Shown: positions 1 through 64,000 of the stretch, piece after piece
Layout of the letters: every line of letters starts with the position of its first letter
Numbering within the stretch: the first letter of the stretch is position 1
Assembly (NCBI GenBank): GCA_017521025.1
Contig: JAFXEB010000009.1
Location: 382-64,381, forward strand
DNA: 64,000 nt
Direction: 5' to 3'
Source of the DNA: Clostridia bacterium
Lineage (GTDB): Bacteria > Bacillota > Clostridia > Oscillospirales > CAG-382
Made by a program: the position numbers and the translations under genes
The notes under the pieces: generated by a model
Told to the model about the DNA's origin: nothing
The model's database searches: none
Seen by the model: the letters and a program-made list of their open reading frames with translations, nothing else

Positions 1-17
1 AAATAACACATACAAAC

Positions 18-66
18 AAAAAAAGCGGTGCCTTGTCCTCGTAATCGGGGAGCAAAGCACCGCTTT
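18..66 (-). terminator. Rho-independent terminator after the last gene of the phage structural operon
   Basis: The stem core is gcggtgc (25-31) pairing with gcaccgc (57-63), with further imperfect pairing inside. On the minus strand it is followed by a run of seven T (complement of 18-24). It lies just downstream of the stop at 125. Confidence 0.7.
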
Positions 67-124
67 GTGGTTTATATCAGGTGTGTAAGGTAAAAGAACG
101 CTGATTCAATGTGTTTTTGTCAGG

Positions 125-1243
125 CTATTCTGCGCCTAACATTTTGAATATTTTTCTTGTGTTTGGCAGGTTTATGTTGTACTGGTCGATAATCTCCTCC
201 ACAGAGGTTTTCGCTACGTCCCGTGCGAAGAAAAAAGCGTCATTGCTGTTCATGCCTCTTTCGATCCTCAGCTCGTATTGTGAATTCAATATCCTGTTGT
301 ACCTGTCATATATATCCTTGAAATAGGGCATTATTGCAATATCAACGGGGAAATCCTCGTCAAAGCCGAGACTCTTCAGTGCCGTAAACACTGCGGTGGC
401 GTATTTCTTGCTCATGTTCGTCTCCACAATAAGCGACGCAAGCTCTTTGTATATGTACTCCTTGCTGTAGTCATCAAGGTTACCGTATCTGTCTACATGT
501 CGCTTTACTATGTTGTTTGCAACGGTCATCGCAGATACCGATGGGGTTATCCCGTCATCGTACACGTCTCCCGAGGAGGCACTGCCCGATGAACTGCTGC
601 CTCCCACGTTTACCGTGGGCGCATCCGTGTCTCCGTCACCGTCGGCAGCTCCGTTGTTTTTCAGCCCCTCAAGCATAAGCTCTGCTTCAAGCTTTGCACG
701 CCATTCCTTTTCCTCCGCTTCCAGCTCTGCCCTCCATTTCCGTTCTGCGGCGGCACGGTCAGCGGCACTGCTTTCGCTGTCGGCTCTCAGCCTTTCCAAT
801 TGCATAAGCCTGTCATACAGGTTGCTCTTGTCTGCCATCGTCATATCGGCTTTTTCGGCTGCCATCGCCTTTTCCAGTTCGGCAAGCTCCTTGTTATGAC
901 CGGACAAAAGCTCTGCCTCAGCCTCAGTTTTTGCCCTCGCAAGGCTCGCCAGAGCGTTGCCAAGAGATATGGCTTGGTTGACCCTCAGCAGTGCGCTCTC
1001 TCCTGAGCGAGCCAAGCCTCTCGCCGCCAGCGCCTCCGACAGGTTCTTGGTGTCCAGTGCGTTATCTCCCGCAAGCCTCTGTCGGTCGTGAGCATAGTTT
1101 TCCGAAAGCTGTGCCGCCTCGGTATCGTATGCACTCTTGAGGCTGTCCTTAGCTTTCTGATAAATGTCGCCAAATACCGTGTCATCGGAGGTATAGCTGT
1201 CTATTTCGCTTTTTACCTCGTCTATCAGTTTTTTATAGTCCAT
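125..1243 (-). CDS. Phage-module protein of unknown function (372 aa) with a long Ala/Glu/Leu-rich coiled-coil segment and a Ser/Gly linker
   Basis: A long ORF in the same operon and strand as the capsid genes. It has heptad-like AEAELL/EKEWRAKLEAE segments and a GGSSSSGSASSG linker. It is followed by a terminator. I recognise no catalytic motif. Confidence 0.6.
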   Translation of the reverse strand: MDYKKLIDEVKSEIDSYTSDDTVFGDIYQKAKDSLKSAYDTEAAQLSENYAHDRQRLAGDNALDTKNLSEALAARGLARSGESALLRVNQAISLGNALASLARAKTEAEAELLSGHNKELAELEKAMAAEKADMTMADKSNLYDRLMQLERLRADSESSAADRAAAERKWRAELEAEEKEWRAKLEAELMLEGLKNNGAADGDGDTDAPTVNVGGSSSSGSASSGDVYDDGITPSVSAMTVANNIVKRHVDRYGNLDDYSKEYIYKELASLIVETNMSKKYATAVFTALKSLGFDEDFPVDIAIMPYFKDIYDRYNRILNSQYELRIERGMNSNDAFFFARDVAKTSVEEIIDQYNINLPNTRKIFKMLGAE

Positions 1244-1261
1244 AAATTACTCCTTTCTGCC

Positions 1262-2977
1262 TCAGGTCCCCCTCAGGCTTCTGTCTGCGCTTTTTCCGAA
1301 AAGGTGCAGCTCTGTAAGCTCTGCGTTTTGTGTGCGTGTGGTAAAACTCAGTTTACAACTGTAAAAGCGTTTGAAATAGATACGGGTTCTAAACATTCGG
1401 TGCCCCTTTTCGGTCATTCTTGGCAGATATATCCTCGAGGGGAGCGTAAGTTTTTCTTTACCGTTGCCTCTGTTCAAGAAAAGACTTGCCGAATATTCAT
1501 CGCTTCCCTCTACCGCAACCGCAAGCCCGTACAGGGATTTAAGAAGATATGGCTCTCCAAAGGTACAAAAGGGCGTTGAAAAGCCTGCCTCAATAATTGC
1601 TCCTCCGTCGGTGTCGTAGTCTTCCGAGAATAGGTATATCATACCTTGCACATTGTTCAGAGCGAAAAGAATACCGTTCTCGTGCTCACAAAGAGTAGAT
1701 ATACGCCCGATTCTGTGCTTATAAAAGCAGTCTGTGCCGTAGTTGTAGACCACTATGTCGTTGCCGAAAACAAACCACAGCTCTGTCTTTGCTTTTCTGC
1801 AACACATCTTTACAAACTCAGGCTCCTTTGCCATAGCAGCGGCATAGCCAAACACTCTTTCCGAAAACATCACAGCGTTCCTTTCGTCCGCTATGTCTGT
1901 GGAAACCCACTTATTAAAGCCATCCGCACATATAGTGATAGGTGTGTTGTCCACCGAGGGCGCATTACCTTTTACAAGGTTGCCCTTGCTTCCGTTCAGC
2001 TCGTAAACGGGGAACGAGGTATAAGTGTTGCCAAGGCTATCCGTTCTCAGCTCGGGATAGGTGAAATATGAGCAGTCCTTGCAGAATACAAGCAGCCTGC
2101 CAAAGCAGGACGCTAAGGACCTTACCTCCGTGTCAAAAACGTGATAGCTTGTGTCGGTAAAGTACTCGCCCGTAGGTATCCCGTCTCCAAGCTCTGTGTG
2201 AAACAGATAGTTTGGATAGTCGGGATTACCGTACATAAACAGTCTGTTGTTGAATACTGCACCGTATCTGCAACCTCTTATCTTGTTATTGCCATCTCCC
2301 GAGGTCCTTGCCAAATAGCATATCTCCACGTTGTTCAGGCCCTCTGCGGGTGCGCTGTCAAATACGACCCTTCCTTCGTTTATCTTGTTTATATAGCCGC
2401 TGCTTAAGGAGGTACCGTTGACCGTTACGCTCCTTACAGCTATGATGTTCTTTTCGGGCAGACGGTAATCCGTTGCAACGCCGTCACCGTTGTAGCGTAC
2501 ACGCCTCAGCCCCGTTATTATGTTTGGTGCCTCCAGCGCCGTGCCGCCACTGCAATCGGGTGATGCCGAGGTAAGCACTATGGGCGCATAGCCCTCCACC
2601 TCGTTGACTATACCGCCATCGGTTTTGTAAAATCCGTCACCAAGGCAATATATATATCCCGAAAAGGGTACAAAGCTGTATATGCTGTCCTCCACGTAGC
2701 CTATGGCTCCCGCAATACCGTCAGACAGCCTGTACACCCATTCGCCGTCGTAGGCAAGGGTAAAGCTCTCTCCACCCATATTGCCGTTCCATAAAAGCCT
2801 TACGTGGTTTGTCCCCGTGCGTGCGTACTCCCCATAGCCGCAGCGCGTCTTCAGGTTTCCGTTTGGCTCTACCGTAAAGTTTTCCATATCGGGAAAGCTC
2901 GCAACAGAGGTCGAAATGCCTGCCCTTTGGTCAAGCCCTGCAAAGCCCTTACAGCTAAGTGAAAACGTCTTAGCCAT
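1262..2977 (-). CDS. Phage structural protein (about 571 aa), a tail, nozzle or tubular-type candidate
   Basis: This is the largest ORF downstream of the head genes and looks beta-rich (many G/Y/N/T). The track ORF begins at a TTG at 2998. The ATG at 2977 (MAKTF...) overlaps the upstream stop (atggctaa), as expected for translational coupling. The function is inferred from position only. Confidence 0.55.
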   Translation of the reverse strand: MAKTFSLSCKGFAGLDQRAGISTSVASFPDMENFTVEPNGNLKTRCGYGEYARTGTNHVRLLWNGNMGGESFTLAYDGEWVYRLSDGIAGAIGYVEDSIYSFVPFSGYIYCLGDGFYKTDGGIVNEVEGYAPIVLTSASPDCSGGTALEAPNIITGLRRVRYNGDGVATDYRLPEKNIIAVRSVTVNGTSLSSGYINKINEGRVVFDSAPAEGLNNVEICYLARTSGDGNNKIRGCRYGAVFNNRLFMYGNPDYPNYLFHTELGDGIPTGEYFTDTSYHVFDTEVRSLASCFGRLLVFCKDCSYFTYPELRTDSLGNTYTSFPVYELNGSKGNLVKGNAPSVDNTPITICADGFNKWVSTDIADERNAVMFSERVFGYAAAMAKEPEFVKMCCRKAKTELWFVFGNDIVVYNYGTDCFYKHRIGRISTLCEHENGILFALNNVQGMIYLFSEDYDTDGGAIIEAGFSTPFCTFGEPYLLKSLYGLAVAVEGSDEYSASLFLNRGNGKEKLTLPSRIYLPRMTEKGHRMFRTRIYFKRFYSCKLSFTTRTQNAELTELHLFGKSADRSLRGT

Positions 2978-3365
2978 GATATCTATAACAGTCCTCAATG
3001 GGGTGCGCCCTCCCCGTGACTGTCTCCTCCAGTCGCCTTATGGCAAGCAAATAATGCTCACGCATCAGCTTATATATCGCCGTGTCCTCGTCAGCTATCA
3101 GCAACGCCGCCAGACCGTAGGGCAATACCCCGTAGCATAGACGTTCATCCTGCGTAAGCTCGTCCTCCAAGGACTCAATGTATACCGCCCTCACTTCACT
3201 GTCCTTCTTCAGCCATCTGTCAAGGTACAGCGTCTCTGCGGTGAGCACGCCTATCAGGTCGGGCGCACGGTTCAGATAATCGGCGCAGTCAGGGTGGTCA
3301 CCGTCGTCGATGCTCCTTACCCCAAGCAGATTTGTGGCAAGGTCATATAGTTCTTTTGCTTTCAT
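2970..3365 (-). CDS. Phage head-completion or adaptor candidate (131 aa)
   Basis: A small helical protein placed between the capsid block and the large structural gene. The assignment rests on position only. Confidence 0.45.
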   Translation of the reverse strand: MKAKELYDLATNLLGVRSIDDGDHPDCADYLNRAPDLIGVLTAETLYLDRWLKKDSEVRAVYIESLEDELTQDERLCYGVLPYGLAALLIADEDTAIYKLMREHYLLAIRRLEETVTGRAHPIEDCYRYHG

Positions 3366-3403
3366 TCAATACTCCTCCAAAAATATATCGGTGCATACGA
3401 AAA

Positions 3404-3437
3404 AAGGGGCTGTAAAAACAAAGTTTTACAGCCCCTT
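3404..3437 (-). terminator. Intra-operon terminator after the capsid/119-aa gene pair
   Basis: Perfect 14-bp stem aaggggctgtaaaa (3404-3417) with ttttacagcccctt (3424-3437). On the minus strand it is followed by TTTTTTC. A site downstream of the major capsid gene is typical for boosting capsid mRNA with partial read-through. Confidence 0.7.
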
Positions 3438-3554
3438 TGGGGTTTCATATTCGATGGGCGTCAACGAATCAAGGCGACATACTGCAATTTAATACGCTGT
3501 TTGCCGCCCTCGTGCACCCAAATATATACCCCTGCGCATTATATTACCGGTACT

Positions 3555-3914
3555 TTAATGAGCCTCCACGGGCAGAGCCTGCACAGCCCACATCTTGGCA
3601 CCCACCGCATTGGGCGCTACGGAGAAGGTAACGCCGTTCTTGGTTCTGGTACGTATGCTGTCTATAAATAAAACACCTACGTTTCCGATAGGGATAGCGT
3701 TTGTGGATACGGGCGCCGAACCGCAATACTCACCCTCGAGAAAGCTCACGCACACCTCGTCGGAGCCCTCTCTGTTGTCTATTACGAGAAAGCACTTGTC
3801 ATCGGGTGCCTGGGTGTCGAGAGTATAGTAAAAGTCATCGTCAGAGACAACACTTGTAAGAGCGACTGCCTCGTATGCGTTTTTAAGTGTGGTTACGGGA
3901 ATCTTAGTTGCCAT
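3555..3914 (-). CDS. Phage protein of 119 aa directly after the major capsid gene (decoration or head-associated candidate)
   Basis: The ORF is tightly spaced, 23 nt after the capsid gene stop, on the same strand. No motif was recognised. Confidence 0.5.
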   Translation of the reverse strand: MATKIPVTTLKNAYEAVALTSVVSDDDFYYTLDTQAPDDKCFLVIDNREGSDEVCVSFLEGEYCGSAPVSTNAIPIGNVGVLFIDSIRTRTKNGVTFSVAPNAVGAKMWAVQALPVEAH

Positions 3915-3937
3915 TGTATATCCTCCTTAGTTTGTAT

Positions 3938-4765
3938 TTATATGTCATTATTGCCGTCTCTGGCGGGCATTGCAACAAGCTCGTCGGGACGGATGACCTT
4001 TGCGCCGAAGACTATTCTGCCTCTGACTGCGGTATCAAAGCTGTCCTCCAGTCTGTCGATGACCTGAGTCTCAAGTATCTGCTCTGCGTAAGCGATAGAG
4101 CTGTAGGAGCCTGCCAGCATAAAGGTGTTGCCTGCTTCGTCCGTGGCAAGGTGGTTGGAAACGTAGATATCACAGCCAAGCTCGTCTGTGAAGCCTGTGC
4201 TGCCGGTACCGTTGATGCCCTGATTTACAGAAAACTTTACGCCTGCAAGTAAAAGCTTTGTCTTGATAAAGGGAGGCACAACTATCCATATTCTTCCGTC
4301 GGGTACGTTCTTCTCTTCAAGCACCTGCTTCATCTCGGCAATAGCCTGAAGCACGTTGGCAGGGGTTGCCTCCAGACTGCCCAACTGGGTGCCTGCCTGC
4401 GTGTAAAGAGAAAATACGTATGAGTCTACCTGACTCTTAAGGTTGTAGGAGGCACGCTTTGTCTGTGAGTCTTTAAGACCTACGCTGCTTCTGAGCTCCT
4501 CTATATCCTTTACCTTAAAAGAAAACGCCTTGTCCTGATTGATATAAAGGGTGGTAGCAGCATCGTCGATATCCTCGTAGGTCACCTCGCCGGTGTAATC
4601 GTATACAGAGGGCTCGGAAAGACCTACAAAGGTCACGCTGTCGCCTGCGTTTTTGATATCGCCACTGAAATCGGTGTAGCAAATGGTGTTTGCAAGCAGG
4701 TTGTCCTCGTTAGTACGGAGTATCTCCGCTGCGATGATTTTTTCAATACTGTTGTAGTTAGCCAT
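3938..4765 (-). CDS. Major capsid protein (275 aa; small HK97-fold, P22-coat/N4-gp56-like type)
   Basis: It lies immediately after the scaffold gene. Size and composition fit small major capsid proteins. A strong SD-like aagaaaggaag lies upstream of the ATG. The family assignment is from memory of similar sequences and has not been searched. Confidence 0.75.
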   Translation of the reverse strand: MANYNSIEKIIAAEILRTNEDNLLANTICYTDFSGDIKNAGDSVTFVGLSEPSVYDYTGEVTYEDIDDAATTLYINQDKAFSFKVKDIEELRSSVGLKDSQTKRASYNLKSQVDSYVFSLYTQAGTQLGSLEATPANVLQAIAEMKQVLEEKNVPDGRIWIVVPPFIKTKLLLAGVKFSVNQGINGTGSTGFTDELGCDIYVSNHLATDEAGNTFMLAGSYSSIAYAEQILETQVIDRLEDSFDTAVRGRIVFGAKVIRPDELVAMPARDGNNDI

Positions 4766-4786
4766 AAATTACTTCCTTTCTTGATT

Positions 4787-5323
4787 CTATATTTTCCATT
4801 TTCCGAGAGAGCGCAGTATCTGCGGAAAGCTTCTCTTTACCGCATCGGGTGACATAGCCTCCACTTCCTCCATGGTAAGCTCACCCTCGCCCTCCTCGTT
4901 GTTTACGGGAGGCAGGGCAGCGCTCCCGTTCCTTTCGTTTACGCCGTTTGCGTAGGCGTTACCGTTGCCCTCGGTTACAAGATAAAGGGCGTAAGAGTAG
5001 GGTAGAGGAATGCCCTTTTGCATATCCTCCCAAACTGCGTCGGGGATGTCCTCGGCGCCTACCTCAGGGAAAAGGGCTCTGAAACGCTTTATCTCAGCGT
5101 TCAGCTTCTCCTTTTCCTCTGCGCCTCTTGCGTTTTCCCTGGCGGTGCGCCTGCTGTCGTGGGCAGACTTGATATAGCCTCTTGCCGTCTCGGGAATAGC
5201 CGAAATGCTCTTCTCAAAAAGGCTGTCGCTTTGCACCTGCAAAGCGGTAAGAAGCTCCTCTACCGTACTGCCTGAATCCTCTGCTATATCGCAGAGCGTG
5301 TTGTAAGCCTGTTCCTTTGTCAT
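4787..5323 (-). CDS. Capsid scaffolding protein (178 aa)
   Basis: An acidic, helical, Glu/Ala-rich protein between the portal and capsid genes. Its start overlaps the portal stop by 4 nt. Confidence 0.6.
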   Translation of the reverse strand: MTKEQAYNTLCDIAEDSGSTVEELLTALQVQSDSLFEKSISAIPETARGYIKSAHDSRRTARENARGAEEKEKLNAEIKRFRALFPEVGAEDIPDAVWEDMQKGIPLPYSYALYLVTEGNGNAYANGVNERNGSAALPPVNNEEGEGELTMEEVEAMSPDAVKRSFPQILRSLGKWKI

Positions 5324-6885
5324 ATTGCTCCTTCCTCCTTTACCTCTGCCTCTGCTTCTGCGCCCTGCACCTCGTTCATGAGCTCTGCCTTCATGGGTAT
5401 CAGCTTGTCGGGTATGCGCTCAAGGTACTGCTTCATTCCTATTTTGCCCGATTGTAAGAGAGCGTCCAGCGTATTAAGTGAAGCTATCTCGGACCAATAG
5501 CTTGCAGTGCCTGCCTCTACCTGACAGTCAAAGGCAAAACGCTTGTAGCGGCTAAGGGGCAGTGCCTCGTAGCCGTCCTCGCCCGTTTCGATAAGTCGCA
5601 TATCGTCATAGTATGCGAAAATGAAATCAAGCCATACAAGTCCTATCGCCTCGGCAAAGCCAAAGAGGTTGCGCTTGATGTTCTCCAGTGGCATCGCCGA
5701 TGCCTGCTGCAGTGCAATAATGGCAGAGGTGTTCTTGGGGTCCACGTCGCCCAGTGCGGTGTCGGTGGCACCCATAAACTCCTTGGTGTGACTTATTGCC
5801 ATGGACAGAAGCTCCAGCATACCGGATTGCATCTGTCCCGCCGGCAGGACCTTTGCAACGCTGTCTACGCTTCCGTTTACTGCGATGGCCTCGCCCACCT
5901 TGTTCGTCCAGTTGTCTATGATGGTCGAGTCATATACAACCTTTGAAAACGCAGTGTCCATCATGTGCTTCATAGCCATGGCAAAACCCTTGTTGATAAA
6001 AATCTGGTTTTCAATAAGTCCTGTGGCAACCGCTTGACCGTGCCACGAATTTTTGACGGCGGTCCAGTTCATAAAGCATACGGGATACATAGTGAGGGGT
6101 GTGACCGTTTCAGGACATATTACGGCGTTTTTAACTGACTTGCGGTAGCAGACCTTTCCGTTTTCGTCCTTCCACAGCTTGATCAGCGCCGTGCACTTGG
6201 TACCCTCCAGCTCCTTCGCTGCCATATCGCCGCTTTGGGTAGCTGTATCGTCGTCAGGGCGAATCTTGCTTATCTCCTTTTCAGACACCCCGTTTTCCTT
6301 TGCGGCTTTGATAAGCGACGGTAAGGTCTCACGGGAGGAGATAAGGATATAAGGCTGAGTCTGTACGTTCTTACTGTTGGGATTGCCAAAGAACACGTTT
6401 GTGTTGTCCACAAGCACTGTCCTGAAATCCCCCGTAAAGGGTTGACCTGTCTTCACGGACTTGTCCCAATATGTGTATGCAACAGCATCTCCGCTAAGGG
6501 CGGCATCCGTAAGGGCACCGTAAAGCAGGTCGTTAAGCTTCAGCTTATCAGCCTTGACTCCGATAATTTTATTGATAACCTCGGTAATGCCGTCAGCCTC
6601 CTCCTTGGAGACACCGCCTTTATTACCGAATGGCGAGGCATAGTTATAGCGTATAGCCGTGCGGCTCTGCATTATGTTTGATATGTAGTAGCCGATAATA
6701 CGCTTGAAAATATTGAACACGGGCTTAGGCAGTCCTCCTGCATCCACGCCCGTCCACTGGTCTCCTCTGTAAAACCTTTCGTTGCGGTTTACAGTGGAAT
6801 AGAGGTCGATGGAATAGTTGTATTCCTTGCCTTTTTCAAATAAAAGCCAGTCCTCTGTGCATTCATTCCTTTTGCTTTTGAACAT
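5320..6885 (-). CDS. Portal protein (521 aa)
   Basis: The size and the position directly after the large terminase and before the scaffold and capsid genes follow the canonical order. Confidence 0.75.
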   Translation of the reverse strand: MFKSKRNECTEDWLLFEKGKEYNYSIDLYSTVNRNERFYRGDQWTGVDAGGLPKPVFNIFKRIIGYYISNIMQSRTAIRYNYASPFGNKGGVSKEEADGITEVINKIIGVKADKLKLNDLLYGALTDAALSGDAVAYTYWDKSVKTGQPFTGDFRTVLVDNTNVFFGNPNSKNVQTQPYILISSRETLPSLIKAAKENGVSEKEISKIRPDDDTATQSGDMAAKELEGTKCTALIKLWKDENGKVCYRKSVKNAVICPETVTPLTMYPVCFMNWTAVKNSWHGQAVATGLIENQIFINKGFAMAMKHMMDTAFSKVVYDSTIIDNWTNKVGEAIAVNGSVDSVAKVLPAGQMQSGMLELLSMAISHTKEFMGATDTALGDVDPKNTSAIIALQQASAMPLENIKRNLFGFAEAIGLVWLDFIFAYYDDMRLIETGEDGYEALPLSRYKRFAFDCQVEAGTASYWSEIASLNTLDALLQSGKIGMKQYLERIPDKLIPMKAELMNEVQGAEAEAEVKEEGAI

Positions 6886-6901
6886 ATAAAGCTCCTTTCT
6901 G

Positions 6902-8257
6902 TCAATAATCTATAATGCTTCTGTAAGGCTCTCTTTCCGGTCTTCGTCCCTCGAAGCTCCTTGAATAGGGCAGAGGCTTTTCCTTTTTCCCCTCTGAGCG
7001 GGGCACCCTTGACATCAAGCCATAGCGCAGCGCCTCAGGTGCGTGGGTTATCTCGTGGGGCGTATCTGCCGCATCCTCACGCACGTTGCTGTCAAAGCGA
7101 AGCAAGGGCAGACAGCGTATAAGGTTGTCACAGCCTCTGAAAATGCAAAGCGCACTTTTGCCGTCCTCCCCGTCCTTCAGATATTCTCTTACGATGCGCC
7201 AGCCGTTTATGCGCTCATTTTGCGCCTTCTTAAGCCCCGTAAGCCCTGCCGCTGTCATTATCTCGGCTCCGCTTTTTCCGCTTTCCTGCCGCCTGTTCCA
7301 AAGGTCAGGTGACGCCACCGTATACCGTATGCTCTCCTGCCTCGGCGTGGCTGCCCTTATCTTGGCGGCAGCCTCCGACAACAGCAGTCCCGATTCATAT
7401 AGCTCTCTGTAAACGTAGACCCGCCCCTCCGGCGATATGGCAAACCATAGGCAGGCAGTCATATCAAGACCGTAGTCGAGAGCTCTGAATCTTTGCCAAT
7501 CGGGCGGTATCTCAAAGGGCACGCATACGTGCACTTCCTCGCAAAACTCAGGAAAGAAGGCACCTTCAAAGGAATTCCAATCCCCGTAAAGCATCGCCGC
7601 ACGCCGTTTTTCGGGCAATGCCATCAGCGTTTCTACGTATTCGGGATTGTTCTCCATGATATATGCGTTGTCAAAGACAAGCGAGCGTATAAAGGCGTAG
7701 TTTTCCGCCTTTTCGTTTCCACGGTACTGTCTGTCCACGAAAAGGCGCTTGAACCAATCGTGTCCCACACCGCCGGGGTTGGCTGTAAGGAACATACGGG
7801 GCGTAAATGGCTTTTTCATGCTCCCCGATGCTCTGTTGCACTCCGTAAGGCACTGAAACTGAAAATAGGTAAAGTGTGTAGCCTCCTCCATCCCTATGAC
7901 CTCGTAGGACTGTCCCTGATATTGCAAAACGTCACTTTCACCGTCGCAATAGCCAAGCTTTATGCGGCTTCCGTTGCCAAAGCGGAACTCCTTCTGACTC
8001 TCCCGATATTCGGCAATGCCCGTAAGCAGCTTTTGCAGGGGGAGTATGTGGTTCTCTCTCAGCTCGCCCAGCGTGCGCCTCAGCAAAAGAATGTTGATGC
8101 CCTCGTAATTCACTGCCAAAAGTACCATCTTCATACGCATTGCCCAGCTCTTTCCGCCGCCCCTTGCACCACCGTAAGCCGTATACCGTGCCGACGACTC
8201 AAAAAACAGCCTCTGTTTTTCGTTGGGACATATAAGTATCTCGCTCATTTCGCCCAA
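6902..8257 (-). CDS. terL: Terminase large subunit
   Basis: It has an N-terminal Walker A (YGGARGGGKSW), a later IGMEEATH (Walker B/coupling-like) motif and a C-terminal nuclease-type acidic region. It overlaps terS by 13 nt. Confidence 0.9.
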   Translation of the reverse strand: MGEMSEILICPNEKQRLFFESSARYTAYGGARGGGKSWAMRMKMVLLAVNYEGINILLLRRTLGELRENHILPLQKLLTGIAEYRESQKEFRFGNGSRIKLGYCDGESDVLQYQGQSYEVIGMEEATHFTYFQFQCLTECNRASGSMKKPFTPRMFLTANPGGVGHDWFKRLFVDRQYRGNEKAENYAFIRSLVFDNAYIMENNPEYVETLMALPEKRRAAMLYGDWNSFEGAFFPEFCEEVHVCVPFEIPPDWQRFRALDYGLDMTACLWFAISPEGRVYVYRELYESGLLLSEAAAKIRAATPRQESIRYTVASPDLWNRRQESGKSGAEIMTAAGLTGLKKAQNERINGWRIVREYLKDGEDGKSALCIFRGCDNLIRCLPLLRFDSNVREDAADTPHEITHAPEALRYGLMSRVPRSEGKKEKPLPYSRSFEGRRPEREPYRSIIDY

Positions 8258-8628
8258 TCCTTGGCGCTGCCCTTGATGACCACGGTCTCTGCTTCTCCGG
8301 CGGTGTCCTCGCTCTTGTCTCTGTACCCGTGATTGTTCTTCAGATCAAAGGAAAGCACCGCAGGCGGCAGCTTCCCTCTAAAGGCAAGCTGCTTCTTTAT
8401 GGCGGCTATGCGGTTCCTCGCTTTCCTCAGCTCAAAACCGTACACCCTGTCCTTCTCAAGAGCAAAAAGCCCCTCACGGGTAGTCCCCAGATAATCCGCC
8501 AGCGATTCAACGTCTGCCACTGTGTCGGGATGCTCCGTCAGGAAAACCTCAAAGTATGCGCAAAGTCTGCTTATGCAGTCCTCTGCATTTAAAAAGACCG
8601 CCTCCTCAGGCGGTCTTCGCTTGTTCAT
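8245..8628 (-). CDS. terS: Terminase small subunit (127 aa)
   Basis: A small basic/acidic helical protein immediately upstream of terL and overlapping it. Confidence 0.7.
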   Translation of the reverse strand: MNKRRPPEEAVFLNAEDCISRLCAYFEVFLTEHPDTVADVESLADYLGTTREGLFALEKDRVYGFELRKARNRIAAIKKQLAFRGKLPPAVLSFDLKNNHGYRDKSEDTAGEAETVVIKGSAKDWAK

Positions 8629-8745
8629 AGGGGGTTGCCTCCTTTCCTCGTTTTTTGGCGTTCTTTTCCCTTACACCCTCATTATAGCACCCGCTACCCC
8701 CGTTTTTCATCCCGTTTTTGTCCCGTCTTTTTCTCTCGCTATGCC

Positions 8746-8774
8746 TTGACGTAAGGGTAGCTTTCGTGTATAAT
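8746..8774 (+). promoter_or_regulatory. Sigma-A type promoter for the GtrA-like gene
   Basis: TTGACG (8746-8751), a 17-nt spacer, then TATAAT (8769-8774). The SD aaaggagg lies at 8781-8788 and the ATG at 8800. Confidence 0.7.
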
Positions 8775-8799
8775 ATCTTAAAAGGAGGCGACGTTTGCG

Positions 8800-9213
8800 A
8801 TGTCTGTTATTAAAAAGCTGTGGAATTTTGCTTTCCATACCGAAAAGGGACTGTACCTTGTGTTCGGCGCCCTCACCACTTTTGTGTCTCTGGTGGCGTT
8901 CTACGGTTCTATGTGGATATATCCCAACTACTGGGTGGCAACCGTGCTCAGGAACGTGGCAGGTATCCTCTTTGCCTACTTCACCAACAGAGGTATGGTC
9001 TTCGGCTCCACTGCCAAGGGCAACGAGAAAGCACTTGAGTTTTTCAAGTTCGTTTCCTCCCGCCTCGTTACCTTCGCCCTCGACCTCCTTATGATGTTCG
9101 TTATGGTCGATATTATGGGCATCAATGAGCTGATAGCCGGTCTTCTTTCCATGGTTGTGGTGATAATTCTCAACTACGTTCTCAGCAAGGTTTTCGTTTT
9201 TAAAAAGAAATAG
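8800..9213 (+). CDS. GtrA family membrane protein (137 aa)
   Basis: It has four hydrophobic helices. The N-terminal pattern F..RF..VG...T.....L and the length are typical of GtrA-like proteins. Confidence 0.8.
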   Translation: MSVIKKLWNFAFHTEKGLYLVFGALTTFVSLVAFYGSMWIYPNYWVATVLRNVAGILFAYFTNRGMVFGSTAKGNEKALEFFKFVSSRLVTFALDLLMMFVMVDIMGINELIAGLLSMVVVIILNYVLSKVFVFKKK

Positions 9214-9350
9214 TGCACCTTGCACAAAAACCCGCACCGTTTTTTGTGCAAATGATAAAAAGTTAAATTTACCCTTTACTGTTAGCGTTTTTAGTGCTAT
9301 AATGTTTACTGACAATTTGTGCGATACTGCACCGTTGTGGAGGTTATTCA

Positions 9351-11204
9351 ATGAAAAAAGTTCTTTGTTTGATGTTGGTATTTGTTATGCTTGTCGGCAC
9401 CCTCGCTTCCTGCGGGTCCGACCTTAAGGGCGACGAGAAGGGCGCAATGATCACTATGTGCGTTTCCACCCTTCCCGATACCTTTGACCCTTCCGCCTAT
9501 GCTATTGATGCGGATGTGAACAAGATATTCAGCCTTATATATATGCCCCTTACCACTCTTGATTCCGAGGGTGAGCTTGGACAGGGTCTTGCTGAGAGCT
9601 GGGGTTATTTTTACGACGATATCTATCTTGAGGATAAGATGTATTTCGATATGTACGAAAGCTGCTGGAGTGATGGCAGACCCGTTACTGCAGATGATTT
9701 CGTATATGCTTGGAAGCGTATTCTTTCCCCTGCAAGTCAGAGCCCCTATGCCTCTCTCCTTTACGGCATAAAGAACGCAAAGGCTGTTAAAGAGGGTACT
9801 ATGACCAGTGATGACTTGGGTATAGTTGCCGTTGACGATACCAGAATTGAGATAACCTTCAAGGACGGCTATGTTAAGGATAACGGCAGTGAGGTTGCCG
9901 CTCAGTTTGCTGAGACGGTTGCCAACGTAGCCTTCGCTCCTCTCCGTGAGGACAGAATTGAGACTACCGATAACTGGACTACCATTGTCAGCGTTGCCAA
10001 CGTTCTTTGCAACGGTCCCTTCTATGTTCGTTCCTACGGCTATGAGGCTGACGTAAGAGCAATTGAGCTTGAGCGCAACAAGTATTACCGCCGTGATGAT
10101 GAAGAGGGCGATGCTCTTGACAAGTACGTTTCTCCCTTCAAGCTCATCTGCGAGTATGATACAGAGAACGGTCAGCTTGAGACCGAGGCTGCAAAGTATG
10201 ACAGAGGTGACTCCTTCTACCTTGGTGAGTTCACTCCCGATACCTACAGCTCCTATGGCAGTAAGCTTACCTCTACCGATAGCCTTTCCAGCCATGTTTA
10301 CTACTTCAATACTGAAAACGAGCTGTTCAAGGATGCAAGAGTCAGAAAGGCTCTCAGCATGGCTATCGACAGGACAGAGATAGCAAAGATAGTTGGTTGC
10401 GGCTCTACCGCATCCACCGGCTTTGTTCCCAACGGTGTTTTCAATACTAAAAAGGGTACCTCCTTCCGTACCGAAAGCGGCGAGCTTTACAGCACCTCTG
10501 CCCAATTTGATGAAGCCAAGGCGCTTCTTAAAGAGGCAGGCGTTACCCGTGGCAAGTTCACCATTAACTTTGCCAAGGAGGCTGAGAGTGAGGTAAACGA
10601 GCTGGTTGCAGAGTACGTTAAGGGCGTGTGGGAAGAGCTTGGCTTCACCGTCACCGTAAAGGGCATCAACGTACACCTTACCAGTCAGGCAATCAGAAAC
10701 GCCATGTACGGCAGCACCGCAGTAGTTGATGAAAACGGTGCGGAGACAGGCTCTGTAGCAAACTTTGACGTGCTTGCAGTTGACCTTTCCATGAGCTCCA
10801 CCAACCCTCTCGTATATCTTGCACAGTTCGCCGCAGGCTACTCCGGCAACTATGTTGACATCAATGTTGACGGCTCTGTTGATACCCATTTCACCCGTTA
10901 TAACAACGCAGAGTATAACGAGCTTGTAGAGAAGATAGACGCCGAGTCTGACCGTGGTGAGAGGGCTAAGCTCCTCCACGAGCTTGAGGCAAAGCTTGTA
11001 GAAGAGTGCCCCGCATTTGCAGTGGTTGATTATAAGAACTCCTACGTTGCCTCCTCCGACCTTGACGAGTACAGCCATTATTACAACGGCGCTCCCAACT
11101 TTATGGAGCTTGAGCTTGACGATTGGAGAGACGTGAACGCTAAGCTTGAGGCAGAGGAAGAGGAGCAGCAGGCGCAGGCAGCCGCTTCTACCGACGCAGA
11201 ATAA
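9351..11204 (+). CDS. ABC transporter substrate-binding lipoprotein, family 5 (peptide/oligosaccharide type)
   Basis: It has a lipoprotein signal with lipobox (LVGTLASCGS). Length (617 aa) and motifs resemble OppA/DppA-type family-5 binding proteins. It has an acidic C-terminal tail. Confidence 0.85.
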   Translation: MKKVLCLMLVFVMLVGTLASCGSDLKGDEKGAMITMCVSTLPDTFDPSAYAIDADVNKIFSLIYMPLTTLDSEGELGQGLAESWGYFYDDIYLEDKMYFDMYESCWSDGRPVTADDFVYAWKRILSPASQSPYASLLYGIKNAKAVKEGTMTSDDLGIVAVDDTRIEITFKDGYVKDNGSEVAAQFAETVANVAFAPLREDRIETTDNWTTIVSVANVLCNGPFYVRSYGYEADVRAIELERNKYYRRDDEEGDALDKYVSPFKLICEYDTENGQLETEAAKYDRGDSFYLGEFTPDTYSSYGSKLTSTDSLSSHVYYFNTENELFKDARVRKALSMAIDRTEIAKIVGCGSTASTGFVPNGVFNTKKGTSFRTESGELYSTSAQFDEAKALLKEAGVTRGKFTINFAKEAESEVNELVAEYVKGVWEELGFTVTVKGINVHLTSQAIRNAMYGSTAVVDENGAETGSVANFDVLAVDLSMSSTNPLVYLAQFAAGYSGNYVDINVDGSVDTHFTRYNNAEYNELVEKIDAESDRGERAKLLHELEAKLVEECPAFAVVDYKNSYVASSDLDEYSHYYNGAPNFMELELDDWRDVNAKLEAEEEEQQAQAAASTDAE

Positions 11205-11224
11205 TAGCTATAAAACAAAACATC

Positions 11225-11251
11225 AGCGAGGTGTCCTTGGGGCACCTCGCT
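11225..11251 (+). terminator. Terminator after the binding-protein gene
   Basis: agcgaggtg (11225-11233) pairs with cacctcgct (11243-11251) and is followed by TTTTTGTGTG. Confidence 0.8.
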
Positions 11252-11343
11252 TTTTGTGTGCTTATATCCCGCCGCTCCATAATAAGAGTTTTCGGCTATG
11301 TAAGGCGCCGACAAGCCCCTCCCGTGCTCTCCCGTCTCAGCCT

Positions 11344-12093
11344 TTACAGAGGCTTGATGTAAGTGGCGTAAGAGTATCCCGTAAGGTTGCCACGGCTTAC
11401 ACGGTACCAATCTCCCTCCTTACCCTGCAGAGTTAGGGTAGAGCCATTGGGTGCCTGACCTATAACGCTGCTGTTAAGGTCAGGCGCCTCTCTTATGTTA
11501 AGTCTCCCACCGCCTGTAGCAACAAGTCCGTACTGGGTCTCGCTTTCCAAGCCACCCTCCATAACGAAGGGCACCCCAAGATATTCCGCCACAGACCTTG
11601 CCATAACGGCGGCGATGTTCTCAAGGTTCGCTCGTATCCATTCAGCGTCCTCGGCGTTGTCATGGTAGCCCAGTTCTGCCAGCACCGCAGGCGCACGGGT
11701 GGAGCGTAGCTCCGCAAGGTTGACGGAGGGCAGTGCACGCACTGTACCCGAGTATATGCTTTTCAGGTTCTCAGCTATAAGCTCAGCCGCCGCCTTGCCT
11801 GCGGGGCTGTCCCTGTAATAATATACGTCTATTCCCTTGGTGCCCCCCTCGTTGCCTGCGCCCGAGGCGTTGCTGTGCAGTGCAAGATGCAGACCGTAGC
11901 TTCCGCTGTTTGATGCGGCTATGGAGTTGCTCACTCTGCCCGATGGGTCGTTTCTTCCAAAGCTGATGCCCGATGCGGTGAGATAAGGCTCCATGTAATC
12001 CGCAACCAGATTCATATAGTATTCCTCGTTGCCTTCACCGTCATAGTAAGGGTTATATTCTTGAGTAGAAGGGCTCAGAAAAACAGATGCCAT
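11344..12093 (-). CDS. N-acetylmuramoyl-L-alanine amidase (Amidase_3) with a C-terminal SH3b domain
   Basis: The motifs LSPSTQEYN, LHSNA and ELGYHDN are typical of Amidase_3 zinc and catalytic positions. The C-terminal stretch GRLNIREAPDLNSSVIG...GDWYRV is SH3b-like. I placed the start at the ATG at 12093, 9 nt after the SD aaaggagg. The track ORF starts at a TTG two codons upstream. Confidence 0.85.
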   Translation of the reverse strand: MASVFLSPSTQEYNPYYDGEGNEEYYMNLVADYMEPYLTASGISFGRNDPSGRVSNSIAASNSGSYGLHLALHSNASGAGNEGGTKGIDVYYYRDSPAGKAAAELIAENLKSIYSGTVRALPSVNLAELRSTRAPAVLAELGYHDNAEDAEWIRANLENIAAVMARSVAEYLGVPFVMEGGLESETQYGLVATGGGRLNIREAPDLNSSVIGQAPNGSTLTLQGKEGDWYRVSRGNLTGYSYATYIKPL

Positions 12094-12161
12094 AAACAAA
12101 AACCTCCTTTTCCATCATTATATGAGCCTCGCCGCTTTTTCGTCACAATGCACATAATTTG

Positions 12162-12190
12162 TTGACATATATATAGTTTTGTGCTATAAT
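12162..12190 (+). promoter_or_regulatory. Consensus sigma-A promoter for the PASTA-GHL10 gene pair
   Basis: TTGACA (12162-12167), a 17-nt spacer, then TATAAT (12185-12190). Confidence 0.75.
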
Positions 12191-12241
12191 ACATCAAAGT
12201 GTTGCAAAACTCTATTTTTCAGAAATGAGGTAAATTTGGTT

Positions 12242-13789
12242 ATGAAAAGAGTACTGTGCTTTCTCTTGCTTCTTTCGATGCTTGCGTTTGCCGCTTGCGG
12301 CGGCGAAAGTACAGCTGACAGCTCCACTGCTGACCGGTCTGAAACCCAGTCTGTGGCTGACAGCAGTGCGGCAGCTCCCGAAACTGCCATAGCTCCCGAT
12401 ATCAGCGGTATGACTGCTGAGCAGGCTGAGCAGGCTCTTAAGGATGCGGGCTTTGAGGTAAGGGTACGCAAAAAGAATTATGATGACGTGCCCGTGGGCG
12501 AGGTCGCAGGTATGGACCTTACCGCAGGTAAGGAATATGATTACGGCGATGTTTGCTATCTCTATATCTCCAGCGGTAAGACCCTCGGCGCACAGGCTCT
12601 TGAATATAAGCAGGGCGCCCTTGTTGCAAACCGTGAGGTGCTTGATGTGGGCGCAAACTCCGACTATACTCCTCTTAACTACGAGTATATGAAGGCGGCG
12701 TGGCTCTCTCAGTATGATATGAATGATGTTTATGTTGACGGCGCTTTCCAAAGGGCAGAGGACGACTTTACCCAGAGGATAGAGACACTCTTCGGCGGCT
12801 TGGCAGAGCTTGGTCTTAACACCTTGTTTGTACAGCTTCGTCCCAACGGCGACAGCATGTATCCCTCTGCTTACTATTGTCCTTCCTCCTATGCAGTAGG
12901 CTCCTACGGTGCCGACTTCACCTATGACCCTCTCAAGATAATGGTGGATGTGGCTCATAAGCATAACCTTTCCATCCATGGCTGGATAAATCCCCTGCGT
13001 TGTATGGACGTTAACGCTATTGACCTTATCAACATCAGCTACGGCCTCCGTGACTTTGAGCAGAATCATATGGATGATTATGTAGTAAAGTATGACGGTA
13101 AGTTCTATCTTAACCCCGGTAGGGAAGAGGTCAGACAGCTTATTATAAACGGCGCCGCAGAGATTGCCCGTTACTATGATATTGACGGTATACATATCGA
13201 CGACTATTTCTATCCCACTACCGAGTCAAGCTTTGATAAGGCATCCTTCCTTGACCAGACCGAGTACCTTTCTGTTGCAGACTTCCGCAAGGCAAGCCTC
13301 AACGCTTTGGTGGGCGGCATCTATTCTGCTGTAAAGGCTGAAAACCCCAAGCTTATCTTCGGCGTTTCTCCTGCGGGTCAGCCCGGCGCTGTCCGCAAAG
13401 CTTACGCAGATATCGATACTTGGCTTTCTACCGAGGGCTATCTCGATTATATTATGCCTCAGCTTTATTGGGGCTTTGAGCTTCGTGGCAGTGAGTTCGA
13501 CAAGCTTTACAGGAATTGGAACTCGCTTATCAAGATAGATATAAAGCTTATCCCGGGTCTCTCTCTTTCCAGAGCGGCTAGCGGCGAGACCAGCGAGTGG
13601 GTCAATAATAAGGACGTTCTTAAGCGTTGTGTAGAGTATGCTAACGGCTTTGGCGGCAAGGGCTTCTCCCTCTTTTCCAGTGACTCTATACTCAGCGCCT
13701 TTGACGGCTCCCGTGTTCCCAACACTTTGGAGGAGATGGATAACCTTCTCGACTATGTAAACCAGATAGAGGACACACCCATAGAGTAA
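12242..13789 (+). CDS. Lipoprotein with a PASTA domain fused to a glycosyl hydrolase-like 10 (GHL10/DUF187, YngK-like) domain
   Basis: I placed the start at MKRVLCFLLLLSMLAFAACGG (lipobox), 21 codons inside the track ORF. The PASTA-like segment is PDISGMTAEQAEQALKDAGFEV...VCYLYISSG. GHL10-like blocks are VQLRPNGDSMYPS, HGWINP, DGIHIDDYFYP and MPQLYW. Confidence 0.8.
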   Translation: MKRVLCFLLLLSMLAFAACGGESTADSSTADRSETQSVADSSAAAPETAIAPDISGMTAEQAEQALKDAGFEVRVRKKNYDDVPVGEVAGMDLTAGKEYDYGDVCYLYISSGKTLGAQALEYKQGALVANREVLDVGANSDYTPLNYEYMKAAWLSQYDMNDVYVDGAFQRAEDDFTQRIETLFGGLAELGLNTLFVQLRPNGDSMYPSAYYCPSSYAVGSYGADFTYDPLKIMVDVAHKHNLSIHGWINPLRCMDVNAIDLINISYGLRDFEQNHMDDYVVKYDGKFYLNPGREEVRQLIINGAAEIARYYDIDGIHIDDYFYPTTESSFDKASFLDQTEYLSVADFRKASLNALVGGIYSAVKAENPKLIFGVSPAGQPGAVRKAYADIDTWLSTEGYLDYIMPQLYWGFELRGSEFDKLYRNWNSLIKIDIKLIPGLSLSRAASGETSEWVNNKDVLKRCVEYANGFGGKGFSLFSSDSILSAFDGSRVPNTLEEMDNLLDYVNQIEDTPIE

Positions 13790-13822
13790 AGCATTATTTC
13801 AATAAATTAAGGAGAAAATGTT

Positions 13823-15463
13823 ATGAAAAAACTTTTATGTATGCTTCTCTCAGCTCTTATGCTGCTTTCCCTCGCAGCTTGCGGCGGTAGCGACGGAGAA
13901 AGCTCCGATCTCGGCGAGCAGTCCTCTGTAGAGGAAAGCTCTGAGGCTGTGGCAGTAGAGCTTCCCGATGTAAAGGGCAAGACCGAGGCAGAGGCGCTTG
14001 CCGCAATAGCCGAGGCAGGCTATACCAACGTAAAGGCTGTTCCTTGCCACAAGCAGGGCAGCACCGCAGGCACCGTTGTTGCACAGAGCAAGACCCCCGG
14101 TGCAGTATATGACAAGGATGATATGATAATCATTCAGGTCAGCAACGGCCTTACCCCCTCTGAGAGCGCAAAGACCGAGATAGCAGACCCCCTTCTTGCC
14201 GCCCGTGAAGAGCTTTCTCAGGGCGCTAACTCTGACTACAAGCCTGTAAACTATGACAATATGAAGGCTATCTGGCTCTCTCAGCTTGACCTTATCCCCG
14301 TATACTACGATTATGAGAACAAGACTCAGCGTACCGAGGATGATTTCGCCGCTAAGATCGACACCATTATGAAGAACATCAAGGACAGCGGCTTCAATAC
14401 CGTAGTAGTACAGGTACATCCTGACTGCGACTCTATGTATGTTTCCAAGTATTATCCCTGGACCGACTACATCAACGGCAACGGCAACCGTGATGCCAAT
14501 CAGGCTCTTATGAGCGAGAACGCCGATGACGTTACCGCTATGACCTACGGTAACACCTCTCTCTATGACCTTATGCCCCTTATGATAGACGCCGCTCATA
14601 AGTACGAGCTTTCCTATCAGGCATGGATCAATCCTATGCGTGCCTGCGCTATTCCTGAGATGGAGTATATAAATGACTCTTATCCTATCAAGCAGTGGTA
14701 CAATGATGAGGCTAAGTCCTCTACCTACCTCTTCAAGACCAGCAGCCGTATCTACCTCAACCCCGCTTACGAGGAGGTAAGGGAGTACATCACCAACGTA
14801 GCTGTAGAGATCGCCCGTTACTATGACGTTGACGGTATCCATATGGATGACTACTTCTACCCCAGCGCAGATGCAAGCTATGATAAGGCAGCCTTTGAGG
14901 CGCAGAGCGACTACACCGTACTTATCGATTTCCGTAAGAACAATATAAACGTACTTGTAAAGCAGATATATGACGCCGTAAAGGCTGAGAACAAGGATAT
15001 GCTCTTCGGCATCTCCCCTGCAGGCAACATCAACACCAATATGAACGCTCTCGGCGCAGACGTTAAGACATGGTGCTCCGTAGCAGGCTATGTAGACTAC
15101 ATCTGCCCTCAGATCTATTTCGGCTTCAACCACGTAACCGTTCCCTTCGACGGTCTTTCTCAGCAGTGGATAGATATGAACACCGAGGCAAGCGTTGATA
15201 TGGTTCTCGGTCTCACCCTCCACAAGATCGGTAAGGAAGACACCTATGCAGGTGGCGGCAAGACCGAGTGGGTAGAGAACAGTGATATACTCAAGCGCTC
15301 CTATGAGTGGATCGGTCAGAATCTTGACAAGGTTGACGGCTTCTGTATGTTCTCCTATCAGTACATTTTCGACCCCGTAACGGGCGAGCGTGTTGACTAC
15401 ACCAAGACTGAGGTAGACAACTTCCTTCCCGTAATGCAGGGCATCACCTGGGCTGCTGAATAA
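13823..15463 (+). CDS. Paralogous lipoprotein with PASTA plus GHL10 (DUF187) domains
   Basis: It has a lipobox (LLSLAACGG) and the PASTA-like segment LPDVKGKTEAEALAAIAEAGY...IIIQVSNG. It carries the same GHL10 blocks as its neighbour (VQVHPDCDSMY, QAWINP, DGIHMDDYFYP, CPQIYF). Confidence 0.8.
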   Translation: MKKLLCMLLSALMLLSLAACGGSDGESSDLGEQSSVEESSEAVAVELPDVKGKTEAEALAAIAEAGYTNVKAVPCHKQGSTAGTVVAQSKTPGAVYDKDDMIIIQVSNGLTPSESAKTEIADPLLAAREELSQGANSDYKPVNYDNMKAIWLSQLDLIPVYYDYENKTQRTEDDFAAKIDTIMKNIKDSGFNTVVVQVHPDCDSMYVSKYYPWTDYINGNGNRDANQALMSENADDVTAMTYGNTSLYDLMPLMIDAAHKYELSYQAWINPMRACAIPEMEYINDSYPIKQWYNDEAKSSTYLFKTSSRIYLNPAYEEVREYITNVAVEIARYYDVDGIHMDDYFYPSADASYDKAAFEAQSDYTVLIDFRKNNINVLVKQIYDAVKAENKDMLFGISPAGNINTNMNALGADVKTWCSVAGYVDYICPQIYFGFNHVTVPFDGLSQQWIDMNTEASVDMVLGLTLHKIGKEDTYAGGGKTEWVENSDILKRSYEWIGQNLDKVDGFCMFSYQYIFDPVTGERVDYTKTEVDNFLPVMQGITWAAE

Positions 15464-15485
15464 GCAAGTAAAAACTGTATAAAGT

Positions 15486-15510
15486 GAGGCAGGGCAAAAC
15501 GCCCTGCCTC
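15486..15510 (+). terminator. Terminator for the plus-strand GHL10 operon
   Basis: gaggcagggc (15486-15495) pairs with gccctgcctc (15501-15510) and is followed by TTT. Confidence 0.7.
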
Positions 15511-15527
15511 TTTCATACCAAAATCAA

Positions 15528-15562
15528 AGAGCAAGGGGAATCTGATATGGTCCCCTTGCTCT
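15528..15562 (-). terminator. Terminator for the minus-strand acyl-CoA synthetase gene
   Basis: agagcaagggga (15528-15539) pairs with tccccttgctct (15551-15562). On the minus strand it is followed by TTTGATTTT. Confidence 0.7.
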
Positions 15563-15591
15563 CTCTGTTTATGATTTTCTGTTATAAGAAA

Positions 15592-17895
15592 TTAACCGTT
15601 TGCCTTTTCCAGATCCTTCTTGCGGATCTCAACACGTCTGACCTTGCCGCTTATGGTCTTAGGCAGCTCATCTACAAACTCAACTATTCTGGGATACTTG
15701 TAGGGTGCGGTATGGGTCTTAACGTATTCCTGAATCTCCTTCTTCAAGGCATCGGTGCCCACCGTGTTCTTGGTAAGCACTATCGTAGCCTTTACTATCT
15801 GTCCTCTGACCTCATCGGGTACAGCGGTGATAGCACACTCAAGCACGTAAGGCAGCTCCATAATAACGCTCTCGATCTCAAAGGGCCCTATACGGTAGCC
15901 CGAGGACTTGATCACGTCGTCGATGCGTCCCACGTACCACAGATAGCCGTCCTCGTCCATGGTAGCCTGGTCGCCCGTGTGGTAAAATCCATCGTGCCAT
16001 ACATCTTTGGTCTTTTCGTCATCAAGGTAGTAGCCGATAAACAGACCGCAAGGTGCGCCATCCTTGGTGCGTATACAGATCTCACCCGTGTCGCCCGTCT
16101 TGCACTCCTTGCCGTCGGGGTCAAGCAACACCACGTCATACAGAGGGCTGGGTCTGCCCATAGAGCCGATCTTGGGAGTAGAACCAACGAAGTTTGCGAT
16201 AGAGAGGGTGGTCTCCGTCTGACCGAAGCCTTCCATTATCTTAAGTCCCGTAGCCTTGTAGAACTGATTGAACACCTCGGGGTTAAGCGCCTCGCCTGCC
16301 GTGGTGGCGTACTCGATAGAGGAAAGGTCGTACTTGGAAAGATCCTCCTTTATAAAGAAACGGTACATAGTGGGAGGTGCGCAGAAGGTGGTTATGTGAT
16401 ACTTCTTGAACAGAGGCAGAATGTCCTCAGAATGGAATCTGTCAAAGTCATAGGTAAATACGCCTGCCTCGCAAAGCCACTGACCGTAAAGCTTGCCCCA
16501 AAGCGCCTTGCCCCAGCCAGTGTCGGAAATGGTAAAGTGCAGACCGTCGGGGTTAACGTTGTGCCAGAACTTTGCGGTGGGGTAGTGTCCCAAAGCATAT
16601 TTGTATGAATGGGTAGCTATGCGGGGATATCCCGTAGTGCCTGACGTAAAGAGCATAAGCATGGGATCGTTGCCGCAGGGGGTGTTCTCGTTGCGGTAGA
16701 AATGGGTGCTGAAACGCTCCATCTCCACGTTAAAATCGTTCCAACCGTCCTTCTTGCCGCCCACAAGGATCTTCACCATATGGGGGAACTCAGCCGCAGC
16801 CTTCTCCGCCTCGTCGGAAACGCCGCCATCAGCGGTACAAACGATAGCCTTAACGCCGGCAGCCTTGTATCTGTATACAAAATCGTGCTCTACAAGCTGA
16901 TTCGTTGCAGGGATGGCGATAGCGCCGATCTTGTGGAGCGCAAGCATACAGAACCAGAACTGATAATGACGCTTGAGCACCAGCATAACGGTGTCACCCT
17001 TCTTTATGCCGAGGGACTCGAAATAGTTAGCCGTCTTGGCGGAATACTTCTTCATGTCGCTGAAGGTGAAGCGGCGGTCACTCTTATCATTTGCTACCCA
17101 CATCATAGCAAGCTTGTCAGGAGTCTTAGCAGCTATGGCATCAACGCAGTCAAAAGCAAAATTGAATTTGTCATCATTCTTAAAGGAAATGCCATTGAAA
17201 ACACCGTTTTCATCAAGAGTATAGTCGATAAAGTCATCGGCAACGGTTCTTACAGCCTTCTTCTCCACACCTGCGGTCTTAGCGGCAATAAAGGGTGCCT
17301 CGGGATACTCTTCGCTGAAATGACCGTCCTGCGGATTGAGCACCACTGCGTGGAACTCACAGCCGCCCTCGCTGACAGCGATCATGCCGTGGGGAATGAT
17401 GCTGTTGTAGAAGATAGAGTCGCCCTCATTCAGTATATCAATGTGATTACCTACCTGTACCTTGAGAGAACCCTTTACGATAACGTCAAACTCCTGACCG
17501 TTGTGGGAGTTAAGCTTGATGGGTGCGTTCTGCTCCTCCTCAACGTAGGGGAACTTAACAAGAAAAGGCTCGGCAAGCTTATCCTTAAACTTAGGCGCAA
17601 GGTTGTTATAAACGCCGCCGTGCTTTTTGCTGATCTTAAGACCCTCGCCCTTTCTGGTAATAGCGAAGGAGGAAAGAGTAGTGCTGGTACCCTCTATAAT
17701 ATCAACGACCTCTACGTTACAAGCCTTAGCGCACTTGTAAATGAAGGTAAAGCTAAAGTCCGTCTCTCCCTTTTCCAAAAGGAGATAGTCCTCGGTAGAC
17801 ACGCCTGTAAGCCGTGCCAGCTCCTCAGGCGTATAGCCTGTAGCCTCACGCAGGTCCTTGATTCTTCTCGCAACCTCTTTCAGATTGTACTCCAT
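15592..17895 (-). CDS. Fusion protein of an XRE-type HTH, a cupin domain and an AMP-forming acyl-CoA synthetase (medium/short-chain ACS-like)
   Basis: The N-terminal HTH_3-like segment is LKEVARRIKDLREATGYTPEELARLTGVS. The cupin segment is GQEFDVIVKGSLKVQVGN...GDSIFYNSIIPHGM. The AMP-binding core carries FTSGTTGYPR, GFGQTET, YHTGD and SGKVRR. Confidence 0.9.
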   Translation of the reverse strand: MEYNLKEVARRIKDLREATGYTPEELARLTGVSTEDYLLLEKGETDFSFTFIYKCAKACNVEVVDIIEGTSTTLSSFAITRKGEGLKISKKHGGVYNNLAPKFKDKLAEPFLVKFPYVEEEQNAPIKLNSHNGQEFDVIVKGSLKVQVGNHIDILNEGDSIFYNSIIPHGMIAVSEGGCEFHAVVLNPQDGHFSEEYPEAPFIAAKTAGVEKKAVRTVADDFIDYTLDENGVFNGISFKNDDKFNFAFDCVDAIAAKTPDKLAMMWVANDKSDRRFTFSDMKKYSAKTANYFESLGIKKGDTVMLVLKRHYQFWFCMLALHKIGAIAIPATNQLVEHDFVYRYKAAGVKAIVCTADGGVSDEAEKAAAEFPHMVKILVGGKKDGWNDFNVEMERFSTHFYRNENTPCGNDPMLMLFTSGTTGYPRIATHSYKYALGHYPTAKFWHNVNPDGLHFTISDTGWGKALWGKLYGQWLCEAGVFTYDFDRFHSEDILPLFKKYHITTFCAPPTMYRFFIKEDLSKYDLSSIEYATTAGEALNPEVFNQFYKATGLKIMEGFGQTETTLSIANFVGSTPKIGSMGRPSPLYDVVLLDPDGKECKTGDTGEICIRTKDGAPCGLFIGYYLDDEKTKDVWHDGFYHTGDQATMDEDGYLWYVGRIDDVIKSSGYRIGPFEIESVIMELPYVLECAITAVPDEVRGQIVKATIVLTKNTVGTDALKKEIQEYVKTHTAPYKYPRIVEFVDELPKTISGKVRRVEIRKKDLEKANG

Positions 17896-17957
17896 AATAG
17901 TTTGCCCCTTTCATTTCCGTATGCTTTTATAAAAAAGCAGATATTTCGGATTTGAAT

Positions 17958-18221
17958 AAAACAAAAGACTCGTCTCAAAAGCTTTGAGACGAGTCATTCA
18001 ACTCGCGGTACCACTCAAATTGCGGAGACGAACTCCGCCACCTTACAGGCTCAAACAAGCCCTTGCTTTAACGCAGCATTACGGAAGGAGCCTACTTGCG
18101 CACAAAAACACTTTCGGTCCTCCAACTCGGAAGTGATGGGTCATTGGAAAGCTCTGACATTGGCTCGCAGCAACCGCCAACTCTCTGTAGACTCGGCAAT
18201 CCGACCGTCTTCGTCATAGTT
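17958..18221 (-). promoter_or_regulatory. T-box riboswitch leader (specifier read as AUC, Ile) with a terminator/antiterminator switch
   Basis: Read on the minus strand:
- Stem I base with a K-turn-like AUGACGAAG...CUUCCGAG.
- AG bulge CAGAGAG.
- Distal loop GGUUGCUGCGAG.
- F-box-like GCGUUAAAG.
- Stem III GCGGAGuucguCUCCGC.
- T-box sequence AAUUUGAGUGGUACCGCGAG (18020-18001).
- The antiterminator pairs UUUGAG with CUCAAA, has the 7-nt bulge UGGUACC, and pairs GCGAG with CUCGU.
- It competes with the terminator GACUCGUCUCaaagcuuuuGAGACGAGUC plus UUUUGUUUU (17995-17958). Confidence 0.85.
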
Positions 18222-18250
18222 GTTTGTGATATTCAATTTCCTTGTCTCGC

Positions 18251-18279
18251 ATTATACTCGTGAGAAAAGCGTTTGTCAA
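18251..18279 (-). promoter_or_regulatory. Consensus sigma-A promoter driving the T-box leader
   Basis: On the minus strand: TTGACA (18279-18274), a 17-nt spacer, then TATAAT (18256-18251). Confidence 0.8.
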
Positions 18280-18323
18280 TAGTTTTTTTATAAAAATACA
18301 AAAAAACTTTTTTTATACCGCCG

Positions 18324-21300
18324 CTATTCACTCCAAAGGGGGACTGTAAGCTCATGCTCGCCCTCCTCAAGCATCAACGGAAAGCTCACAGCTCTGCCGT
18401 CATAGCTGAGCCTGCCGCCCCGCACTGCCCTGATGCGCAGTGTCCCCTTAAAGCTCAGGGTCATCTCGTATTCCATAAGGGGTCTCACTGTCAGAGCAGA
18501 GAAGCCGTCTCTCAGCTCTATCCCCATAAATACCTCAAGCACCGTCTTGCAAAACCATCCCGATGCCCCCGTGTAATGAGTCCAGCCGCCACGCCCCTTT
18601 TGCCCCTTCGCCATATAGATGTCCGCCGCAAGGCAGTAGGGCTCTACCTTGTATCCGGCAAACAACTCGCTGTTTTCGCCTCTAACCAAGGGATTAAGAG
18701 CAAATATCAGCTCCGATGCCTCCTTGTTTAAGCCGCACATAGCAAGAGCGGCACAAAACCACAGGGCGGCGTGAGTGTACTGACCGCCGTTTTCCCTTAC
18801 CCCCTTGGCGTAGGCGTTGATATAGCCTGCATATTCGGTGTCCTTCCCAAAGGGCGGCGAAAACAGCCTCAGCACCCTGTGACTGCTGTCATACAGCCTT
18901 TCATAGGCAGTTCTCAGGGCAATTCTGCACTTCTCTCTGTTCGCACCCGCAAACACCGCAAAGGCTTGAGACAGTATATCTATCTCGCAAGCCCCTCTGC
19001 CGTCCACACCAAGCGGAGTGCCCGTACCGATGTAGGCTCTGACAAATCGGTCGCCCACGAAGGCTTTTTCGGCTCTGTCTAAAAGCTCAGCCGCCTCTTT
19101 TCCGTATTCCTCCTCGCCGCTAAGTGCCGCAAAGCAACGAAGAGCGATAACCCTCAGAAAAGCGCAGAAAACGCTCTCAGCCTCCTCGGGCAGGGCAGAA
19201 AAAGCGTCATTCCAATCACAGCTACCCATAAGGGGCAGACCGTGCACCCCGTAGTGCCTTCCGTAGTCTATAGCCCGTCTGCAATGCTCCAAAAGGCTCT
19301 CCTTTTTCGCTGTTACCTCAGCCGCCTCGTATCTTTCACGCTCGTCCCCCAAGGGTGCAGAGTGCAGATAAGGTAGCTCTACCTCAAGCACAGAGCGGTC
19401 ACCCGTCTTTTCCACGTAATCCCATACCGCAATAGGCAGCCACAAAAAATCGTCACTGCATCGACTGCGTATCCCGTATATCCGCCCCTCACGCTTGCAG
19501 GGGTGCCACCAGTGCTGAACACAGCCTTCGGTATACTGCCTCGCCGCCGCCCTTAGCAAATGACAGCGCACGGTTTTCGGCATAGCGTAAACCAGATACA
19601 TACAGTCCTGAAGCTGGTCTCTGAAGCCATAAGCACCGCCGCTTTGATAAAAGGCGGCTCTGGCAAAGAAACGGCAAGCGGCTGTATCGTAGGGCGCAAA
19701 GGTGCAAAGCATAGCATCAAGGGCAGGGAAGGTGCGGGTAATTAAGGGAGGGAGCATGCTTTTAGCAAAGCCTACAGCGCTCGCCTTCTCCTTTTCGGTG
19801 CCTCTGCGTGCAAACAGCGCCGCTACGTTTTCACAGCCCTTTTTGCCCTGCGCTGCACCGATAAGGAACACAACAGTGCTCCCTCTCATCTTCACTGCAG
19901 CCACGTCCTCAGCGTCAGAGACAGCTCCAAGCAGCTCGCTTTCCGAGCTGTAAAGCTCCCCCTTGCCCAGGCACGCCACAAAGGCGTATTTCCCCTCAAA
20001 AAACGAGCTTGCGGGATTTGTAAAGCACTTACCCACTCCTCCGCAAAAGTCCATACGCTCCATTTTTACGCTCTTGCAGGGAAATACGCCCGATCCCATA
20101 AGCGGTGCCACCGAAAGGGCAACCTCTCCTTCCTTGCCGTCCTCAAAGCGTATCTCCACTGACTTTACGGGTAACTTGTGGCACACGAAAACAGTGACGG
20201 TGTACGCCCTGCCGCCTGCCTCACCTCTGTAGGTGGCAACTCCGTTTTCGTACCTCGCTGTGGAAGCGCAGGCTACCGCATCATATACCCTGCCGCCCTC
20301 CATAAGATACAGCACCTCGCCTCTGTCTGTGCCTCCGTAGGGGTCACAGCACGATGCAGATATGCGTCCAAGGGCGGCGTTCCCGTAAAAGCTGTAACCA
20401 AGGGTCGACTGAGTCACCACACTGCCAAAGCCTCTGCCTGCCAGCACGTAGGAAAAGGGCAATGCAAGTTCCTCGTCCTTGTCTGCCGTAAAGCTGTCCA
20501 CCTCGTAAACGCCGCCGCCTACTGCTCTGCCGCTAAGTCCCGGGGAGGGCGAATGTCTGCGGATAACAGGGGGCAGAGGCACAACGTGACATGCACTGTC
20601 TCCTTCTCCAAAGGGCGTGTCATAGCTTTCCGTAAAGCAAACGGCGGCATCCATAAAGAGCTTTACCGTTTTCACGTCTCTTCCATCGGCAAACATAATG
20701 CCGCCACGCTTGCCGATAAAGCCTTCGCACTTCATATCTGCCGCAATACGTGTTATAGAGCTTCTTATGTCGGATCTGTAGCTGTCCTCCTCACATACAA
20801 GAAAAACAAGCTCCATTCTTGTGCCAAGTGTCGCAATCCGTTTGAAAAAACCGATAAAAAACCTTGCGTCCTTCTCAAAAAACTCCCGTACAAGCACGGC
20901 TATTATGGGGTAATCGCCTGATACGCCGTGTGCCCATAAAGCTCCTTCTTTTGCGTATTCCGTTTCTGCAAAGCTCCGTCTGCCAAGGAGTATCCCCTCA
21001 AGCAATCGGTTCTCTCTGCCGCCGCAAATAGCGGTGCCGACCCCCTTGCCGCTTATCCTGCGGGACAGCACAAGTCTTTCCGCACATTCCTTCCTCGTGT
21101 GCCCCAAAGCAAGTATCAGTCTGCATTCTCCCCCCGCCAAGGGGGCGGTTTTTATCTGGCAAAAGGGAGTAACGCATACTCCCGTGCTCCCGCTGTGGCA
21201 GTCCTTCAGAAGCTCTCTTGCCGAGTATTGTGAGAAGGCGCCGTAGCTTTCCTTGCGGGTCTCAAAGCCAAATCCCACCTTGTCATCTGCCAGACCTACC

Positions 21301-24300
21301 GCCAAAAACAGCGAGCTTCGTCCGTCACGGCTGTTCTTGGTGTAGATCAAAGCGTTGAGGCTTTTGTCATACTCTGCGCTGATAAATAGGCGGTTAAAGG
21401 CGGGGTGGGCATAAAACTCTCTGTCCTCGCAAAGCTGTACATCAAAGCTGAAGCACATAGAATAGCTTTTTCTTCCGTCGCTTTTGCTTTCCACTACAAA
21501 ACAGCCGGCGCCGTCGGTAAAATACTTGACTCTGCCCGAAAACTCTGTGGTAGAGCAGATATGGGCGGCATATCCGTCTGCTCCCTCGAAGCTGTAGCCC
21601 TCGCCTCCACGCTCAGGCGTGGCGTAGTAAGCATCCTTCCCGTTGATAAAGGCAACGGAAAAACTGCGTGCAGTGCTGTGCCTGTCAAAATGGGTCTCGT
21701 TTACCGTAATATTTCCGTAAGAGAAACGTATGTGTCCAAGGCTGTCTGCACTGATAGACGCAGGCGGCTTGCCGCCTATATAGAATACCGTCTCGCCCGA
21801 GCTTAACACCGTGCTTTTTCCTCCGCTTGGAATACGCAAAGGCTCTCTTTTCTTCTCAGGTGCGCTCTTTTTCGTGGCGTGGATGGGTGCCCCCACGGGT
21901 ATCTTTTCCTGCAACAGCTCGTAAAAGGCGCCCGTAGCAGGGTGGTTCATAAACCGCTTGACAAAAACTCCGTCAAAGCAGGCGTTGGCAAGGGCAATAA
22001 GGCTCATACCCATATGATGTGCCATATAGCTCTGAATAACAGCGCCGCCCTTTTCCTTAACAGTAAAGTCGATAGCCTCATACAGTCCGTATCTTCCTGC
22101 CATTCCTGCCTCCTCGTAAGCGCCGAGTGCTGCAATAGCCGCTTTGGGCGCAAGGCAAAGGCTAAGATAAACAGAGTAGGGTGACAGTATATTTTCCCTG
22201 CTCTTGTATCTGCACAGCGCAAGGCTTTGCACTCCGTGGGCCTTATATTGATAATTCATCTCGCTGTCAAAGCAGTAATAGGCGCTCTCCGAACAGCCCC
22301 ATAGCCTGCCTGACGAATGGCGCATCTGCTGTGATAAAGCAAATACAAGGCTTTCGTAAATAAAGCTGTTCTTATACAGGGGCAGAAACAACTGGGGCAT
22401 CAAAAATTCAAAGGCGGTGCCTGACCAGCTTGCCATGCCGATATGCCTTGCATTTCCTATCAGAGGTCTGCCAAGGGTCCTCCAATGCTTTAGGGGGACC
22501 TGCCCCGTTGCCACCGCAAAATAAGAGGTGCTCCTCGCCTCGCTCATAAAAAGGTCATAGCAAATATCAGAAAGCGCCCCCGTTTTTCCGTCTGCCCCCA
22601 GAGCAAACAGATTCCTCTCCCCATTGTACAAGGCACTGAAGTCTGCGCCTCTGTAAAGCCGCTCCACCCTTTCGCCTAAGGCAGCCCTGCCACTGCTGTA
22701 CAAAAATCTTGACAAAGCAAGCAGGCATACGCAAAAGTTGCCGCTATCTACGGTAGATACGTAGCCGCCGCCTATGGGTGCGGTAGGGGAGAGGGAATAC
22801 CAGTTGTAAAGGTGCCCCTTCCACTTCTCCAGCCTTTCTATAGAGCCGACAGCGTTCTCAAGTCGCTTTTCAGTCTCATCGCCGGTTATTAAGCCAAAAT
22901 CCTCTGCCGCCACTACAGACAGCAGATAAAGCCCTATATTAGTAGGGGATGTGCGCATAGCAACAGCCTCCACAGGTGAGAGCTGAATGTTATCCGGCGG
23001 TAGCCAATCCGTAGCTGCCCCCACGTTTTCCTCGAAAAATTTCCATATAGGCAAAGCCCTTTTGAAAAGCAGCCGTCTCTCCCTCTGGGATATATACGCC
23101 TTTTCCTTTCTCCTTACAGAAATAGCAAAGGCATATAGTGGTGCCATAAACCATATAAGCCCCAACAGCCTTGTTACCCAAAGAGAAGAAAGGAAAAAGC
23201 AAACAGTACCCACAAGAGCAGAGGGCAAAAACCTCAGTATATAGCCTCCAAGCTCCGACGCCTCCTTTTTTTCTGTCTGCGCCGCAGTGACCCAGCTCAA
23301 CAGCCTCTTTCGCCTGATAAGTCTGTACACTGCCTTAGTGAAAGCGTCAATCGTCAAAAGTCCCTTGTAGCACAGGGTGCTAAACTCAAAAAACACTGTA
23401 CGCAGGCTTTGCACCGCCCCATCCTCCACCGAGGAGAAAAAACGCCTCGCACGGAACTTCAGCGCCGCAGGTCTGCTTATAAAGGTGTAAAGTAAAGGCG
23501 ACAGCATATTAATAAGGGCAAAAAAGCACGCCCATAGTCCTTTTCCGCCGTGGACAAAAAAGCCTGCAAAAACAAGTGTCAACAACGAAAACACAGGGCA
23601 AAGATGGCGTAGCACGTTCATAACGATACGCCCACCGCCACGAAAACCCTGCCCGTAGCCGAAAATCAGCGACAGGTTCTGCACGTCACCTCTTATCCAA
23701 CGGTGCAGTCTTGAAAAATAGCCTGCCACCCCCGTAGGCACGCTGTCCGTAAAGCAAAGGTCTGCAACATACCTTGTGCGCAGGATGTTTCCCTCGGGCA
23801 TATCGTGGCTCAATACACGCTCTGCGGGCAAAGCGCCATCGAGAAGCGCTGAATACAAGGCTATGTCGATAATACCCTTGCCGCAAAATATCCCCTCGCC
23901 AAAAACGCTCTGATGTCGGTCAAAGGCGGCGCTTTCGTATACCTCAATACCGCCTGCGCCTGTCAACAGCTCGGAAAAACGGCTCTTTTTCTCGGTGCTG
24001 AGGCAAGGCTTTACAGCAGGCTGAATAATGCCGTAGCCTGAGCATACCCTGCCTCCCCTGAGCTTTGGACGGTTAAGGGGGTGTAGCATCATCCCGGTCA
24101 GTACCGCCGCCCCCTCAGGCGGCAGTCGGGTGTCGCCGTCCAGCGTCAGCAGATATTTAACGCCCCTGCAGTCCGCCCCCAAGGCTAAGGCAAAGGGAGA
24201 CCTTGCGCCCCTGAGATGCCGTACGAGGTCCTCTATCGCACCTCTTTTCCTCTCTCTGCCGCTGAAGGTGCCGTCTCTGTTTTCTACCCTCGGTCTGATA

Positions 24301-25412
24301 AACAGGCAAAAACGGTCGCCAAAACGCCCTTTCAGACTCTCAAGCCGCCCCACGGCGCCTTTTATAAGGCTCTCGTCATCCTCGCTCTTTTCCGTTTTGC
24401 AAGGGGGCAGGTCAGCAAGCACGCCAAAATAAAAGCCATCGTTCTTATTAGTGTGATAAAGTCCCTCAAGCTGTTCAAAAACCTTGTCATCATCACCAAG
24501 CAGTGTTGTTATCACCGTCAGCGTAAGGTCGCCCCTCGGTAGCTTCCTCGGGTCAATGGCGGGGCAGGGCTCAGCTCTGCCGAAAAACGAGAACAAAAAA
24601 TCCCCAAGCCCCAAGGCGAATGCCCCCAAGGGCAGTATAAGCAAAAGCGTCAGCCAACCTCCGCAAAGCCGCCACGCTACCCCTGCGGACAGCGCAAATA
24701 CAAGCCCCACCGTAAGCAGGTAGAAAAGGGAAGACATCCGCCTTTCCACCCCTAAAACTGTGCCTATACAGCAGCCACGCCTTGCCGCCTCCTTCTCTGC
24801 CGCAAGCACCGCATCCGTCTCTGCAAGCCTCTGCCTGTGGCTGTATCGCCTCAGCGCCCTTCTGTAAAGCGCCCTCGTGGCATCGGTCATGGCGCTGTAG
24901 CCGTCTTCTCTTTCCTCAAGCAGCCTTTCTGCAACAGAAAGTCTGCTGTGCAAGGAGCTGAAATCCGTTATCTCCGCCTTCTTCAGCATCAAAAACGCTC
25001 CACGCAGCCTCCCTATACCAAGACTTTTGTCCTTTATAGCCGCCTCGCATACAAGTCCCGTTTCAAGTATTGCGGCTGCGCATATCAGGCTTTTCAGCAT
25101 ATCTGTTTCCGCCGTACTGCAATCGTACCCGTCGAGAGCACGGCTTATGTCCTCCTTTGTACATACAAAGCCGTTCTTTTTAAAGTGCTCCCATAACGCA
25201 CTGAACGCTTGTGGCACCCCGTTCCTCGATGGTAGCCTATTAAGTCTTCCGTAGTCTTTCTCGGCTTCTGCTATTTTCCGCCTGTAGTAATAGGCGTTAT
25301 CGGCTACAAAGCCAGGCACCCCGCCCAAAGGCTCCTGCCTGCCAAGCCTTTCCGCCTTAAGTATGTGCACTGCCGCCCTTTTAAGCTCTTTAATAAAACG
25401 CTTTGCCTGCAT
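18324..25412 (-). CDS. Cyclic beta-1,2-glucan synthase-like giant membrane protein (2362 aa) with a glycosyltransferase region, a central (alpha/alpha)6-type domain and a GH94 phosphorylase-like C-terminus
   Basis: The architecture resembles Cgs/NdvB/ChvB:
- A cytoplasmic N-terminal region.
- Transmembrane helices.
- A GT region with LTLDGDTRLPPEG and a later RWIRGD.
- Several more transmembrane helices.
- A segment WLPPDNIQLSP...RTSPTNIGLYLLS.
- A C-terminal GH94-like region (GGAYGFRDQLQD, VQHWWHP, GSCDWNDA, GGQYTHAA). Confidence 0.8.
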   Translation of the reverse strand: MQAKRFIKELKRAAVHILKAERLGRQEPLGGVPGFVADNAYYYRRKIAEAEKDYGRLNRLPSRNGVPQAFSALWEHFKKNGFVCTKEDISRALDGYDCSTAETDMLKSLICAAAILETGLVCEAAIKDKSLGIGRLRGAFLMLKKAEITDFSSLHSRLSVAERLLEEREDGYSAMTDATRALYRRALRRYSHRQRLAETDAVLAAEKEAARRGCCIGTVLGVERRMSSLFYLLTVGLVFALSAGVAWRLCGGWLTLLLILPLGAFALGLGDFLFSFFGRAEPCPAIDPRKLPRGDLTLTVITTLLGDDDKVFEQLEGLYHTNKNDGFYFGVLADLPPCKTEKSEDDESLIKGAVGRLESLKGRFGDRFCLFIRPRVENRDGTFSGRERKRGAIEDLVRHLRGARSPFALALGADCRGVKYLLTLDGDTRLPPEGAAVLTGMMLHPLNRPKLRGGRVCSGYGIIQPAVKPCLSTEKKSRFSELLTGAGGIEVYESAAFDRHQSVFGEGIFCGKGIIDIALYSALLDGALPAERVLSHDMPEGNILRTRYVADLCFTDSVPTGVAGYFSRLHRWIRGDVQNLSLIFGYGQGFRGGGRIVMNVLRHLCPVFSLLTLVFAGFFVHGGKGLWACFFALINMLSPLLYTFISRPAALKFRARRFFSSVEDGAVQSLRTVFFEFSTLCYKGLLTIDAFTKAVYRLIRRKRLLSWVTAAQTEKKEASELGGYILRFLPSALVGTVCFFLSSLWVTRLLGLIWFMAPLYAFAISVRRKEKAYISQRERRLLFKRALPIWKFFEENVGAATDWLPPDNIQLSPVEAVAMRTSPTNIGLYLLSVVAAEDFGLITGDETEKRLENAVGSIERLEKWKGHLYNWYSLSPTAPIGGGYVSTVDSGNFCVCLLALSRFLYSSGRAALGERVERLYRGADFSALYNGERNLFALGADGKTGALSDICYDLFMSEARSTSYFAVATGQVPLKHWRTLGRPLIGNARHIGMASWSGTAFEFLMPQLFLPLYKNSFIYESLVFALSQQMRHSSGRLWGCSESAYYCFDSEMNYQYKAHGVQSLALCRYKSRENILSPYSVYLSLCLAPKAAIAALGAYEEAGMAGRYGLYEAIDFTVKEKGGAVIQSYMAHHMGMSLIALANACFDGVFVKRFMNHPATGAFYELLQEKIPVGAPIHATKKSAPEKKREPLRIPSGGKSTVLSSGETVFYIGGKPPASISADSLGHIRFSYGNITVNETHFDRHSTARSFSVAFINGKDAYYATPERGGEGYSFEGADGYAAHICSTTEFSGRVKYFTDGAGCFVVESKSDGRKSYSMCFSFDVQLCEDREFYAHPAFNRLFISAEYDKSLNALIYTKNSRDGRSSLFLAVGLADDKVGFGFETRKESYGAFSQYSARELLKDCHSGSTGVCVTPFCQIKTAPLAGGECRLILALGHTRKECAERLVLSRRISGKGVGTAICGGRENRLLEGILLGRRSFAETEYAKEGALWAHGVSGDYPIIAVLVREFFEKDARFFIGFFKRIATLGTRMELVFLVCEEDSYRSDIRSSITRIAADMKCEGFIGKRGGIMFADGRDVKTVKLFMDAAVCFTESYDTPFGEGDSACHVVPLPPVIRRHSPSPGLSGRAVGGGVYEVDSFTADKDEELALPFSYVLAGRGFGSVVTQSTLGYSFYGNAALGRISASCCDPYGGTDRGEVLYLMEGGRVYDAVACASTARYENGVATYRGEAGGRAYTVTVFVCHKLPVKSVEIRFEDGKEGEVALSVAPLMGSGVFPCKSVKMERMDFCGGVGKCFTNPASSFFEGKYAFVACLGKGELYSSESELLGAVSDAEDVAAVKMRGSTVVFLIGAAQGKKGCENVAALFARRGTEKEKASAVGFAKSMLPPLITRTFPALDAMLCTFAPYDTAACRFFARAAFYQSGGAYGFRDQLQDCMYLVYAMPKTVRCHLLRAAARQYTEGCVQHWWHPCKREGRIYGIRSRCSDDFLWLPIAVWDYVEKTGDRSVLEVELPYLHSAPLGDERERYEAAEVTAKKESLLEHCRRAIDYGRHYGVHGLPLMGSCDWNDAFSALPEEAESVFCAFLRVIALRCFAALSGEEEYGKEAAELLDRAEKAFVGDRFVRAYIGTGTPLGVDGRGACEIDILSQAFAVFAGANREKCRIALRTAYERLYDSSHRVLRLFSPPFGKDTEYAGYINAYAKGVRENGGQYTHAALWFCAALAMCGLNKEASELIFALNPLVRGENSELFAGYKVEPYCLAADIYMAKGQKGRGGWTHYTGASGWFCKTVLEVFMGIELRDGFSALTVRPLMEYEMTLSFKGTLRIRAVRGGRLSYDGRAVSFPLMLEEGEHELTVPLWSE

Positions 25413-25419
25413 ATTATTG

Positions 25420-25477
25420 TCCTCCGTATAAAACCGCTTGTGTTAGTATTTTCCATAACCGCTGTTTTTATACGGAG
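25420..25477 (-). promoter_or_regulatory. 5'-UTR hairpin that partly sequesters the Shine-Dalgarno sequence of the glucan synthase-like gene
   Basis: In the mRNA, CUCCGUAUAAAA (complement of 25477-25466) pairs perfectly over 12 bp with UUUUAUACGGAG (complement of 25433-25422). The 3' arm runs into GGAGGA (SD, complement of 25425-25420), 7 nt before the ATG at 25412. Confidence 0.5.
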
Positions 25478-25481
25478 CAAA

Positions 25482-25520
25482 CAAAAAAGCGGAAGAGCGC
25501 TTTCTTGCCGCCCTTCCGCT
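25482..25520 (-). terminator. Terminator after the SGNH hydrolase gene
   Basis: agcggaag...cttccgct (25488-25520), followed on the minus strand by TTTTTT (complement of 25482-25487). Confidence 0.75.
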
Positions 25521-25532
25521 GTATCAGTGTCT

Positions 25533-26630
25533 TTACTTGTCGCCGTATATCTTCTCAAGCACCTTCATAACCGCCTTCGCCATAAAGCTGAAGCCTAAAT
25601 CATTGGGGTGACTGCCATCCACAGTGCAAAACTCCCTCCACTCCTCGGGGAAAAGGGTCTCGCCGCCGATAAAGTATACGTTTTTGTCTCCTGCGGCAAG
25701 CGCCTCGTTATAGGTTTTTACAATAACCTGCCGCCTTGCATCCGTCTGCTCCTTGCCAACGGAATATCCCATCGGTCTGCTCATAAAGATAATGGGCATA
25801 TCGGGGTTTTTCTTCCTTACTATCTCGTAAAAAGGCTTGTGGGTCGCAGCGAGATGCTCAACCGTAGGTGCGTTGTGGTCATAGTCATATACAAACACCT
25901 CAGGGTGAAGATCTGCAATAAACTCGCCTATCTCAGGCTCGCCCTTGGCGTTGCCCGAAAAGCCAAGATTATACACGTCGCAGTCCATCATCCTGCTTAT
26001 CATACCGTCATAGGAGGTACCTGAACGGCAGGCGCATCCCCCCTGAGTGATAGAGGAGCCGTAAAACATAACCATACCGTGGGTATAGGGCGTAGGCGCC
26101 ACAAGGCTGCTGCACTCGTCTATCCCTATATATATCTCTGAAATACCGCCGTAAAGGGGCAGGGTAACGGTAATATCCCTTAGCTCCTTGGTGTACTCCT
26201 CGCCTATATGAACCACGTTGCAGCCGTCCTCAAACCATTCATCCTCAACACGTATGGGCGCACACATCTTCATAAACTTACTGTTCTTGCCACGGCCCAC
26301 GTAAATGTCACAGCCTGTAGAGCCTGAGAGGGGCATATGGCGCATATAAAAGGTGTTAAGCCTTTTAGCCCTTATCGCAACAAAGGGCGAATCCGTGCGG
26401 AACCTTATTCTGCCGCCTGCGGTATAACGGGACAGAATCTCTATAGATGGGTTGATTTTAGAAAGCTCAAGAGGCAGTCTGCCAAACACCCCGTCCTCAC
26501 CCTTGTGGTAAAGACCGCATATCTCTGCCTCGCAATCTGTAGCGTCGTACAGCTTTATCGTAGGGAAACGCTTTGTAAGCTCAGGTGATGCCGCAAAATT
26601 CTTGTCTATTTTCTCAATATGTAAGCTCAT
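25533..26630 (-). CDS. SGNH/GDSL-type hydrolase (365 aa) with an N-terminal beta-rich domain
   Basis: Block I is FYGSSITQGG (Ser nucleophile), followed by a GFSGNA block and the C-terminal DGSHPND (Asp-x-x-His). Confidence 0.75.
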   Translation of the reverse strand: MSLHIEKIDKNFAASPELTKRFPTIKLYDATDCEAEICGLYHKGEDGVFGRLPLELSKINPSIEILSRYTAGGRIRFRTDSPFVAIRAKRLNTFYMRHMPLSGSTGCDIYVGRGKNSKFMKMCAPIRVEDEWFEDGCNVVHIGEEYTKELRDITVTLPLYGGISEIYIGIDECSSLVAPTPYTHGMVMFYGSSITQGGCACRSGTSYDGMISRMMDCDVYNLGFSGNAKGEPEIGEFIADLHPEVFVYDYDHNAPTVEHLAATHKPFYEIVRKKNPDMPIIFMSRPMGYSVGKEQTDARRQVIVKTYNEALAAGDKNVYFIGGETLFPEEWREFCTVDGSHPNDLGFSFMAKAVMKVLEKIYGDK

Positions 26631-27265
26631 TTTCCTGCCGCCTTTCTCATATATGGATTACGTATTCTTTCATCAGATAAGGTAGTTTCTCTGTCATGTC
26701 CGGGGAAAACCGCATAGTCGCAGGGCATTTTGTACAGCAGTCTCAACGATGCCATCATAGCCTGCGGGTCGCCGCCCTGAAAATCCGTTCTGCCCATGCC
26801 GCCGCAGAAAAGGGTATCGCCCGTAAACAGCATATCCTCAAAGAGATAACACACCGAGCCCTCTGTGTGCCCGGGAGTGTGTATAACCTCAAAATCAAAG
26901 CCGCAAAGGCTTACGTGCCTGTCCTTGGCACCAAACACCACGTCTGCATCCTTAAAGGGCCATGGGTCCTCGGGGAGCATAGCCGCAATCAGGTCTTTAG
27001 TCTTGAGCCTGTGGGCGTCCAGCTCGTGAATAGCTACCACCGTTTTCTCCGTCCTCAGCCTGTCAAGGGCAAGTATGTGGTCAAAATGCCCGTGGGTCAG
27101 CAGTATCAGGGCAGGGAAGGCGTCCATATCGTGTAGTATGCTCTTTAGGAGTGTAGCGTCAGCGCCCGGGTCGATAACCACGGCACCACGCTTGCCGTCC
27201 TCTTTTAATATATAGCAGTTGGTCATTAGCGGACCTACTACCACCCTCTTGATCTTATAGTGCAT
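26627..27265 (-). CDS. MBL-fold metallo-hydrolase (glyoxalase II-like)
   Basis: It carries the THGHFDH motif, later HTPGHTEGS, and PGHD near the C-terminus. I placed the start at the ATG at 27265 (MHYKIK) after gaggtg. The track ORF starts at a GTG five codons upstream. Confidence 0.85.
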   Translation of the reverse strand: MHYKIKRVVVGPLMTNCYILKEDGKRGAVVIDPGADATLLKSILHDMDAFPALILLTHGHFDHILALDRLRTEKTVVAIHELDAHRLKTKDLIAAMLPEDPWPFKDADVVFGAKDRHVSLCGFDFEVIHTPGHTEGSVCYLFEDMLFTGDTLFCGGMGRTDFQGGDPQAMMASLRLLYKMPCDYAVFPGHDRETTLSDERIRNPYMRKAAGK

Positions 27266-27394
27266 CAAATCACCTCTCACTTTTGATTATAGCACATAAC
27301 ACTTGGGCAGGTAAAGAGTTTTTTACAAAATTAAGGTATAAAATTCCACCTTGCCGTCCAAACTATAAAGGAAATCAAAAAAGGAGGACACCCC

Positions 27395-27568
27395 ATGACC
27401 GAAAAAGAACTTCAGTACGTGGACGATGCGCTTGCCCACGCCCAATTCCTCAAGACCCAGTGTGACGACACCGCCGCCAAGCTTTCCGATATGGAGCTGA
27501 AAAGCTTCGTGAGTCAGCTGTCAAGCAAGCATCAGCAGATATTCGGCAGCTTTTATAATTTACTTTAA
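27395..27568 (+). CDS. Small 57-aa protein co-transcribed with the CotF-like gene (absent from the ORF track because it is under 60 aa)
   Basis: The ATG at 27395 lies 6 nt after the strong SD aaggagga. Translation: MTEKELQYVDDALAHAQFLKTQCDDTAAKLSDMELKSFVSQLSSKHQQIFGSFYNLL. The stop is at 27566-27568. The next gene starts 15 nt later behind its own aaggagga. Confidence 0.7.
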   Translation: MTEKELQYVDDALAHAQFLKTQCDDTAAKLSDMELKSFVSQLSSKHQQIFGSFYNLL

Positions 27569-27582
27569 GGAGGACAAAGGCT

Positions 27583-27828
27583 ATGGATGACAAAAAGCTT
27601 ATGGAGACCATGCTTTACGCAGTAAAGGGCACCTGCGACCTGTATCTTCACGGCGCAATCGAGTCCTCAACAGGCAATGTTCACGGCGCATTTGCAGGCG
27701 CTCTGGATGAGGCGCTGGAGATACAGAATCAGATATACTCCAAAATGAGCGCAAAGGGCTGGTACAAGACAGAGCAGGCACCCCAGAATAAAATCACTCA
27801 GACCGCAAACAAGTTCTGCTGTCAGTAA
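27583..27828 (+). CDS. Spore coat protein F-like (Coat_F domain, 81 aa)
   Basis: The stretch LMETMLYAVKGTCDLYLHGAIES..N..V...F...LDE.LEIQNQIYSKMSAKGWY matches my recollection of the Coat_F pattern. Confidence 0.7.
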   Translation: MDDKKLMETMLYAVKGTCDLYLHGAIESSTGNVHGAFAGALDEALEIQNQIYSKMSAKGWYKTEQAPQNKITQTANKFCCQ

Positions 27829-27837
27829 CACGGCAAA

Positions 27838-27867
27838 GCAAAGGCGAGGCTTTATTGAGCCTCGCCT
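27838..27867. repeat. Copy 1 of an identical 30-nt terminator-like module
   Basis: gcaaaggcgaggctttattgagcctcgcct contains the hairpin aggcgaggc/gcctcgcct. An identical copy lies at 28121-28150. Confidence 0.9.
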
Positions 27868-28120
27868 CAGACCGCTGACAAAGGCACAGAACACGAAAAA
27901 AGAAAATACGGTTACTATAAAGTAAAAATTTCGGAGAGTTCTCCGAAATTTTTGTATATTTTTATATTTTTTCGTTCAAAACGAACCTCGGCTCGCAGTA
28001 CTCACCGGGGTCCCCACAAAAATGTATTTTTGTGGGGTGGGAATACAGCTATCGCCTCGGTTCGTTTCGTCTGCACTCTTTCTCAGCACTCCTTCAGCTT
28101 GATGACAAGTTTGTCATCAA

Positions 28121-28150
28121 GCAAAGGCGAGGCTTTATTGAGCCTCGCCT
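28121..28150. repeat. Copy 2 of the identical 30-nt terminator-like module
   Basis: Identical to 27838-27867, in direct orientation, 283 bp away. It lies just downstream (minus sense) of the nitroreductase stop. Confidence 0.9.
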
Positions 28151-28185
28151 TTAATATTACAGTTCGTTCAAAAAACGGCAAAAAA

Positions 28186-28746
28186 CTACCCTATGTAGTT
28201 TACCGAGCCCTCTTTTCTGGGTGCTCTCTCACCAAGCTCCTCCTTGCTGTAGCCAAGACAGAGCGCAAAATGCGGCTTATAGCCTTTTGGCAGACCAAGC
28301 TCCGCCAAAAGCTCTGCATTTTCCTCAAGCACCAAAGCACGCATAAAGGATGCTATATAAAGGTTAGCTAACCCAAGAGAATGGGCTGCCAAAGCCATAT
28401 TCTCCACAGCGCCTGCGCAATCGCTCATACCGTAGTAGTTTGACTCATCCCCCGACACGACTATCGCCATAGGAGCACCACGGAAATTGTCAAAGCCCTC
28501 CTCACTTGCCATCGCCACCGACCTCTCATCCCCCGACTCAATAAGCATCTTCTTATTAGCGGCAGATATTCTGTCCATAAGCTCTCTGTCTCTGATAACG
28601 GTGAAATGCCAAGGCTGTCTGTTCATAGCCGAGGGGGCAAATTTGCCGCACTCAAGTATCGTCTCCACCTTGTCATCCTCAGGAATACGTCCGTCATAGC
28701 TGCGCACACTGCGCCTTTCCAGTATCGCTCTTATTACCTCGTTCAT
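28186..28746 (-). CDS. Nitroreductase family protein (186 aa)
   Basis: The N-terminal stretch IRAILERRSVRSY...APSAMNRQPWHF is the nitroreductase signature. I placed the start at the ATG at 28746 (MNEV) after ggaggaggaagg. The track ORF adds 22 unlikely residues. Confidence 0.85.
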   Translation of the reverse strand: MNEVIRAILERRSVRSYDGRIPEDDKVETILECGKFAPSAMNRQPWHFTVIRDRELMDRISAANKKMLIESGDERSVAMASEEGFDNFRGAPMAIVVSGDESNYYGMSDCAGAVENMALAAHSLGLANLYIASFMRALVLEENAELLAELGLPKGYKPHFALCLGYSKEELGERAPRKEGSVNYIG

Positions 28747-28833
28747 AAAAGCTCCTTCCTCCTCCGAAAAGCAAAATAAAAGCAAAAGGAATGAGGGCGC
28801 ACAAACACCCACATTCCTTTCTTAAAACCTGTC

Positions 28834-29010
28834 TTACTTAAACTTGCGCTTTCTAGCAGCCTCAGACTTCTTCTTGCGTCTAACGCTGGGCTTTTCATAA
28901 TGCTCTCTCTTACGAAGCTCTGCCTGAACACCGCTTCTGAGATAGCTTCTCTTAAATCTGCGAAGTGCGCTGTCGATAGATTCGTTTTCCTTAACTTTAA
29001 TCTCTGCCAT
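28834..29010 (-). CDS. rpsU: 30S ribosomal protein S21 (58 aa; absent from the ORF track)
   Basis: The minus-strand translation is [58 protein letters not shown]. The SD ggagggaggg lies upstream. Confidence 0.9.
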
Positions 29011-29066
29011 TTATATTTCCCTCCCTCCGAAACACGGGGAGCCTATCCCTCAAAAATTACTAAGAT

Positions 29067-29095
29067 ATTATAACAGATTGCTCGACAAATGTCAA
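29067..29095 (-). promoter_or_regulatory. Consensus promoter for rpsU
   Basis: On the minus strand: TTGACA (29095-29090), a 17-nt spacer, then TATAAT (29072-29067). Confidence 0.75.
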
Positions 29096-29105
29096 CAAGC
29101 TTTTG

Positions 29106-29465
29106 TTATTTGTTAAGAGCTTTTTTTGCAGTTGCAACGAGGGAAGCAAAAGCCTCCTTATCAGCAACAGCTATCTCGGAAAGCATCTTTCTGTTAAGCT
29201 CAACGCCTGCCTTCTTAAGACCGTTGATAAAGGTAGAATAGTTCATACCCTCAACCTTAACCTGAGCAGAGATACGGGTGATCCAAAGCTTTCTGAAATC
29301 TCTCTTCTTCTGCTTTCTGCCTGCGAATGCATAGTTGCCGCTCTTCATTACGGCCTGCTTCGCCATCTTAAAATGCTTACTCTTACTGCCCCAATAGCCC
29401 TTAGCGAGCTTGAGCATCTTATTTCTTCTCTTGCGGGTCATCAATGCGCCTTTTACTCTTGCCAT
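29106..29465 (-). CDS. rplT: 50S ribosomal protein L20
   Basis: The sequence [29 protein letters not shown]... is a canonical L20 sequence. Confidence 0.95.
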
Positions 29466-29494
29466 TTGTTATGTCCTCCCAATCGTCTTATTAT

Positions 29495-29692
29495 TTAGGC
29501 GTAAGGCATCATCTTCTTAAGATGTGCTGCGTTACCGGAAGCTACGTAACCGGCTTTTCTGAGTATTCTCTTACGCTTGGGGGTCTTGAGACCGAGCTTG
29601 TGGCGACGGCCGCTGTGGTTCATCTTAACCTTACCGGTAGCGGTAAAGTGAAAACGCTTTTTGGATGCGCTGTGTGTCTTAATCTTGCCCAT
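29495..29692 (-). CDS. rpmI: 50S ribosomal protein L35
   Basis: The sequence MGKIKTHSASKKRFHFTATGKVKMNHSGRRH is a canonical L35 sequence. Confidence 0.95.
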   Translation of the reverse strand: MGKIKTHSASKKRFHFTATGKVKMNHSGRRHKLGLKTPKRKRILRKAGYVASGNAAHLKKMMPYA

Positions 29693-29726
29693 TTTAAATA
29701 GTTCCTTTCACTTAATTTGCAAACAA

Positions 29727-30254
29727 TTACTTACCTTTAGCGGTCTTCTTAGGCGGCGCAAGTATGGTGATCATATTTCTGCCGTCAAGCAAAGGCTGCT
29801 TTTCAACTACGCAAAGCTCGCCACAGCCCTCGATAAACTTGCCGAGCAGCTCAGCGCCCCTTTCGGGCCTCACTATCTCACGGCCCATAAACTTGACCAT
29901 GACCTTAACCTTTTTGCCATCCTCAAGAAAAGACTTGGCACGGTTAAGCTTAGTGGTAAAGTCGCCAATGGCGATATTACACCTGAGCTGTATCTCCTTG
30001 GTTTCAAGGACGGGGGTCTTTTTCCTGTTCTCTTTGTCACGCTTCTCTTTGTCGAAGCGGAACTTGCCGAAATCCAGTATCTTACATACTACGGGATTTG
30101 CCTCCGGCGCGATCTCTACCAGATCCAAACCTGCGTCAGCCGCAATGCGGAGCGCAACGTCGATCTTAACTATACCAAGCTGATTGCCCTCGTGGTCGAT
30201 AAGGCGAACCTCACTTGCCTTGATCTGGTCGTTGATAAGCTGCTTTTTGCTGAT
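29727..30254 (-). CDS. infC: Translation initiation factor IF-3, probably starting at a non-AUG codon
   Basis: The IF-3 core LINDQIKASEVRLIDHEGNQLGIV...KEIQLRCNIAIGDFTTK is present. The only good SD (ggagg, complement of 30266-30262) sits 7-8 nt before an ATC codon at 30254-30252. The track's upstream ATG would add about 56 residues that run through the leader and attenuator. Confidence 0.8.
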   Translation of the reverse strand: MSKKQLINDQIKASEVRLIDHEGNQLGIVKIDVALRIAADAGLDLVEIAPEANPVVCKILDFGKFRFDKEKRDKENRKKTPVLETKEIQLRCNIAIGDFTTKLNRAKSFLEDGKKVKVMVKFMGREIVRPERGAELLGKFIEGCGELCVVEKQPLLDGRNMITILAPPKKTAKGK

Positions 30255-30270
30255 ACAAAACACCTCCAAG

Positions 30271-30441
30271 AAAAACAAAAAAGGCTGTGCAAGCATAGCC
30301 CCACAACCCAAAGACACACAAAGGCACAAACTGCCCCTAAGTGCTTTAAGTATTGACCTTGCGCTGCTTGGCGCTGGGTGGAACTGTCGCTCACTTCTTT
30401 TTCTTCCATAGCATAATACCACAGCTATTTTCTTTTGTCAA
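30271..30441 (-). promoter_or_regulatory. Promoter plus leader with an attenuator terminator upstream of infC-rpmI-rplT (candidate L20-responsive leader)
   Basis: On the minus strand: TTGACA (30441-30436), a 17-nt spacer, then TATTAT (30418-30413). A leader of about 110 nt follows. It ends in the hairpin ggctatgc-tt-gcacagcc (30300-30283) followed by TTTTTTGTTTTT, immediately before the infC SD. Confidence 0.5.
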
Positions 30442-30449
30442 TAGCTTTT

Positions 30450-30953
30450 TTAAAATTTTTCAGGTATTTTCTTAACAAGTATATGGCATACCGCCCCGGT
30501 AACCGCTCCGAAAACCGTGCCTGCTATAATCAGAACGGGAGCGTAGGAAAACACGTAGCCACTGCCCATAACCATAGCTGCGGCGCAAAGCTGGGCAATA
30601 TTGTGGCAAACTGCGCCTATCACGCTGACGCCGGTTATGCCAAACCACCCCGTCCTTTTCACCCCAACCATAAGGGCAAAGGACAAAAGCCCACCTGCAA
30701 GGCTGTACATAAGCGAAAACACGTTGCCAAACAGCAAAGCTGACAGCAGTATGCGGCATATATTTACGCCAAAGGCACAGGGCACACCAAATCGGTAAAG
30801 CGCAAAAAGCACTACTACGTTTGCAAAGCCTATCTTTACACCGGGCACACCTACATTAAAGCCCACAGCGTTTTCAACGTAGCTCATAATAAGGGCAAGA
30901 ACAAGCATTACCGAAAGCCTTGCCGTTTTTGCCGCCGCACCGTCCCTATTCAT
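30450..30953 (-). CDS. Gx transporter family membrane protein (Hpre_diP_synt_I-like)
   Basis: It is multi-pass hydrophobic. The pattern YVE......PG.K.G.AN and the pairing with an upstream NusG_II gene are typical. I placed the start at MNRDG (30953), which overlaps the upstream stop (ATGA). Confidence 0.75.
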   Translation of the reverse strand: MNRDGAAAKTARLSVMLVLALIMSYVENAVGFNVGVPGVKIGFANVVVLFALYRFGVPCAFGVNICRILLSALLFGNVFSLMYSLAGGLLSFALMVGVKRTGWFGITGVSVIGAVCHNIAQLCAAAMVMGSGYVFSYAPVLIIAGTVFGAVTGAVCHILVKKIPEKF

Positions 30954-31333
30954 CCCGTCACTCCGTCCAGTCCGCCGTCGCCCTTTACCGTTACGGTTAC
31001 GCCGCAGGGCAGGCAAACAATACATCTGCCGACCTCTGATATCCTTCCGCTTTTCTCGCAGTCCTTACCGTCGCACAGTGCGTTTTCCACCCGCACGGTA
31101 CCGTCCTCTATGACCGCCGTCCCAAGCAGAACGTCATTCTTTACTATATCTATCCTTTTGTCTGCTGATAAGGCGTAGCTGCCGTAAAGCTCGCCGTTTA
31201 CCCTGATCTCAACGGTGCTTCCCTCTGCTCCTCTTTGAAAAAGCAAAAAAGCACCCAAGGCAATAAGTAACACTATAAGGCAAAGGTCGGCTAAAAGCCG
31301 ACGTCTGCCCCTACTCATAATCATAAAACTCAC
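30950..31333 (-). CDS. NusG domain II-containing (DUF1312) membrane-anchored protein
   Basis: It has an N-terminal transmembrane helix, a beta-rich region VEIRVNGELYGSY and the Cys pattern CDGKDC...CLPCGV. It is the usual partner of Gx transporters. The start could be any of three ATGs (31333, 31324 or 31318). Confidence 0.7.
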   Translation of the reverse strand: MSFMIMSRGRRRLLADLCLIVLLIALGAFLLFQRGAEGSTVEIRVNGELYGSYALSADKRIDIVKNDVLLGTAVIEDGTVRVENALCDGKDCEKSGRISEVGRCIVCLPCGVTVTVKGDGGLDGVTG

Positions 31334-31946
31334 CGACAGTCCTGACTATTACTATACCGTTGGTGGCGTCGGTCACAGCCTTGATAAAACCCTCCGCCCT
31401 TTCCTCGGGTACCGAAGCCCAAAGCTTTACGTCTGTTTCAAAAAGGCTGTCATCGGTGCGTACACCGTGGGCAGACATAAGCTGCACAACTCTGTTGTAG
31501 CGCCCGTAGTCCATCTCCAGCTCAAGCTTCTTGAATGGCTTAAGGAATATCTTGCCTGCACCGTCAATGCCGACCTTGGCACCTGCCGAGTAGGCACGTA
31601 CAAGTCCGCCTGCCCCAAGCAGTATACCGCCGAAATAACGGGTAACGACCACAGCACAGTCGCAAAGCTCCTCTTTCCTCAAAACCTCAAGCACGGGTAA
31701 GCCCGCCGTGCCGTGGGGCTCGCCGTCATCGGAAAAGCGTGCCATATTACCCTCACGCAGAATATATGCGTACACGTTGTGGGTGGCATCTGAATACTTC
31801 GCCCGTATAGAGTTTACAAAAGCAATAGCCTCCGCCTCGGTCGTGACGGGTGTTGCGTTGCCGATAAACTCACTGCGGCGCTCTATAAACCGCTCCTCAG
31901 CGGGCTTTTTAAGGGTAAAGTAGCCTTTTCCCATCAAAAAAGTCAA
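31311..31946 (-). CDS. YigZ/IMPACT family protein (UPF0029)
   Basis: The motifs ERRSEFIGNA, DDGEPHGTAG.P and VVTRYFGGILLGAGGLVRAY are characteristic of the family. Confidence 0.85.
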   Translation of the reverse strand: MTFLMGKGYFTLKKPAEERFIERRSEFIGNATPVTTEAEAIAFVNSIRAKYSDATHNVYAYILREGNMARFSDDGEPHGTAGLPVLEVLRKEELCDCAVVVTRYFGGILLGAGGLVRAYSAGAKVGIDGAGKIFLKPFKKLELEMDYGRYNRVVQLMSAHGVRTDDSLFETDVKLWASVPEERAEGFIKAVTDATNGIVIVRTVGEFYDYE

Positions 31947-31950
31947 TCCT

Positions 31951-33276
31951 TTAGCTTACAAATTCGTTGTATATCGTGCGTATGGCACCGTCAAAATCGT
32001 GCTCCTCCACACCGATGATAATATTAAGCTCACTGCTGCCCTGATCTATCATACGGATGTTTATACCCTCTCTGGCAAGAGAGTCAAACACACGGCAGGC
32101 AGTACCCTGAGTGCGTATCATACCTCTGCCAACTACGGCTATAAGGGTGATGCCCTTCTCTATGTCGATGTTGTCGGGAGACACAAGTGCGCTTATCTTG
32201 GAAAGCAGCTCTCTTTCTCTGCCCTTTATGGCGCTCTCAGCCACTACGATGCTCATAGTGTCAATGCCGGAGGGCAGATGCTCAAAGTTGATGCCCATAT
32301 CCGCAAGCACGCTAAGCACCTTCATGCCAAAGCCAAGCTCGCTGTTCATCATATCCTTTTCTATGTTGATAAGCGCAAAGCCCTTCTTACCTGCAATACC
32401 CGTAATAATGTACTCGTTCTGGTACTGCTCGGTGTGAGCAACTATCCTCGTGCCCGAGGCAGAGGGGTCGTTGGTGTTCTTGATGTTTATGGGGATGCCT
32501 GCCATCTTAACGGGGAATATAGCATCCTCGTGCAGTACGGAAGCGCCCATATACGCAAGCTCTCTCAGCTCACGGTATGTTATGATATTGATAGGCTTGG
32601 GGTCCTTTACTATTCTGGGGTCAGCCATCAAAAAGCCCGAAACGTCCGTCCAGTTTTCGTAAATGTCGGCTGTGGTCGCCCTTGCCACTATCGCACCCGT
32701 GATATCACTGCCGCCTCTTGAAAAGGTGATTACCTCGCCCTTGGCATTGCTGCCGAAAAAGCCGGGTATAACAGCGTTATCACAGCTCTCCAGCACGTGA
32801 CCCATAACACGGTTGGTCTTAACCGGGTCAAAATTACCCTCATTGTCAAAGAAAACAACGCTTGCCGCATCTATAAACTCATAGCCTAAAAAGTTTGCAA
32901 GCAATATGCCGTTCAGATACTCACCACGGCTTGCGGCATAATCCTTGGTACAGCCCTTGGCAAAAGCGGCACGGATCTTATCAAATTCGTCCTTCAGGGA
33001 AACAGAGAGAGAAAGCTCTCTTATAATGCCGTTATAGCGCTCCTCTATCTTGGCGAAAATGCTCTGCCAGTCGCCGCCCTCCGCAGATACCATCTGGGTG
33101 GCAAGCAAAAGGTCAGTCACCTTATCGTCGCCCGAAAACCGCTTACCGGGGGCAGAAGGCACCACAAAGCGTCTGCCGGGGTCAGCCATGATAATATCCT
33201 TAACCTTTCTGAACTGACCTGCGTCTGCCAAAGAGCTGCCGCCGAACTTAACAACCTTTTTCAAAACCTTTTCCAT
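31951..33276 (-). CDS. Aspartate kinase (monofunctional, with C-terminal ACT domains)
   Basis: It carries VVKFGGSSLAD, SRGGSDITGA and tandem ACT-like C-terminal repeats. I placed the start at the ATG at 33276. The track begins at a GTG three codons upstream. Confidence 0.9.
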   Translation of the reverse strand: MEKVLKKVVKFGGSSLADAGQFRKVKDIIMADPGRRFVVPSAPGKRFSGDDKVTDLLLATQMVSAEGGDWQSIFAKIEERYNGIIRELSLSVSLKDEFDKIRAAFAKGCTKDYAASRGEYLNGILLANFLGYEFIDAASVVFFDNEGNFDPVKTNRVMGHVLESCDNAVIPGFFGSNAKGEVITFSRGGSDITGAIVARATTADIYENWTDVSGFLMADPRIVKDPKPINIITYRELRELAYMGASVLHEDAIFPVKMAGIPINIKNTNDPSASGTRIVAHTEQYQNEYIITGIAGKKGFALINIEKDMMNSELGFGMKVLSVLADMGINFEHLPSGIDTMSIVVAESAIKGRERELLSKISALVSPDNIDIEKGITLIAVVGRGMIRTQGTACRVFDSLAREGINIRMIDQGSSELNIIIGVEEHDFDGAIRTIYNEFVS

Positions 33277-33399
33277 ATATAACACCCAACCTTACCCATT
33301 ATAATCTTTTATACTACATAATATATCACAGCTTTCCCACATTTGCAACACCAAAACCTGCGGCAAACAGCAAAATTTAATCAAAACTCGTAAAAAGCC

Positions 33400-33428
33400 T
33401 TGACAAAAGCCCCTTAAAATAGTAAAAT
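33400..33428 (+). promoter_or_regulatory. Promoter for tRNA-Arg
   Basis: TTGACA (33400-33405), a 17-nt spacer, then TAAAAT (33423-33428), about 48 nt upstream of the tRNA. Confidence 0.65.
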
Positions 33429-33476
33429 GATTCGGCACCGATGGTAAGCGGGAGCAAAAAATAAATATTTTCCTAT

Positions 33477-33551
33477 GCCTCCTTAGTTAAATGGATATAA
33501 CAAGCCCCTCCTAAGGGCTAGTTGTGGGTTCGATTCCCGCAGGGGGTGCCA
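33477..33551 (+). tRNA. tRNA-Arg (anticodon CCU), with encoded CCA end
   Basis: A hand-folded cloverleaf gives:
- Acceptor stem GCCTCCT/AGGGGGT (with two G-U pairs).
- D stem GTTA/TAAC.
- Anticodon stem AGCCC/GGGCT with loop CTCCTAA.
- T arm GTGGG-TTCGATT-CCCGC.
- Discriminator G followed by CCA. Confidence 0.9.
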
Positions 33552-33769
33552 AAGCCCCTAGGACGAAAGTTCTTGGGGCTTACTTCTTACCTATTACCTC
33601 TTCACTCTTACCTCAAAAAAGTCCTTGGGGCTTTGGGAAGTAATAAGTAAGAAGTAAGAGTTTCATAGCAGCATTTCTTTTTGAGGGTGAAACGCCGTCC
33701 GTATATTAATAAAAGTTATTGATAAACCTTTTACGGTGTTGTACAATAATAGTAACAGAAGGCTCATTG

Positions 33770-33809
33770 AAAAAAGCACTTGCGAAAGGCTGGTTCTCAT
33801 AAGGACGTT
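33770..33809. repeat. Left 40-nt inverted repeat bounding the AT-rich islet
   Basis: aaaaaagcacttgcgaaaggctggttctcataaggacgtt matches the reverse complement of 34713-34752 at 37 of 40 positions. Each copy is preceded, in its own orientation, by a GC-rich hairpin (33825-33846 and 34681-34708). Confidence 0.85.
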
Positions 33810-33879
33810 TGATTTCTGATTGTAGGGACCGGCGTCCTCGACGGTCCAAGACATATTTTGCTACGCAGTAAACAAATAA

Positions 33880-33920
33880 TTAACCCCGACAGATTTTCAA
33901 TAATGGTCTGTCGGGGTTAA
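33880..33920 (-). terminator. Strong hairpin immediately after the 165-aa ORF
   Basis: ttaaccccgacaga (33880-33893) pairs with tctgtcggggttaa (33907-33920) as a perfect 14-bp stem. It lies 2 nt downstream of the stop at 33923 and is followed on the minus strand by ttatttgttt. Confidence 0.7.
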
Positions 33921-33922
33921 TA

Positions 33923-34420
33923 TTATTCAATTGGATCTTCACAATAATATGTGTATAAGATATATTTAGTCCATTTGTTCGCTTCTGTTTCCAAACTTCT
34001 GTCTGTTCGCTTTTCGTCTTCAAGAAAATACCATTGATAATAATGGGTTAATTCATGGGCTACACTAAACAATATATCGTCTATAGAATTTCTTTCGGTA
34101 TGTTTTGCCGCAATATAAATTGAGGGATATATCTTTTTGTTAGCATCGCCATCATAAAATACTCCATAATATTTGTGACCATCTGTTTGACTTACAAAAT
34201 GTGTTTTGTTATCAAACGTTATTTTTACCATAATGGGAAAATAATAATTTGCTCTGATAAATTTAATGAACTGCTTTATTTCGTTTTTAGTATCTTCATT
34301 AAACCCTTTTGGAAATTCACATCTGATACCGGTCTCTTTTGCAGAGTCAATATATTCATTTTTGAATTGTTTCTCTATCCAAAATATCAAAACTCTCACC
34401 TCGGTATTAAATGATTTCAT
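33923..34420 (-). CDS. Hypothetical HExxH metallopeptidase-like protein (165 aa) in a low-GC islet
   Basis: The HELTH motif (codons at 34057-34043) sits in the context FSVAHELTHYYQWYF, with a downstream ETEANKW. No signal peptide is present. The coding DNA is visibly AT-rich compared with its neighbours. The family was not recognised. Confidence 0.6.
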   Translation of the reverse strand: MKSFNTEVRVLIFWIEKQFKNEYIDSAKETGIRCEFPKGFNEDTKNEIKQFIKFIRANYYFPIMVKITFDNKTHFVSQTDGHKYYGVFYDGDANKKIYPSIYIAAKHTERNSIDDILFSVAHELTHYYQWYFLEDEKRTDRSLETEANKWTKYILYTYYCEDPIE

Positions 34421-34502
34421 TTTGATTTATCGCAAGTTTCGCCTTTGTATTACAAAGGCAAAGGGCTTAGCTCATACCCCTGAAGATATGCGTATCCTAA
34501 GG

Positions 34503-34618
34503 CTCCCTTGTGTAAAGGGAGCTGTCGCGTAGCGACTGAGGGATTGTTTTCTGCTATTTGGGGCTTTTTACAATCCCTCCGTCAGCCTTCGGCTGCCACC
34601 TCCCTTTGCACAAGGGAG
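34503..34618. repeat. Palindromic structured repeat element, copy 1
   Basis: The left arm is ctcccttgtgtaaagggag-[gctgtcgcgtagcgac]-tgagggattg (34503-34546). The right arm is caatccctcc-[gtcagccttcggctgcc]-acctccctttgcacaagggag (34571-34618). The arms are mutually complementary at their conserved ends, and each arm contains its own small hairpin. Confidence 0.85.
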
Positions 34619-34712
34619 GCTTCTCGTTAGCCCCATTATAGCACAAATCGGCAGAGAAAACAATATCTCTGCCGGATTTTGTAGGGGCGACCATTGGTCG
34701 CCCCTACAGAGG

Positions 34713-34752
34713 AACATCCTTATGAGAACCAGCCTAACGCAAGTGCTTTTTT
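34713..34752. repeat. Right 40-nt inverted repeat bounding the AT-rich islet
   Basis: aacatccttatgagaaccagcctaacgcaagtgctttttt is the reverse complement of 33770-33809 at 37 of 40 positions. It abuts the stop of the 1825-aa gene. Confidence 0.85.
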
Positions 34753-34757
34753 GTCGC

Positions 34758-37700
34758 TTAATGTATATTCTCGTAGCCTGCGTCTTCTATGAACAGCTTT
34801 ACGCCGAACACGTCATCATAGCTTAATACAAATACCAGCTCAAACGCAAGCTCTCCGTCCCTTGCATTTGTAGAAAAGGCAACGTGTCCCTCTTTAAGCC
34901 TGCTCTGGTCAAAGTAATAGCTGAACCTTTGCACCTCGGGCAGGGTCAGCGTGTCAGCGGTGTTGAGGTCGAAGCTCATGATAAAATCGTATTCTCCATC
35001 CGGGTAGCCGTAGGTCGTAAGTCTTTCACACACCTCCGTGTTTCCCTCGCTAAATGCCTGTAGGAAAGCGCACATCAGCTTCATTGCCTTTTCCTCCTCG
35101 GCGGGTAACAGGGCATTTGAGGGTCTTTCGCCCTCTACCATCTCATACACCAGCCAACCCGAGAAAACTCCCAAGAGCTCGTCAAGCTCGCCCACGTCGG
35201 GCAGACTAACGGTACCGCCCTCACAGCTAAGCATCACGCTTTCTGCCCCGAGGTTGTAAATAACCGTGTTGACCAAAGCGCCGACCCCCTCGTATTGCAT
35301 CGTCGTCCCTGTGGATATGCCCTCGACGTAGGCTCGGTTTACGTCAAGGTATGCTGTGCCGTCCCTTATCTCAAGGCTGTTTATCTTGGAGCCTGCAGGG
35401 AGATTGCCGTGCTTTATAAGCGCTTTCATCATACCCTCTGCCGTCCCGTCATAATACACGTCCTTGGTCACTGAGTAATCATGATAGTATTCCGAGGTGG
35501 CGAACACCTTAAGCTCCTTAAAGGTGTTTTCCACGTGGTCTATGCTTGCGCCGAACACCTTTTCAGCCCTTGTCAGATCGTTATCGCCCTCATTTGCGCT
35601 CAGCTCTGCCCACCTGTCCTCGCTACCGCCGAAATATACCGTATCCAAGGAGGAGCAGCCAAGAAATTGATCGTACCTGATATCTCTCACGCTTTCCGGA
35701 ATAACGATATACATAAGACCCGTGCAGAGCTCGAAGGCGCCCTTGCCGATTTCCAAAATCCCGTCATTAATCGCTATTATTTCGAGCTTTTGGCAGTTCT
35801 CAAAAGCGTAGTTTTCTATCCTTTCCACTCCGTCGGGCAAGGTGTAGACGGCATCGCCTCTCATTGGCAGATATCGCACGATAGTAGTGCATTCCTCGTC
35901 AAAGAGTATTCCGTCCACCAATGTAAAGCTCCTGTTACCGGGCGAAAGCTCTATCTTTTCAAGCGCTGAGGAAGAAAGGGCTCTGTTGCCTATATGGGTG
36001 ACACCGGTGCCGATATACAGCTCCCTTATCTCTGTGCCGAAGAAGGCAAGCTCGCCTATGCTCAAAAGTCCCTTGCCAAGCTTCAGATCAGTAAGACCTG
36101 TACTGTGAAAGGCACCTTTGCCTATAGAAGAAACGCTGTCGGGAAGCACCAAGCTCTTAAGCTTATAGCAGTTCGAAAAAGAGTAGTCGCCAATCACCCT
36201 GAGTCCCTCTGCAAGTCTTACCTCCTCAAGCATTTCGCAGTTACCAAAGGCGCTTTCCTCAACGGTCTTCACACCATCGGGCAGTATTAGGCGCTTAAGC
36301 AGGCGGTTTTGGTAAAAGGCGTATGCGCCTATAAGCTCCGTCCCCTCCTTTACGGTGTAGCTCTCGTCCTCCTTTTCGGAGGGATAATAGAGCAGTGTCT
36401 TACCGTCCTTGGTATACAGTACCCCGTCCTCAGAGCTAAAGCTTTGATTGCCCCCGTCTACCGAGACGCTTTTTGCATTCACATACTTAAAGGCATCGAT
36501 AACGAAAAGCTCAAGGCTTTTCGGCAGGTGAAAACTGCTTGTGTAATTCACCTCCGCCAGCGCCTCGCCGCTTATATACTTTATACCCTCGGGTATACGC
36601 ACCTCATTGGCACTTGCGGGAGTATATACGTATAAAACCGTTCCGTCCTTACTGCAAAGATTTCCGTCCACTGCGCTGAAATATGGGTTATCCCCGTCTA
36701 CCGTAAAACAGCGCACTCCAAAAAACGCCTGTGGGTCTATCCGCCTTGTGCTTGCGGGGATATGTACGCTCTCCACCTGAAGGAAAGCGGAGTAGTTTAT
36801 GTTTCTTACCCCTTCAGGCAGTACAAGCTTGTTTATTTTGATGTGCTTCACCGCACCCGAGGCAATAAGCACAGTGCCTTCCTTTACCTCAAGCTCTCCC
36901 GTGTCCTTCGAGTCTATCAGACAGTTATCTACGTAAAAGCCACCGTTTTCCCAGTTGGCTGCATCGTTGTACAGGGCGGTTCCCTCAAACGCTTCCGAGA
37001 GTATCTCCAATACACCGCTCGGTATATTTATCTCCGAAAGCGCCGTGCAATTCTTAAAGGCGGCGCTCCCTATCACGATAAGGCTCTCGGGCAGACTTAC
37101 GGTTTCAAGCTTTTTGCAGTCCTCAAAGGCTGATGTGTCGATGCGGGTTATGCCCTCGCCTATAACGATGTGCTTTGCCTCTCTCACCTTTGGCTCCTTG
37201 AGACTCCACATGCTGTAAAGCACACCACTGCCCGTTACGGTAAGAGTTCCGTTTTCGTCAAGGCTCCATTTAATATCGTCAGGCTCCTTTGTCTCCTCTC
37301 TCCCAAAGCTTCGCTCGCTTTGCTTGTCGATAAAGCTAAGGGTATCCCCGTCGCAAAGCACACTGCTGAAGGTCTGAGAGCCGCCCATGTTGTACATCAA
37401 AGTAAGGCTTTCGTCCTTGACAAACCATATAAAGTCGGAGGAGTAGCCCTCGTAGCGGCATTTGCCGATACCATTCTTGCTGAAGACATATTCCTTGCCA
37501 ATATCAGCACCAAGTCCGTACCATGTGCCTGCCAACGCATCGGTGATAGCAGCATCCTTTTCTGCGCTTGTAGGTACATCTTCGTCCAGGGCCTCAAGCT
37601 TTTTGACAGTCAGATCGATCTTTGCCTGTATGTCGTCTGTGATTCTCTCCCAATAACCCGTTACCGGAAGGTAGTCTAAATCTAAAAGCCTTTCTGTATC

Positions 37701-40235
37701 CCAATGAAATTCATTATCAAGCCTGTATATGCGGTTGCTTCTGAGTATCTCAAGCATATCCATAGCAGTCTCTTTGTCGGTATTAAGCTCTCTTAACTCA
37801 CCCTCGTATACGGTAGGCAGGATCAATTCGCTACTGTACCTGCACAGCGCATCTATCAGATCAGCAAGCTGTCTGCCTCTCAGGTCAGCGATGTTTTTTG
37901 GACTGTTAGGTACAAATAGGCTTCTTGTAATGACTGTGTTGGAATAATATCTTTCCGTTTCGCTGCTGTATTTGGGGAAAGGTAAGATACCAAAGCTGTC
38001 CTCGGTGTCCTTTAATCTCGGCGCTTTGTTAAGACTTGTGGCAAGGAAAAGTCCACGGCCTTCTGTGAATGGGTTGATATTACATAGCGTAAAGCTGTCG
38101 TATCCTATACCGTATTTCTCTGTATGATACTTATCGAGGTCATACACGATGACGTCGTTTTCGTTTAAGTAAAGTTCGACCGCGGCAATCAGTGCATCGC
38201 TTCGGATCGCTTTCAGCGTGTTGATATAGGGCGTACCGTTTTCGTCCTTCAGAATTACTCTGTTGCCGTCAGAAATAAAGTGGTTGTAGAGCTGTCCTGT
38301 TCCGGTCAGCAGACCGTAAAGGTCACCCTCCGTTCTGACGCCGTCATCGTCAAGATCCTTGCCAAATCCCGTTACTATGTCCTTAAATCTGTCAAAGGTC
38401 CATTCGCCGTCCCGTACGAGCTGATACAAGGCTTCTGCGTCACCGCCGTTTTCCTCGTACAGAGTCTCGTTAAAGAATAGCACGGATGTGGCGCCGGTCT
38501 CTATGCCGGTAATATCACCTGTAAGGAAAAACTGCTTCCCGCAGATGCTAAGCTCATTTATGCCCTCGCTGTACCACCACGGCGCAGATGTATCTATACC
38601 AAGCTTTTTTGTATCATAAATAAGGCCTTGCTCAGCGTAGTTGGTGAAGTAATAAGTTCTACCCAGGCATAAGTCATATTCGCCCGTGCCGCCAAGCACG
38701 TCCTCATAAAGCAGATTTTTCATATCTACGGGCAGATCGGTGACCTTCGTGTTGATAACGCAGTTGTATTCCTTTTGCACCTTATCCAATACCTGCTTCC
38801 TTGCACTGTTTGCGGCAGTCATACTGCCGTCTTCCTCGTTCTCCCAGGCAAGGTCTGTGGACATATCTCTTTTACTTGTATCAAAGTAAGTGCGGTGCTC
38901 AAGCACTGTATACACTCTGCCGCCGTGATTCTTGGGGTCCGGTTCGCCGTCTGCCTCGCTCTCTGAGGATTGAGCGGTGCTTTCTTCCTCCTCGGATATA
39001 CTGCTGCTGTCGTCGGCGGTACCGTTCTCGGCTTTGGGATTTGTCATAAACCCAAGCAGTATGGCAACACAGGCTATCGCCGCAGCTATCATCACCCACA
39101 GCGCAGGCTTTTTGTAATTCAACACAGACCTTATCCTGCTCTTTACGTTTATCTCGCCGAATGCAAGGGGGCAGGCAGTAATAAGTCTTCTCGGAGCACT
39201 GCAGTTTATCAGTGCCATAGAATAGGGCTTTTTGTATTCAAGGCCCAGACCGCCCAACGCCTTTTCGTCAGTTGCATATTCAATATCTCTGCAAAGCAGT
39301 ATGTAAGCAAGCCACATAACGGGATTGAACCAATACACCGCCAGCAGTAAAAAACCAACAGGCTTCCACAGATGATCGCCTCTCCTTATATGGGCTCTCT
39401 CGTGGGCAAGCACGTATTTTGCGTCCTCCCCTGAAATGGAGGAGGGCAGATATATCCTCGGCTTGATAAGCCCTAAAATAAACGGTGTAGGAGCCTTGTC
39501 GCACACCATAACGCCTTTTTCAAGGGGAATTGCCTCTCTTACGGAACGGCGCACTCTGATATAGCTGACAGCAACGTAAGTAAGCATAAGCACTACGCCT
39601 GCCACCCATATTGCGGAGATCACAGGCAATGCTTCTGCAAAAAAGCTTTTGCCCTCTCCGTGGGTGTCGGTCTCCCCATCTCCTTCGGGAGCATCAGGGG
39701 GTGGGGGAGCGGTACCGTCACCCTCTTCCGTGTCAAAGGTGCCGCCGCCCACGGGTGCGCTGTCCTCGGTGCCTTCCGTGCTTTCGCCGCTACCGTCACT
39801 CTCCGAAGACTCGTCAGGCACTGCGCTTTCAGACCCGTCTCCCGAGTTATTGGGAACTACGGTGGTTTCCTCGGAGTCGGTGCTTGACTCTTCGGGTAGA
39901 GAATAGGGCGGCTCATCCTCGGACGAGTCTGTTTCAGATATCGCCTCCTCGCTCTCCGCAAGGCTTTCCTTCGCAGGGTGCGAAAAAGCGCTCTCCTCTA
40001 CAGTGCTGCTCTCCTCTCCGTACGCCACATTTACGGGCGCAGTGTTGGGAATAAGGCTGAATGCGCTTTCCACCGATAAGGGCAGAACAAGCCTGACGGC
40101 TACCAGTGCCCAAAGCATCACCGTGATAAACTTAGGCGCCTTCTTCAATACAAGCCTGAAAGCGATGACCGCAAGTGCCACCCAGCTTGCCGTGATGCTG
40201 ATATTCAGCAACTTTAAAAACAATGCCTCCATCAT
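34758..40235 (-). CDS. Giant BlaR1/MecR1-type M56 peptidase sensor (1825 aa) with a solute-binding-like region, BspA-type leucine-rich repeats and a GerMN-like C-terminal region
   Basis: - The N-terminal transmembrane helices are interrupted by a 130-aa acidic Ser/Glu/Asp/Gly-rich loop.
- The M56 zinc motif HERAH (codons at 39404-39390) sits in the context YVLAHERAHIRRGDHLWK.
- A further transmembrane helix and a Ser/Glu linker follow.
- A long extracytoplasmic part carries many LRR_5/BspA-like units (I..SAF..C..L..V.LP..L..IG..AF).
- A GerMN-like segment (LPAGSKINSLEIRDGTAYLDVN) is near the C-terminus.
- The gene is translationally coupled (ATGA) to the upstream blaI-like gene. Confidence 0.8.
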   Translation of the reverse strand: MMEALFLKLLNISITASWVALAVIAFRLVLKKAPKFITVMLWALVAVRLVLPLSVESAFSLIPNTAPVNVAYGEESSTVEESAFSHPAKESLAESEEAISETDSSEDEPPYSLPEESSTDSEETTVVPNNSGDGSESAVPDESSESDGSGESTEGTEDSAPVGGGTFDTEEGDGTAPPPPDAPEGDGETDTHGEGKSFFAEALPVISAIWVAGVVLMLTYVAVSYIRVRRSVREAIPLEKGVMVCDKAPTPFILGLIKPRIYLPSSISGEDAKYVLAHERAHIRRGDHLWKPVGFLLLAVYWFNPVMWLAYILLCRDIEYATDEKALGGLGLEYKKPYSMALINCSAPRRLITACPLAFGEINVKSRIRSVLNYKKPALWVMIAAAIACVAILLGFMTNPKAENGTADDSSSISEEEESTAQSSESEADGEPDPKNHGGRVYTVLEHRTYFDTSKRDMSTDLAWENEEDGSMTAANSARKQVLDKVQKEYNCVINTKVTDLPVDMKNLLYEDVLGGTGEYDLCLGRTYYFTNYAEQGLIYDTKKLGIDTSAPWWYSEGINELSICGKQFFLTGDITGIETGATSVLFFNETLYEENGGDAEALYQLVRDGEWTFDRFKDIVTGFGKDLDDDGVRTEGDLYGLLTGTGQLYNHFISDGNRVILKDENGTPYINTLKAIRSDALIAAVELYLNENDVIVYDLDKYHTEKYGIGYDSFTLCNINPFTEGRGLFLATSLNKAPRLKDTEDSFGILPFPKYSSETERYYSNTVITRSLFVPNSPKNIADLRGRQLADLIDALCRYSSELILPTVYEGELRELNTDKETAMDMLEILRSNRIYRLDNEFHWDTERLLDLDYLPVTGYWERITDDIQAKIDLTVKKLEALDEDVPTSAEKDAAITDALAGTWYGLGADIGKEYVFSKNGIGKCRYEGYSSDFIWFVKDESLTLMYNMGGSQTFSSVLCDGDTLSFIDKQSERSFGREETKEPDDIKWSLDENGTLTVTGSGVLYSMWSLKEPKVREAKHIVIGEGITRIDTSAFEDCKKLETVSLPESLIVIGSAAFKNCTALSEINIPSGVLEILSEAFEGTALYNDAANWENGGFYVDNCLIDSKDTGELEVKEGTVLIASGAVKHIKINKLVLPEGVRNINYSAFLQVESVHIPASTRRIDPQAFFGVRCFTVDGDNPYFSAVDGNLCSKDGTVLYVYTPASANEVRIPEGIKYISGEALAEVNYTSSFHLPKSLELFVIDAFKYVNAKSVSVDGGNQSFSSEDGVLYTKDGKTLLYYPSEKEDESYTVKEGTELIGAYAFYQNRLLKRLILPDGVKTVEESAFGNCEMLEEVRLAEGLRVIGDYSFSNCYKLKSLVLPDSVSSIGKGAFHSTGLTDLKLGKGLLSIGELAFFGTEIRELYIGTGVTHIGNRALSSSALEKIELSPGNRSFTLVDGILFDEECTTIVRYLPMRGDAVYTLPDGVERIENYAFENCQKLEIIAINDGILEIGKGAFELCTGLMYIVIPESVRDIRYDQFLGCSSLDTVYFGGSEDRWAELSANEGDNDLTRAEKVFGASIDHVENTFKELKVFATSEYYHDYSVTKDVYYDGTAEGMMKALIKHGNLPAGSKINSLEIRDGTAYLDVNRAYVEGISTGTTMQYEGVGALVNTVIYNLGAESVMLSCEGGTVSLPDVGELDELLGVFSGWLVYEMVEGERPSNALLPAEEEKAMKLMCAFLQAFSEGNTEVCERLTTYGYPDGEYDFIMSFDLNTADTLTLPEVQRFSYYFDQSRLKEGHVAFSTNARDGELAFELVFVLSYDDVFGVKLFIEDAGYENIH

Positions 40236-40603
40236 TCTGCCTCCTCATAGCTGTCCACCAGCCGTCTGAGCTGCTCAAGCTCCTCGGCGGTAAGCCGTTT
40301 CTTGGCGGTAAACGCCGCTAAAAAAGCGGGCAAAGAGCCGTCAAACTCCTCCTCTATAAAGCTGTTGCTTTTAGCGGAGTAGTAGTTGTCACGGCTTATC
40401 ACCGAGCTTACGATGCCGCCCTCGTTTTTGAACATCCCCTTATCACACAGCCTTTTCAGCACCGTGTAGGCGGTAGACTTTTTCCAACCAAAGCGCTCCT
40501 CGCATTTCTTTGCAAGCACCCCCGACGGTATAGGCTCGCTCTCCCATATAATATCCGCAAAGCGTGACTCTGCTGTTCCTAAAGAGTAATCGTTCATAGT
40601 CAA
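40232..40603 (-). CDS. BlaI/MecI/CopY family transcriptional repressor (123 aa)
   Basis: The winged-helix N-terminus (ESRFADIIWESEPIPSGVLAKKCEERFGWKKSTAYTVLKRLCDKGMF), the length and the pairing with an M56 sensor gene are all typical of the family. Confidence 0.85.
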   Translation of the reverse strand: MTMNDYSLGTAESRFADIIWESEPIPSGVLAKKCEERFGWKKSTAYTVLKRLCDKGMFKNEGGIVSSVISRDNYYSAKSNSFIEEEFDGSLPAFLAAFTAKKRLTAEELEQLRRLVDSYEEAE

Positions 40604-40615
40604 CCCTCCATTTGT

Positions 40616-40658
40616 GGTCTACATCTGTAGTACAATGTTATTCTACATATTGTAGACC
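40616..40658. promoter_or_regulatory. Candidate BlaI-type operators (two TACA/TGTA dyads) in the blaI-like promoter region
   Basis: The dyads are CTACAtcTGTAG (40619-40630) and TCTACAtatTGTAGA (40642-40656). They are nested in the larger palindrome GGTCTACA...TGTAGACC (40616-40658), 13 nt upstream of the blaI-like start. Confidence 0.6.
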
Positions 40659-40682
40659 AAACTGTCAACTGCAAAAATAACC

Positions 40683-40726
40683 AAAAAATAAGAGTGGGAT
40701 TTGTAAGGCTTTCACAAATCCCACTC
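40683..40726 (-). terminator. Terminator after the MBL/ComEC-like lipoprotein gene
   Basis: gagtgggatttgt (40692-40704) pairs with acaaatcccactc (40714-40726). On the minus strand it is followed by TTATTTTTT. Confidence 0.75.
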
Positions 40727-40733
40727 AATTGCA

Positions 40734-41759
40734 TTATGGCATACAGTTGGTGCAATATTTAATATAGCCTGCCCGTGCGGCATCGGTTATGGTACAAAAA
40801 TACAGGCGGTTGTTCTCTTTGGGCAGACCGCCGCAGCTATTATGGTGCAGTATGCCCGTCTTTTTGTTGCCCACAAACCGCCCTGCTGGGGGTGTTCCTC
40901 TCACGTCGGGCTCTATGCCCTCGAATCGTACCGTTGCCCCGTCGCTGTGACAAATGATATCCCCAAGCTCGTCAGTGCGCAGCACCTGTACGTCGGCATT
41001 GTTAAGTCTGCTCAGTATTTCATCGTGAGGGTGTCCGTACTCGTTGCCCTTGCCGAGGGATATGACACCGTAAGTAGGCATCACCTCTCTCAGAAACAGA
41101 TACGAGGTGGAGGTATAGCTGCCGTGGTGCCCTACCTTTAAAACGTCTGCCGAAAGGTCATATCCTGCCTCTACCATATCGTACTCGCTGAGTCGCTCTG
41201 CGTCTCCCGTAAATAGAAAAGATGTATCTCCGTACTCAAGCTTCAGCACTATAGAGCTGTCATTTACCTCCTCGTAATCCTTCCTCAAAGGGGCAAAAAC
41301 CGTAAAGAAGGCACTGCCAAGGCTGTATTTTTGCCCAAGCTTCGGCATCACAAGAGACTTGCCCTGTGCCCTTGCCGCATTCTTGAGCTTGGCAAAGGTG
41401 CTTGTGTCATATTCCGTAACGGGCGAGAACACCGTCTGTACCTGACAGCAATTGAATGCCGCAGGCAGACCGCCGATATGGTCCTCGTGGGCGTGGGTGC
41501 TTACCACGTAGTCCAGCACCTCCACTCCCTTGTCCTTAAGCACGGAATATATGCGGCTGCTGTCCTCCGTGTTGCCGCCATCGATAAGCATGTAGCGGCC
41601 GTCACACATAATAAGGGATGCGTCAGCCTGCCCAACGTCGATAAACATAACGTAAAAGCTACTCTGCGTCATCGGCTCCTCATCAGCAGGGCATCCCGTG
41701 GCTGTTGCCGTGAACAGCAAAATAATAAGCACGGCAAATATCATATAGCGTTTTTTCAT
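40734..41759 (-). CDS. Secreted MBL-fold lipoprotein (ComEC C-terminal-domain-like) with a Cys-rich C-terminal tail
   Basis: I placed the start at MKKRYMIFAVLIILLFTATATGC (lipobox), after the SD aaggaga. It carries MBL motifs IDVGQADA, STHAHEDHIGG and VGHHGS. The tail is HHNSCGG...YCTNCMP. Confidence 0.8.
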   Translation of the reverse strand: MKKRYMIFAVLIILLFTATATGCPADEEPMTQSSFYVMFIDVGQADASLIMCDGRYMLIDGGNTEDSSRIYSVLKDKGVEVLDYVVSTHAHEDHIGGLPAAFNCCQVQTVFSPVTEYDTSTFAKLKNAARAQGKSLVMPKLGQKYSLGSAFFTVFAPLRKDYEEVNDSSIVLKLEYGDTSFLFTGDAERLSEYDMVEAGYDLSADVLKVGHHGSYTSTSYLFLREVMPTYGVISLGKGNEYGHPHDEILSRLNNADVQVLRTDELGDIICHSDGATVRFEGIEPDVRGTPPAGRFVGNKKTGILHHNSCGGLPKENNRLYFCTITDAARAGYIKYCTNCMP

Positions 41760-41898
41760 ATAGCGCTCTCCTTGTATGGCTAAAGTGTTTCGTGCCACAC
41801 TGTAATTTTAGCGCAAAGTATGCAAAAAATCAAGATTTTACGGCAAAAAATTGCAAGGACAGGTGTGTTATTAGTTATAAGACTGAACTTATTGGTGC

Positions 41899-41928
41899 TT
41901 GACAAGAACGGGTGAAGTATATTATAAT
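41899..41928 (+). promoter_or_regulatory. Promoter for the SLOG/P-loop gene pair
   Basis: TTGACA (41899-41904), an 18-nt spacer, then TATAAT (41923-41928). Confidence 0.65.
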
Positions 41929-41972
41929 ATTGTTGTAATATAATGCGAGAATGTGTGCAGTCGGAGGCGTAT

Positions 41973-42461
41973 ATGACCCTAACGGATTTTGAAAACAGGT
42001 ATAGGCTCAAGGATTGTTGCCTGTTTTCGGGTCACAGGGCTGTAGCTGACAGGGCAGGGCTCAAGGCACGTATCAGCGCCGAGGTGGAGAATCTTATCAA
42101 CCGTGGCGTTACCGTGTATCTTTCCGGCGGCGCTCTCGGCTTTGACACCCTTGCCGCTGAGACAGTGCTTGAGAAAAAGGGCAAGTATCCCTTTGTAAAG
42201 CTGTTTATGGTCCTCCCCTGCAGAGATCAGGACATAAAGTGGTCTGCAAGCGACAGGGCGCATTATGAGGAGATACTGAAAAGGGCAGACCTTGTCCACT
42301 ATATCGGCGAGGCTTATGACGAGGGCTGTATGCTCAGGCGTAACGATTTTATGGTCGAGCGTTCCGGCACCTGCATTGCTTATCTGCGCCAAAGCAAGGG
42401 AGGCACCTTTTACACCGTGTCCTACGCAAAGCGTATGGGGAGGGAGCTGATACTGCTGTGA
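41973..42461 (+). CDS. SLOG-fold DUF1273 (YpsA-like) protein
   Basis: It shows the pattern FSGHR.......L...I...ENLI.RGV..YLSGGALGFDTLAAE.V followed by LPC.DQ. I placed the start at MTLTDF (41973) after ggagg. The track ORF starts 10 codons upstream. Confidence 0.75.
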   Translation: MTLTDFENRYRLKDCCLFSGHRAVADRAGLKARISAEVENLINRGVTVYLSGGALGFDTLAAETVLEKKGKYPFVKLFMVLPCRDQDIKWSASDRAHYEEILKRADLVHYIGEAYDEGCMLRRNDFMVERSGTCIAYLRQSKGGTFYTVSYAKRMGRELILL

Positions 42462-42880
42462 GCGTTGTTCTGTTAAGGGGCAAGATAGGCTCGGGCAAGA
42501 CCTGCCGAGCCGTCTCTCTGTGCGAGGAGACGGGGGCGCAGCATCTGTGCCTGGATTCCGTAACGGACAAGCTTTTTGCAGACGGCTGTCCGGGTAGGGA
42601 GAGGCGGCTTGCCACCGAGCGTGCCGTGCTTGAGTATTTTCTTGAGCTTGCGGTGTCAAACCACGCCGCAGGCAGGGATACCGTTATAGACCACGGTTTC
42701 TGGACAAGGGCGGAGCTGGGCTTTGCCGCCGGCTACCTTGAGGAGAGGGGTGTACCCTATAGGGTGCTCACCCTCGAGGCTGATTTTGAAACAAGGCTTA
42801 TGAGAGTCGCCGCCCGTGGCGACGGGGAGCGCTTTGACCGTGAGAGGCTTGCGTTTTTCGATAGCTTGTTTGAGGAATAA
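42458..42880 (+). CDS. Small P-loop NTPase/kinase (AAA_33-like, 140 aa)
   Basis: It has the Walker A motif LRGKIGSGKT. Its GTG start overlaps the upstream stop (GTGA). Confidence 0.7.
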   Translation: MSVVLLRGKIGSGKTCRAVSLCEETGAQHLCLDSVTDKLFADGCPGRERRLATERAVLEYFLELAVSNHAAGRDTVIDHGFWTRAELGFAAGYLEERGVPYRVLTLEADFETRLMRVAARGDGERFDRERLAFFDSLFEE

Positions 42881-42915
42881 TGGATAATTTATCATAGAAT
42901 TGAGAGGACTCTGTA

Positions 42916-44472
42916 ATGAAAAAGATTTTAGCGTTGATCCTTAGCTTGGTGCTGTGCCTCGGTACGGCGTCCTTCGGTGCGGTAGTCTCCGCCGAGGGGG
43001 AGACCAATTTGCTTCTCGGTACAGACTACGTTTATTCCGGTAACGATGCGTTTTTCAAGGACTTTATGGGAAACGACAATAACGATAACAGCGGCGTTCT
43101 GCTTACCGACGGCATTACCCGTGACAACGGCTCGTCCTTCAATGACATCTACGGTGTTCCCGGCACCACCGTTGAGATAGAGCACGGCGAAGACACTATA
43201 GTTACCTTCACCCTTGCAAACCCCTCTGTAATAAACTACGCCGTTCTCGGCTGTGTGCGCAGAAGCGGTAACAGATACATAAATATAGTGTCTATCCAGA
43301 CCTCTGCCAACGGCATCGATTACAACACGGTAAGCTTCACCGAGACCGCTTACGCCATAAGCGGTGCACCTCTTTATGATGGCGCCGACCAGTACTTCGA
43401 CGTTAAGGCTACCTTTACAAAGCCTGCAGAGGGCGTTAAGTATTTGCGTTTCGCTTTCAACACCTATGATAAGACGGGCACCCAGCAGGCTATCCTTAAC
43501 ATAGATGAGATAGAGGCTTACGGCTATGCCAACAGCCCCTACAGCCTTGGCGCCAATGTGGAGCTGAGCTCCACCGCAGATACGGTGCGTACCGGTGACC
43601 TTATCGCAGTTGACGTAAGCATCAAGGATATAAGCACTCCCTTCGGCATCGTGTCCTGCGACCTTCCTCTTACCTACGATACCGAAAAGCTTGAGCTTGT
43701 TTCCGTGACTCCCAAGTATCCCACTGCGTGGGGTAACAAGGGCATTTTAGTGGGTGAGGGCGCTCTTACCGCATCTCCTTGCTGGCTCCGTATGGTCTGC
43801 GATGCTTCTGACCTGCTCACCAACTCCGCCTATTACGTAAAGGAAGACGGTGCAATGGGCTTCACCCTCCTTTTCAAGGGCAAGGCAGAGGGCAGTGCAC
43901 TTATCGCTGTGGATAACGATATGACAGAAAGCAGATTCCTTATGATAGTAGACGGCGGCGAGCTTGCGAACTACGGCGCCGAGGGCGACAGCCTTACTCT
44001 TACCGTCAGCAATTCCGCACAGTCTGCTGTCAGCTACACCGTAAGCTATGATGCAAACGGTGGCGTTAACGCTCCTGCCGCTCAGACCAAGCTTCAGGGC
44101 GCTCCTTTGGCATTAAGCAACAGCATTCCCGTGCGTGACGGCTATACCTTCCTTGGCTGGGCAAGCAGTAAGGATTCCGCAAAGTCAGAATACAGCGCAG
44201 GCGCAATCTACAGTGCAGATGCCGACATAACCCTTTACGCCGTATGGGCAGAGGGCAGCTCTATTGTCTTCGGCGATGTCAACAGTGACGGTAAGGTCAA
44301 CAGCCTCGATGCGGCTATGATCCTCCGCTATGATGCAGCGCTTGCTGATTTTACGGATAAGCAAAAAGTATGCGGTGACGTAAGCGGTGACGGTCGCACC
44401 AACAGTCTTGATGCGGCGTTTGTACTCCGCTACGATGCAGACCTGATCGGCAGCTTTCCCGTTTCCAAATAG
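42916..44472 (+). CDS. Secreted modular protein with a discoidin/CBM-like N-terminal domain, a cohesin-like domain, a Listeria-Bacteroides repeat and a type I dockerin
   Basis: - Signal peptide MKKILALILSLVLCLGTASFGAVVSA.
- Cohesin-like segment GDLIAVDVSIKDISTPFGIVSCDLPLTYDTEKLELV.
- Flg_new-type repeat YTVSYDANGG...RDGYTFLGWA...ITLYAVW.
- Dockerin duplicated loops GDVNSDGKVNSLDAAMILRY and GDVSGDGRTNSLDAAFVLRY. Confidence 0.8.
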   Translation: MKKILALILSLVLCLGTASFGAVVSAEGETNLLLGTDYVYSGNDAFFKDFMGNDNNDNSGVLLTDGITRDNGSSFNDIYGVPGTTVEIEHGEDTIVTFTLANPSVINYAVLGCVRRSGNRYINIVSIQTSANGIDYNTVSFTETAYAISGAPLYDGADQYFDVKATFTKPAEGVKYLRFAFNTYDKTGTQQAILNIDEIEAYGYANSPYSLGANVELSSTADTVRTGDLIAVDVSIKDISTPFGIVSCDLPLTYDTEKLELVSVTPKYPTAWGNKGILVGEGALTASPCWLRMVCDASDLLTNSAYYVKEDGAMGFTLLFKGKAEGSALIAVDNDMTESRFLMIVDGGELANYGAEGDSLTLTVSNSAQSAVSYTVSYDANGGVNAPAAQTKLQGAPLALSNSIPVRDGYTFLGWASSKDSAKSEYSAGAIYSADADITLYAVWAEGSSIVFGDVNSDGKVNSLDAAMILRYDAALADFTDKQKVCGDVSGDGRTNSLDAAFVLRYDADLIGSFPVSK

Positions 44473-44535
44473 TCGGTCAACTCAATAACAGCGTATTCCA
44501 ATCGCAGGCGCATATATCACGGATCTGAATATTCA

Positions 44536-44575
44536 GGGCTTAGGCTCGGACCCTTTTGGGTCCGCACCTAAGCCC
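44536..44575. terminator. Bidirectional hairpin between convergent genes
   Basis: gggcttaggctcggaccc-tttt-gggtccgcacctaagccc forms a long near-perfect stem. It overlaps the last codons of the minus-strand 100-aa ORF. Confidence 0.65.
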
Positions 44576-44870
44576 TTAGCTTTCCCTTGGCAACCACCCT
44601 TCCGCAACCGTCCACCACTATAAGCTCCCTGCATTCCGCAAGAGATACGGCTTTTACCTCCGCAGGCAGAGCTCCCAGCCGACACAGCGTGTCGCCGTCG
44701 GCGGTGCATAGGCGCATGCCGTCTCCTCCGCCCTTCAGATGTGCAACGGCATACAGTCCGTGCCACCGTCCGTAAAAGGCGACGGTCCCCCGTGTATTCT
44801 GTCCCCGTATGTAGGCTATGGCATCGGGCCTACGTATGTAAAGCCTGTTTCCCGAAAAAACAAGCGGCAT
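44568..44870 (-). CDS. Hypothetical protein (about 100 aa)
   Basis: The ORF has the SD caggaggg upstream. The second ATG (44870) is better spaced than the first (44876). No motif was recognised. Confidence 0.45.
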   Translation of the reverse strand: MPLVFSGNRLYIRRPDAIAYIRGQNTRGTVAFYGRWHGLYAVAHLKGGGDGMRLCTADGDTLCRLGALPAEVKAVSLAECRELIVVDGCGRVVAKGKLRA

Positions 44871-44923
44871 ATACATCCCTCCTGATAGGGAGTATATGCC
44901 GCTATGCGTTTTTCTGTCAGTCC

Positions 44924-45925
44924 TTAGTCGTCAAAAGAGCAGATGTGCTCGTGCATCGCAAAGACCTCCGAGGAAACCTCGTTCATAAAGCTTCTGGTAT
45001 TGTAGCCGATATAGTCGGTAAGCAGTACGAGAAAATACGGTCTGTCCTCATAGAACACTATCGCCGCATCGTTGGAGGCGTTGATATCCATACCGTATTT
45101 GTGCGCAACCTTGTATAGGCACTCACCGTTTGCATCCTTGGGCAAGCCGTCTCTTATAAACTTGTTTTCATTTGCCTCAAGCAGCAGGCTAACAAACCAC
45201 TGATAATGCTCGTCACCGTTTTTGTAGTGCTCGTAAATCTCCTTCCAGCACTCGGCAACGCCCTTGGCGTTAAGCCAACTGCAGCCGCTGTAAGTAAATG
45301 TGGTGCCGTATCTTGCCTTTGCCCATCTGGCAAACGCATCGTAGGAGTGCACGTTGTGCAAGAACATAGAAAAAGCGGTGTTGTCGCTGTACCAAATAAG
45401 ATACTCCAAAAGCTGTCTTATGGTTATCTCATCCCCAAACTTAAAGTCCTGAGGTATCTTGGTGGTGCCGCCACGCTTTACGCCTGCCGTGTACGTTATG
45501 GTGTCCTCGTAGCTCAGCTTGCCGTTGCGCAGATCCTCAAACACCGTCATAATATACGGCGCCTTGATAAGGCTCGCACCGCCGAACATCCTCTCGGAGT
45601 TGTAGCATACCGAAAGCCCCGTCTCAAGGTCAACGTAATAAAGTGCGCTGGCGTAGGGCTTGCTGTCAAGGGTCGCCTTTATTGTGTCGAGATAGCTCTG
45701 CTCTATCATATCGGGCAGCTTTATCCCGGTGTCAACAGTGGGGTACACCGTTGCAAGCACAGAGGGCTCGGTGTTGCTCACAGCATCCTCTGTACCTGCC
45801 TGTGAGCCAATGCCCGTGCCGCTCTCCACCAAGCTATCGCTCTGCTCTGCCTCCGTACCGCCGCAGGCGGCAAAGGGCACAAGCATAGCAATGGTTAAAA
45901 GTAGCAGTAATATCCGTCGTAACAT
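44924..45925 (-). CDS. Class A beta-lactamase-like serine hydrolase lipoprotein
   Basis: It has a lipobox (LVPFAACGG), SxxK (GGASLIKAPY), SDN (IWYSDNTA) and a K-x-G position (AHKYGMD). Confidence 0.7.
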   Translation of the reverse strand: MLRRILLLLLTIAMLVPFAACGGTEAEQSDSLVESGTGIGSQAGTEDAVSNTEPSVLATVYPTVDTGIKLPDMIEQSYLDTIKATLDSKPYASALYYVDLETGLSVCYNSERMFGGASLIKAPYIMTVFEDLRNGKLSYEDTITYTAGVKRGGTTKIPQDFKFGDEITIRQLLEYLIWYSDNTAFSMFLHNVHSYDAFARWAKARYGTTFTYSGCSWLNAKGVAECWKEIYEHYKNGDEHYQWFVSLLLEANENKFIRDGLPKDANGECLYKVAHKYGMDINASNDAAIVFYEDRPYFLVLLTDYIGYNTRSFMNEVSSEVFAMHEHICSFDD

Positions 45926-45936
45926 AAAAAGTCCTC

Positions 45937-47151
45937 CTATACCTTAAGGAAAAGCTCCATCAGCTTATAGCCGTCCTCCAAATAAACGCCGCCCTCGTAT
46001 CCGCTTTTTTCGTCATATATCTCAACACTGCCCTTGCGCTTCTGATAGCTTTTGTATATAACAAAGGGAACAGCGTCCAGCGTATGCGTCCTTGCGGAAA
46101 CGGGAGTAGGATGGTCGGGCGTAAGCAGTATCTTGTAGTGCTCGCCGGCCTTGTCCAGCTCATTCATCATATACCCAAGTATCTCGCTGTCGATAAGCTC
46201 AATAGACCTTGCTTTGTTTACCGCCTCGCCTCTGTGGCCGCATTCGTCGGGCGCCTCAACGTGGATGTATACAAGGTCCTTGCCACCAAACAGCTCCTTA
46301 AGAGCAACGTCGGCCTTGCCCTTGAAGTTGGTGTCGATATTGCCCGTAGCACCCTCAACCTCGGGCGCATCCATCCCTGCGCAAAGTCCTATACCCTTGA
46401 TAAGGTCAACAGCACAAACCACCGAAGCGTCAAGCCCCGTCATATCCTTGAAGGAGGGGAGAGAAGGCTTCTTGCCGGGACTCCACAGCCAAAGGGAGTT
46501 TGCCTTCTTAAGCCCTGCGGCGGCACGCTTAAGGTTAAGGGGGTGGTTGTTAAGGAACTCAAAGCTTTCCTTCATCAGCTTAAGAAAAGGACGGCTCGTA
46601 TCCTTGGTGGGGAGGTAGGTCTTTATAGTCTCGCCGAGTATATCGTGGGGACGTGTAAAATCGTAAAAGGGAGGGCAGTCCTTCCATATAAGACAATGGC
46701 GATAGCTGATGCCTGCGTAAAGCTTGAATACGTTGTTGGCAAAATGCTTATTAAGGTCCTCGATAAGGATGCGTGCCTCGTCAGTAGGTATCTCGTCCGA
46801 GGAATGGTCGAGCATTATCTTTTCTTCATAAGGCTCGCCAAGGTCAGACAGCGCCACAAGATTTGCTCTGATAGCCGTCTCATCCTCTGCCATCTTTATG
46901 CCCATGCTGACCGCCTCAAGAGGGGAACGTCCCTTGGAGTAGATCTCGGGGTTGTAGCCCATCAGCGCAAGGTTGGCGGTATCGCTCTCAGGCGTCATAC
47001 TGCGGGGGACCGTAAACGCCCTGCCGTTTATGCCCATAGAGGCAATGTAATTCATATAAGGCTTGTTTGCGGCGGTCATAGGGGTCTTGCCGCCAAGCTC
47101 TGCTATAGGGAGGTCGGGCATGCCGTCGCCCACAAGAATGATATATTTCAT
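45937..47151 (-). CDS. apgM: Cofactor-independent phosphoglycerate mutase, archaeal/ApgM type (this family also contains proposed homoserine kinases)
   Basis: The N-terminal MKYIILVGDGMPD plus HVEAPDECGHRG and LLTPDHPTP are typical metalloenzyme-superfamily ApgM motifs. Confidence 0.8.
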   Translation of the reverse strand: MKYIILVGDGMPDLPIAELGGKTPMTAANKPYMNYIASMGINGRAFTVPRSMTPESDTANLALMGYNPEIYSKGRSPLEAVSMGIKMAEDETAIRANLVALSDLGEPYEEKIMLDHSSDEIPTDEARILIEDLNKHFANNVFKLYAGISYRHCLIWKDCPPFYDFTRPHDILGETIKTYLPTKDTSRPFLKLMKESFEFLNNHPLNLKRAAAGLKKANSLWLWSPGKKPSLPSFKDMTGLDASVVCAVDLIKGIGLCAGMDAPEVEGATGNIDTNFKGKADVALKELFGGKDLVYIHVEAPDECGHRGEAVNKARSIELIDSEILGYMMNELDKAGEHYKILLTPDHPTPVSARTHTLDAVPFVIYKSYQKRKGSVEIYDEKSGYEGGVYLEDGYKLMELFLKV

Positions 47152-47271
47152 AAAAAGCGTTTACATATCGCACAAAGCCTTGCGATATGTCCTTTCATTA
47201 TATTCTGACAAGTCATTATATCACTTAATTACCTGCTTTTCAATAAAAATATAAATTTTTATATAAAAAGT

Positions 47272-47300
47272 TTGACTTTACCCTCAGCGTGTTATATAAT
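47272..47300 (+). promoter_or_regulatory. Promoter of the HprK-like/PqqD operon
   Basis: TTGACT (47272-47277), a 17-nt spacer, then TATAAT (47295-47300), preceded by an AT-rich UP-like tract. Confidence 0.7.
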
Positions 47301-47352
47301 GATTATGTATTAAAAGGTGTACTTTACCTTTTTTGAGGGAGGAGGCGTTCTG

Positions 47353-48048
47353 TTGGCTGTTTACAGAGTATGCGGCTTGGGTTTGGAGATGTTTCCACAG
47401 TATTCCGAGCTGGGGGACAGAGCAAAGCCTTTTCTCGACGATGGTGCTCCCGTCAGTATACGTCTCTTTTGGGATGAGGAGGAGATAAAGGCGCTGTGCG
47501 CCGCTACGGGCCTCAGTGAGCCTCTTGCCGAATATCAGCTAAGCTGTATCCGCTTTTGCCAGGCGATACTTGCCTACGGTGGCTTTGTGCTCCATGCCTC
47601 TGCCGTGAAATACGGCGGTCAGGTCTATCTGTTTTCTGCTCCCAGCGGGGTCGGTAAGTCTACCCACGCTTCTCTGTGGGTGGGCTGTCTTGAGGGTGCA
47701 CGGGTCATAAACGACGATAAGCCCGCCATACGTCTGATAGACGGCGTGCCCTATGCCTACGGTACTCCCTGGTGCGGTAGCGGCAGGCTCACCGCCAATG
47801 ACGGCGGCAGGGTAAGGGCGCTGTACTTTCTGCGCAGGAGCGAGCAAAACCTTGCCTACGCAATGGAGAAGAGCTGTGTGCCGTATTTGCTTTTTGAGTC
47901 AACGCTCCGCCCCGTCGATAAAGAGGGGATGGATAGCCTTTTTTCCTGCCTTGACGGCTTTGTAAGGTCTGTGGGCGTGTTTGGGCTTGACTGCAATACC
48001 GAGGACGGTGCGGTGTACGCCGCTCTGTCTGTTTTGGAAGAGGAATAG
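47353..48048 (+). CDS. HPr kinase/phosphorylase C-terminal-domain-like kinase (the HprK-related type seen in RiPP clusters)
   Basis: The P-loop context HASAVKYGGQVYLFSAPSGVGKSTHASLW is followed by NDDKPAI and GTPWCGSG. I placed the start at a TTG at 47353, 7 nt after the SD ggaggagg. The track starts at a GTG 12 codons upstream. Confidence 0.75.
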   Translation: MAVYRVCGLGLEMFPQYSELGDRAKPFLDDGAPVSIRLFWDEEEIKALCAATGLSEPLAEYQLSCIRFCQAILAYGGFVLHASAVKYGGQVYLFSAPSGVGKSTHASLWVGCLEGARVINDDKPAIRLIDGVPYAYGTPWCGSGRLTANDGGRVRALYFLRRSEQNLAYAMEKSCVPYLLFESTLRPVDKEGMDSLFSCLDGFVRSVGVFGLDCNTEDGAVYAALSVLEEE

Positions 48049-48051
48049 ATT

Positions 48052-48318
48052 ATGAAAATAAAAGAAGGCTTTGTGCTCAGGCAGATCGATGACAACTACA
48101 TAATCGTACCTACGGGCAGTGCAAGGCTTTCCTTTAACGGGATGATAAGCTTCAACGCCACGGGCGCTCTTATATGGCGCTCTATGGAGTCGGGCATGAG
48201 CAAGGCAGATACCGCAAGGGCTATAGTCTCTGCCTATGATGTCAGCGAGGAGAGGGCGCTTTCCGATATAGACGCCTTTTGCAAAAGGCTTAAGGAGGCG
48301 GGTCTTGTTGAGCAATGA
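48052..48318 (+). CDS. PqqD family protein (RiPP recognition element-type, 88 aa)
   Basis: The pattern ...FVLRQIDDNYIIVP......FNGMISFNATGALIWRSME.G.SKADTARAIVSAYDVSEERALSDIDAFCKRLKEAGLV matches the PqqD length and pattern. Confidence 0.8.
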   Translation: MKIKEGFVLRQIDDNYIIVPTGSARLSFNGMISFNATGALIWRSMESGMSKADTARAIVSAYDVSEERALSDIDAFCKRLKEAGLVEQ

Positions 48319-48721
48319 GCAGCTTGTCGCTTTAATAAGCGAGCGCTTGTGTACAGGCGGCACGGCAAGCCTTACCGTAACGGGCAACAGCATGGCACCG
48401 ATATTTAAGTCGGGCGTTACCGTGGTAAGCCTTAAAAAATGTGATAATATACGCAAATACGACATAGTGCTGTATCAAAGGCAAAACGGCACCGTTGTGC
48501 TTCACAGGGTCATAAGGGTAGCAGGCGACACCCTTGTGCTCAGAGGAGACAACGATATACAAACAGAAAAGGGTGTACCTTGCGCCGCTGTCATCGGCTT
48601 GGCATACGAGGCGTGTACAGAGGGCAAAAGGGTGCATCTGCAAGGCATCCGTAACAGGATGCAGGGACGGTATGCGGCGCTTAAGCGCAGCGTAAAAAGG
48701 CTCTTTTATAAAAAGCGATAG
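48305..48721 (+). CDS. Soluble S24/S26-family peptidase-like protein with a His in place of the general-base Lys (ER/SipW-like dyad)
   Basis: It has the nucleophile motif GNSMAP (Ser codon at 48389-48391), then DIVLY...VLHRVIRVAGDTLVLRGDN. There is no N-terminal transmembrane anchor. The start is non-ATG (TTG at 48305 or 48308) and overlaps the end of the PqqD gene. Confidence 0.65.
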   Translation: MLSNEQLVALISERLCTGGTASLTVTGNSMAPIFKSGVTVVSLKKCDNIRKYDIVLYQRQNGTVVLHRVIRVAGDTLVLRGDNDIQTEKGVPCAAVIGLAYEACTEGKRVHLQGIRNRMQGRYAALKRSVKRLFYKKR

Positions 48722-48730
48722 AGGGACAAA

Positions 48731-50896
48731 ATGACTTTAACCGAGAAATATATGATAAATGCATACGCCGCCTCATTGGCAGGCAAGCCATGCACGGTGC
48801 CCCATGCGGGCGTTGAGCCTATGGAGCTGTATGAGCTTGCTATGGGGCAGGGCATAGCACCCGCTCTGCACTTCGCACTTAAGGACAGTGACTGGCTGCC
48901 TGAGGACGTTGCAAGGCGCTTTGACGAGGCACACGCCAAGTCGGTAATGCGTGACCTCAAGCGTGAGGAAGAGGAGAAAAGGGTGTTTGCCGCCTTCGAT
49001 AAGGCAGACATAAGCTATCTCCCCCTTAAGGGCAGCGTTATACGCAGCTTCTACCCATCGCCCGAGATGCGTACTATGGGTGATACCGACATAATGATAG
49101 AGCGCTACGCCCGCAAGGACGTAGGCAAGGCCATGAAGGAATGCGGCTACAGGATTTGCGATTCCCATAGCGGTCACGATATCTACATGCACGAAAACGG
49201 CTGTGTGTTCGAGCTTCATTGGAGGCCCGAGGACGGCGGTGATTTTCACAGCAAGCTTATGGAGCGTGCTTTGCCTGTGGGTGAAAAGGGCAACTGCTTA
49301 TCTCTCAGCGTAAGCGACTTTTATTTGTATATGATATCTCATCTGGCACGCCATGTTCGCACCACGGGTGCAGGCGTGCGCCTGTTTGCAGATATTAAGG
49401 TGTTTTATTCAAAGCAGGGCGCAAGGATGGATGAGGCGTACATCAAAAAGACTCTTGCCGAAATGGGACTTGTACGTTTTGAGCGAGAGGTCAAAAAGCT
49501 TATCCACAGCCTGTTTTACGGTGCCCCTGCAGACGAAACCACTGCCCGCTTTGCTGAGTATGTGGTGTGTGGCGGCGTTTTCGGCAGTGCCGAAAACCTG
49601 GCGGCAAATAAGCGTGGTGACAAAAGTGCGATAGGCTATTTCTTCTCCTCTGTTTTTCCCGGCTACAGCGCAATGAAGGAGCGTTATCCCTTTTTGAAAT
49701 ACCTGCCCTTTCTGCTTCCTGTTATGTGGGTGGTGCGCTGGTTCTCCCTGCTTTTTCGTGGTAAAAAGCCTGTGTCACGCTATAAAAAGGGCGCAGGTGT
49801 AAGCAGACAAACCGTCAAAAACAACAAGCTTTTACTTGAGGAGCTTGAGATAAAACGCTTTAAGGACGGCAAGCTGCGTATGACGGCAGGCGACATTGCC
49901 CTTGCCCTTTTCGGTGTGTGCTTCCTTATCTTTGCAACCGTGTATGTGGGCAGGAGCTTTTTTGTGGCAGACAGCGGCAGAGCACCTCTTTTTATCACAG
50001 AAAGTGTCCAACTGCCCGAGGATTCAGAGGAGGAAAACTCCGAGGATAACCGCATACCCGAGCGTAGCTACGGCACCGTCCCCTACAAGGACGGTCTGTA
50101 TACGGGCTATATGTACAGAGGTCTGCCTGACGGAACCGGCACCCTTATGTTCAATTCGGGTGAGAGCTACAGTGGTAGCTTTGCCGAGGGTGAGTTCAAC
50201 GGTAACGGACTATATAAATACAATGACGGCTCCCGTTATGACGGTATGTGGTACGAGGGCGAGATAAACGGTGACGGTACTTGGTATTTTGCGGACGGCA
50301 GCTTTATATCGGGCAACTTTTTCGAGGGTGAGCCTGAGGGCGTTTGCGTTTATGAGTGTGCAAACGGCGATATCTATGAGGGCACTCTTAAGGACGGCAA
50401 ATGGCACGGTCAGGGCAAGTTCGTCTGGGTCAACGGCGATACCTATGAGGGCAGCTTTGTGGACGGCATCCGTCAGGGTGAGGGCAAGTATCAGTACTGT
50501 GGCGGTGACGTTTACGAGGGCGGCTGGATAAACAACAGTCCCAACGGCTACGGCACCTTCAAGATGTCGGGCGCTTCCTTCACGGGCATTTTCGTAGAGG
50601 GGATACTCGAGGGTGAGGGCACCGCTGTCCTTGCCAACGGCGACAAATATACGGGTTATTTCATACACGGCGCCTTCAACGACGATAAGGCTACATACAC
50701 CTTCAAAAAGGGCGGCAGCTATGTGGGCGGCTTTGAAAACGGCGTATTCCACGGAGAGGGCACCCTTACATACAAGGATGGCGACAAGGTTACGGGCACC
50801 TTTGAAAACGGCAAACTTCAGGGCAAGGCACGCTATTACTACAGTGGGAGCGGGGTATGGCGCACCGTCACCTACAAGGATGGCGAGCCTAAGTAA
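48731..50896 (+). CDS. Nucleotidyltransferase (NTP_transf_5-like) fused through a transmembrane segment to about 11-12 MORN repeats (721 aa)
   Basis: The N-terminal segment LPLKGSVIRSFYPSPEMRTMGDTDIMI...HDIYMH...FELHW is typical of the 'uncharacterised nucleotidyltransferase' family. A hydrophobic helix IALALFGVCFLIFATVYVG follows. After it comes a 23-aa periodic Y.G....G...G.G repeat array (from about 50080 to 50890). Confidence 0.75.
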   Translation: MTLTEKYMINAYAASLAGKPCTVPHAGVEPMELYELAMGQGIAPALHFALKDSDWLPEDVARRFDEAHAKSVMRDLKREEEEKRVFAAFDKADISYLPLKGSVIRSFYPSPEMRTMGDTDIMIERYARKDVGKAMKECGYRICDSHSGHDIYMHENGCVFELHWRPEDGGDFHSKLMERALPVGEKGNCLSLSVSDFYLYMISHLARHVRTTGAGVRLFADIKVFYSKQGARMDEAYIKKTLAEMGLVRFEREVKKLIHSLFYGAPADETTARFAEYVVCGGVFGSAENLAANKRGDKSAIGYFFSSVFPGYSAMKERYPFLKYLPFLLPVMWVVRWFSLLFRGKKPVSRYKKGAGVSRQTVKNNKLLLEELEIKRFKDGKLRMTAGDIALALFGVCFLIFATVYVGRSFFVADSGRAPLFITESVQLPEDSEEENSEDNRIPERSYGTVPYKDGLYTGYMYRGLPDGTGTLMFNSGESYSGSFAEGEFNGNGLYKYNDGSRYDGMWYEGEINGDGTWYFADGSFISGNFFEGEPEGVCVYECANGDIYEGTLKDGKWHGQGKFVWVNGDTYEGSFVDGIRQGEGKYQYCGGDVYEGGWINNSPNGYGTFKMSGASFTGIFVEGILEGEGTAVLANGDKYTGYFIHGAFNDDKATYTFKKGGSYVGGFENGVFHGEGTLTYKDGDKVTGTFENGKLQGKARYYYSGSGVWRTVTYKDGEPK

Positions 50897-50909
50897 GCGG
50901 TGACCGACT

Positions 50910-51581
50910 ATGAAAAAGCTTAAAGAATTTATACGCAGATATCCTTACGCTCTGCTTTTCGCATACTGGCCCTTTTACGGGATATGGTATTCGGTGCTGC
51001 AGGCGATAACTATGGAGCGTGACCCTTATCCTCTGGTCTGCGGACTTGATATGGAGATTCCCTTTTGCGAGTGGCTTATCATCCCCTATGTGCTGTGGTA
51101 TCTGCAGCTTCTGGGCGTAGGTATTTACAGCTTTCTGTATAACCCCAAGGGCTTTATCAGGCTGTGCCTGCTGGTGACGGGCGGTACCACCTTCTGCCTT
51201 ATCGTATGCACCTTGTTTCCTATGTATTTTGACCGCACGGGCATGGTGCTTTACTATAACGATAACCTGCTTACGGATTTCGTAAGGTTTTTGCAGGGCT
51301 TTGACCCCCCCACCACGGTAATGCCAAGTATGCACGTTTATGTTACACTTGCCCTCCATATAGGACTCTGCAAGGATGAATATGCAAGAAAAAACAAGCT
51401 TTTGCTTGCCTGCTCCTTGGTCTACAGCCTTACCGTATGCCTCGCAACCGTTGTGACAAAACAGCATTCCATACTTGACGTGGGTGCATCGGTACTGCTT
51501 ATCGGCGTTATGTATTTCGTTGCCTATGTGCCCAAATATAAACGGCTGATGCGGCTTGCTACAGAGCCGGTGCTCGTGTAA
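50910..51581 (+). CDS. PAP2-superfamily membrane protein (PAP2_3, sphingomyelin/IPC-synthase-like motif set)
   Basis: It has six hydrophobic segments, and the motifs MPSMHV and TKQHSILDV correspond to the P-S-x-H and H-x3-D PAP2 blocks. Confidence 0.7.
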   Translation: MKKLKEFIRRYPYALLFAYWPFYGIWYSVLQAITMERDPYPLVCGLDMEIPFCEWLIIPYVLWYLQLLGVGIYSFLYNPKGFIRLCLLVTGGTTFCLIVCTLFPMYFDRTGMVLYYNDNLLTDFVRFLQGFDPPTTVMPSMHVYVTLALHIGLCKDEYARKNKLLLACSLVYSLTVCLATVVTKQHSILDVGASVLLIGVMYFVAYVPKYKRLMRLATEPVLV

Positions 51582-51596
51582 TGAACAAAATAATAA

Positions 51597-51630
51597 GCGA
51601 GGTGTTTGCCCATAGGGTAAACACCTCGCT
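51597..51630. terminator. Terminator between convergent genes
   Basis: agcgaggtgttt (51597-51608) pairs with aaacacctcgct (51619-51630) and is followed by TTTTTTG on the plus strand. Confidence 0.8.
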
Positions 51631-51647
51631 TTTTTGTATCGCTGTTA

Positions 51648-54600
51648 TCAGCCTTTTTTCATAGCGGTCTTCATGGCAATGCCGTCGGCAGAGGAAATGT
51701 CTCCGTCACCGTTCATATCCGCCGCCTTGCTGTATGCACCATCAAGCGTAGCGCCGCCCTTGAGCACCATTCTTGCAATGGCGTAGTCTGTGGTGGAAAT
51801 ACCGCCCGAGCTGTCAAGGTCGCCGATAACTACTACAGTAACGCTGTCGCACACCTCGCCGTTAAACACAAGTCGTACAGTACAGCCTGTGCCGACGGTA
51901 GCCGTAGTTGTCATCAAGACTCCGTCTGCGGAATATACCTCAACGCCATCGTTGTCAAAGTTTGCGATAAGTGTGGATACGGCAGTGCCCAGCTCAACGC
52001 CCAGCAGATAGCTGTCTGCATCTCTGGTGTAGGTAGAGCCCTCTGCTATGATAAGATAATCCACGCCAAACAGAGGCAGGGGGTAGGGATATGCAGAGTT
52101 TACTGTGCTCTTTTGTCTCCACTTGGTGCCGGACGCCGAAAGCTTTGTGGCAAAAGCGGCTGTCTTCATATCAGCGGCTGCCATACTGCCCGTGGTCAGG
52201 AAGTTGGCGGCGAAAGCCGTGTACTCTGTACTTGTAACGTAATAGCATCCCGAAACAACGCCAAGGTTAATACCTGCAATGCCGCCCATATGAACGGTAG
52301 AGCCTACCTCTACACCGCAGTAGCTGTTCTTTACCACGCCTGCGTTATAGCCAACGATACCGCCCGTGTTCATGCCGCCGTTGATGGTGCCTATGGTGTA
52401 GCAGTCCGCCACGGTACCGCCGTTGTAGCCCACTACGCCGCCCACATACATATGATTAAGAGCAAAGGTTCCGTAAAGAGTGTAGTGGTCGGAGATATAG
52501 CCGCCGTTCACTTTCTCGTTGTTTACCTTGTATGTAAGGCTCTCCGAACCGCGGTTGTTGGTGAAGATAAAGTCTATAAGAGAAGAGGAGGCGCCCCAAC
52601 CGTGGAAGGTGGTCTGAGAGGCAGAGGACTGCATGGTTGCCGCATCCGTCCTTAGGTCGGTTAGGTAGCTGTTCATATTCTTGTAAGCCGTCGTGGTAGT
52701 GCCGCAGTTATAGTCACCTGTGCAGTATATGGCGATATTGTCGCCGTAGCCAAGGTCACGGTATTTCTTTTCCAGCTCAATGGCACGCTTGGTAACAAGC
52801 TTGCCGCTGTTGGTCCTTGCAGTGCTGCTCTTGTGGTCAAAATGGGTGTTCATCGCTATGACAAGTATGCCGCTTGCCTTGTGCTTAAGCACCGCATAGC
52901 TGCAGGTCCTGTTAAGGGATGCGTCCCAGCCTATGGACATAACGTCAGGCGTCTCGCTAAGCCAGAAGGTGCCCTGCTCCAGAGAGGTGAATACCGAAGT
53001 GTTCCAGTACAGGGGAGCCGCCTCGCTTTTTCCGGAATCACGCCATACAAACTCCTTGTTATATCCCGAAAGGTGGGAGTTAAGCACTGTCTGCCACGCA
53101 GGCGTTACCTCCTGAAAACCAACAATGTCAGGTGCGTAGGTCGTAAGGTGCTGCTTCACACGGGGAGTACGGTCTGCCAAAGCGTTGGGCGATGCATCGT
53201 TTGGCACACGGATATTGAAGCTCATAACGGATATGGTATAGTTGTCCTTCCAATAACCTCCCGCAAAGGAGTCGGTGCCGCAGTTAATCACAGAGCCGCC
53301 GTGGTTCTTACCTACAATAGCACCCGTGTATGAGCCGCCCTCTATCTTGGAGGCGCCAAGGAACAGGTTCTTGACCGTACCGCCAAGCAGACAGCCGAAC
53401 ATAGCGTTACCTGCGGTGTTGTTTGACATATTGTAGCCGCTTACCGTAAAGCCCTGACCGTCAAAAATGCCGCTGAAGGGTGCGCTTTCCTTGCCGATGG
53501 GCACACAGGTTCGGGAGGACATATCTATGTTTGCGGTAAGCCTTATGTAGGTATCTGCGTAGCTTGTGCCTCCGTTTACCGCCGTTGCAAGGGCGGCAAG
53601 CTGTGCGGCGGTGCCGATTTCCATAGTTTTCATAGCAGTAGTATTCATAACAAACTTAAGTGTAGAATCTGCAGTGGCCGAAAGCGCCTCTGCTGCATAG
53701 GCAGCAGTGGTGCTGTTTTCGGGCAGCACCTTGTCGCCGCTGTTGCAGAAAATGACCGATTTGGTGATAAGGTCACCGTCTCCGTTCACACAATCCGCAT
53801 CCACTTTTATAGCAGAGGAGGAGAGGGAGCGGAAGGTGAGTATAGCGGGATAAAGAGGGGTTGCGGTAAATACGCCGCTGTTGTTTGCGGTACCGCCCTT
53901 GGTGTTAAGAAGCCACGCAACCTCGCCGCAGGCAAATGCTGTGTTGTCCTTCTCCACACCGTAGGTGGATTTACTGCTGTCCTTTAGATAATAAGAGCCA
54001 ACGGGCACCTTACTCAAGGAACCGTTAAAGCGTGTAAGACCCTGAATATTGACGCCGGTCGAGGTGAGCATACCTGCATTATAGCAGTTTACCAACACGG
54101 CGGTCTTCTGACCCCAGCCTGTGATACCGCCAACGCAGTCCGCATCTGCATGAACGGAGCCTATGTTGAAGCAGTTGGTAAAGGTGGTGCCGCTTCTGCC
54201 TACACCTGCAATACCTGCAGTACCGTCCTCCCCTGTGAGAGATTTAACGGTAGCGCCGTTGTAGCACCTTACAAACTTGCAGGCATCCGCATAGCCTGAA
54301 ATACCGCCTGCTCTGTTGGCAGAGGTAACAGTGCCGTTCGTTACGCCAAAATCGTAAAACTCAGCCTTGTAAGAGCATCCGAAAAGTCCTGCGCCGTTGA
54401 GTGCCGTGCTGTTGACCTTAATGTCGTGCACCCTGTGCTCAAGGCCGTAAAGCTTGCCCTGAAAGCTGGTGGAGTAATCAGAATCGGAGATATATACACC
54501 GATAGGCGTATGGGTTATCGAGTTCATATTTATGTCGGCAAGCACATATATGCTATCGCCCGAGAAGGTGTCAGTGCCGGCGTTGACTACCTCTGCCATT

Positions 54601-55847
54601 TTTGTAAATCCTGCTGCAGTGCTGATAACAAAGGAGGTGGCGGTGCTGTTGCTTGCGTAATCAAGCACGTTGGGGACAGAGGTTGTTATCTTAAGCGAAG
54701 CCGCCGCCGCAGGCATGGTGAATACATTGTTCGTCACGTTGCCCGTGGAGGAAAGGGTAGCATTGATACCGCTCAGGGGATATACTGCACCTGCGTTCAT
54801 ATAATTCGTAACCGAAGAGGAAACCCCGTTGGCTACCACGGTTATGGAGAGCTTGTAGGTGCCCATGGCGGTATCGCCCGAAAGCTCGGGGAAAAGCTCG
54901 CCTTGATGCCATACACGGGTACGGTTAGACGTGGAGCCGTTATCCAGATTATATGCAAGAGTGCCGTTGGTAAGCTGTCTGCCTGCTATCTTAACGTCGG
55001 CGGTGGTAAAGCTCAGGTCGGTGTGACTGCCCGTATAATAGCTGTTTACTACCGCTGCCGAATAATTGGACTCAAGTATGGAGGCGGAATATCTGCCAAG
55101 GCCGTAGGTAGCAGTGGCCTTGAGGTCGCCTATGCTGTAGCAGTTTACTATCTGACCTACAGCCCCCTCGTTTTGACCCTGACACCAGTCCGAAATGCCC
55201 GATGCGTGCTCAACGCCCGTGGCAGTACCCGCAAAATAGCAGTTTTTGATAAGGCCGCCGCTTAGCGTGCCGCCCGCAATACCGCCTACGGAAAGGTCGG
55301 TAACGGTGCTGCCCTTGGTGATAACAAGGTCAGCGGTGCTGTAGCAACGCTCAATGGTACCGCCCGAAAGCACACCCGCAATACTGCCAAGCCTGTCGGA
55401 ATCCAGAGAGGAGGCAAGCCTCATGCTGCCGCCTTCAACACCGAGATTTTTTACAATACCTGTGGAGCTTACCTTGGCAAAAACGCCTGCCGAGCCACCT
55501 ACTGCATCTATCTGTATGCCCTTCAGGGCAAAGCCTTTTCCGTCAAAGGTGCCTGCAAAGGAGGCGAAGGGTGTATAGGTACCCAACGACATATCAATAT
55601 CGCCGCCGAGATATACGGTTTTGCCCTTGAACGTTGTGGTCGAGGCAAGAGACGAAAATTTCAACATCCCAAAATACGATGTAATAATAAAGCTGCTTGA
55701 CGAGGTGTTGCTTTCATATTCCATAATATTCGGCACGGTGCTTGCCGCATCAACCGATAACCCTCTTCCGGGGAAGGTGAAGGCAGAGAACACCATAGCA
55801 AAAAGCAGTAATGCCGATATCGCTCTTTTGGTAATTAGCTCTTTCAT
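51648..55847 (-). CDS. Secreted 1399-aa protein with GLUG-motif repeat regions flanking an endonuclease/exonuclease/phosphatase (EEP) domain, and a C-terminal dockerin
   Basis: - Signal peptide MKELITKRAISALLLFAMVFSAFTF.
- Recurrent GG(I/V)(A/T/V)G GLUG-like units.
- EEP segment ISVMSFNIRV...DIVGFQEV...NTHFDH...SDHY.
- Dockerin GDLDSSGGISTTDYAIARMVL and ADMNGDGDISSADGIAMKTAM. Confidence 0.8.
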   Translation of the reverse strand: MKELITKRAISALLLFAMVFSAFTFPGRGLSVDAASTVPNIMEYESNTSSSSFIITSYFGMLKFSSLASTTTFKGKTVYLGGDIDMSLGTYTPFASFAGTFDGKGFALKGIQIDAVGGSAGVFAKVSSTGIVKNLGVEGGSMRLASSLDSDRLGSIAGVLSGGTIERCYSTADLVITKGSTVTDLSVGGIAGGTLSGGLIKNCYFAGTATGVEHASGISDWCQGQNEGAVGQIVNCYSIGDLKATATYGLGRYSASILESNYSAAVVNSYYTGSHTDLSFTTADVKIAGRQLTNGTLAYNLDNGSTSNRTRVWHQGELFPELSGDTAMGTYKLSITVVANGVSSSVTNYMNAGAVYPLSGINATLSSTGNVTNNVFTMPAAAASLKITTSVPNVLDYASNSTATSFVISTAAGFTKMAEVVNAGTDTFSGDSIYVLADINMNSITHTPIGVYISDSDYSTSFQGKLYGLEHRVHDIKVNSTALNGAGLFGCSYKAEFYDFGVTNGTVTSANRAGGISGYADACKFVRCYNGATVKSLTGEDGTAGIAGVGRSGTTFTNCFNIGSVHADADCVGGITGWGQKTAVLVNCYNAGMLTSTGVNIQGLTRFNGSLSKVPVGSYYLKDSSKSTYGVEKDNTAFACGEVAWLLNTKGGTANNSGVFTATPLYPAILTFRSLSSSAIKVDADCVNGDGDLITKSVIFCNSGDKVLPENSTTAAYAAEALSATADSTLKFVMNTTAMKTMEIGTAAQLAALATAVNGGTSYADTYIRLTANIDMSSRTCVPIGKESAPFSGIFDGQGFTVSGYNMSNNTAGNAMFGCLLGGTVKNLFLGASKIEGGSYTGAIVGKNHGGSVINCGTDSFAGGYWKDNYTISVMSFNIRVPNDASPNALADRTPRVKQHLTTYAPDIVGFQEVTPAWQTVLNSHLSGYNKEFVWRDSGKSEAAPLYWNTSVFTSLEQGTFWLSETPDVMSIGWDASLNRTCSYAVLKHKASGILVIAMNTHFDHKSSTARTNSGKLVTKRAIELEKKYRDLGYGDNIAIYCTGDYNCGTTTTAYKNMNSYLTDLRTDAATMQSSASQTTFHGWGASSSLIDFIFTNNRGSESLTYKVNNEKVNGGYISDHYTLYGTFALNHMYVGGVVGYNGGTVADCYTIGTINGGMNTGGIVGYNAGVVKNSYCGVEVGSTVHMGGIAGINLGVVSGCYYVTSTEYTAFAANFLTTGSMAAADMKTAAFATKLSASGTKWRQKSTVNSAYPYPLPLFGVDYLIIAEGSTYTRDADSYLLGVELGTAVSTLIANFDNDGVEVYSADGVLMTTTATVGTGCTVRLVFNGEVCDSVTVVVIGDLDSSGGISTTDYAIARMVLKGGATLDGAYSKAADMNGDGDISSADGIAMKTAMKKG

Positions 55848-55975
55848 AATGAACCTCCAAAAAAGAATATTTATACAAAAATGCTACCACATTTACCGCC
55901 CAAAGTCAACCTTTTTGTGTAGAAAACGCAAAAAAGAACGGTCATAGGCGTTGTACCCGTAAGGACAGAAAAAGG

Positions 55976-56102
55976 CCCCCTTGTGTAAAGGGGGCTGGAT
56001 TTTTGCGAAGCAAAAAGACTGGGGGATTGTTAAGAGCAGACAATTGACAATCCCTCCGTCAAAAATCAAAGATTTTTGCCACCTCCCTTTGCACAAGGGA
56101 GG
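55976..56102. repeat. Palindromic structured repeat element, copy 2
   Basis: The left arm is cccccttgtgtaaaggggg-[ctggatttttgcgaagcaaaaagac]-tgggggattg (55976-56029). The right arm is caatccctcc-[gtcaaaaatcaaagatttttgcc]-acctccctttgcacaagggagg (56048-56102). The conserved blocks are the same as at 34503-34618, while the internal hairpins have different sequences. Confidence 0.85.
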
Positions 56103-56314
56103 CTTTTTATTTTTGGCGTATACCGTAACAAGCAGGGAAAATGTACGGCACATTTTCCGCACTTTAGGTGTACCTAAAACCCTTAAACTCTCTCCCGACT
56201 AATTGCAGCCTGTGGTGCAACGCATCGGGCGATGAGAGCAAATTTTAAAACTGTCCTTAATTGTACGCCCCATAACAACCGTTCTTTTTGTGCTTTTGGC
56301 ATAAATGTGAGCGT

Positions 56315-57574
56315 TTAGACCCCTACCGCAGTCTTTTTTTCGTCAACAGCGTTGGCAAGCATAAGCTTTATCCTGTTTTCCTGATTCACCTTGGATGCGC
56401 TGGCATCGTAGTCAATAGCCACTATGTTAACGTCGGGGTTGCGGTCCTTTATAGGCTTCATCATCCCCTTGCCGCATATATGGTTAGGTAAACATCCAAA
56501 GGGCTGAGTGCACACTATGTTTTTCACGCCGCTGTCAGCAAGCTCCAGCATCTCGGCAGGTAAAAGCCAACCCTCGCCCATCTTACAGCCGTGACTCATA
56601 TAGCTTTCAATAAGCTTTACCGTGTTTGCAAAATAAGCAGGAGAGCGAAAAACGCCGTGCTCATTGATAAGATCAATGACCGCCTTCTGCTTCTTAAGCA
56701 GGTAACTGTATATAAACTTCATTAAGGGATAGGTCTTCCTGCCCCTGCGGTACAGCTTGTAGTCTGTAATGGCGTTATGTATGCAATACATAAAAAAGTC
56801 AAAAAGACCGGGTATGGTGACCTCGGCACCGTTGTCCACAAGCATCTGCTCCAGATTGTTGTTGCCGAGAGGGGAGAACTTAACGTATATCTCTCCCACT
56901 ATACCTACCTGCACCTTCTTTTCCGTGCTGCGAGGGATAGCGGCAAAGGCATCAAGCACCTCACGGCAGTTGGCAAGAAAACGCTTGAACGAAACTCCGT
57001 CCGTCCTCATACGCTCCTCAAGGATCGAGCAGTATTTGTCAGCCATCTGCTGAGACTCGCCCTTGTTAAGCTCGTAGGGCTTGCACTGATTGCGCAGCAG
57101 AAACAGCAGGTCGCCGTACACAACACCGTATATGATGCGCTTAAGTGCGCTCAATGACAGCTTAAATCCTGAATGCTTCTCAAGCCCCGCAAAGCTGAAG
57201 GATATAACGGGTATGTGCTCAAGGCCTGCGCTTTTCAATGCCTTGCGAATAAGGGATATGTAGTTGGAGGCACGGCAGCCGCCCCCCGTCTGAAAATATA
57301 TCAGCGCAACCTTATTAAGGTCATATTTCCCCGAAAGCAATGCGTCCATAAACTGACCTATAACGAGAATTGCAGGGTAGCAGGTATCGTTGTGGGTGTA
57401 TTTAAGTCCCGTCTCTGCTATCTGAGGACCCGAGTTTTCAAGCAGCTCTACCTTCAGCCCTTCGCTGGCGAGCACGTTCTTCACAAGAGTAAGCTGGAGA
57501 GGGAGCATGTTGGGGGCAAGCACGGTGTAGTCCCTTTTCATTTCCTCGGTGAATTCCACATAGCTGCTCATCAT
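56315..57574 (-). CDS. Acyl-CoA dehydratase activase-related / 2-hydroxyacyl-CoA dehydratase D-component-like protein (419 aa)
   Basis: It carries the motifs KYTHNDTCYPAILVIGQ and FQTGGGCRASNY. Its start overlaps the stop of the upstream activase-like gene (ATGA). Confidence 0.7.
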   Translation of the reverse strand: MMSSYVEFTEEMKRDYTVLAPNMLPLQLTLVKNVLASEGLKVELLENSGPQIAETGLKYTHNDTCYPAILVIGQFMDALLSGKYDLNKVALIYFQTGGGCRASNYISLIRKALKSAGLEHIPVISFSFAGLEKHSGFKLSLSALKRIIYGVVYGDLLFLLRNQCKPYELNKGESQQMADKYCSILEERMRTDGVSFKRFLANCREVLDAFAAIPRSTEKKVQVGIVGEIYVKFSPLGNNNLEQMLVDNGAEVTIPGLFDFFMYCIHNAITDYKLYRRGRKTYPLMKFIYSYLLKKQKAVIDLINEHGVFRSPAYFANTVKLIESYMSHGCKMGEGWLLPAEMLELADSGVKNIVCTQPFGCLPNHICGKGMMKPIKDRNPDVNIVAIDYDASASKVNQENRIKLMLANAVDEKKTAVGV

Positions 57575-60513
57575 AAGCCCTTACTCCCTTCTGCCTTTTC
57601 GTCGAGTGCGCCGATAAGGCTCCTTAGCCTTATCTTTACAGCGCCGAGATTGGTTATCTCATCAATCTTAAGCTGTGTATAGTATTTACCCCTGCTCTCG
57701 AGTATGGTGCGCACCTCGTCGGTGGTAATGGCGTCCACGCCGCAACCAAAGGATACAAGCTGTACCAGCTCCACGTCATCGTTTTCCGTAGCATACTTGG
57801 CGGCTCTGTAAAGCCTTGCGTGATAGGTCCACTGGTTAAGCACCCCTATGCTGTCGGGCGGCGTTGTCAGATGGCAAACGCTGTCCTCGCTCACCACCGC
57901 AAAGCCTAAGCTGTTGGCAAGCAGGTCTATACCGTGGCTTATTTCGGGGTCAATATGATAGGGTCTGCCCGCAAGTATCATAATGCGTCTGCCCTCGGCA
58001 CGGGCACGCTTCACCGCCGCCTCGCCCTCTGCCCTTACGGCGTCCATATAGCGGTCATAGGCTTCAAAGCCTGCCTTGACTGCCTTCTTAAGCTCGCCAC
58101 TGCTGAATTTGCCGAATATGGGGCTCAGATATTCCCCAAGCTCACGGGCAAGCTCCTTTTTATCGTTTACGTTCAGGTAGGGGTACAAAAGCCTTGTTCT
58201 GCCCTCCAGATCCATATTGCCTGACAAAAGCTCCGAGTAATAGGCAACAACGGGGCAGTTGTAGTGGTTGTCCGAATACCTCTCGTTAATATTATAGCTA
58301 AGACAGGGGTAGAATATAGCATCCACACCCTTTTCCACAAGCTCCTCTATATGCCCGTGCATTATCTTTGCGGGATAGCAGGCGGTGTCCGAAGGGATAG
58401 AGAACTGACCTTTCTCATAGGTGCTTCTTGTAGAAAGCTCAGATACCACCGTCTTAAAGCCGAGGCTTGTGAATATCCCGTTCCAAAGGGGCAAAAGCTC
58501 AAACATACCCAGGGAAAGGGGCAGACCGATAACTCCTCTGCGACCCTCGCAGGAGGGCAGGGAAGTGAGATAATTGCGCTTAAAGGCGTGCAGGTTGGGC
58601 AAAGGCTTTGCTGCCACGCCGCCGCCTGCGCCCTTTTCACAGCGGTTGCCGCTGATAAAGCGCTTACCGCCGCCAAAGCTGTTCACCGTCAGGTGACAAT
58701 GGTTGGTACAGCCCTTGCACACAGCGCTCCTTGCCTCGTGCATAAAGCTCTTCAACGCCTCAGGGCCGATAATGCCGCTTTTCTCAAACCTCTCAGCGTA
58801 TATCGCCGCACCGAATGCGCCCATAAGCCCTGCAATATCGGGACGTATTACCTCACGCCCCAGCTCTTTTTCAAAGGAGCGCAGTACCGCATCGTTAAGG
58901 AAGGTGCCTCCCTGAACAACTATCTTACTGCCAAGCTCCTCGGGAGACGAGGCCCTGATAACCTTGTACAGTGCGTTCTTGACAACGCTTACCGATAGAC
59001 CTGCGGATATGTCCTCGGTAGCCGCCCCCTCCTTTTGACTCTGCTTTACCGAGCTGTTCATAAACACGGTGCACCTGCTGCCTAAGTTTACGGGGTTGTT
59101 GCCGAATATACCCTTGCTTGCAAACTCCGCTATATCACAGCCCATAGACTTGGCAAAGGTCTCAAGGAAAGAGCCACAGCCCGATGAGCACGCCTCATTA
59201 AGCATAATGCTGTCAATAGCTCCGTTTCTTATACGGAAGCACTTTATGTCCTGACCGCCGATGTCAAGTATAAAATCCACCTGCGGCTCAAAATGCTTTG
59301 CCGCCGTGTAGTGAGCGATAGTCTCCACCACGCCTGCGTCAGCGCCGAAGGCGTGCTTGATAAGCTCCTCTCCGTAGCCTGTTACCGCACAGCCGCATAT
59401 TTCTATCCTGTCGCCGATAAGACCGTATATCTTCTCAAGCTCGCCCTTGACTACCTCTACGGGATTGCCCTTGTTGGAGGAATAGTAGCTGTACAAAATA
59501 TCTCTGCTATCGGATATAAGCACAAGCTTGGTGGTGGTGCTTCCGCAGTCAATACCGAGATACGCTTTGCCGCTGTAGTCCTCTATGGCTTTTCTCGGCA
59601 CAGTGCTCAGTCCGTGTCTTGCCTTAAATGCCCTGTACTCCTCGGGAGAAGCAAACAGCGGCGGCAGTCTGTTGGCAGAGACCGCATTCTCCTTCGCTCC
59701 CTTTATGCTGCTGAGCAGCTCGCCTGCGGTCATCACGGTGCCACTCTTCTCTGCATATATCGCCGCACCCAAGGCAACGGCAAAGCGTGCGTAGTCGGGG
59801 AACACCGCATCCTTCTCGCTAAGCTTCAGCGTCTCGGTAAAACGCTCTCTCAGACCCTTGCAGTAATACAAGGGACCGCCAAGAAACAGCACCTTGCCCT
59901 TGATGCGTCTGCCCTGAGCAAGACCTGCTATGGTCTGGTTTACCACTGCCTGATAAATGCTTGCCGCCACGTCCTCCTTCTTTGCTCCCTGATTGAGCAG
60001 AGGCTGTATGTCCGTCTTTGCGAAAACGCCGCAGCGTGAGGCTATGGGATAAATACGGCTGTGACTCAGGCTGAGCTCGTCCATCTCGTCGGGACTGATA
60101 TCAAGCAGCGTTGCCATCTGGTCGATAAAAGCACCCGTGCCGCCTGCGCAGCTACCGTTCATACGCTCGTCAACGCCGCCATCAAAGAAAATGATCTTCG
60201 CATCCTCGCCTCCAAGCTCAATAACACAAGCGGCGTCAGGTTCCATCCTCTTGACCACCTCGCCCGTTGCAAAAACCTCTTGCGTAAATGCAACGGATAT
60301 GCTCTCGGCAAGACCGAGACCTGCCGAGCCCGAGATCGCAACGGAAAGCAAAGCGTCACCGCTGAGAGCGGCAATCTCCGTGACCAGCTCTGCAGTCTTT
60401 TCCCTTACCTTAGAAAAATGGCGTGCGTACTTTTCATAAACCACCCTGCCGTCCTTTACAAGAACAGCCTTTGCCGTGGTGGAGCCTATATCTATACCTA
60501 ACAAATAGTTCAT
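57571..60513 (-). CDS. Double BcrAD/BadFG-type ATPase (acyl-CoA dehydratase activase-like) fused to a C-terminal DUF2229-like region
   Basis: There are two ASKHA/activase modules (LGIDIGSTTAKAVL and LGIDCGSTTTKLVL), each with Cys-containing cluster-bridging segments. A Cys cluster CKGCTNHCHL follows. I placed the start at the ATG at 60513. The track's TTG 15 codons upstream is not excluded. Confidence 0.75.
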   Translation of the reverse strand: MNYLLGIDIGSTTAKAVLVKDGRVVYEKYARHFSKVREKTAELVTEIAALSGDALLSVAISGSAGLGLAESISVAFTQEVFATGEVVKRMEPDAACVIELGGEDAKIIFFDGGVDERMNGSCAGGTGAFIDQMATLLDISPDEMDELSLSHSRIYPIASRCGVFAKTDIQPLLNQGAKKEDVAASIYQAVVNQTIAGLAQGRRIKGKVLFLGGPLYYCKGLRERFTETLKLSEKDAVFPDYARFAVALGAAIYAEKSGTVMTAGELLSSIKGAKENAVSANRLPPLFASPEEYRAFKARHGLSTVPRKAIEDYSGKAYLGIDCGSTTTKLVLISDSRDILYSYYSSNKGNPVEVVKGELEKIYGLIGDRIEICGCAVTGYGEELIKHAFGADAGVVETIAHYTAAKHFEPQVDFILDIGGQDIKCFRIRNGAIDSIMLNEACSSGCGSFLETFAKSMGCDIAEFASKGIFGNNPVNLGSRCTVFMNSSVKQSQKEGAATEDISAGLSVSVVKNALYKVIRASSPEELGSKIVVQGGTFLNDAVLRSFEKELGREVIRPDIAGLMGAFGAAIYAERFEKSGIIGPEALKSFMHEARSAVCKGCTNHCHLTVNSFGGGKRFISGNRCEKGAGGGVAAKPLPNLHAFKRNYLTSLPSCEGRRGVIGLPLSLGMFELLPLWNGIFTSLGFKTVVSELSTRSTYEKGQFSIPSDTACYPAKIMHGHIEELVEKGVDAIFYPCLSYNINERYSDNHYNCPVVAYYSELLSGNMDLEGRTRLLYPYLNVNDKKELARELGEYLSPIFGKFSSGELKKAVKAGFEAYDRYMDAVRAEGEAAVKRARAEGRRIMILAGRPYHIDPEISHGIDLLANSLGFAVVSEDSVCHLTTPPDSIGVLNQWTYHARLYRAAKYATENDDVELVQLVSFGCGVDAITTDEVRTILESRGKYYTQLKIDEITNLGAVKIRLRSLIGALDEKAEGSKGL

Positions 60514-60717
60514 ATCAGCAGCTTTGCGTTTTATTATGCAAAACGCAAACTCCTCCAAATAATCATCATATTAATAATATCACGAAAATGTAAATATGTC
60601 AATAAAAGTAGATTAAAGCTGTAAAATGTAATATAAGGTAATATTGAGTTAATAATGTGTTAACAAAAATGTGTTAATATGGCAAACTGAAGAATTTGTG
60701 TATCCAAGGAGCATATT

Positions 60718-61779
60718 ATGAATTTTCTGAAAAAAGCGGCTTTTTCGCTGATATACGGCGTTTTGTTGATTTCCTTTACCGCCTACATTCTTTTGTATAC
60801 CTATGTGTTGCCCGATGACGGTATCGACGTTCAAAACCCACCCGACACCATAATATGGGGCGACCAAAGCTCTGCGTCTGAGCCTGAGTCCGGTGCTGAG
60901 TCCGGTGCAGAAAGCGTTTCGGATCAAAGCGAGCTCTCCGATGATAGCGGTGAGGAGAGTGCCGAAAGCGCAGAGCAGTCTTCTGAGGAGGAGTCTTCAG
61001 AGGAGGAGTCTTCCGAGGAAAAGCCTGTATGGCACGAGCCTGTTATCACCGACACCTCATACGATGACGGTCTGGTGCAGATTACGCTCACCACCTATAG
61101 GGAGTACAATACTACCATCTACGTTGCAGACATCAAAATAGCCACACCTGAGCTCCTTAAAACAGGGCTTGGCGGCGACAGGTTCGGCAGAAACATACTC
61201 AGAAAGACATCCGATATAGCCGCAGGCAAGGAAGCAATTCTTGCAGTAAACGGCGACTATTACTGTGCAAGAAAGGGCTGTGTTCTTCGTAACGGCGCTT
61301 TGTACCGTGATTTCAGCAACGACCCCGATGACGAGTCTCTCGTTATCTACGCCGACGGCTCGGTTGACTGCGTCAAGGAGTGTGAGTCTGACGGTGAGAC
61401 CCTGCTTGCGGCAGGTGCTATGCAGGTCATCTCCTTCGGTCCTGCCCTTATAGAGGACGGCGAGCTTAGCGTTACCACCACTGACGAGGTAGATAGGGCA
61501 ATGGTGCTTAATCCCCGTTGCGCCTTTGCATATTACGATAAGCTTCATTACGCTTTTGTGGTATCTGACGGCAGAACAAGCGAAAGCAAGGGACTAAAGC
61601 TTTATCAGCTTGCCGAGTTTATGAAGGGGCTTGGCGCTAAGGAGGCGTACAACTTTGACGGCGGCGGGTCTGCCACTATGTATTTCAACGGCAAGGTCAT
61701 CAACAAGCCCACCACAAACGGTAAAGAAATAGTTGAAAGGAAGGTCAGCGACATTGTCTACATCGGCTATAAATACTAA
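60718..61779 (+). CDS. Phosphodiester glycosidase family (NAGPA/DUF2233) protein with an N-terminal anchor and an acidic Ser/Glu linker
   Basis: It has a transmembrane helix FSLIYGVLLISFTAYILLYTYV, an SE-rich linker, and the segments ILAVNGDYY, PRCAFAY and AYNFDGGGSATMYF typical of DUF2233. Confidence 0.75.
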   Translation: MNFLKKAAFSLIYGVLLISFTAYILLYTYVLPDDGIDVQNPPDTIIWGDQSSASEPESGAESGAESVSDQSELSDDSGEESAESAEQSSEEESSEEESSEEKPVWHEPVITDTSYDDGLVQITLTTYREYNTTIYVADIKIATPELLKTGLGGDRFGRNILRKTSDIAAGKEAILAVNGDYYCARKGCVLRNGALYRDFSNDPDDESLVIYADGSVDCVKECESDGETLLAAGAMQVISFGPALIEDGELSVTTTDEVDRAMVLNPRCAFAYYDKLHYAFVVSDGRTSESKGLKLYQLAEFMKGLGAKEAYNFDGGGSATMYFNGKVINKPTTNGKEIVERKVSDIVYIGYKY

Positions 61780-62209
61780 ACCAAAAAAGAAAAACAGGAG
61801 GATAGCCGTAGCCTATCTTGCTGTCTGCGCCTTCTGCGGCTTTTTCAGCTCCGTATATTTCAGGTTCAGCCACGGTGTAAGCTCTGATTATATGGTGTTC
61901 CTTTGTCTGTACCCCTTCGTGGGCGGCGTGGTGCCGTACACCGCTTTGTATCTGACAAAGCTTCCGACGCCCAAGGGCATCGCCGCACATTGCTATAATT
62001 GGGGCGTAGCGACTATTGCCATCGGCTCTATGATAAGGGGCATTATCGATATATCCGGTTATGTGGTGACCCACGTCACCCTCCTTGGCATAGAGGTAAA
62101 CTATACGAAGCTATATTTCGTTGCGGGCGGTCTGCTTATGGCATACGGCATTGTTCTCTACGTTATAGGTCTGGTGATGGGCGCAAAGCAAAAAACAGTT
62201 GCAAATTAA
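61733..62209 (+). CDS. Hypothetical polytopic membrane protein (158 aa)
   Basis: It has four or five hydrophobic segments. The only in-frame ATG overlaps the upstream gene by 47 nt, so the true start is uncertain. Confidence 0.5.
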   Translation: MKGRSATLSTSAINTKPKKKNRRIAVAYLAVCAFCGFFSSVYFRFSHGVSSDYMVFLCLYPFVGGVVPYTALYLTKLPTPKGIAAHCYNWGVATIAIGSMIRGIIDISGYVVTHVTLLGIEVNYTKLYFVAGGLLMAYGIVLYVIGLVMGAKQKTVAN

Positions 62210-62279
62210 AGCGTATTTGCGTATAATAGTGCAGAGAGCTTTATAAAGCACATCTGCAGTTTTAAGGAGAATAAGCGTT

Positions 62280-63323
62280 TTGAGTAAAAAAACGGTAGCA
62301 ATAATCTTCGGCGGCGTATCCTCCGAGTATTCGGTGTCTCTTATGTCTGCCTGCTCGGTAATAAACAATACCGATAGCGAAAAGTACGATAAGGTACTTA
62401 TAGGCATAACCGAGGCAGGGGAGTGGTACCGCTATACGGGCGATACGGAAAAAATACTTAATGACGGGTGGTGGCAGGACGATAGTCTGCTCACTCCCAT
62501 AACAGTGGCGGTCAGCCGCAGTGTTCACGGCTTTTTGGAGTATAAAAACGGTACCTGCAGTCCGCTTTACGTGGACTGTGCGCTCCCGATCCTCCACGGC
62601 AAAAACGGTGAGGACGGTACTGTTCAGGGTATGCTTGAGCTGGCGGGCATCCCCGTGGCAGGCTGTGGCTCTCTCGGCTCCTGCCTGTGCATGAACAAGC
62701 ATCTGACCCAAAAGCTTGCCGAGACCGTGGGCGTCCCTGTGCCCAGATCCTTGGTGCTGTACGAGGGTGACAGCATGACAGCCGCCCGTATTTTTGCGGA
62801 CGGTGTAGGCTACCCCGTGTTTGTAAAGCCTGTCAAGGCGGGCTCCTCCTATGGTGTGACTAAGGTAGAGCGGGCGGTGGACCTTGCCGCCGCTATCGAC
62901 ACCGCCTTCCGCTATGACGATACCGTTATGGTGGAGGAGGCTGTGGTGGGCAGAGAGATATCTTGTGCGGTTATGGGTAATAAGGAGCTTATAGTCGGTG
63001 AGGTAGACGAGACCGAGGTAAAGGACGGCTTTTACGATTTTGCCGCCAAATATGCCCCCAAGTCTACGGTAATACACCTTCCTGCCCGTCTTAACGTGGC
63101 TGAGAGGGAGCGTGTAAAGGACATAGCAAAGCGTCTTTACCGTGCCACGGGCTGTAACGGCTTTGCCAGGGTGGACCTTTTTTACACCGATAAGGGCGAG
63201 GTCATCTTTGGGGAGATAAACACCATCCCCGGCTTTACCGAGCACAGCCATTTCCCTAAGATGATGGGCGCCGCAGGCTATAGCTTTCCTCAGATTATAG
63301 AATATTTTATCGAAAATTGCTGA
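62280..63323 (+). CDS. ddl: D-alanine--D-alanine ligase family protein
   Basis: It carries the N-terminal VAIIFGGVSSEYSVSLMS, HGKNGEDGTVQG, an ATP-grasp core and the C-terminal EINTIPGFT. It starts at a TTG 8 nt after the SD aaggaga. Confidence 0.9.
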   Translation: MSKKTVAIIFGGVSSEYSVSLMSACSVINNTDSEKYDKVLIGITEAGEWYRYTGDTEKILNDGWWQDDSLLTPITVAVSRSVHGFLEYKNGTCSPLYVDCALPILHGKNGEDGTVQGMLELAGIPVAGCGSLGSCLCMNKHLTQKLAETVGVPVPRSLVLYEGDSMTAARIFADGVGYPVFVKPVKAGSSYGVTKVERAVDLAAAIDTAFRYDDTVMVEEAVVGREISCAVMGNKELIVGEVDETEVKDGFYDFAAKYAPKSTVIHLPARLNVAERERVKDIAKRLYRATGCNGFARVDLFYTDKGEVIFGEINTIPGFTEHSHFPKMMGAAGYSFPQIIEYFIENC

Positions 63324-63349
63324 ACTTAATATAAACCTACGCATCATAA

Positions 63350-63378
63350 AAGGAGCCGTCCGCATAAGACAGCTCCTT
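63350..63378. terminator. Hairpin between convergent ddl and the ABC exporter gene
   Basis: aaggagccgtc (63350-63360) pairs with gacagctcctt (63368-63378) and is followed by CTTCTTTTG. Confidence 0.65.
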
Positions 63379-63390
63379 CTTCTTTTGTAT

Positions 63391-64000
63391 TCAGGCGCCT
63401 GTTCCCGTAAGTCTCTCTTTGTTGTACTGCAGAGTATAAAGCCTGTAATAGCGCCCCTTCAGTGCGAGCAGCTCCTTGTGGGTGCCCTGCTCCTTTATCT
63501 CACCATGGGACAAAAGAATGATATTGTCGGCGTGCTGAATGGTAGACAGCCTGTGGGCGACCATAAGCATTGTGCCGATATTCATAAGCCTTTCAAGGGA
63601 GTTTTGTATAAGTAGCTCCGTTTCCGTGTCGATATTCGCCGTGGCTTCATCGAGTATCATCACCGATGGCTTGTGGAGGATAGTCCGTGCAAAGGACAAA
63701 AGCTGTCTCTGCCCTGCGGAAAAGTTGTTGCCCATCTCTCTTACGGGCTCGTCAAGTCCACCCTCAAGCTTTTCAATAAAGCTGTCGGCGTTCACGTAGC
63801 GGCAAGCCTCCATTATCTCCTCGTCGGTAAAGCTCTCGTCTCTAAGCACGATATTGCTCCTTACCGTGCCCGAAAACAGAAATACGTTTTGCAGCATTTG
63901 TCCGAAATGGCGGCGCAGTGAGGATATTTTTATCCTCCGTATGTCTATGCCGTCAATAAGTATCTGCCCCTTTTGTATATCGTAGTTTCTGCAAATAAGA
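63391..64000 (-). CDS. ABC exporter ATP-binding domain (MsbA/MdlB-like), partial; it continues beyond the window
   Basis: It has the signature FSAGQRQLLSFARTIL, Walker B MILDEATANID and H-loop MVAHRLST. The reading frame stays open up to position 64000. Confidence 0.85.
   Translation of the reverse strand, partial: LICRNYDIQKGQILIDGIDIRRIKISSLRRHFGQMLQNVFLFSGTVRSNIVLRDESFTDEEIMEACRYVNADSFIEKLEGGLDEPVREMGNNFSAGQRQLLSFARTILHKPSVMILDEATANIDTETELLIQNSLERLMNIGTMLMVAHRLSTIQHADNIILLSHGEIKEQGTHKELLALKGRYYRLYTLQYNKERLTGTGA

Follow-up and report, generated by a model that had tools for sequence, protein, structure and literature searches.

The analyzed stretch of clostridial DNA (64 kb; hereafter, the window) carries on its minus strand a promoter, a T-box leader, and the gene for a 767-amino-acid fusion protein, in that order (Table 1). 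The Rfam covariance model RF00230 matched the leader over its full length (model positions 1–219), scoring 99.7 bits where the gathering score is 93 (E = 8.9e-21), and no other T-box was found with this model in the window. The initial annotation had described a complete T-box here; each of the elements it named was recovered, with confirmed coordinates, and the promoter it had placed ahead of the leader matched the consensus at all 12 positions. Within stem I, the K-turn, the AGAGA bulge, and the distal loop were all matched by the model alignment, and the leader deviated from the model in having lost AGUA from the specifier loop's 5' side, the other expected features of stem I being present. 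The terminator hairpin has a folding energy of −19.8 kcal/mol (z = −6.06) and is followed by TTTTGTTTT, as identified by folding and a terminator scan. The 3' strand of the antiterminator is shared with this terminator, so the two folds are mutually exclusive, as in other T-box switches.

Table 1. Features of the T-box leader and the fusion gene (positions in the window)
Feature	Positions	Strand	Details
Sigma-70-type promoter	18251–18279	−	TTGACA 18279–18274, 17-nt spacer, TATAAT 18256–18251; 12/12 consensus matches
13-mer, 5' arm of long-range inverted repeat	18226–18238	−	AATTGAATATCAC (clade consensus ATTTGAATATCAC); transcript 5' end, upstream of stem I
T-box leader, full length	17982–18226	−	RF00230 covariance model
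Stem I	18125–18220	−	K-turn, specifier loop, AG bulge, distal loop; covariance-model alignment
Specifier and purine	18134–18137	−	AUC (18137–18135) and A (18134), isoleucine; RF00230 alignment
Stem II to F-box	18069–18122	−	stem II (GAAA/AGUA), stem IIA/B, F-box CGUUA (18073–18069); covariance-model alignment
Stem III	18022–18039	−	covariance-model alignment
Antiterminator with T-box sequence	17982–18020	−	−11.2 kcal/mol; 7-nt UGGUACC bulge, with UGGU (18013–18010) predicted to pair with the tRNA 3' end
Intrinsic terminator	17958–17995	−	13-bp hairpin 17995–17967, U-run 17966–17958
13-mer, 3' arm of inverted repeat	17950–17962	+	RNA strand GUUUUAUUCAAAU; overlaps the end of the U-run
Ribosome-binding site	17905–17910	−	AAGGGG, 9 nt ahead of ATG; read from the sequence
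HTH–cupin–acyl-CoA synthetase fusion	15592–17895	−	767 aa; ORF list, translation, Pfam
XRE-type HTH	17704–17862	−	residues 12–64; HTH_3, 31.4 bits (cutoff 23)
Cupin	17344–17520	−	residues 126–184; Cupin_2, 32.6 bits (cutoff 27.2)
AMP-forming acyl-CoA synthetase	15643–17139	−	key residues Trp444, Gly462, Gly558, Lys751; Pfam, 3ETC, motif positions

In the encoded protein, the AMP-binding (residues 253–623, 196.5 bits) and AMP-binding_C (residues 673–751, 78.8 bits) domains passed their Pfam cutoffs, as did the HTH and cupin domains, which bears out the architecture of an XRE-type HTH, a cupin, and an AMP-forming acyl-CoA synthetase first proposed for this gene. The gene is monocistronic and its neighbors are unrelated; no homologue of an oxidoreductase or of IlvE was found in the window or within 3 kb of 80 loci of the window clade. 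Close relatives of the protein occur in at least 581 species-level genomes, and the relatives are Clostridia from the rumen and hindgut of ruminants. The fusion family has other clades as well, which occur in MAGs assigned by annotation to Lachnospiraceae, Ruminococcaceae, and Solobacterium.

Specifier identity and conservation of the leader

In the covariance-model alignment, the specifier loop reads GACCC-AUC-A on its 3' side, in the same register as the fold from which an isoleucine specifier had originally been proposed. When we compared 75 orthologous leaders, each from a different species-level genome, the ATC specifier was invariant and the loop bases preceding it varied (CC, TT, or CT), indicating that the isoleucine codon has been kept in the relatives. 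The TGGT of the bulge was likewise present in every one of these leaders (75/75), in agreement with the suggested pairing to a tRNA with discriminator A. The specifier is thus both maintained among orthologues and suited to the amino acid associated with the regulated gene, as is expected of a member of a T-box regulon. The +1 frame (UCN, serine) is likewise conserved in the isoleucine-type leaders, and a serine specifier was rejected only through the register of the model and the stop codons found in the same frame of the valine-type leaders described below. By these sequence features, the leader is a T-box riboswitch that recognizes tRNA-Ile and acts by transcription attenuation, with antitermination predicted to depend on the uncharged tRNA.

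Synthetase domain and likely substrate

Among solved structures, the best match to the synthetase domain was 3ETC, the medium-chain acyl-CoA synthetase MacsMa of Methanosarcina acetivorans (689 bits over residues 241–762, 56% identity). The core motifs of the ANL superfamily are intact (TSGTTGYPR, GFGQTET, YHTGD, and SGK751, which contains the motif A10 lysine), and Trp444 and Gly558 align with the residues that form the MacsMa acyl pocket. In MacsMa, this pocket consists of Trp259 and a glycine that replaces Trp416 of acetyl-CoA synthetase; 2-methylbutyrate is the preferred acid of the enzyme and the only one for which the CoA step goes to completion (PMC10455477, PMC3438747). The top NCBIfam model for the window protein was MbcS (NF047394; 445.5 bits over residues 256–765), compared with 256 bits for AcsA and 192 bits for PrpE. 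Because the equivalog cutoff for MbcS is 850, the protein does not qualify as an MbcS orthologue; MbcS itself is selective for 2-methylbutyrate and isobutyrate (PMC10026030). Homology thus points to an AMP-forming synthetase that, like MacsMa and MbcS, activates short branched-chain acids; 2-methylbutyrate is the most likely substrate, as judged only from the 56% identity to MacsMa and the pocket residues.

Fusion family in other lineages

Outside the window clade, T-boxes preceded 15 of 18 sampled fusion genes, seven with an isoleucine specifier (AUC) and eight with a valine specifier (GUA or GUC), and no T-box for another amino acid was found among the 18. The three genes without a T-box were two in L091 and one in L093; family members of this kind appear to have inverted repeats around their promoters. 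The proteins encoded downstream of valine T-boxes form a single clade. The isoleucine- and valine-type enzymes differ at a small set of positions, namely Gly462/Ala (DTGWGK versus DTGWAK), Thr562/Ser, Ser-Thr-Val565/Ile-Met, and Ala567/Gly, and the isoleucine type mostly agrees with MacsMa at these positions: at Gly462 and Ala567, and at Thr562 in all but one sequence. We take position 462 to belong to the acyl pocket, in which the MacsMa-like glycine of the isoleucine type would be expected to leave more room for the acyl group.

The neighborhoods of these genes bear on the fate of the acyl-CoA. At four loci (L085, L087, L088, and L089), the valine-type gene is followed by genes for a ferredoxin, three oxidoreductase subunits, and an aminotransferase, which in the L085 operon scored 535 bits as VorB (cutoff 399) and 482 bits as a branched-chain aminotransferase (cutoff 307). 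Comparable clusters were found in L094 (Ruminococcaceae) and, as a partial set, in L091 (Lachnospiraceae), so that the CoA ligase, oxidoreductase, and IlvE occur together at five loci and partly at a sixth; in L090, two fusion genes are followed by an aminotransferase. The proposal that branched acids are salvaged into amino acids, made at first from the locus and classical physiology, is strengthened by these operons and by the MacsMa/MbcS affinity of the nearest characterized enzymes. The oxidoreductase that might complete the pathway was absent from the window and present in the valine-type operons of its relatives. Since the window protein is about equidistant from the isoleucine (62%) and valine (61%) paralogues of L085, the operon link holds by family and not by orthology; at the tandem loci, moreover, the oxidoreductase and IlvE genes lie behind the valine T-box and not the isoleucine T-box, so isoleucine-specific induction of the whole route is not evident.

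The monocistronic window gene, with neither an oxidoreductase nor IlvE found nearby, would also suit a role in lipid synthesis, in which 2-methylbutyryl-CoA is used mainly by FabH to prime anteiso branched-chain fatty acids. Under isoleucine scarcity, the scavenged acid would replace the isoleucine-derived primer and spare isoleucine for protein synthesis. In rumen cocci, branched acids end up in both lipids and amino acids. MbcS, the best NCBIfam match, has exactly this priming role in S. aureus (PMC10026030). However, a sensor of tRNA charging would be an odd control for membrane lipids, the repeated co-operonic VorB-type oxidoreductase and IlvE would be needless for fatty-acid priming, and the isoleucine and valine specifiers divide cleanly, one-to-one with the amino acids. 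We consider this role unlikely as the main one, and it is compatible with salvage into isoleucine because the first step is identical.

The genes adjoining some family members raise a second route to isoleucine. These genes, LeuA-like or citramalate-synthase-like, provide precursors of 2-oxobutyrate, which hints at an emphasis on this node. The isoleucine-type enzyme would activate propionate, and the propionyl-CoA could be reductively carboxylated to 2-oxobutyrate and then pass through the ordinary ilv pathway. Such a route was reportedly documented in Clostridium sporogenes by Monticello et al. in 1984, and it also occurs in methanogens. MacsMa does adenylate propionate (PMC10455477), but with this acid its CoA step does not go to completion (PMC10455477, PMC3438747), and the PrpE score of the window protein is far below its MbcS score. 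The isoleucine type also retains the MacsMa-like Gly462, with its expectedly roomier pocket, and the valine paralogue has no straight-chain equivalent, so a symmetric scheme (isobutyrate to valine, 2-methylbutyrate to isoleucine) is simpler. Propionate is therefore an improbable physiological substrate, and 2-methylbutyrate salvage into isoleucine is the reading that we retain.

HTH–cupin module and the conserved 13-mer

The N-terminal module contains HTH_3 and Cupin_2 in tandem, and the predicted structure has five helices with pLDDT of about 86–96 over residues 11–60. The top Foldseek match of this confident model was 1Y9Q, annotated as a transcriptional regulator, and HppE, HEPD, and MPnS were found to have the same two-domain fold. 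The cupin triad His131/Glu135/His169 is invariant in 36 fusions and aligns with the H, E, and H of HppE, which we take to be H138/E142/H180. The nearest stand-alone relatives are HTH–cupin proteins of about 185 aa (33–39% identity), and in the window protein the module instead shares one chain with a synthetase of about 530 aa. The module resembles HppE-type metalloenzymes as closely as a transcription regulator; to our knowledge, the helical domain of HppE, HEPD, and MPnS does not bind DNA. Our preferred guess is that the module responds to a ligand or metal and in turn adjusts enzyme activity or DNA binding.

These similarities raise the question of whether the fusion is chiefly a transcription factor, a BirA-like "trigger enzyme" whose synthetase domain senses the acid or CoA status, with the T-box merely setting the level of the regulator during isoleucine starvation. 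The two N-terminal domains exceed their Pfam cutoffs, the nearest stand-alone relatives are HTH–cupin proteins, the top structural match 1Y9Q is annotated as a regulator, and the apparent inverted repeats around the promoters of members lacking a T-box could be taken for operators. A 13-mer at the start of the transcript, whose inverted copy lies 275 nt farther downstream, could be read in the same way. This 13-mer is nearly invariant among the 75 leaders, but it occurs nowhere else in the window and is absent from the leaders of other clades, and the variants of its 3' arm are mostly A-to-G, which is compatible with G·U pairing. The variation of the 3' copy looks constrained at the RNA level, in a pattern that would fit an RNA helix. 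Furthermore, all of the catalytic motifs are intact, the synthetase domain is better conserved within the window clade (92–94% identity) than the N-terminus (79–82%), and HppE, HEPD, and MPnS share the two-domain fold. A primarily regulatory role appears improbable, and we continue to regard the protein as a probable salvage enzyme.

Proposed mechanism and significance

When isoleucine is plentiful, charged tRNA-Ile would be unable to stabilize the antiterminator, and transcription would stop at the terminator hairpin. When it is scarce, the GAU anticodon of uncharged tRNA-Ile would pair with the AUC specifier and its free NCCA end with UGGU, so that the antiterminator would form and the single downstream gene would be transcribed. 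By homology, the synthetase would convert 2-methylbutyrate, ATP, and CoA to 2-methylbutyryl-CoA. The neighborhoods of the relatives suggest that a VorB-type 2-oxoacid:ferredoxin oxidoreductase would then reductively carboxylate this product to 3-methyl-2-oxopentanoate, which IlvE would transaminate to isoleucine. The switch would thus turn on a salvage route by which the missing amino acid is made from a fermentation acid plentiful in the gut, and the sister clade would likewise convert isobutyrate to valine under a valine T-box. We estimate a probability of about 65% that the tRNA-Ile T-box drives 2-methylbutyrate activation for salvage into isoleucine. In broader terms, sequence-level evidence strongly supports a salvage of branched short-chain acids into isoleucine that would be induced by isoleucine starvation.

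A more tentative proposal, which we consider possible though doubtful, is that the fusion family constitutes a new class of dual-input salvage enzymes, in which the T-box reads tRNA charging and the HTH–cupin module provides a second input. The putatively metal-binding cupin and HTH could act as a BirA-like enzyme-repressor or as a sensor of end product or substrate acting on the enzyme. The specifier and residue 462 would together form a substrate code, with Gly462 denoting isoleucine and 2-methylbutyrate and Ala denoting valine and isobutyrate. If true, this scheme, together with the Vor and IlvE genes, would for the first time define at the level of genes the rumen's classical "isoacid" requirement.

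It has been known since the 1950s–60s that branched-chain volatile fatty acids are required by, or helpful to, fibre-degrading Firmicutes of the rumen and hindgut, and "isoacids" are still given to livestock. In physiological work, Allison and Bryant in 1963 reportedly described the ability of rumen anaerobes to make branched-chain amino acids by reductively carboxylating branched-chain acids. Habitat and physiology are further supported by work from 1966, as cited in PMC10701908. In the literature, we found no paper that assigned genes to acid activation or described their regulation or T-box control and no prior report of such a regulon, nor did such a target appear in the accessible text and supplements of two published T-box regulon surveys. 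The combination of a T-box (for tRNA-Ile, or tRNA-Val in the paralogues), a MacsMa-like CoA ligase, and the Vor and IlvE genes of relatives provides testable candidate genes for the rumen pathway and suggests a physiological role for the MacsMa/MbcS type of enzyme. It would extend the T-box regulon from amino acid synthesis, charging, and uptake to the salvage of fermentation acids, and the isoleucine and valine paralogues offer a natural pair for dissecting short-chain acyl specificity.

Comparison with known systems

The leader shares with those of ileS and ilv-leu the stem I, stem II, F-box, stem III, and antiterminator/terminator switch, as well as an AUC specifier followed by a purine and a UGGU bulge suited to discriminator A. 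Unlike theirs, its target gene serves neither tRNA aminoacylation nor de novo biosynthesis nor transport; its specifier loop has also lost the AGUA S-turn element from the 5' side, and in the window clade the leader has an additional conserved 5' element with an inverted copy past the terminator. At Foldseek E values of 4e-14 to 1e-13, the HTH–cupin module shares its two-domain fold with regulators of the 1Y9Q type and Fe(II) enzymes of the HppE type, along with the His/Glu/His triad that is aligned in HppE and invariant in the fusion family, although sequence identity is just 22–23% and, in the model, the module is joined to an adenylate-forming enzyme by a disordered linker of about 25 residues.

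The synthetase resembles MacsMa over the whole domain, with Trp259 corresponding to Trp444 and the glycine that replaces Trp416 to Gly558, whereas MacsMa is archaeal and has neither an HTH–cupin extension nor a T-box; in PMC10455477 and PMC3438747 we found no physiological role assigned to it. The two acids used by MbcS are those implied by the isoleucine and valine T-boxes of the family, but MbcS is a stand-alone enzyme that feeds fatty-acid priming, T-box control of it is unreported, and the window protein falls below its equivalog cutoff. Finally, the rumen pathway of reductive carboxylation requires the gene set found in the relatives (a CoA ligase, a VorB-type oxidoreductase with ferredoxin, and IlvE) and belongs to a matching habitat, while the window itself contains only the first of these enzymes.

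The T-box leader and its specifier

A single T-box was identified when the whole 64-kb window was scanned with Rfam. It matched RF00230 over the whole length of the model, above the gathering score of 93, and was preceded by a perfect consensus promoter. In the covariance-model alignment, the K-turn, AGAGA bulge, distal loop, stem II, F-box, and stem III were all matched, and the sole departure was a 4-nt deletion that removes AGUA from the 5′ side of the specifier loop. The minimum-free-energy fold of stem I alone departed from the canonical structure (z = −0.95), and the covariance model was therefore used for stem I. Folding recovered both the UGGUACC bulge of the antiterminator and the competing terminator, and the expression platform is canonical. 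The leader contains all the elements of a transcriptional T-box with an Ile specifier, and the promoter, the complete leader, and the competing hairpins proposed in the initial annotation were all found.

Coordinates of features in the window and in related loci
Feature	Sequence	Position	Strand	Remarks
Transcription unit	window	15592–18279	−	promoter, T-box, fusion gene
Promoter TTGACA-17-TATAAT	window	18279–18251	−	perfect consensus, upstream of T-box
13-mer ATTTGAATATCAC	window	18226–18238	−	5′ end of leader; nearly invariant; also in L001–L080
RF00230 match	window	17982–18226	−	99.7 bits, E = 8.9e-21
Antiterminator	window	18020–17982	−	−11.2 kcal/mol; 7-nt bulge UGGUACC; competes with terminator
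Terminator hairpin, 13 bp	window	17995–17967	−	−19.8 kcal/mol, z = −6.1; UUUUGUUUU directly 3′
Inverted copy of 13-mer, GTTTTATTCAAAT	window	17950–17962	+	just past terminator, ~275 nt from 13-mer
Fusion ORF	window	15592–17895	−	767 aa
Terminase (Terminase_6N/Terminase_3) and P22-type portal genes	window	5320–8257	−	phage genes
GH94/glycoamylase-type protein	window	18324–25412	−	2362 aa
Aspartokinase with ACT domains	window	31951–33285	−	
tRNA, CCU anticodon (Arg)	window	33477–33548	+	
Cohesin, dockerin, Listeria-Bacteroides repeat protein	window	42916–44472	+	
BcrAD/BadFG-type CoA-enzyme activase pair	window	56315–60558	−	
TIM-barrel–AMP-binding gene, ~825 aa	L012	153–2627		
TIM-barrel–AMP-binding gene	L083	1–2685		
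TIM-barrel–AMP-binding gene	L094	15154–18280		
220–237-aa protein	L085	8292–8954		
220–237-aa protein	L091	3667–4371		
220–237-aa protein	L094	3176–3889		
Inverted repeat ACTGTAAAT ... ATTTACAGT	L091	4371–4689		around promoter
Inverted repeat TGAATAAT ... ATTATTTCA	L093	6711–7001		around promoter
Divergent fusion P0162	L090	4493–6769		
Leu T-box (CUC-G)	L087	12697–12937		108.5 bits
TPP riboswitch	L089	1708–1827		61.7 bits

The 3′ side of the specifier loop reads GACCC-AUC-A before the closing stem CUUC, which places AUC in the codon slot with the usual purine next to it, as initially proposed. Orthologues occurred in at least 581 species-level genomes, and we sampled 80 loci from different ones (L001–L080; proteins 87–91% identical to the window protein), nearly all from metagenome-assembled genomes that carry the labels Clostridia, Acutalibacteraceae, or Oscillospiraceae and originate from herbivore guts, those of ruminants among them. 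In all 75 leaders with sufficient upstream sequence, ATC and the TGGT bulge were retained, with variation in the two bases 5′ of ATC (CC, TT, or CT) and in the base 3′ of it (mostly A, with C or G in a few). A +1 reading (UCN, always Ser) was rejected based on the model register and because homologous Val-type leaders read UAA or UAG there.

The synthetase domain

The domains HTH_3, Cupin_2, AMP-binding, and AMP-binding_C each scored above the Pfam cutoff in the window ORF, in agreement with the predicted fusion of an XRE-type HTH and a cupin to an AMP-forming acyl-CoA synthetase. The top match among solved structures was the Methanosarcina acetivorans acyl-CoA synthetase MacsMa (3ETC; 689 bits, residues 241–762, 56% identity), whereas all acetyl-CoA synthetase structures scored 254 bits or less. 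MacsMa favours 2-methylbutyrate, the only tested substrate taken through to the thioester, and in its pocket a Gly replaces Trp416 of acetyl-CoA synthetase, with Trp259 as the alternate Trp (PMC10455477; PMC3438747). These features are retained as Gly558 and Trp444 in the window protein, whose catalytic motifs, including Lys751, are intact. The best NCBIfam model was that of the Staphylococcus aureus methylbutyryl-CoA synthetase MbcS (NF047394), at 445 bits and below its equivalog cutoff of 850; AcsA reached 256 bits and PrpE 192. MbcS is selective for 2-methylbutyrate and isobutyrate as substrates (PMC10026030). This homology suggests that the window gene product is a short branched-chain acyl-CoA ligase; activation of propionate is also possible.

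Ile-type and Val-type paralogues

When the N-terminal module was used as the query, the hits were limited to stand-alone HTH-cupin proteins of ~185 amino acids and a small number of fusion clusters (50% identity). Profile and single-sequence searches revealed further large clades of the same architecture, annotated as Acutalibacteraceae, Ruminococcaceae, Lachnospiraceae, and Solobacterium. An Rfam scan of the DNA of eleven members beyond the window clade identified T-boxes before 15 of 18 fusion genes, seven with Ile and eight with Val specifiers and none for any other amino acid.

Fusion genes, T-box specifiers, and neighbouring genes at the eleven loci
Locus	Fusion genes	Specifier	Neighbours
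L083	two, tandem	AUC (Ile), then GUC (Val)	LeuA-like gene; TIM-barrel–AMP-binding gene
L085, L087, L088, L089	two, tandem	AUC (Ile), then GUA (Val)	3′ of Val-type gene: 220–225-aa protein, ferredoxin, three oxidoreductase subunits, class-IV aminotransferase
L086	one	GUA (Val)	unrelated
L090	two, one operon	AUC (Ile), ~430 nt upstream	class I/II aminotransferase
L091	two, tandem	no T-box found	divergent ferredoxin, oxidoreductase subunits, LeuA-like gene
L092	one	GUC (Val)	unrelated
L093	one	no T-box found	unrelated
L094	two	AUC (Ile), then GUC (Val)	ferredoxin and Vor-like subunits, PFOR, class-IV aminotransferase, TIM-barrel–AMP-binding gene, LeuA-like gene

At L085, the alpha-like oxidoreductase subunit matched the VorB model with 535 bits (cutoff 399), and the aminotransferase matched the branched-chain aminotransferase and ilvE_II models with 482 (cutoff 307) and 400 (cutoff 250), respectively. 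In a neighbour-joining tree rooted with MacsMa, the Val-type proteins formed one clade, around which the Ile-type proteins, including the window clade, branched. The positions separating the two classes fall in acyl-pocket motifs, and at 462, 562, 565, and 567 the Ile-type proteins mostly share the MacsMa residue. In Salmonella acetyl-CoA synthetase, residue 462 presumably corresponds to Val386 (motif DVGWVTG), which belongs to a set of four acetate-pocket residues. A Gly-to-Ala change there would take up room for approximately one methyl group, the amount by which 2-methylbutyrate exceeds isobutyrate.

Class-separating residues in the acyl-pocket motifs
Window position	Ile-type	Val-type	MacsMa
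438	Y	F	I
462 (DTGWGK, second G)	G	A	G
562 (GFGQTET, first T)	T (L in one)	S	T
565	S/T/V	I/M	T
567	A	G	A

A third, Leu-type clade was considered and rejected: the most divergent fusion checked, P0162, proved to be the second gene of the Ile-T-box operon at L090, and a Leu specifier preceded no fusion gene in the Rfam scan of the sampled loci. P0162 has LQSYSYGMAK as its P-loop, FHTGT in place of YHTGD, and no motif A10 lysine, while its cupin is retained; judging from these motifs, it is probably a catalytically dead paralogue. At L087, a Leu T-box precedes a LeuA-like gene directly downstream of the Val-type synthetase–Vor–IlvE operon, and leucine may therefore be made there de novo from salvaged 2-oxoisovalerate. 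The TPP riboswitch at L089 is an ordinary one, located before a Thia_YuaJ thiamine transporter gene.

Two further genes recurred in these neighbourhoods. The first, of ~825 codons, fuses AP_endonuc_2 (a xylose-isomerase-like TIM barrel) to an AMP-binding fatty-acid CoA ligase and was found at L012, ~17 other window-clade loci, L083, and L094. It adjoins a LeuA-like or citramalate-synthase-like gene, and the pair lies beside fusion genes in three separate lineages, followed at L094 by the class-IV aminotransferase and PFOR; it may be a further module linked to branched-chain amino acids. The second encodes a conserved 220–237-aa protein, always 5′ of the ferredoxin and Vor genes (L085, L087, L088, L089, L091, and L094). 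Its only family match was a weak CbiA/ParA-like one in Pfam, with none in NCBIfam, and it could be an oxidoreductase maturation or accessory factor.

The HTH-cupin module and candidate operators

In the AlphaFold model of residues 1–235 (mean pLDDT 78.7; above 85 in each domain), the HTH has five helices, the cupin forms a barrel, and residues 188–213 are a disordered linker. Foldseek placed the HppE/HEPD/MPnS enzymes, whose crystals contained Fe(II), Co(II), or Mn2+, about level with 1Y9Q, a cupin-bearing 'transcriptional regulator' of the HTH_3 type (E = 4e-14 to 1e-9). His131, Glu135, and His169, invariant across 36 diverse fusions, align to H, E, and H of HppE, which we take to be its metal triad. 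Because of this alignment, the invariance, and the fold shared with metalloenzymes, the module probably binds metal. DNA binding is possible, though the fold does not imply it, and a second regulatory layer exerted by the HTH-cupin is hypothetical.

The 13-mer at the 5′ end of the leader and its inverted copy could pair over up to 11 of 13 bases in the read-through RNA. Internal variants of the 3′ copy were mostly A-to-G changes opposite U, compatible with G·U pairing (19 of 75 leaders); one lineage carried a compensatory U-to-A and A-to-U change, and the four leaders with divergent 5′ ends lacked both arms. The pair could form a long-range RNA helix around the whole T-box or serve as paired operator sites for the fused HTH. 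A wider role as a DNA operator was rejected, since only two sites occurred in the window, with no more than chance numbers at two mismatches. The 13-mer was absent from the leaders of other clades. L091 and L093 have short leaders and plain promoters, and the inverted repeats seen by eye around these promoters may be operators to which the fused HTH binds.

The proposed salvage route

In this route, the acyl-CoA product would be reductively carboxylated by a Vor-type 2-oxoacid:ferredoxin oxidoreductase, and the resulting 2-oxoacid would be transaminated by IlvE to isoleucine. This reading draws on gene context in relatives and on classical physiology (Allison & Bryant 1963; Allison et al. 1966, as cited in PMC10701908), which has a methanogen counterpart (PMC10658910). 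The fusion gene in the window is monocistronic, with the GH94-type gene upstream and convergent GHL10/PASTA genes downstream. With VorB, Vor beta and gamma, ferredoxin, IlvE, and the 220-aa protein of L085 as queries, tblastn found no match in the window or in the flanks of L001–L080, and no branched-chain amino acid genes were seen among 20 further window ORFs annotated with Pfam. Besides this absence of Vor and IlvE, the salvage reading has two weak points: the Vor and IlvE genes of the tandem loci are preceded by the Val T-box, and the window protein is equidistant from both L085 paralogue types. Lipid-primer supply, the role of MbcS, is possible and is compatible with salvage. A catabolic role, from amino acid to acid, is unlikely because AMP-forming ligases favour the thioester and because uncharged tRNA, as the inducer, indicates starvation.

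Elsewhere in the window, the cohesin/dockerin protein and the GH94-type protein point to a fibre-degrading, cellulosome-bearing Clostridium-class host, and such organisms are classically dependent on branched-chain acids. Approximately 7 kb downstream of the fusion gene, the terminase and portal genes may mark a prophage or what is left of a phage. The Arg tRNA, aspartokinase, and activase pair have no evident link to it.

Comparison with known systems

We found no T-box-controlled acyl-CoA synthetase or Vor genes in the literature, where an earlier mention in Vitreschak 2008 or Gutierrez-Preciado 2009 is possible, and no account of the HTH-cupin-synthetase fusion. Two T-box regulon surveys, the supplements searched, and the TBDB paper mention no such targets. 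Which genes convert isoacids to amino acids in gut anaerobes is a long-standing question, and these findings make it directly testable; a specialist would be modestly surprised. Both the enzyme superfamily and T-box regulation are already known; as far as we found, the acyl-CoA ligase class of T-box targets, the architecture of the fusion, and the system of Ile and Val paralogues together with Vor and IlvE are new.

Follow-up and report, generated by a model that had tools for sequence, protein, structure and literature searches.

Linear polyphosphorylated peptides (LPPs) form a RiPP family described by Popov et al. [quoted passage not shown] LppK polyphosphorylates Ser3 and LppS is an RRE-dependent leader peptidase; no activity of LppN could be detected in the heterologous system. 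The published lpp clusters are located in capsular polysaccharide loci, and about one-third of the published SpI genes have a link to lasso genes (PMC13381572). MORN and PAP2_3 occur once each among the 126 neighbourhoods tabulated in that paper, and neither is found in its main text. The kinase, the PqqD/RRE and the PF14907 transferase are also accessory genes of the paeninodin/pseudomycoidin-type lasso clusters of Bacillota, where PsmN is required for hexose addition to phosphoserine, has an essential DxD pair and shows fold similarity to ANT(2'').

The locus described here lies in a 64-kb window (the whole stretch of DNA that was analysed, 64,000 nucleotides) from a gut Clostridia/Oscillospiraceae-like MAG. 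Five packed genes on the + strand, g1–g5, span 47353–51581, with all ORFs present as described earlier and with gaps at g1/g2, g2/g3, g3/g4 and g4/g5 of 3, −14, 9 and 13 nt. A sigma-70-type promoter match (TTGACT-17 nt-TATAAT, 47272–47300, + strand, 11/12 matches) precedes the g1 start codon by about 50 nt; the region has five promoter-like sites against 5.1 in shuffles, so that their count is not above chance. The match sits in a 200-bp intergenic region that also carries promoter-like sites pointing the other way, towards the phosphoglycerate mutase gene. Downstream, a strong intrinsic terminator (51595–51631, + strand) consists of a 17-bp stem with nine GC pairs, a 3-nt loop and a T run. 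The arrangement proposed in the earlier note, a five-gene operon between one promoter and one terminator, is confirmed. Its view that the function of this gene combination was unknown has to be given up: all four LPP enzyme types (kinase, RRE, peptidase, transferase) are found among g1–g4, and together they are the published LPP core (PMC13381572). With fair probability, in our view, the locus is a Clostridia-specific variant of an LPP-type operon for RiPP maturation, and its precursor most likely has its gene elsewhere in the genome.

The first three genes encode proteins free of hydrophobic segments. g1 (47353–48048, + strand) is an LppK-like HprK-fold P-loop kinase of 231 aa from the ScmC family; translation probably starts with the TTG at 47353, which has AGGAGG upstream at 47340, and the longest ORF opens with a GTG at 47317. 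The local Pfam copy gave no match for g1 and its sequence matches to TIGR04352 and TIGR04249 are weak, but the relatives of g1 carry the precomputed family PF27840 (ScmC), which has more than 7,699 homologues. Two motifs are invariant, NDDKPA and the Walker A sequence SAPSGxGKST. The AF2 model (pLDDT 94.8) finds HprK/P (1kkl/1kkm, E about 4e-6) as its top PDB fold matches, in line with the HPr-kinase-like assignment made earlier. g2 (48052–48318, + strand, 88 aa) is an LppB-like discrete PqqD-type RRE, and here too the PqqD assignment holds, with a PF05402 match at 4.6e-15; lasso_PqqD models match as well, and the PDB matches are TfuB1, TbiB1 and LppB (9x8z). By sequence the similarity to LppB is weak (E 0.5). 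N35, Y62, D72 and F76 of g2 correspond to N33, Y60, D70 and F74 of LppB, the residues that hold the YxxP motif, and those contacting YxxP in the LppB crystal structure are kept in g2 and in its clade orthologues.

Overlapping g2 by 11–14 nt, depending on whether it starts at 48305 or 48308, g3 (48305–48721, + strand) encodes an LppS-like soluble SipW/archaeal-type Ser/His signal-peptidase homologue of 137–138 aa. It matches Peptidase_S24 (PF00717, 4.8e-7) and the archaeal-type signal peptidase I model TIGR02228 (5.7e-11) and contains GNSMAP and LHRV, so the anchorless Ser/His signal-peptidase-like protein expected from the earlier reading is indeed present. In BLASTP it aligns over its full length with LppS of Paenibacillus alginolyticus (E 2e-10, 21% identity), with GxSMxP, HR and GDxN in register, and it is 36% identical to an Anaerocolumna SpI, a member of SSN cluster 4 in PMC13381572. 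Housekeeping SipW/archaeal-type signal peptidase I shares the Ser/His(/Asp) motifs GxSMxP, HR and GDxN, and TIGR02228 is likewise the best NCBIfam match of g3; g3 differs from the housekeeping enzyme in lacking a membrane anchor, in its genetic coupling to an RRE and in a score far under the cut-off of the SipW equivalog (25.8 vs 190 bits). By analogy with LppS, for which the leader-peptidase role that had been guessed for such an enzyme is experimentally shown (PMC13381572), g3 is a putative leader peptidase.

The second half of the operon is at the membrane. g4 (48731–50896) is, as previously supposed, a nucleotidyltransferase-TM-MORN fusion, with profile matches to NTP_transf_5 (2.6e-43) and MORN (PF02493, 2.4e-35). 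Its N-terminal LppN/PsmN-like PF14907 domain, taken with the hydrophobic helix conserved at the C-terminus of family members (48731–49765, + strand), has LKG, D118xD120, E161xH163 and D221 invariant; the AF2 model (pLDDT 89) matches the folds of ANT(2'')-Ia and LnuA best, and the helix, YPxLKxLPxLLPxxWVxRW, is common to stand-alone N proteins. The one strong TM helix (aa 389–407, IALALFGVCFLIFATVYVG, 49895–49951, + strand) is the sole g4 segment above 1.6 in a 19-residue Kyte-Doolittle window, reaching 2.45, and is followed by an acidic Ser/Glu-rich linker that varies across 14 homologues. The C-terminal MORN repeat array (approximately aa 450–721, 50078–50896, + strand) has profile matches to the MORN1 and junctophilin structures; since there is one TM and its C-flank is acidic, array and transferase domain are probably on opposite sides of the membrane. 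g5 (50910–51581, + strand, 223 aa) is a divergent polytopic membrane protein of the PAP2 superfamily, as had been proposed, although the PAP2_3 call is only at threshold, its 27.2 bits barely exceeding the cut-off of 27.0 (PAP2 23.1 bits). PSMH (139–142) and KQHSxxD (184–190) are invariant among six g5 orthologues, and members of its family of 1,375 representative clusters match PAP2/PAP2_3 near threshold. In every locus seen, g5 lies directly beside the N-MORN gene as its partner.

The locus is part of a narrow clade of about 22 protein clusters. The five genes are syntenic in the window and in loci L001–3, L006, L007 and L087, where the downstream context differs and the packing is tight (overlaps or gaps ≤13 nt). 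Two relatives, L086 (which keeps the same PhosphMutase/Beta-lactamase2 synteny) and L088, have the N-MORN + PAP2 pair without the kinase, RRE and peptidase genes, so that the pair is a separable module and the g4–g5 half need not depend on a phosphopeptide. One could therefore read the operon as a composite, in which g1–g3 are an LPP-like peptide module and g4–g5 an independent cell-envelope module that merely shares the transcript and acts on a lipid or wall polymer instead of a peptide, transferring or trimming a phospho- or nucleotidyl-linked group there. The membrane location of g4 and g5 next to soluble g1–g3, the fusion of more distant g5 relatives to the lipid enzymes CDP-OH_P_transf and CrtO, the capsular setting of lpp clusters and the inactivity of LppN on the peptide in the heterologous host (PMC13381572) all fit this reading. 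It is nevertheless rather unlikely in our judgement, as PF14907 transferases are core to LPP and paeninodin-type clusters alike, PsmN acts on a phosphopeptide, and the five genes stay packed in the window and in the syntenic loci; moreover, the variants without kinase, RRE and peptidase have lost a conserved segment of about 60 aa of N and may therefore be derived or degenerate.

No precursor-like ORF was found with a leader HMM from related loci in the 64-kb window or about 8 kb past its end, nor was a precursor seen in the flanks of six orthologous loci, which agrees with the earlier failure to see one in the operon or its surroundings. A precursor profile search matched 484 peptides, and none of the best 120 sits on a contig with the length of one from this clade. 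The operon lacks an exporter, and the sole ABC gene of the window is a 3' part at its edge. When the other large ORFs of the window were scanned with Pfam, no Asn_synthase, Transglut_core3 or radical SAM came up, so that the lack of these enzymes noted earlier is real. The operon might also be a fragment or accessory part of an ordinary paeninodin-type lasso cluster nearby, given that kinase, PqqD and PF14907 transferase typically accompany Bacillota lasso clusters, as the earlier note had pointed out, and that about a third of published SpI genes have a lasso linkage. This is very improbable: neither an Asn-synthetase-like cyclase nor a transglutaminase-like B2 protease is present in the window or the next 8 kb, a lasso cluster just outside the operon being largely refuted over these 72 kb; the gene tables of L001–3, L086 and L087 contain neither; and the hallmark of the linear (LPP) branch is the SipW-like peptidase.

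Without precursor and exporter, and with kinase, RRE and peptidase lost from some relatives, the locus might also be what remains of a once complete LPP cluster whose product is no longer made. We regard this as improbable, since all five ORFs are intact despite saturated synonymous sites, the catalytic and binding motifs are invariant, and the strong promoter-like site, SD sequences and terminator are kept. Purifying selection seems to act on all five genes, with dN/dS of 0.17–0.44 in the 6 of 10 comparisons that yielded an estimate, covering four of the five genes and none for g4. Because of this, and because g2 keeps the YxxP-contacting residues, a precursor encoded elsewhere is most likely. 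Of 79 species-representative loci with a g1 homologue, 59 have B next to it and 39 have S; the corresponding counts are 31 for an ABC exporter, 18 for a precursor-like ORF and 11 for N. In five loci A + K stand with neither B nor S in the vicinity, so dispersal of the components is common. The precursors in related loci share an MKKYxKPxxEIxxFxxEDVITxS leader, followed by an acidic core. Of the two substrates entertained earlier, one encoded elsewhere or one other than a peptide, the trans precursor is thus most likely, and the second may apply to the g4–g5 half, that pair being found also without g1–g3 genes.

For the LPP-type operon we infer the following order of steps. By analogy with P. 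alginolyticus lpp, g2 would bind a YxxP-type leader peptide and hand it to g1, which would phosphorylate a Ser near the core start, possibly several times, and also to g3, which would remove the leader; the PF14907 domain of g4 would then elaborate the phosphate, as its homologue PsmN suggests. In this clade the last step may take place at the membrane, with g4 held by its one TM helix, its MORN array predicted to face outward, and g5, translationally coupled to it, as a candidate PAP2-type phosphatase/phosphotransferase. Against the LPP assignment stand the absent precursor and operon exporter, the low similarity of g2 to LppB and g3 to LppS, the N-MORN + PAP2 pairs that L086 and L088 have on their own, and the lack of LppN activity in the heterologous host.

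Compared with paeninodin/pseudomycoidin clusters (PadeK, PsmK, PsmN), the locus has the same HprK-like kinase (theirs acts on a precursor Ser), B1-type RRE and PF14907 transferase, and the g4 N-domain is like PsmN in its ANT(2'')-Ia resemblance and DxD pair; it differs in having no lasso cyclase, B2 protease, precursor or exporter, and in its putative leader peptidase, which is a serine SipW-like enzyme here and a cysteine protease there. With lppA-K-B-S-D-N of P. alginolyticus DSM5050 it shares the HprK-like kinase, the PF14907 NTP transferase, the K-B-S order, a discrete PqqD RRE that has the Asp, Asn and Phe residues for Tyr binding, the SipW/archaeal-type peptidase gene adjoining the RRE gene, and the lack of a macrolactam synthetase. 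Identity to that system, whose host belongs to the Bacilli, is low, and four differences, all of them unusual, mark its clade: the precursor missing within about 72 kb, the missing MsbA-type exporter, the TM-MORN array fused to the transferase, and the tightly coupled extra PAP2 gene. Complete Clostridial A-K-B-S-D(-N) loci exist in Herbivorax sp. ANBcel31 (L048) and in MAG loci L004, L025, L045, L062 and L074, with full A-K-B-S-D-N sets in, for example, L048, L074 and L045. These have homologous K (35–40% identity), B, S and in some cases N, in K-B-S order, but they also encode an ABC exporter and one or two short, acidic precursors whose leader is of the YxxP type, and their N stands alone (about 370–415 aa) without TM-MORN or a PAP2 gene. 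Their leaders read YxKPxxEIxxFxxEDVITxS, in comparison with YxxPxVLxHQxIxFETxxS in the P. alginolyticus type.

The five genes of the operon (47272–51631, +) follow one another with almost no intergenic space. For the first, g1 (47353–48048, +), the most probable start codon is a TTG seven bases 3′ of an AGGAGG; g2 (48052–48318, +) matches PqqD (PF05402; 4.6e-15), and g3 (48305/48308–48721, +) overlaps g2 and matches both Peptidase_S24 (PF00717; 4.8e-7) and the archaeal-type signal peptidase I model TIGR02228 (5.7e-11). They are followed by g4 (48731–50896, +), with matches to NTP_transf_5 (2.6e-43) and MORN (2.4e-35), and by the PAP2-type gene g5 (50910–51581, +). Hydrophobicity profiles show no hydrophobic segment in the first three proteins, a single strong transmembrane helix in g4 (aa 389–407), and a polytopic g5. 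The profile check of the domains proposed in the earlier note therefore came out well for PqqD, Peptidase_S24, NTP_transf_5 and MORN, and barely at threshold for PAP2_3 (27.2 bits against a gathering score of 27.0; 23.1 against 27.2 for PAP2), but g1 had no match in the Pfam set used. Of the single consensus promoter and single terminator also proposed there, the terminator is present as a GC-rich hairpin of 17 bp followed by a T run (51595–51631, +), and TTGACT-17-TATAAT at 47272–47300 (+) matches the consensus in 11 of 12 positions; promoter-like sites in the region are, however, no more frequent than expected by chance, so what speaks for this promoter is the quality of the match and its position. 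Rfam places no leader or riboswitch at the operon, and the PADLOC anti-phage defence models gave no matches.

Although the earlier note had regarded this gene combination as being of no familiar kind, g1–g4 correspond to the enzyme set of the linear polyphosphorylated peptides (LPPs), a RiPP family defined by Popov et al. (Nat Commun, May 2026; PMC13381572) from SipW-like signal peptidases beside RREs, in about 126 mostly Bacilli loci. The LPP core comprises the SpI-like peptidase LppS, the discrete RRE LppB, the HprK-like kinase LppK, the uncharacterised NTP transferase LppN and the MsbA-like exporter LppD, acting on precursors that carry YxxPxVLxHQxIxFETxxS; in Bacillus subtilis, LppK places up to four phosphates on core Ser3 and LppS cleaves the leader, for which LppB is required (PMC13381572). 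Deletion of lppN had no effect, and the authors suppose that LppN requires an unknown partner (PMC13381572). The homologous PsmN of the pseudomycoidin lasso cluster, which resembles ANT(2″) enzymes, is needed to add one or two hexoses to phosphoserine, and its function is lost in D134A/D136A (PMC6993621).

Searches of the PDB by sequence alone were of no help with g1 and g5, and the kinase had to be placed by a fold search. The AlphaFold2 model of g1, built from a 29-sequence alignment, has a pLDDT of 94.8, and its best Foldseek matches in the PDB are the HprK/P structures 1kkl, 1kkm and 2qmh (E ≈ 4e-6 to 1e-4), followed by PEP carboxykinases, which have the same fold as HprK/P. The structure thus bears out the HprK-like assignment, and the Walker A SAPSGxGKST and the NDDKPA motif are invariant across the g1 family. 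NCBIfam matches were faint: 20.3 bits to HprK_rel_A (TIGR04352, cut-off 200) and 15.9 bits to ScmC (TIGR04249, cut-off 125). Homologues of g1 are assigned to the newer family PF27840 (ScmC).

By sequence comparison, g2 is a discrete PqqD-type RRE and a putative holder of YxxP leaders. Its matches among solved structures are TfuB1, TbiB1 and LppB (9x8z), and its Asn35, Tyr62, Asp72 and Phe76 align with N33, Y60, D70 and F74 of LppB; the clade orthologues of g2 (those from loci with the transferase fusion described below) keep the residues that hold YxxP in the LppB–leader crystal structure, and these residues are equally conserved in the RREs of loci that do have a YxxP precursor. BLASTP aligns g3 with LppS over its full length at 21% identity (E 2e-10), and the motifs GxSMxP, HR and GDxN coincide; g3 is closer (36%) to an Anaerocolumna enzyme of SSN cluster 4, which was not analysed in PMC13381572. 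The suggestion that this anchorless Ser/His peptidase could remove a leader fits the experiment on LppS (PMC13381572).

The fourth gene encodes a PF14907 transferase joined through the transmembrane helix to a MORN array. The model of its N-terminal domain (pLDDT 89) is closest in fold to ANT(2″)-Ia and LnuA and keeps LKG, D118xD120 and E161xH163, the nucleotidyltransferase motifs being invariant. These alignments and models of g2, g3 and g4 support a distant homology to the LPP proteins. From the single helix, with its basic N-side and acidic C-side flanks, the transferase domain is predicted to lie in the cytoplasm and the MORN array outside the cell. The fusion is confined to approximately 22 protein clusters of 40–100% identity. 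The linker was considered as a built-in substrate, since FFVADSGRAPLFITES and the acidic run past the helix resemble the precursor motif FTVADIITES, and was ruled out because the linker is variable and the motif unconserved in an alignment of 14 homologues.

In every case seen, the gene directly after the fusion is g5. The g5 orthologues have invariant PSMH and KQHSxxD, which correspond to PAP2 motif C2 (the second, PSGH-like) and motif C3 (the third, SRx5Hx3D-like), with no clear C1 KxxxxxxRP motif and no sequence relative in the PDB. The wider g5 family has 1,375 representative clusters, only two of them above 45% identity; its members match PAP2 or PAP2_3 near threshold, and some are fused to lipid enzymes. 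Two loci carry the transferase–PAP2 pair with no kinase, RRE or peptidase, L086 (4093–6723), whose upstream synteny is identical to that of the window, and L088 (271–2903), and the pair is thus a separable module. The transferases of these two loci are missing a hydrophobic segment of about 60 residues (YPxLKxLPxLLPxxWVxRW) that is otherwise conserved, including in stand-alone LppN-type proteins. This separability bears on the main rival reading, to which we assign a low probability: g4 and g5 would work apart from the peptide module, with a lipid or wall polymer as their substrate. The five orthologous kinase–RRE–peptidase loci examined (L001-3, L006, L007, L087) all have the full order kinase–RRE–peptidase–transferase-MORN–PAP2, again with no precursor or exporter, and the five genes are accordingly syntenic in these relatives.

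Downstream of the operon, at 60718–61779 (+), about 9 kb away and with several unrelated genes between, lies the gene of a phosphodiester glycosidase of the NAGPA family, which has a linker rich in Ser and Glu. Such enzymes act on sugar-1-phosphodiester bonds and break them, the linkage type being that proposed for the hexose on phosphoserine; any link between this gene and the operon is speculative.

The kinase belongs to a very large family. More than 7,699 matches were obtained among 8,000 candidates scored, and a scan of one genome per species gave 80 loci with a g1 homologue, nearly all from Clostridia MAGs and including Oscillospiraceae, Acutalibacteraceae, Ruminococcus, Lachnospiraceae and others; two family matches labelled as Acholeplasma and Bacteroides MAGs may be binning errors. 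Iterated searches on the ORFs of 79 species loci found a PqqD gene near the kinase in 59, a g3-like peptidase in 39, an ABC exporter in 31, a short precursor-like ORF in 18 and a PF14907 transferase in 11. The precursor-like ORFs share the N-terminus MKKYxKPxxEIxxFxxEDVITxS, followed by a variable, very acidic tail that often has an aromatic end (…SVSDEF, …DDGWY, …WSDFFQ), and a profile search of public data with them found 484 further peptides. Their YxxP-x-hydrophobic spacing is that of lasso-type leaders. Some loci are complete, with precursor, kinase, RRE, peptidase, exporter and transferase, for example those of Herbivorax sp. ANBcel31 (L048) and L074 and L045.

Elsewhere the components are often dispersed: a precursor is detectable within 9 kb in only 9 of the 33 well-flanked loci with an RRE or peptidase, and five loci have a precursor and kinase with neither. 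Together with the signs of a functional peptide module described below, this dispersal makes a precursor encoded elsewhere the simplest reading for the window operon. At eleven of the 79 loci (L011, L022, L024, L026, L032, L063, L065, L072, L075 and others) none of the partners (PqqD, peptidase, exporter, transferase, precursor) is detectable within 9 kb of the g1-type kinase, though some of these loci are on short contigs, so the g1 family may extend beyond the LPP-like system, or the partners may lie elsewhere.

Two further features of these relatives were observed. Small predicted lipoproteins (about 59–71 aa), with a signal peptide ending in a Cys lipobox and an acidic tail (...EEWNEV, ...LEWDDA or ...EMWTDEP), are encoded between precursor and kinase genes, directly upstream of the kinase, at L020 (8745–8924, +), L041 (6172–6351, +) and L074 (9783–9998, +), and may be immunity proteins or a second type of substrate. 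A conserved protein of 289–323 aa without a Pfam match is the last gene of precursor–kinase–exporter–RRE–peptidase clusters at L004 (11135–12004), L025 and L062; it occupies the position expected of LppN, and no similarity to PF14907 was detectable (hhalign probability 0.3).

The precursor was sought with two leader HMMs, one of them iterated, with the regular expression [YW]xxP, in a list of small ORFs filtered for an SD sequence, and by clustering 1,980 small intergenic ORFs all against all. None was found by these methods in the window, in L091 (the region continuing about 8 kb past its end) or in the orthologous loci of the clade, in keeping with the original impression that no SD-preceded short precursor ORF lies in the operon or its flanks. 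The YxxP precursor is the sole conserved family to emerge from the clustering across loci and is absent from the window and the clade, and none of the best 120 of the 484 precursor-profile matches lies on a contig that agrees in length with one of the MORN clade. The window forms one end of a 282,035-bp metagenomic scaffold (ERZ28653715, scaffold_22) and starts about 425 bp from the scaffold end; on its inner side, the next 8 kb or so carry a pair of ABC exporter genes, an array of repeats, and genes for sporulation or the wall.

The operon itself has no ABC exporter, as the earlier note had claimed. The nearest exporter genes are about 12 kb downstream, on the opposite strand and behind unrelated genes: a heterodimeric MsbA-type pair (630 + 592 aa) extending from 63391–64000 (−) into L091 (12674–16337), its 3′ part, which runs off the end, being the sole ABC transporter inside the window. 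There is no sign that this pair serves the operon. An ORF called next to it at 62262–63365 (−) is spurious, the real gene being Ddl on the + strand.

Across the 64-kb window, Pfam scans of the large ORFs gave no match to an Asn-synthetase-like cyclase, a transglutaminase-like B2 protease or a radical SAM enzyme, just as had been surmised, and neither lasso cyclase nor B2 is among the called genes of L001-3, L086, L087 and L091. With no cyclase or B2 protease in the window, the operon does not read as an ordinary fragment of a lasso cluster, and we hold that reading to be extremely improbable.

Nor is a non-functional remnant at all likely, even for an operon with neither precursor nor exporter. 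The five genes are intact between lineages with saturated synonymous sites, and dN/dS was 0.17–0.44 wherever it could be estimated, in six comparisons out of ten; these six concern g1, g2, g3 and g5, with no estimate for g4. Intact genes, invariant catalytic motifs and the retained YxxP-pocket residues all argue that the peptide module is still functional. On balance, we consider LPP-type maturation of a precursor encoded elsewhere the probable mechanism. In this scheme, g2 would bind a peptide with a YxxP leader, g1 would phosphorylate a Ser near the N-terminus of the core, g3 would take off the leader, and g4 would elaborate the phosphate at the membrane, where g5 might trim or transfer the phosphate-linked group. 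A more specific and rather doubtful proposal is that the membrane-bound transferase and its obligate PAP2 partner supply the missing last LPP steps, passing the phosphopeptide, or a moiety assembled on its phosphate, to a lipid of the membrane or an acceptor in the envelope, so that the product stays at the cell surface and is not exported free. Retention of this kind would account for a clade that needs no exporter, and the partner missing for LppN in the published heterologous experiments would then be a PAP2-type protein.

The operon is flanked by genes for a cofactor-independent phosphoglycerate mutase, a class-A beta-lactamase-like protein and dockerin/cohesin surface proteins, with a BlaI/BlaR1 pair, a prophage remnant and a giant GH94 protein. 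A secreted protein of 1,399 aa (51648–55847, −) has GLUG motifs, an endonuclease/exonuclease/phosphatase domain and, at its C-terminus, a dockerin; its gene runs convergently towards the operon terminator and is not conserved beside the operon in related loci. At 34758–40603 (−), the gene after that of a BlaI-type repressor encodes a BlaR1/M56 sensor-protease of unusual size (1,825 aa), which is fused to a long region of BspA-type leucine-rich repeats. The GH94-family protein (2,362 aa; 18324–25412, −) is glycoside phosphorylase-like and has a glucoamylase-like domain; just downstream of the 3′ end of its gene, on the same strand, is a T-box leader (17982–18226, −; 99.7 bits), which from its position and strand would control a gene on the minus strand still further downstream, below 17982. 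The phage-like region (3938–12099, −) encodes a capsid protein, a P22-like portal, a large terminase and an amidase-SH3 lysin. Beyond the window, about 3.3–4 kb past its end (L091 16558–17274), a 231-nt unit occurs twice (the copies are 85% identical) in a stretch of 1.1 kb without genes, each copy having an array of 34-nt C-rich repeats (CCCCACGGCGAACCCCC...GCCTTCTCCCTC).

The same machinery is thus very common in gut and rumen Clostridia, with its thousands of kinase homologues, hundreds of precursor clusters and a distinct leader consensus. BGC detectors that need a cyclase or an adjoining precursor would probably miss operons such as this one. The variant described here links the transferase to the membrane by a physical anchor and to a PAP2 protein through gene order, and so offers a concrete, testable candidate for the partner activity of LppN. 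In the 126 published LPP neighbourhoods, MORN and PAP2_3 appear once each in the supplementary table, and neither term is in the main text (PMC13381572).

Judged by its gene content, the operon is not a lasso cluster, a SynChlorMet cassette or an HPr-rel-A system. Unlike a lasso cluster of the paeninodin type, it has neither an Asn-synthetase-like cyclase nor a transglutaminase-like B2 protease; unlike SynChlorMet, it has no radical SAM enzyme, and g1 lies far below the ScmC equivalog, only the broad family PF27840 being common to both; and g1 likewise falls far below the HprK_rel_A equivalog cut-off. With LPP clusters it shares an HprK-like kinase, a discrete RRE, an adjoining SpI/SipW-like peptidase and a PF14907 transferase, as well as having no macrolactam synthetase (no Asn_synthase-type protein among the large ORFs of the window). 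It differs from them in having no MsbA-like exporter (LppD) and no in-cluster YxxP precursor, of which LPP clusters have one to three, and in the fusion of its transferase to a transmembrane helix and MORN array. With the four enzyme features and no cyclase on one side, and the exporter and precursor missing on the other, the operon is an LPP-type variant rather than a standard member. The LPP kind itself is already known, and the operon is not categorically new; what is new is how large the Clostridial branch is and that its leader is distinct, the clade within it that has neither precursor nor exporter at its loci, and the membrane-anchored transferase with its obligate PAP2 partner.
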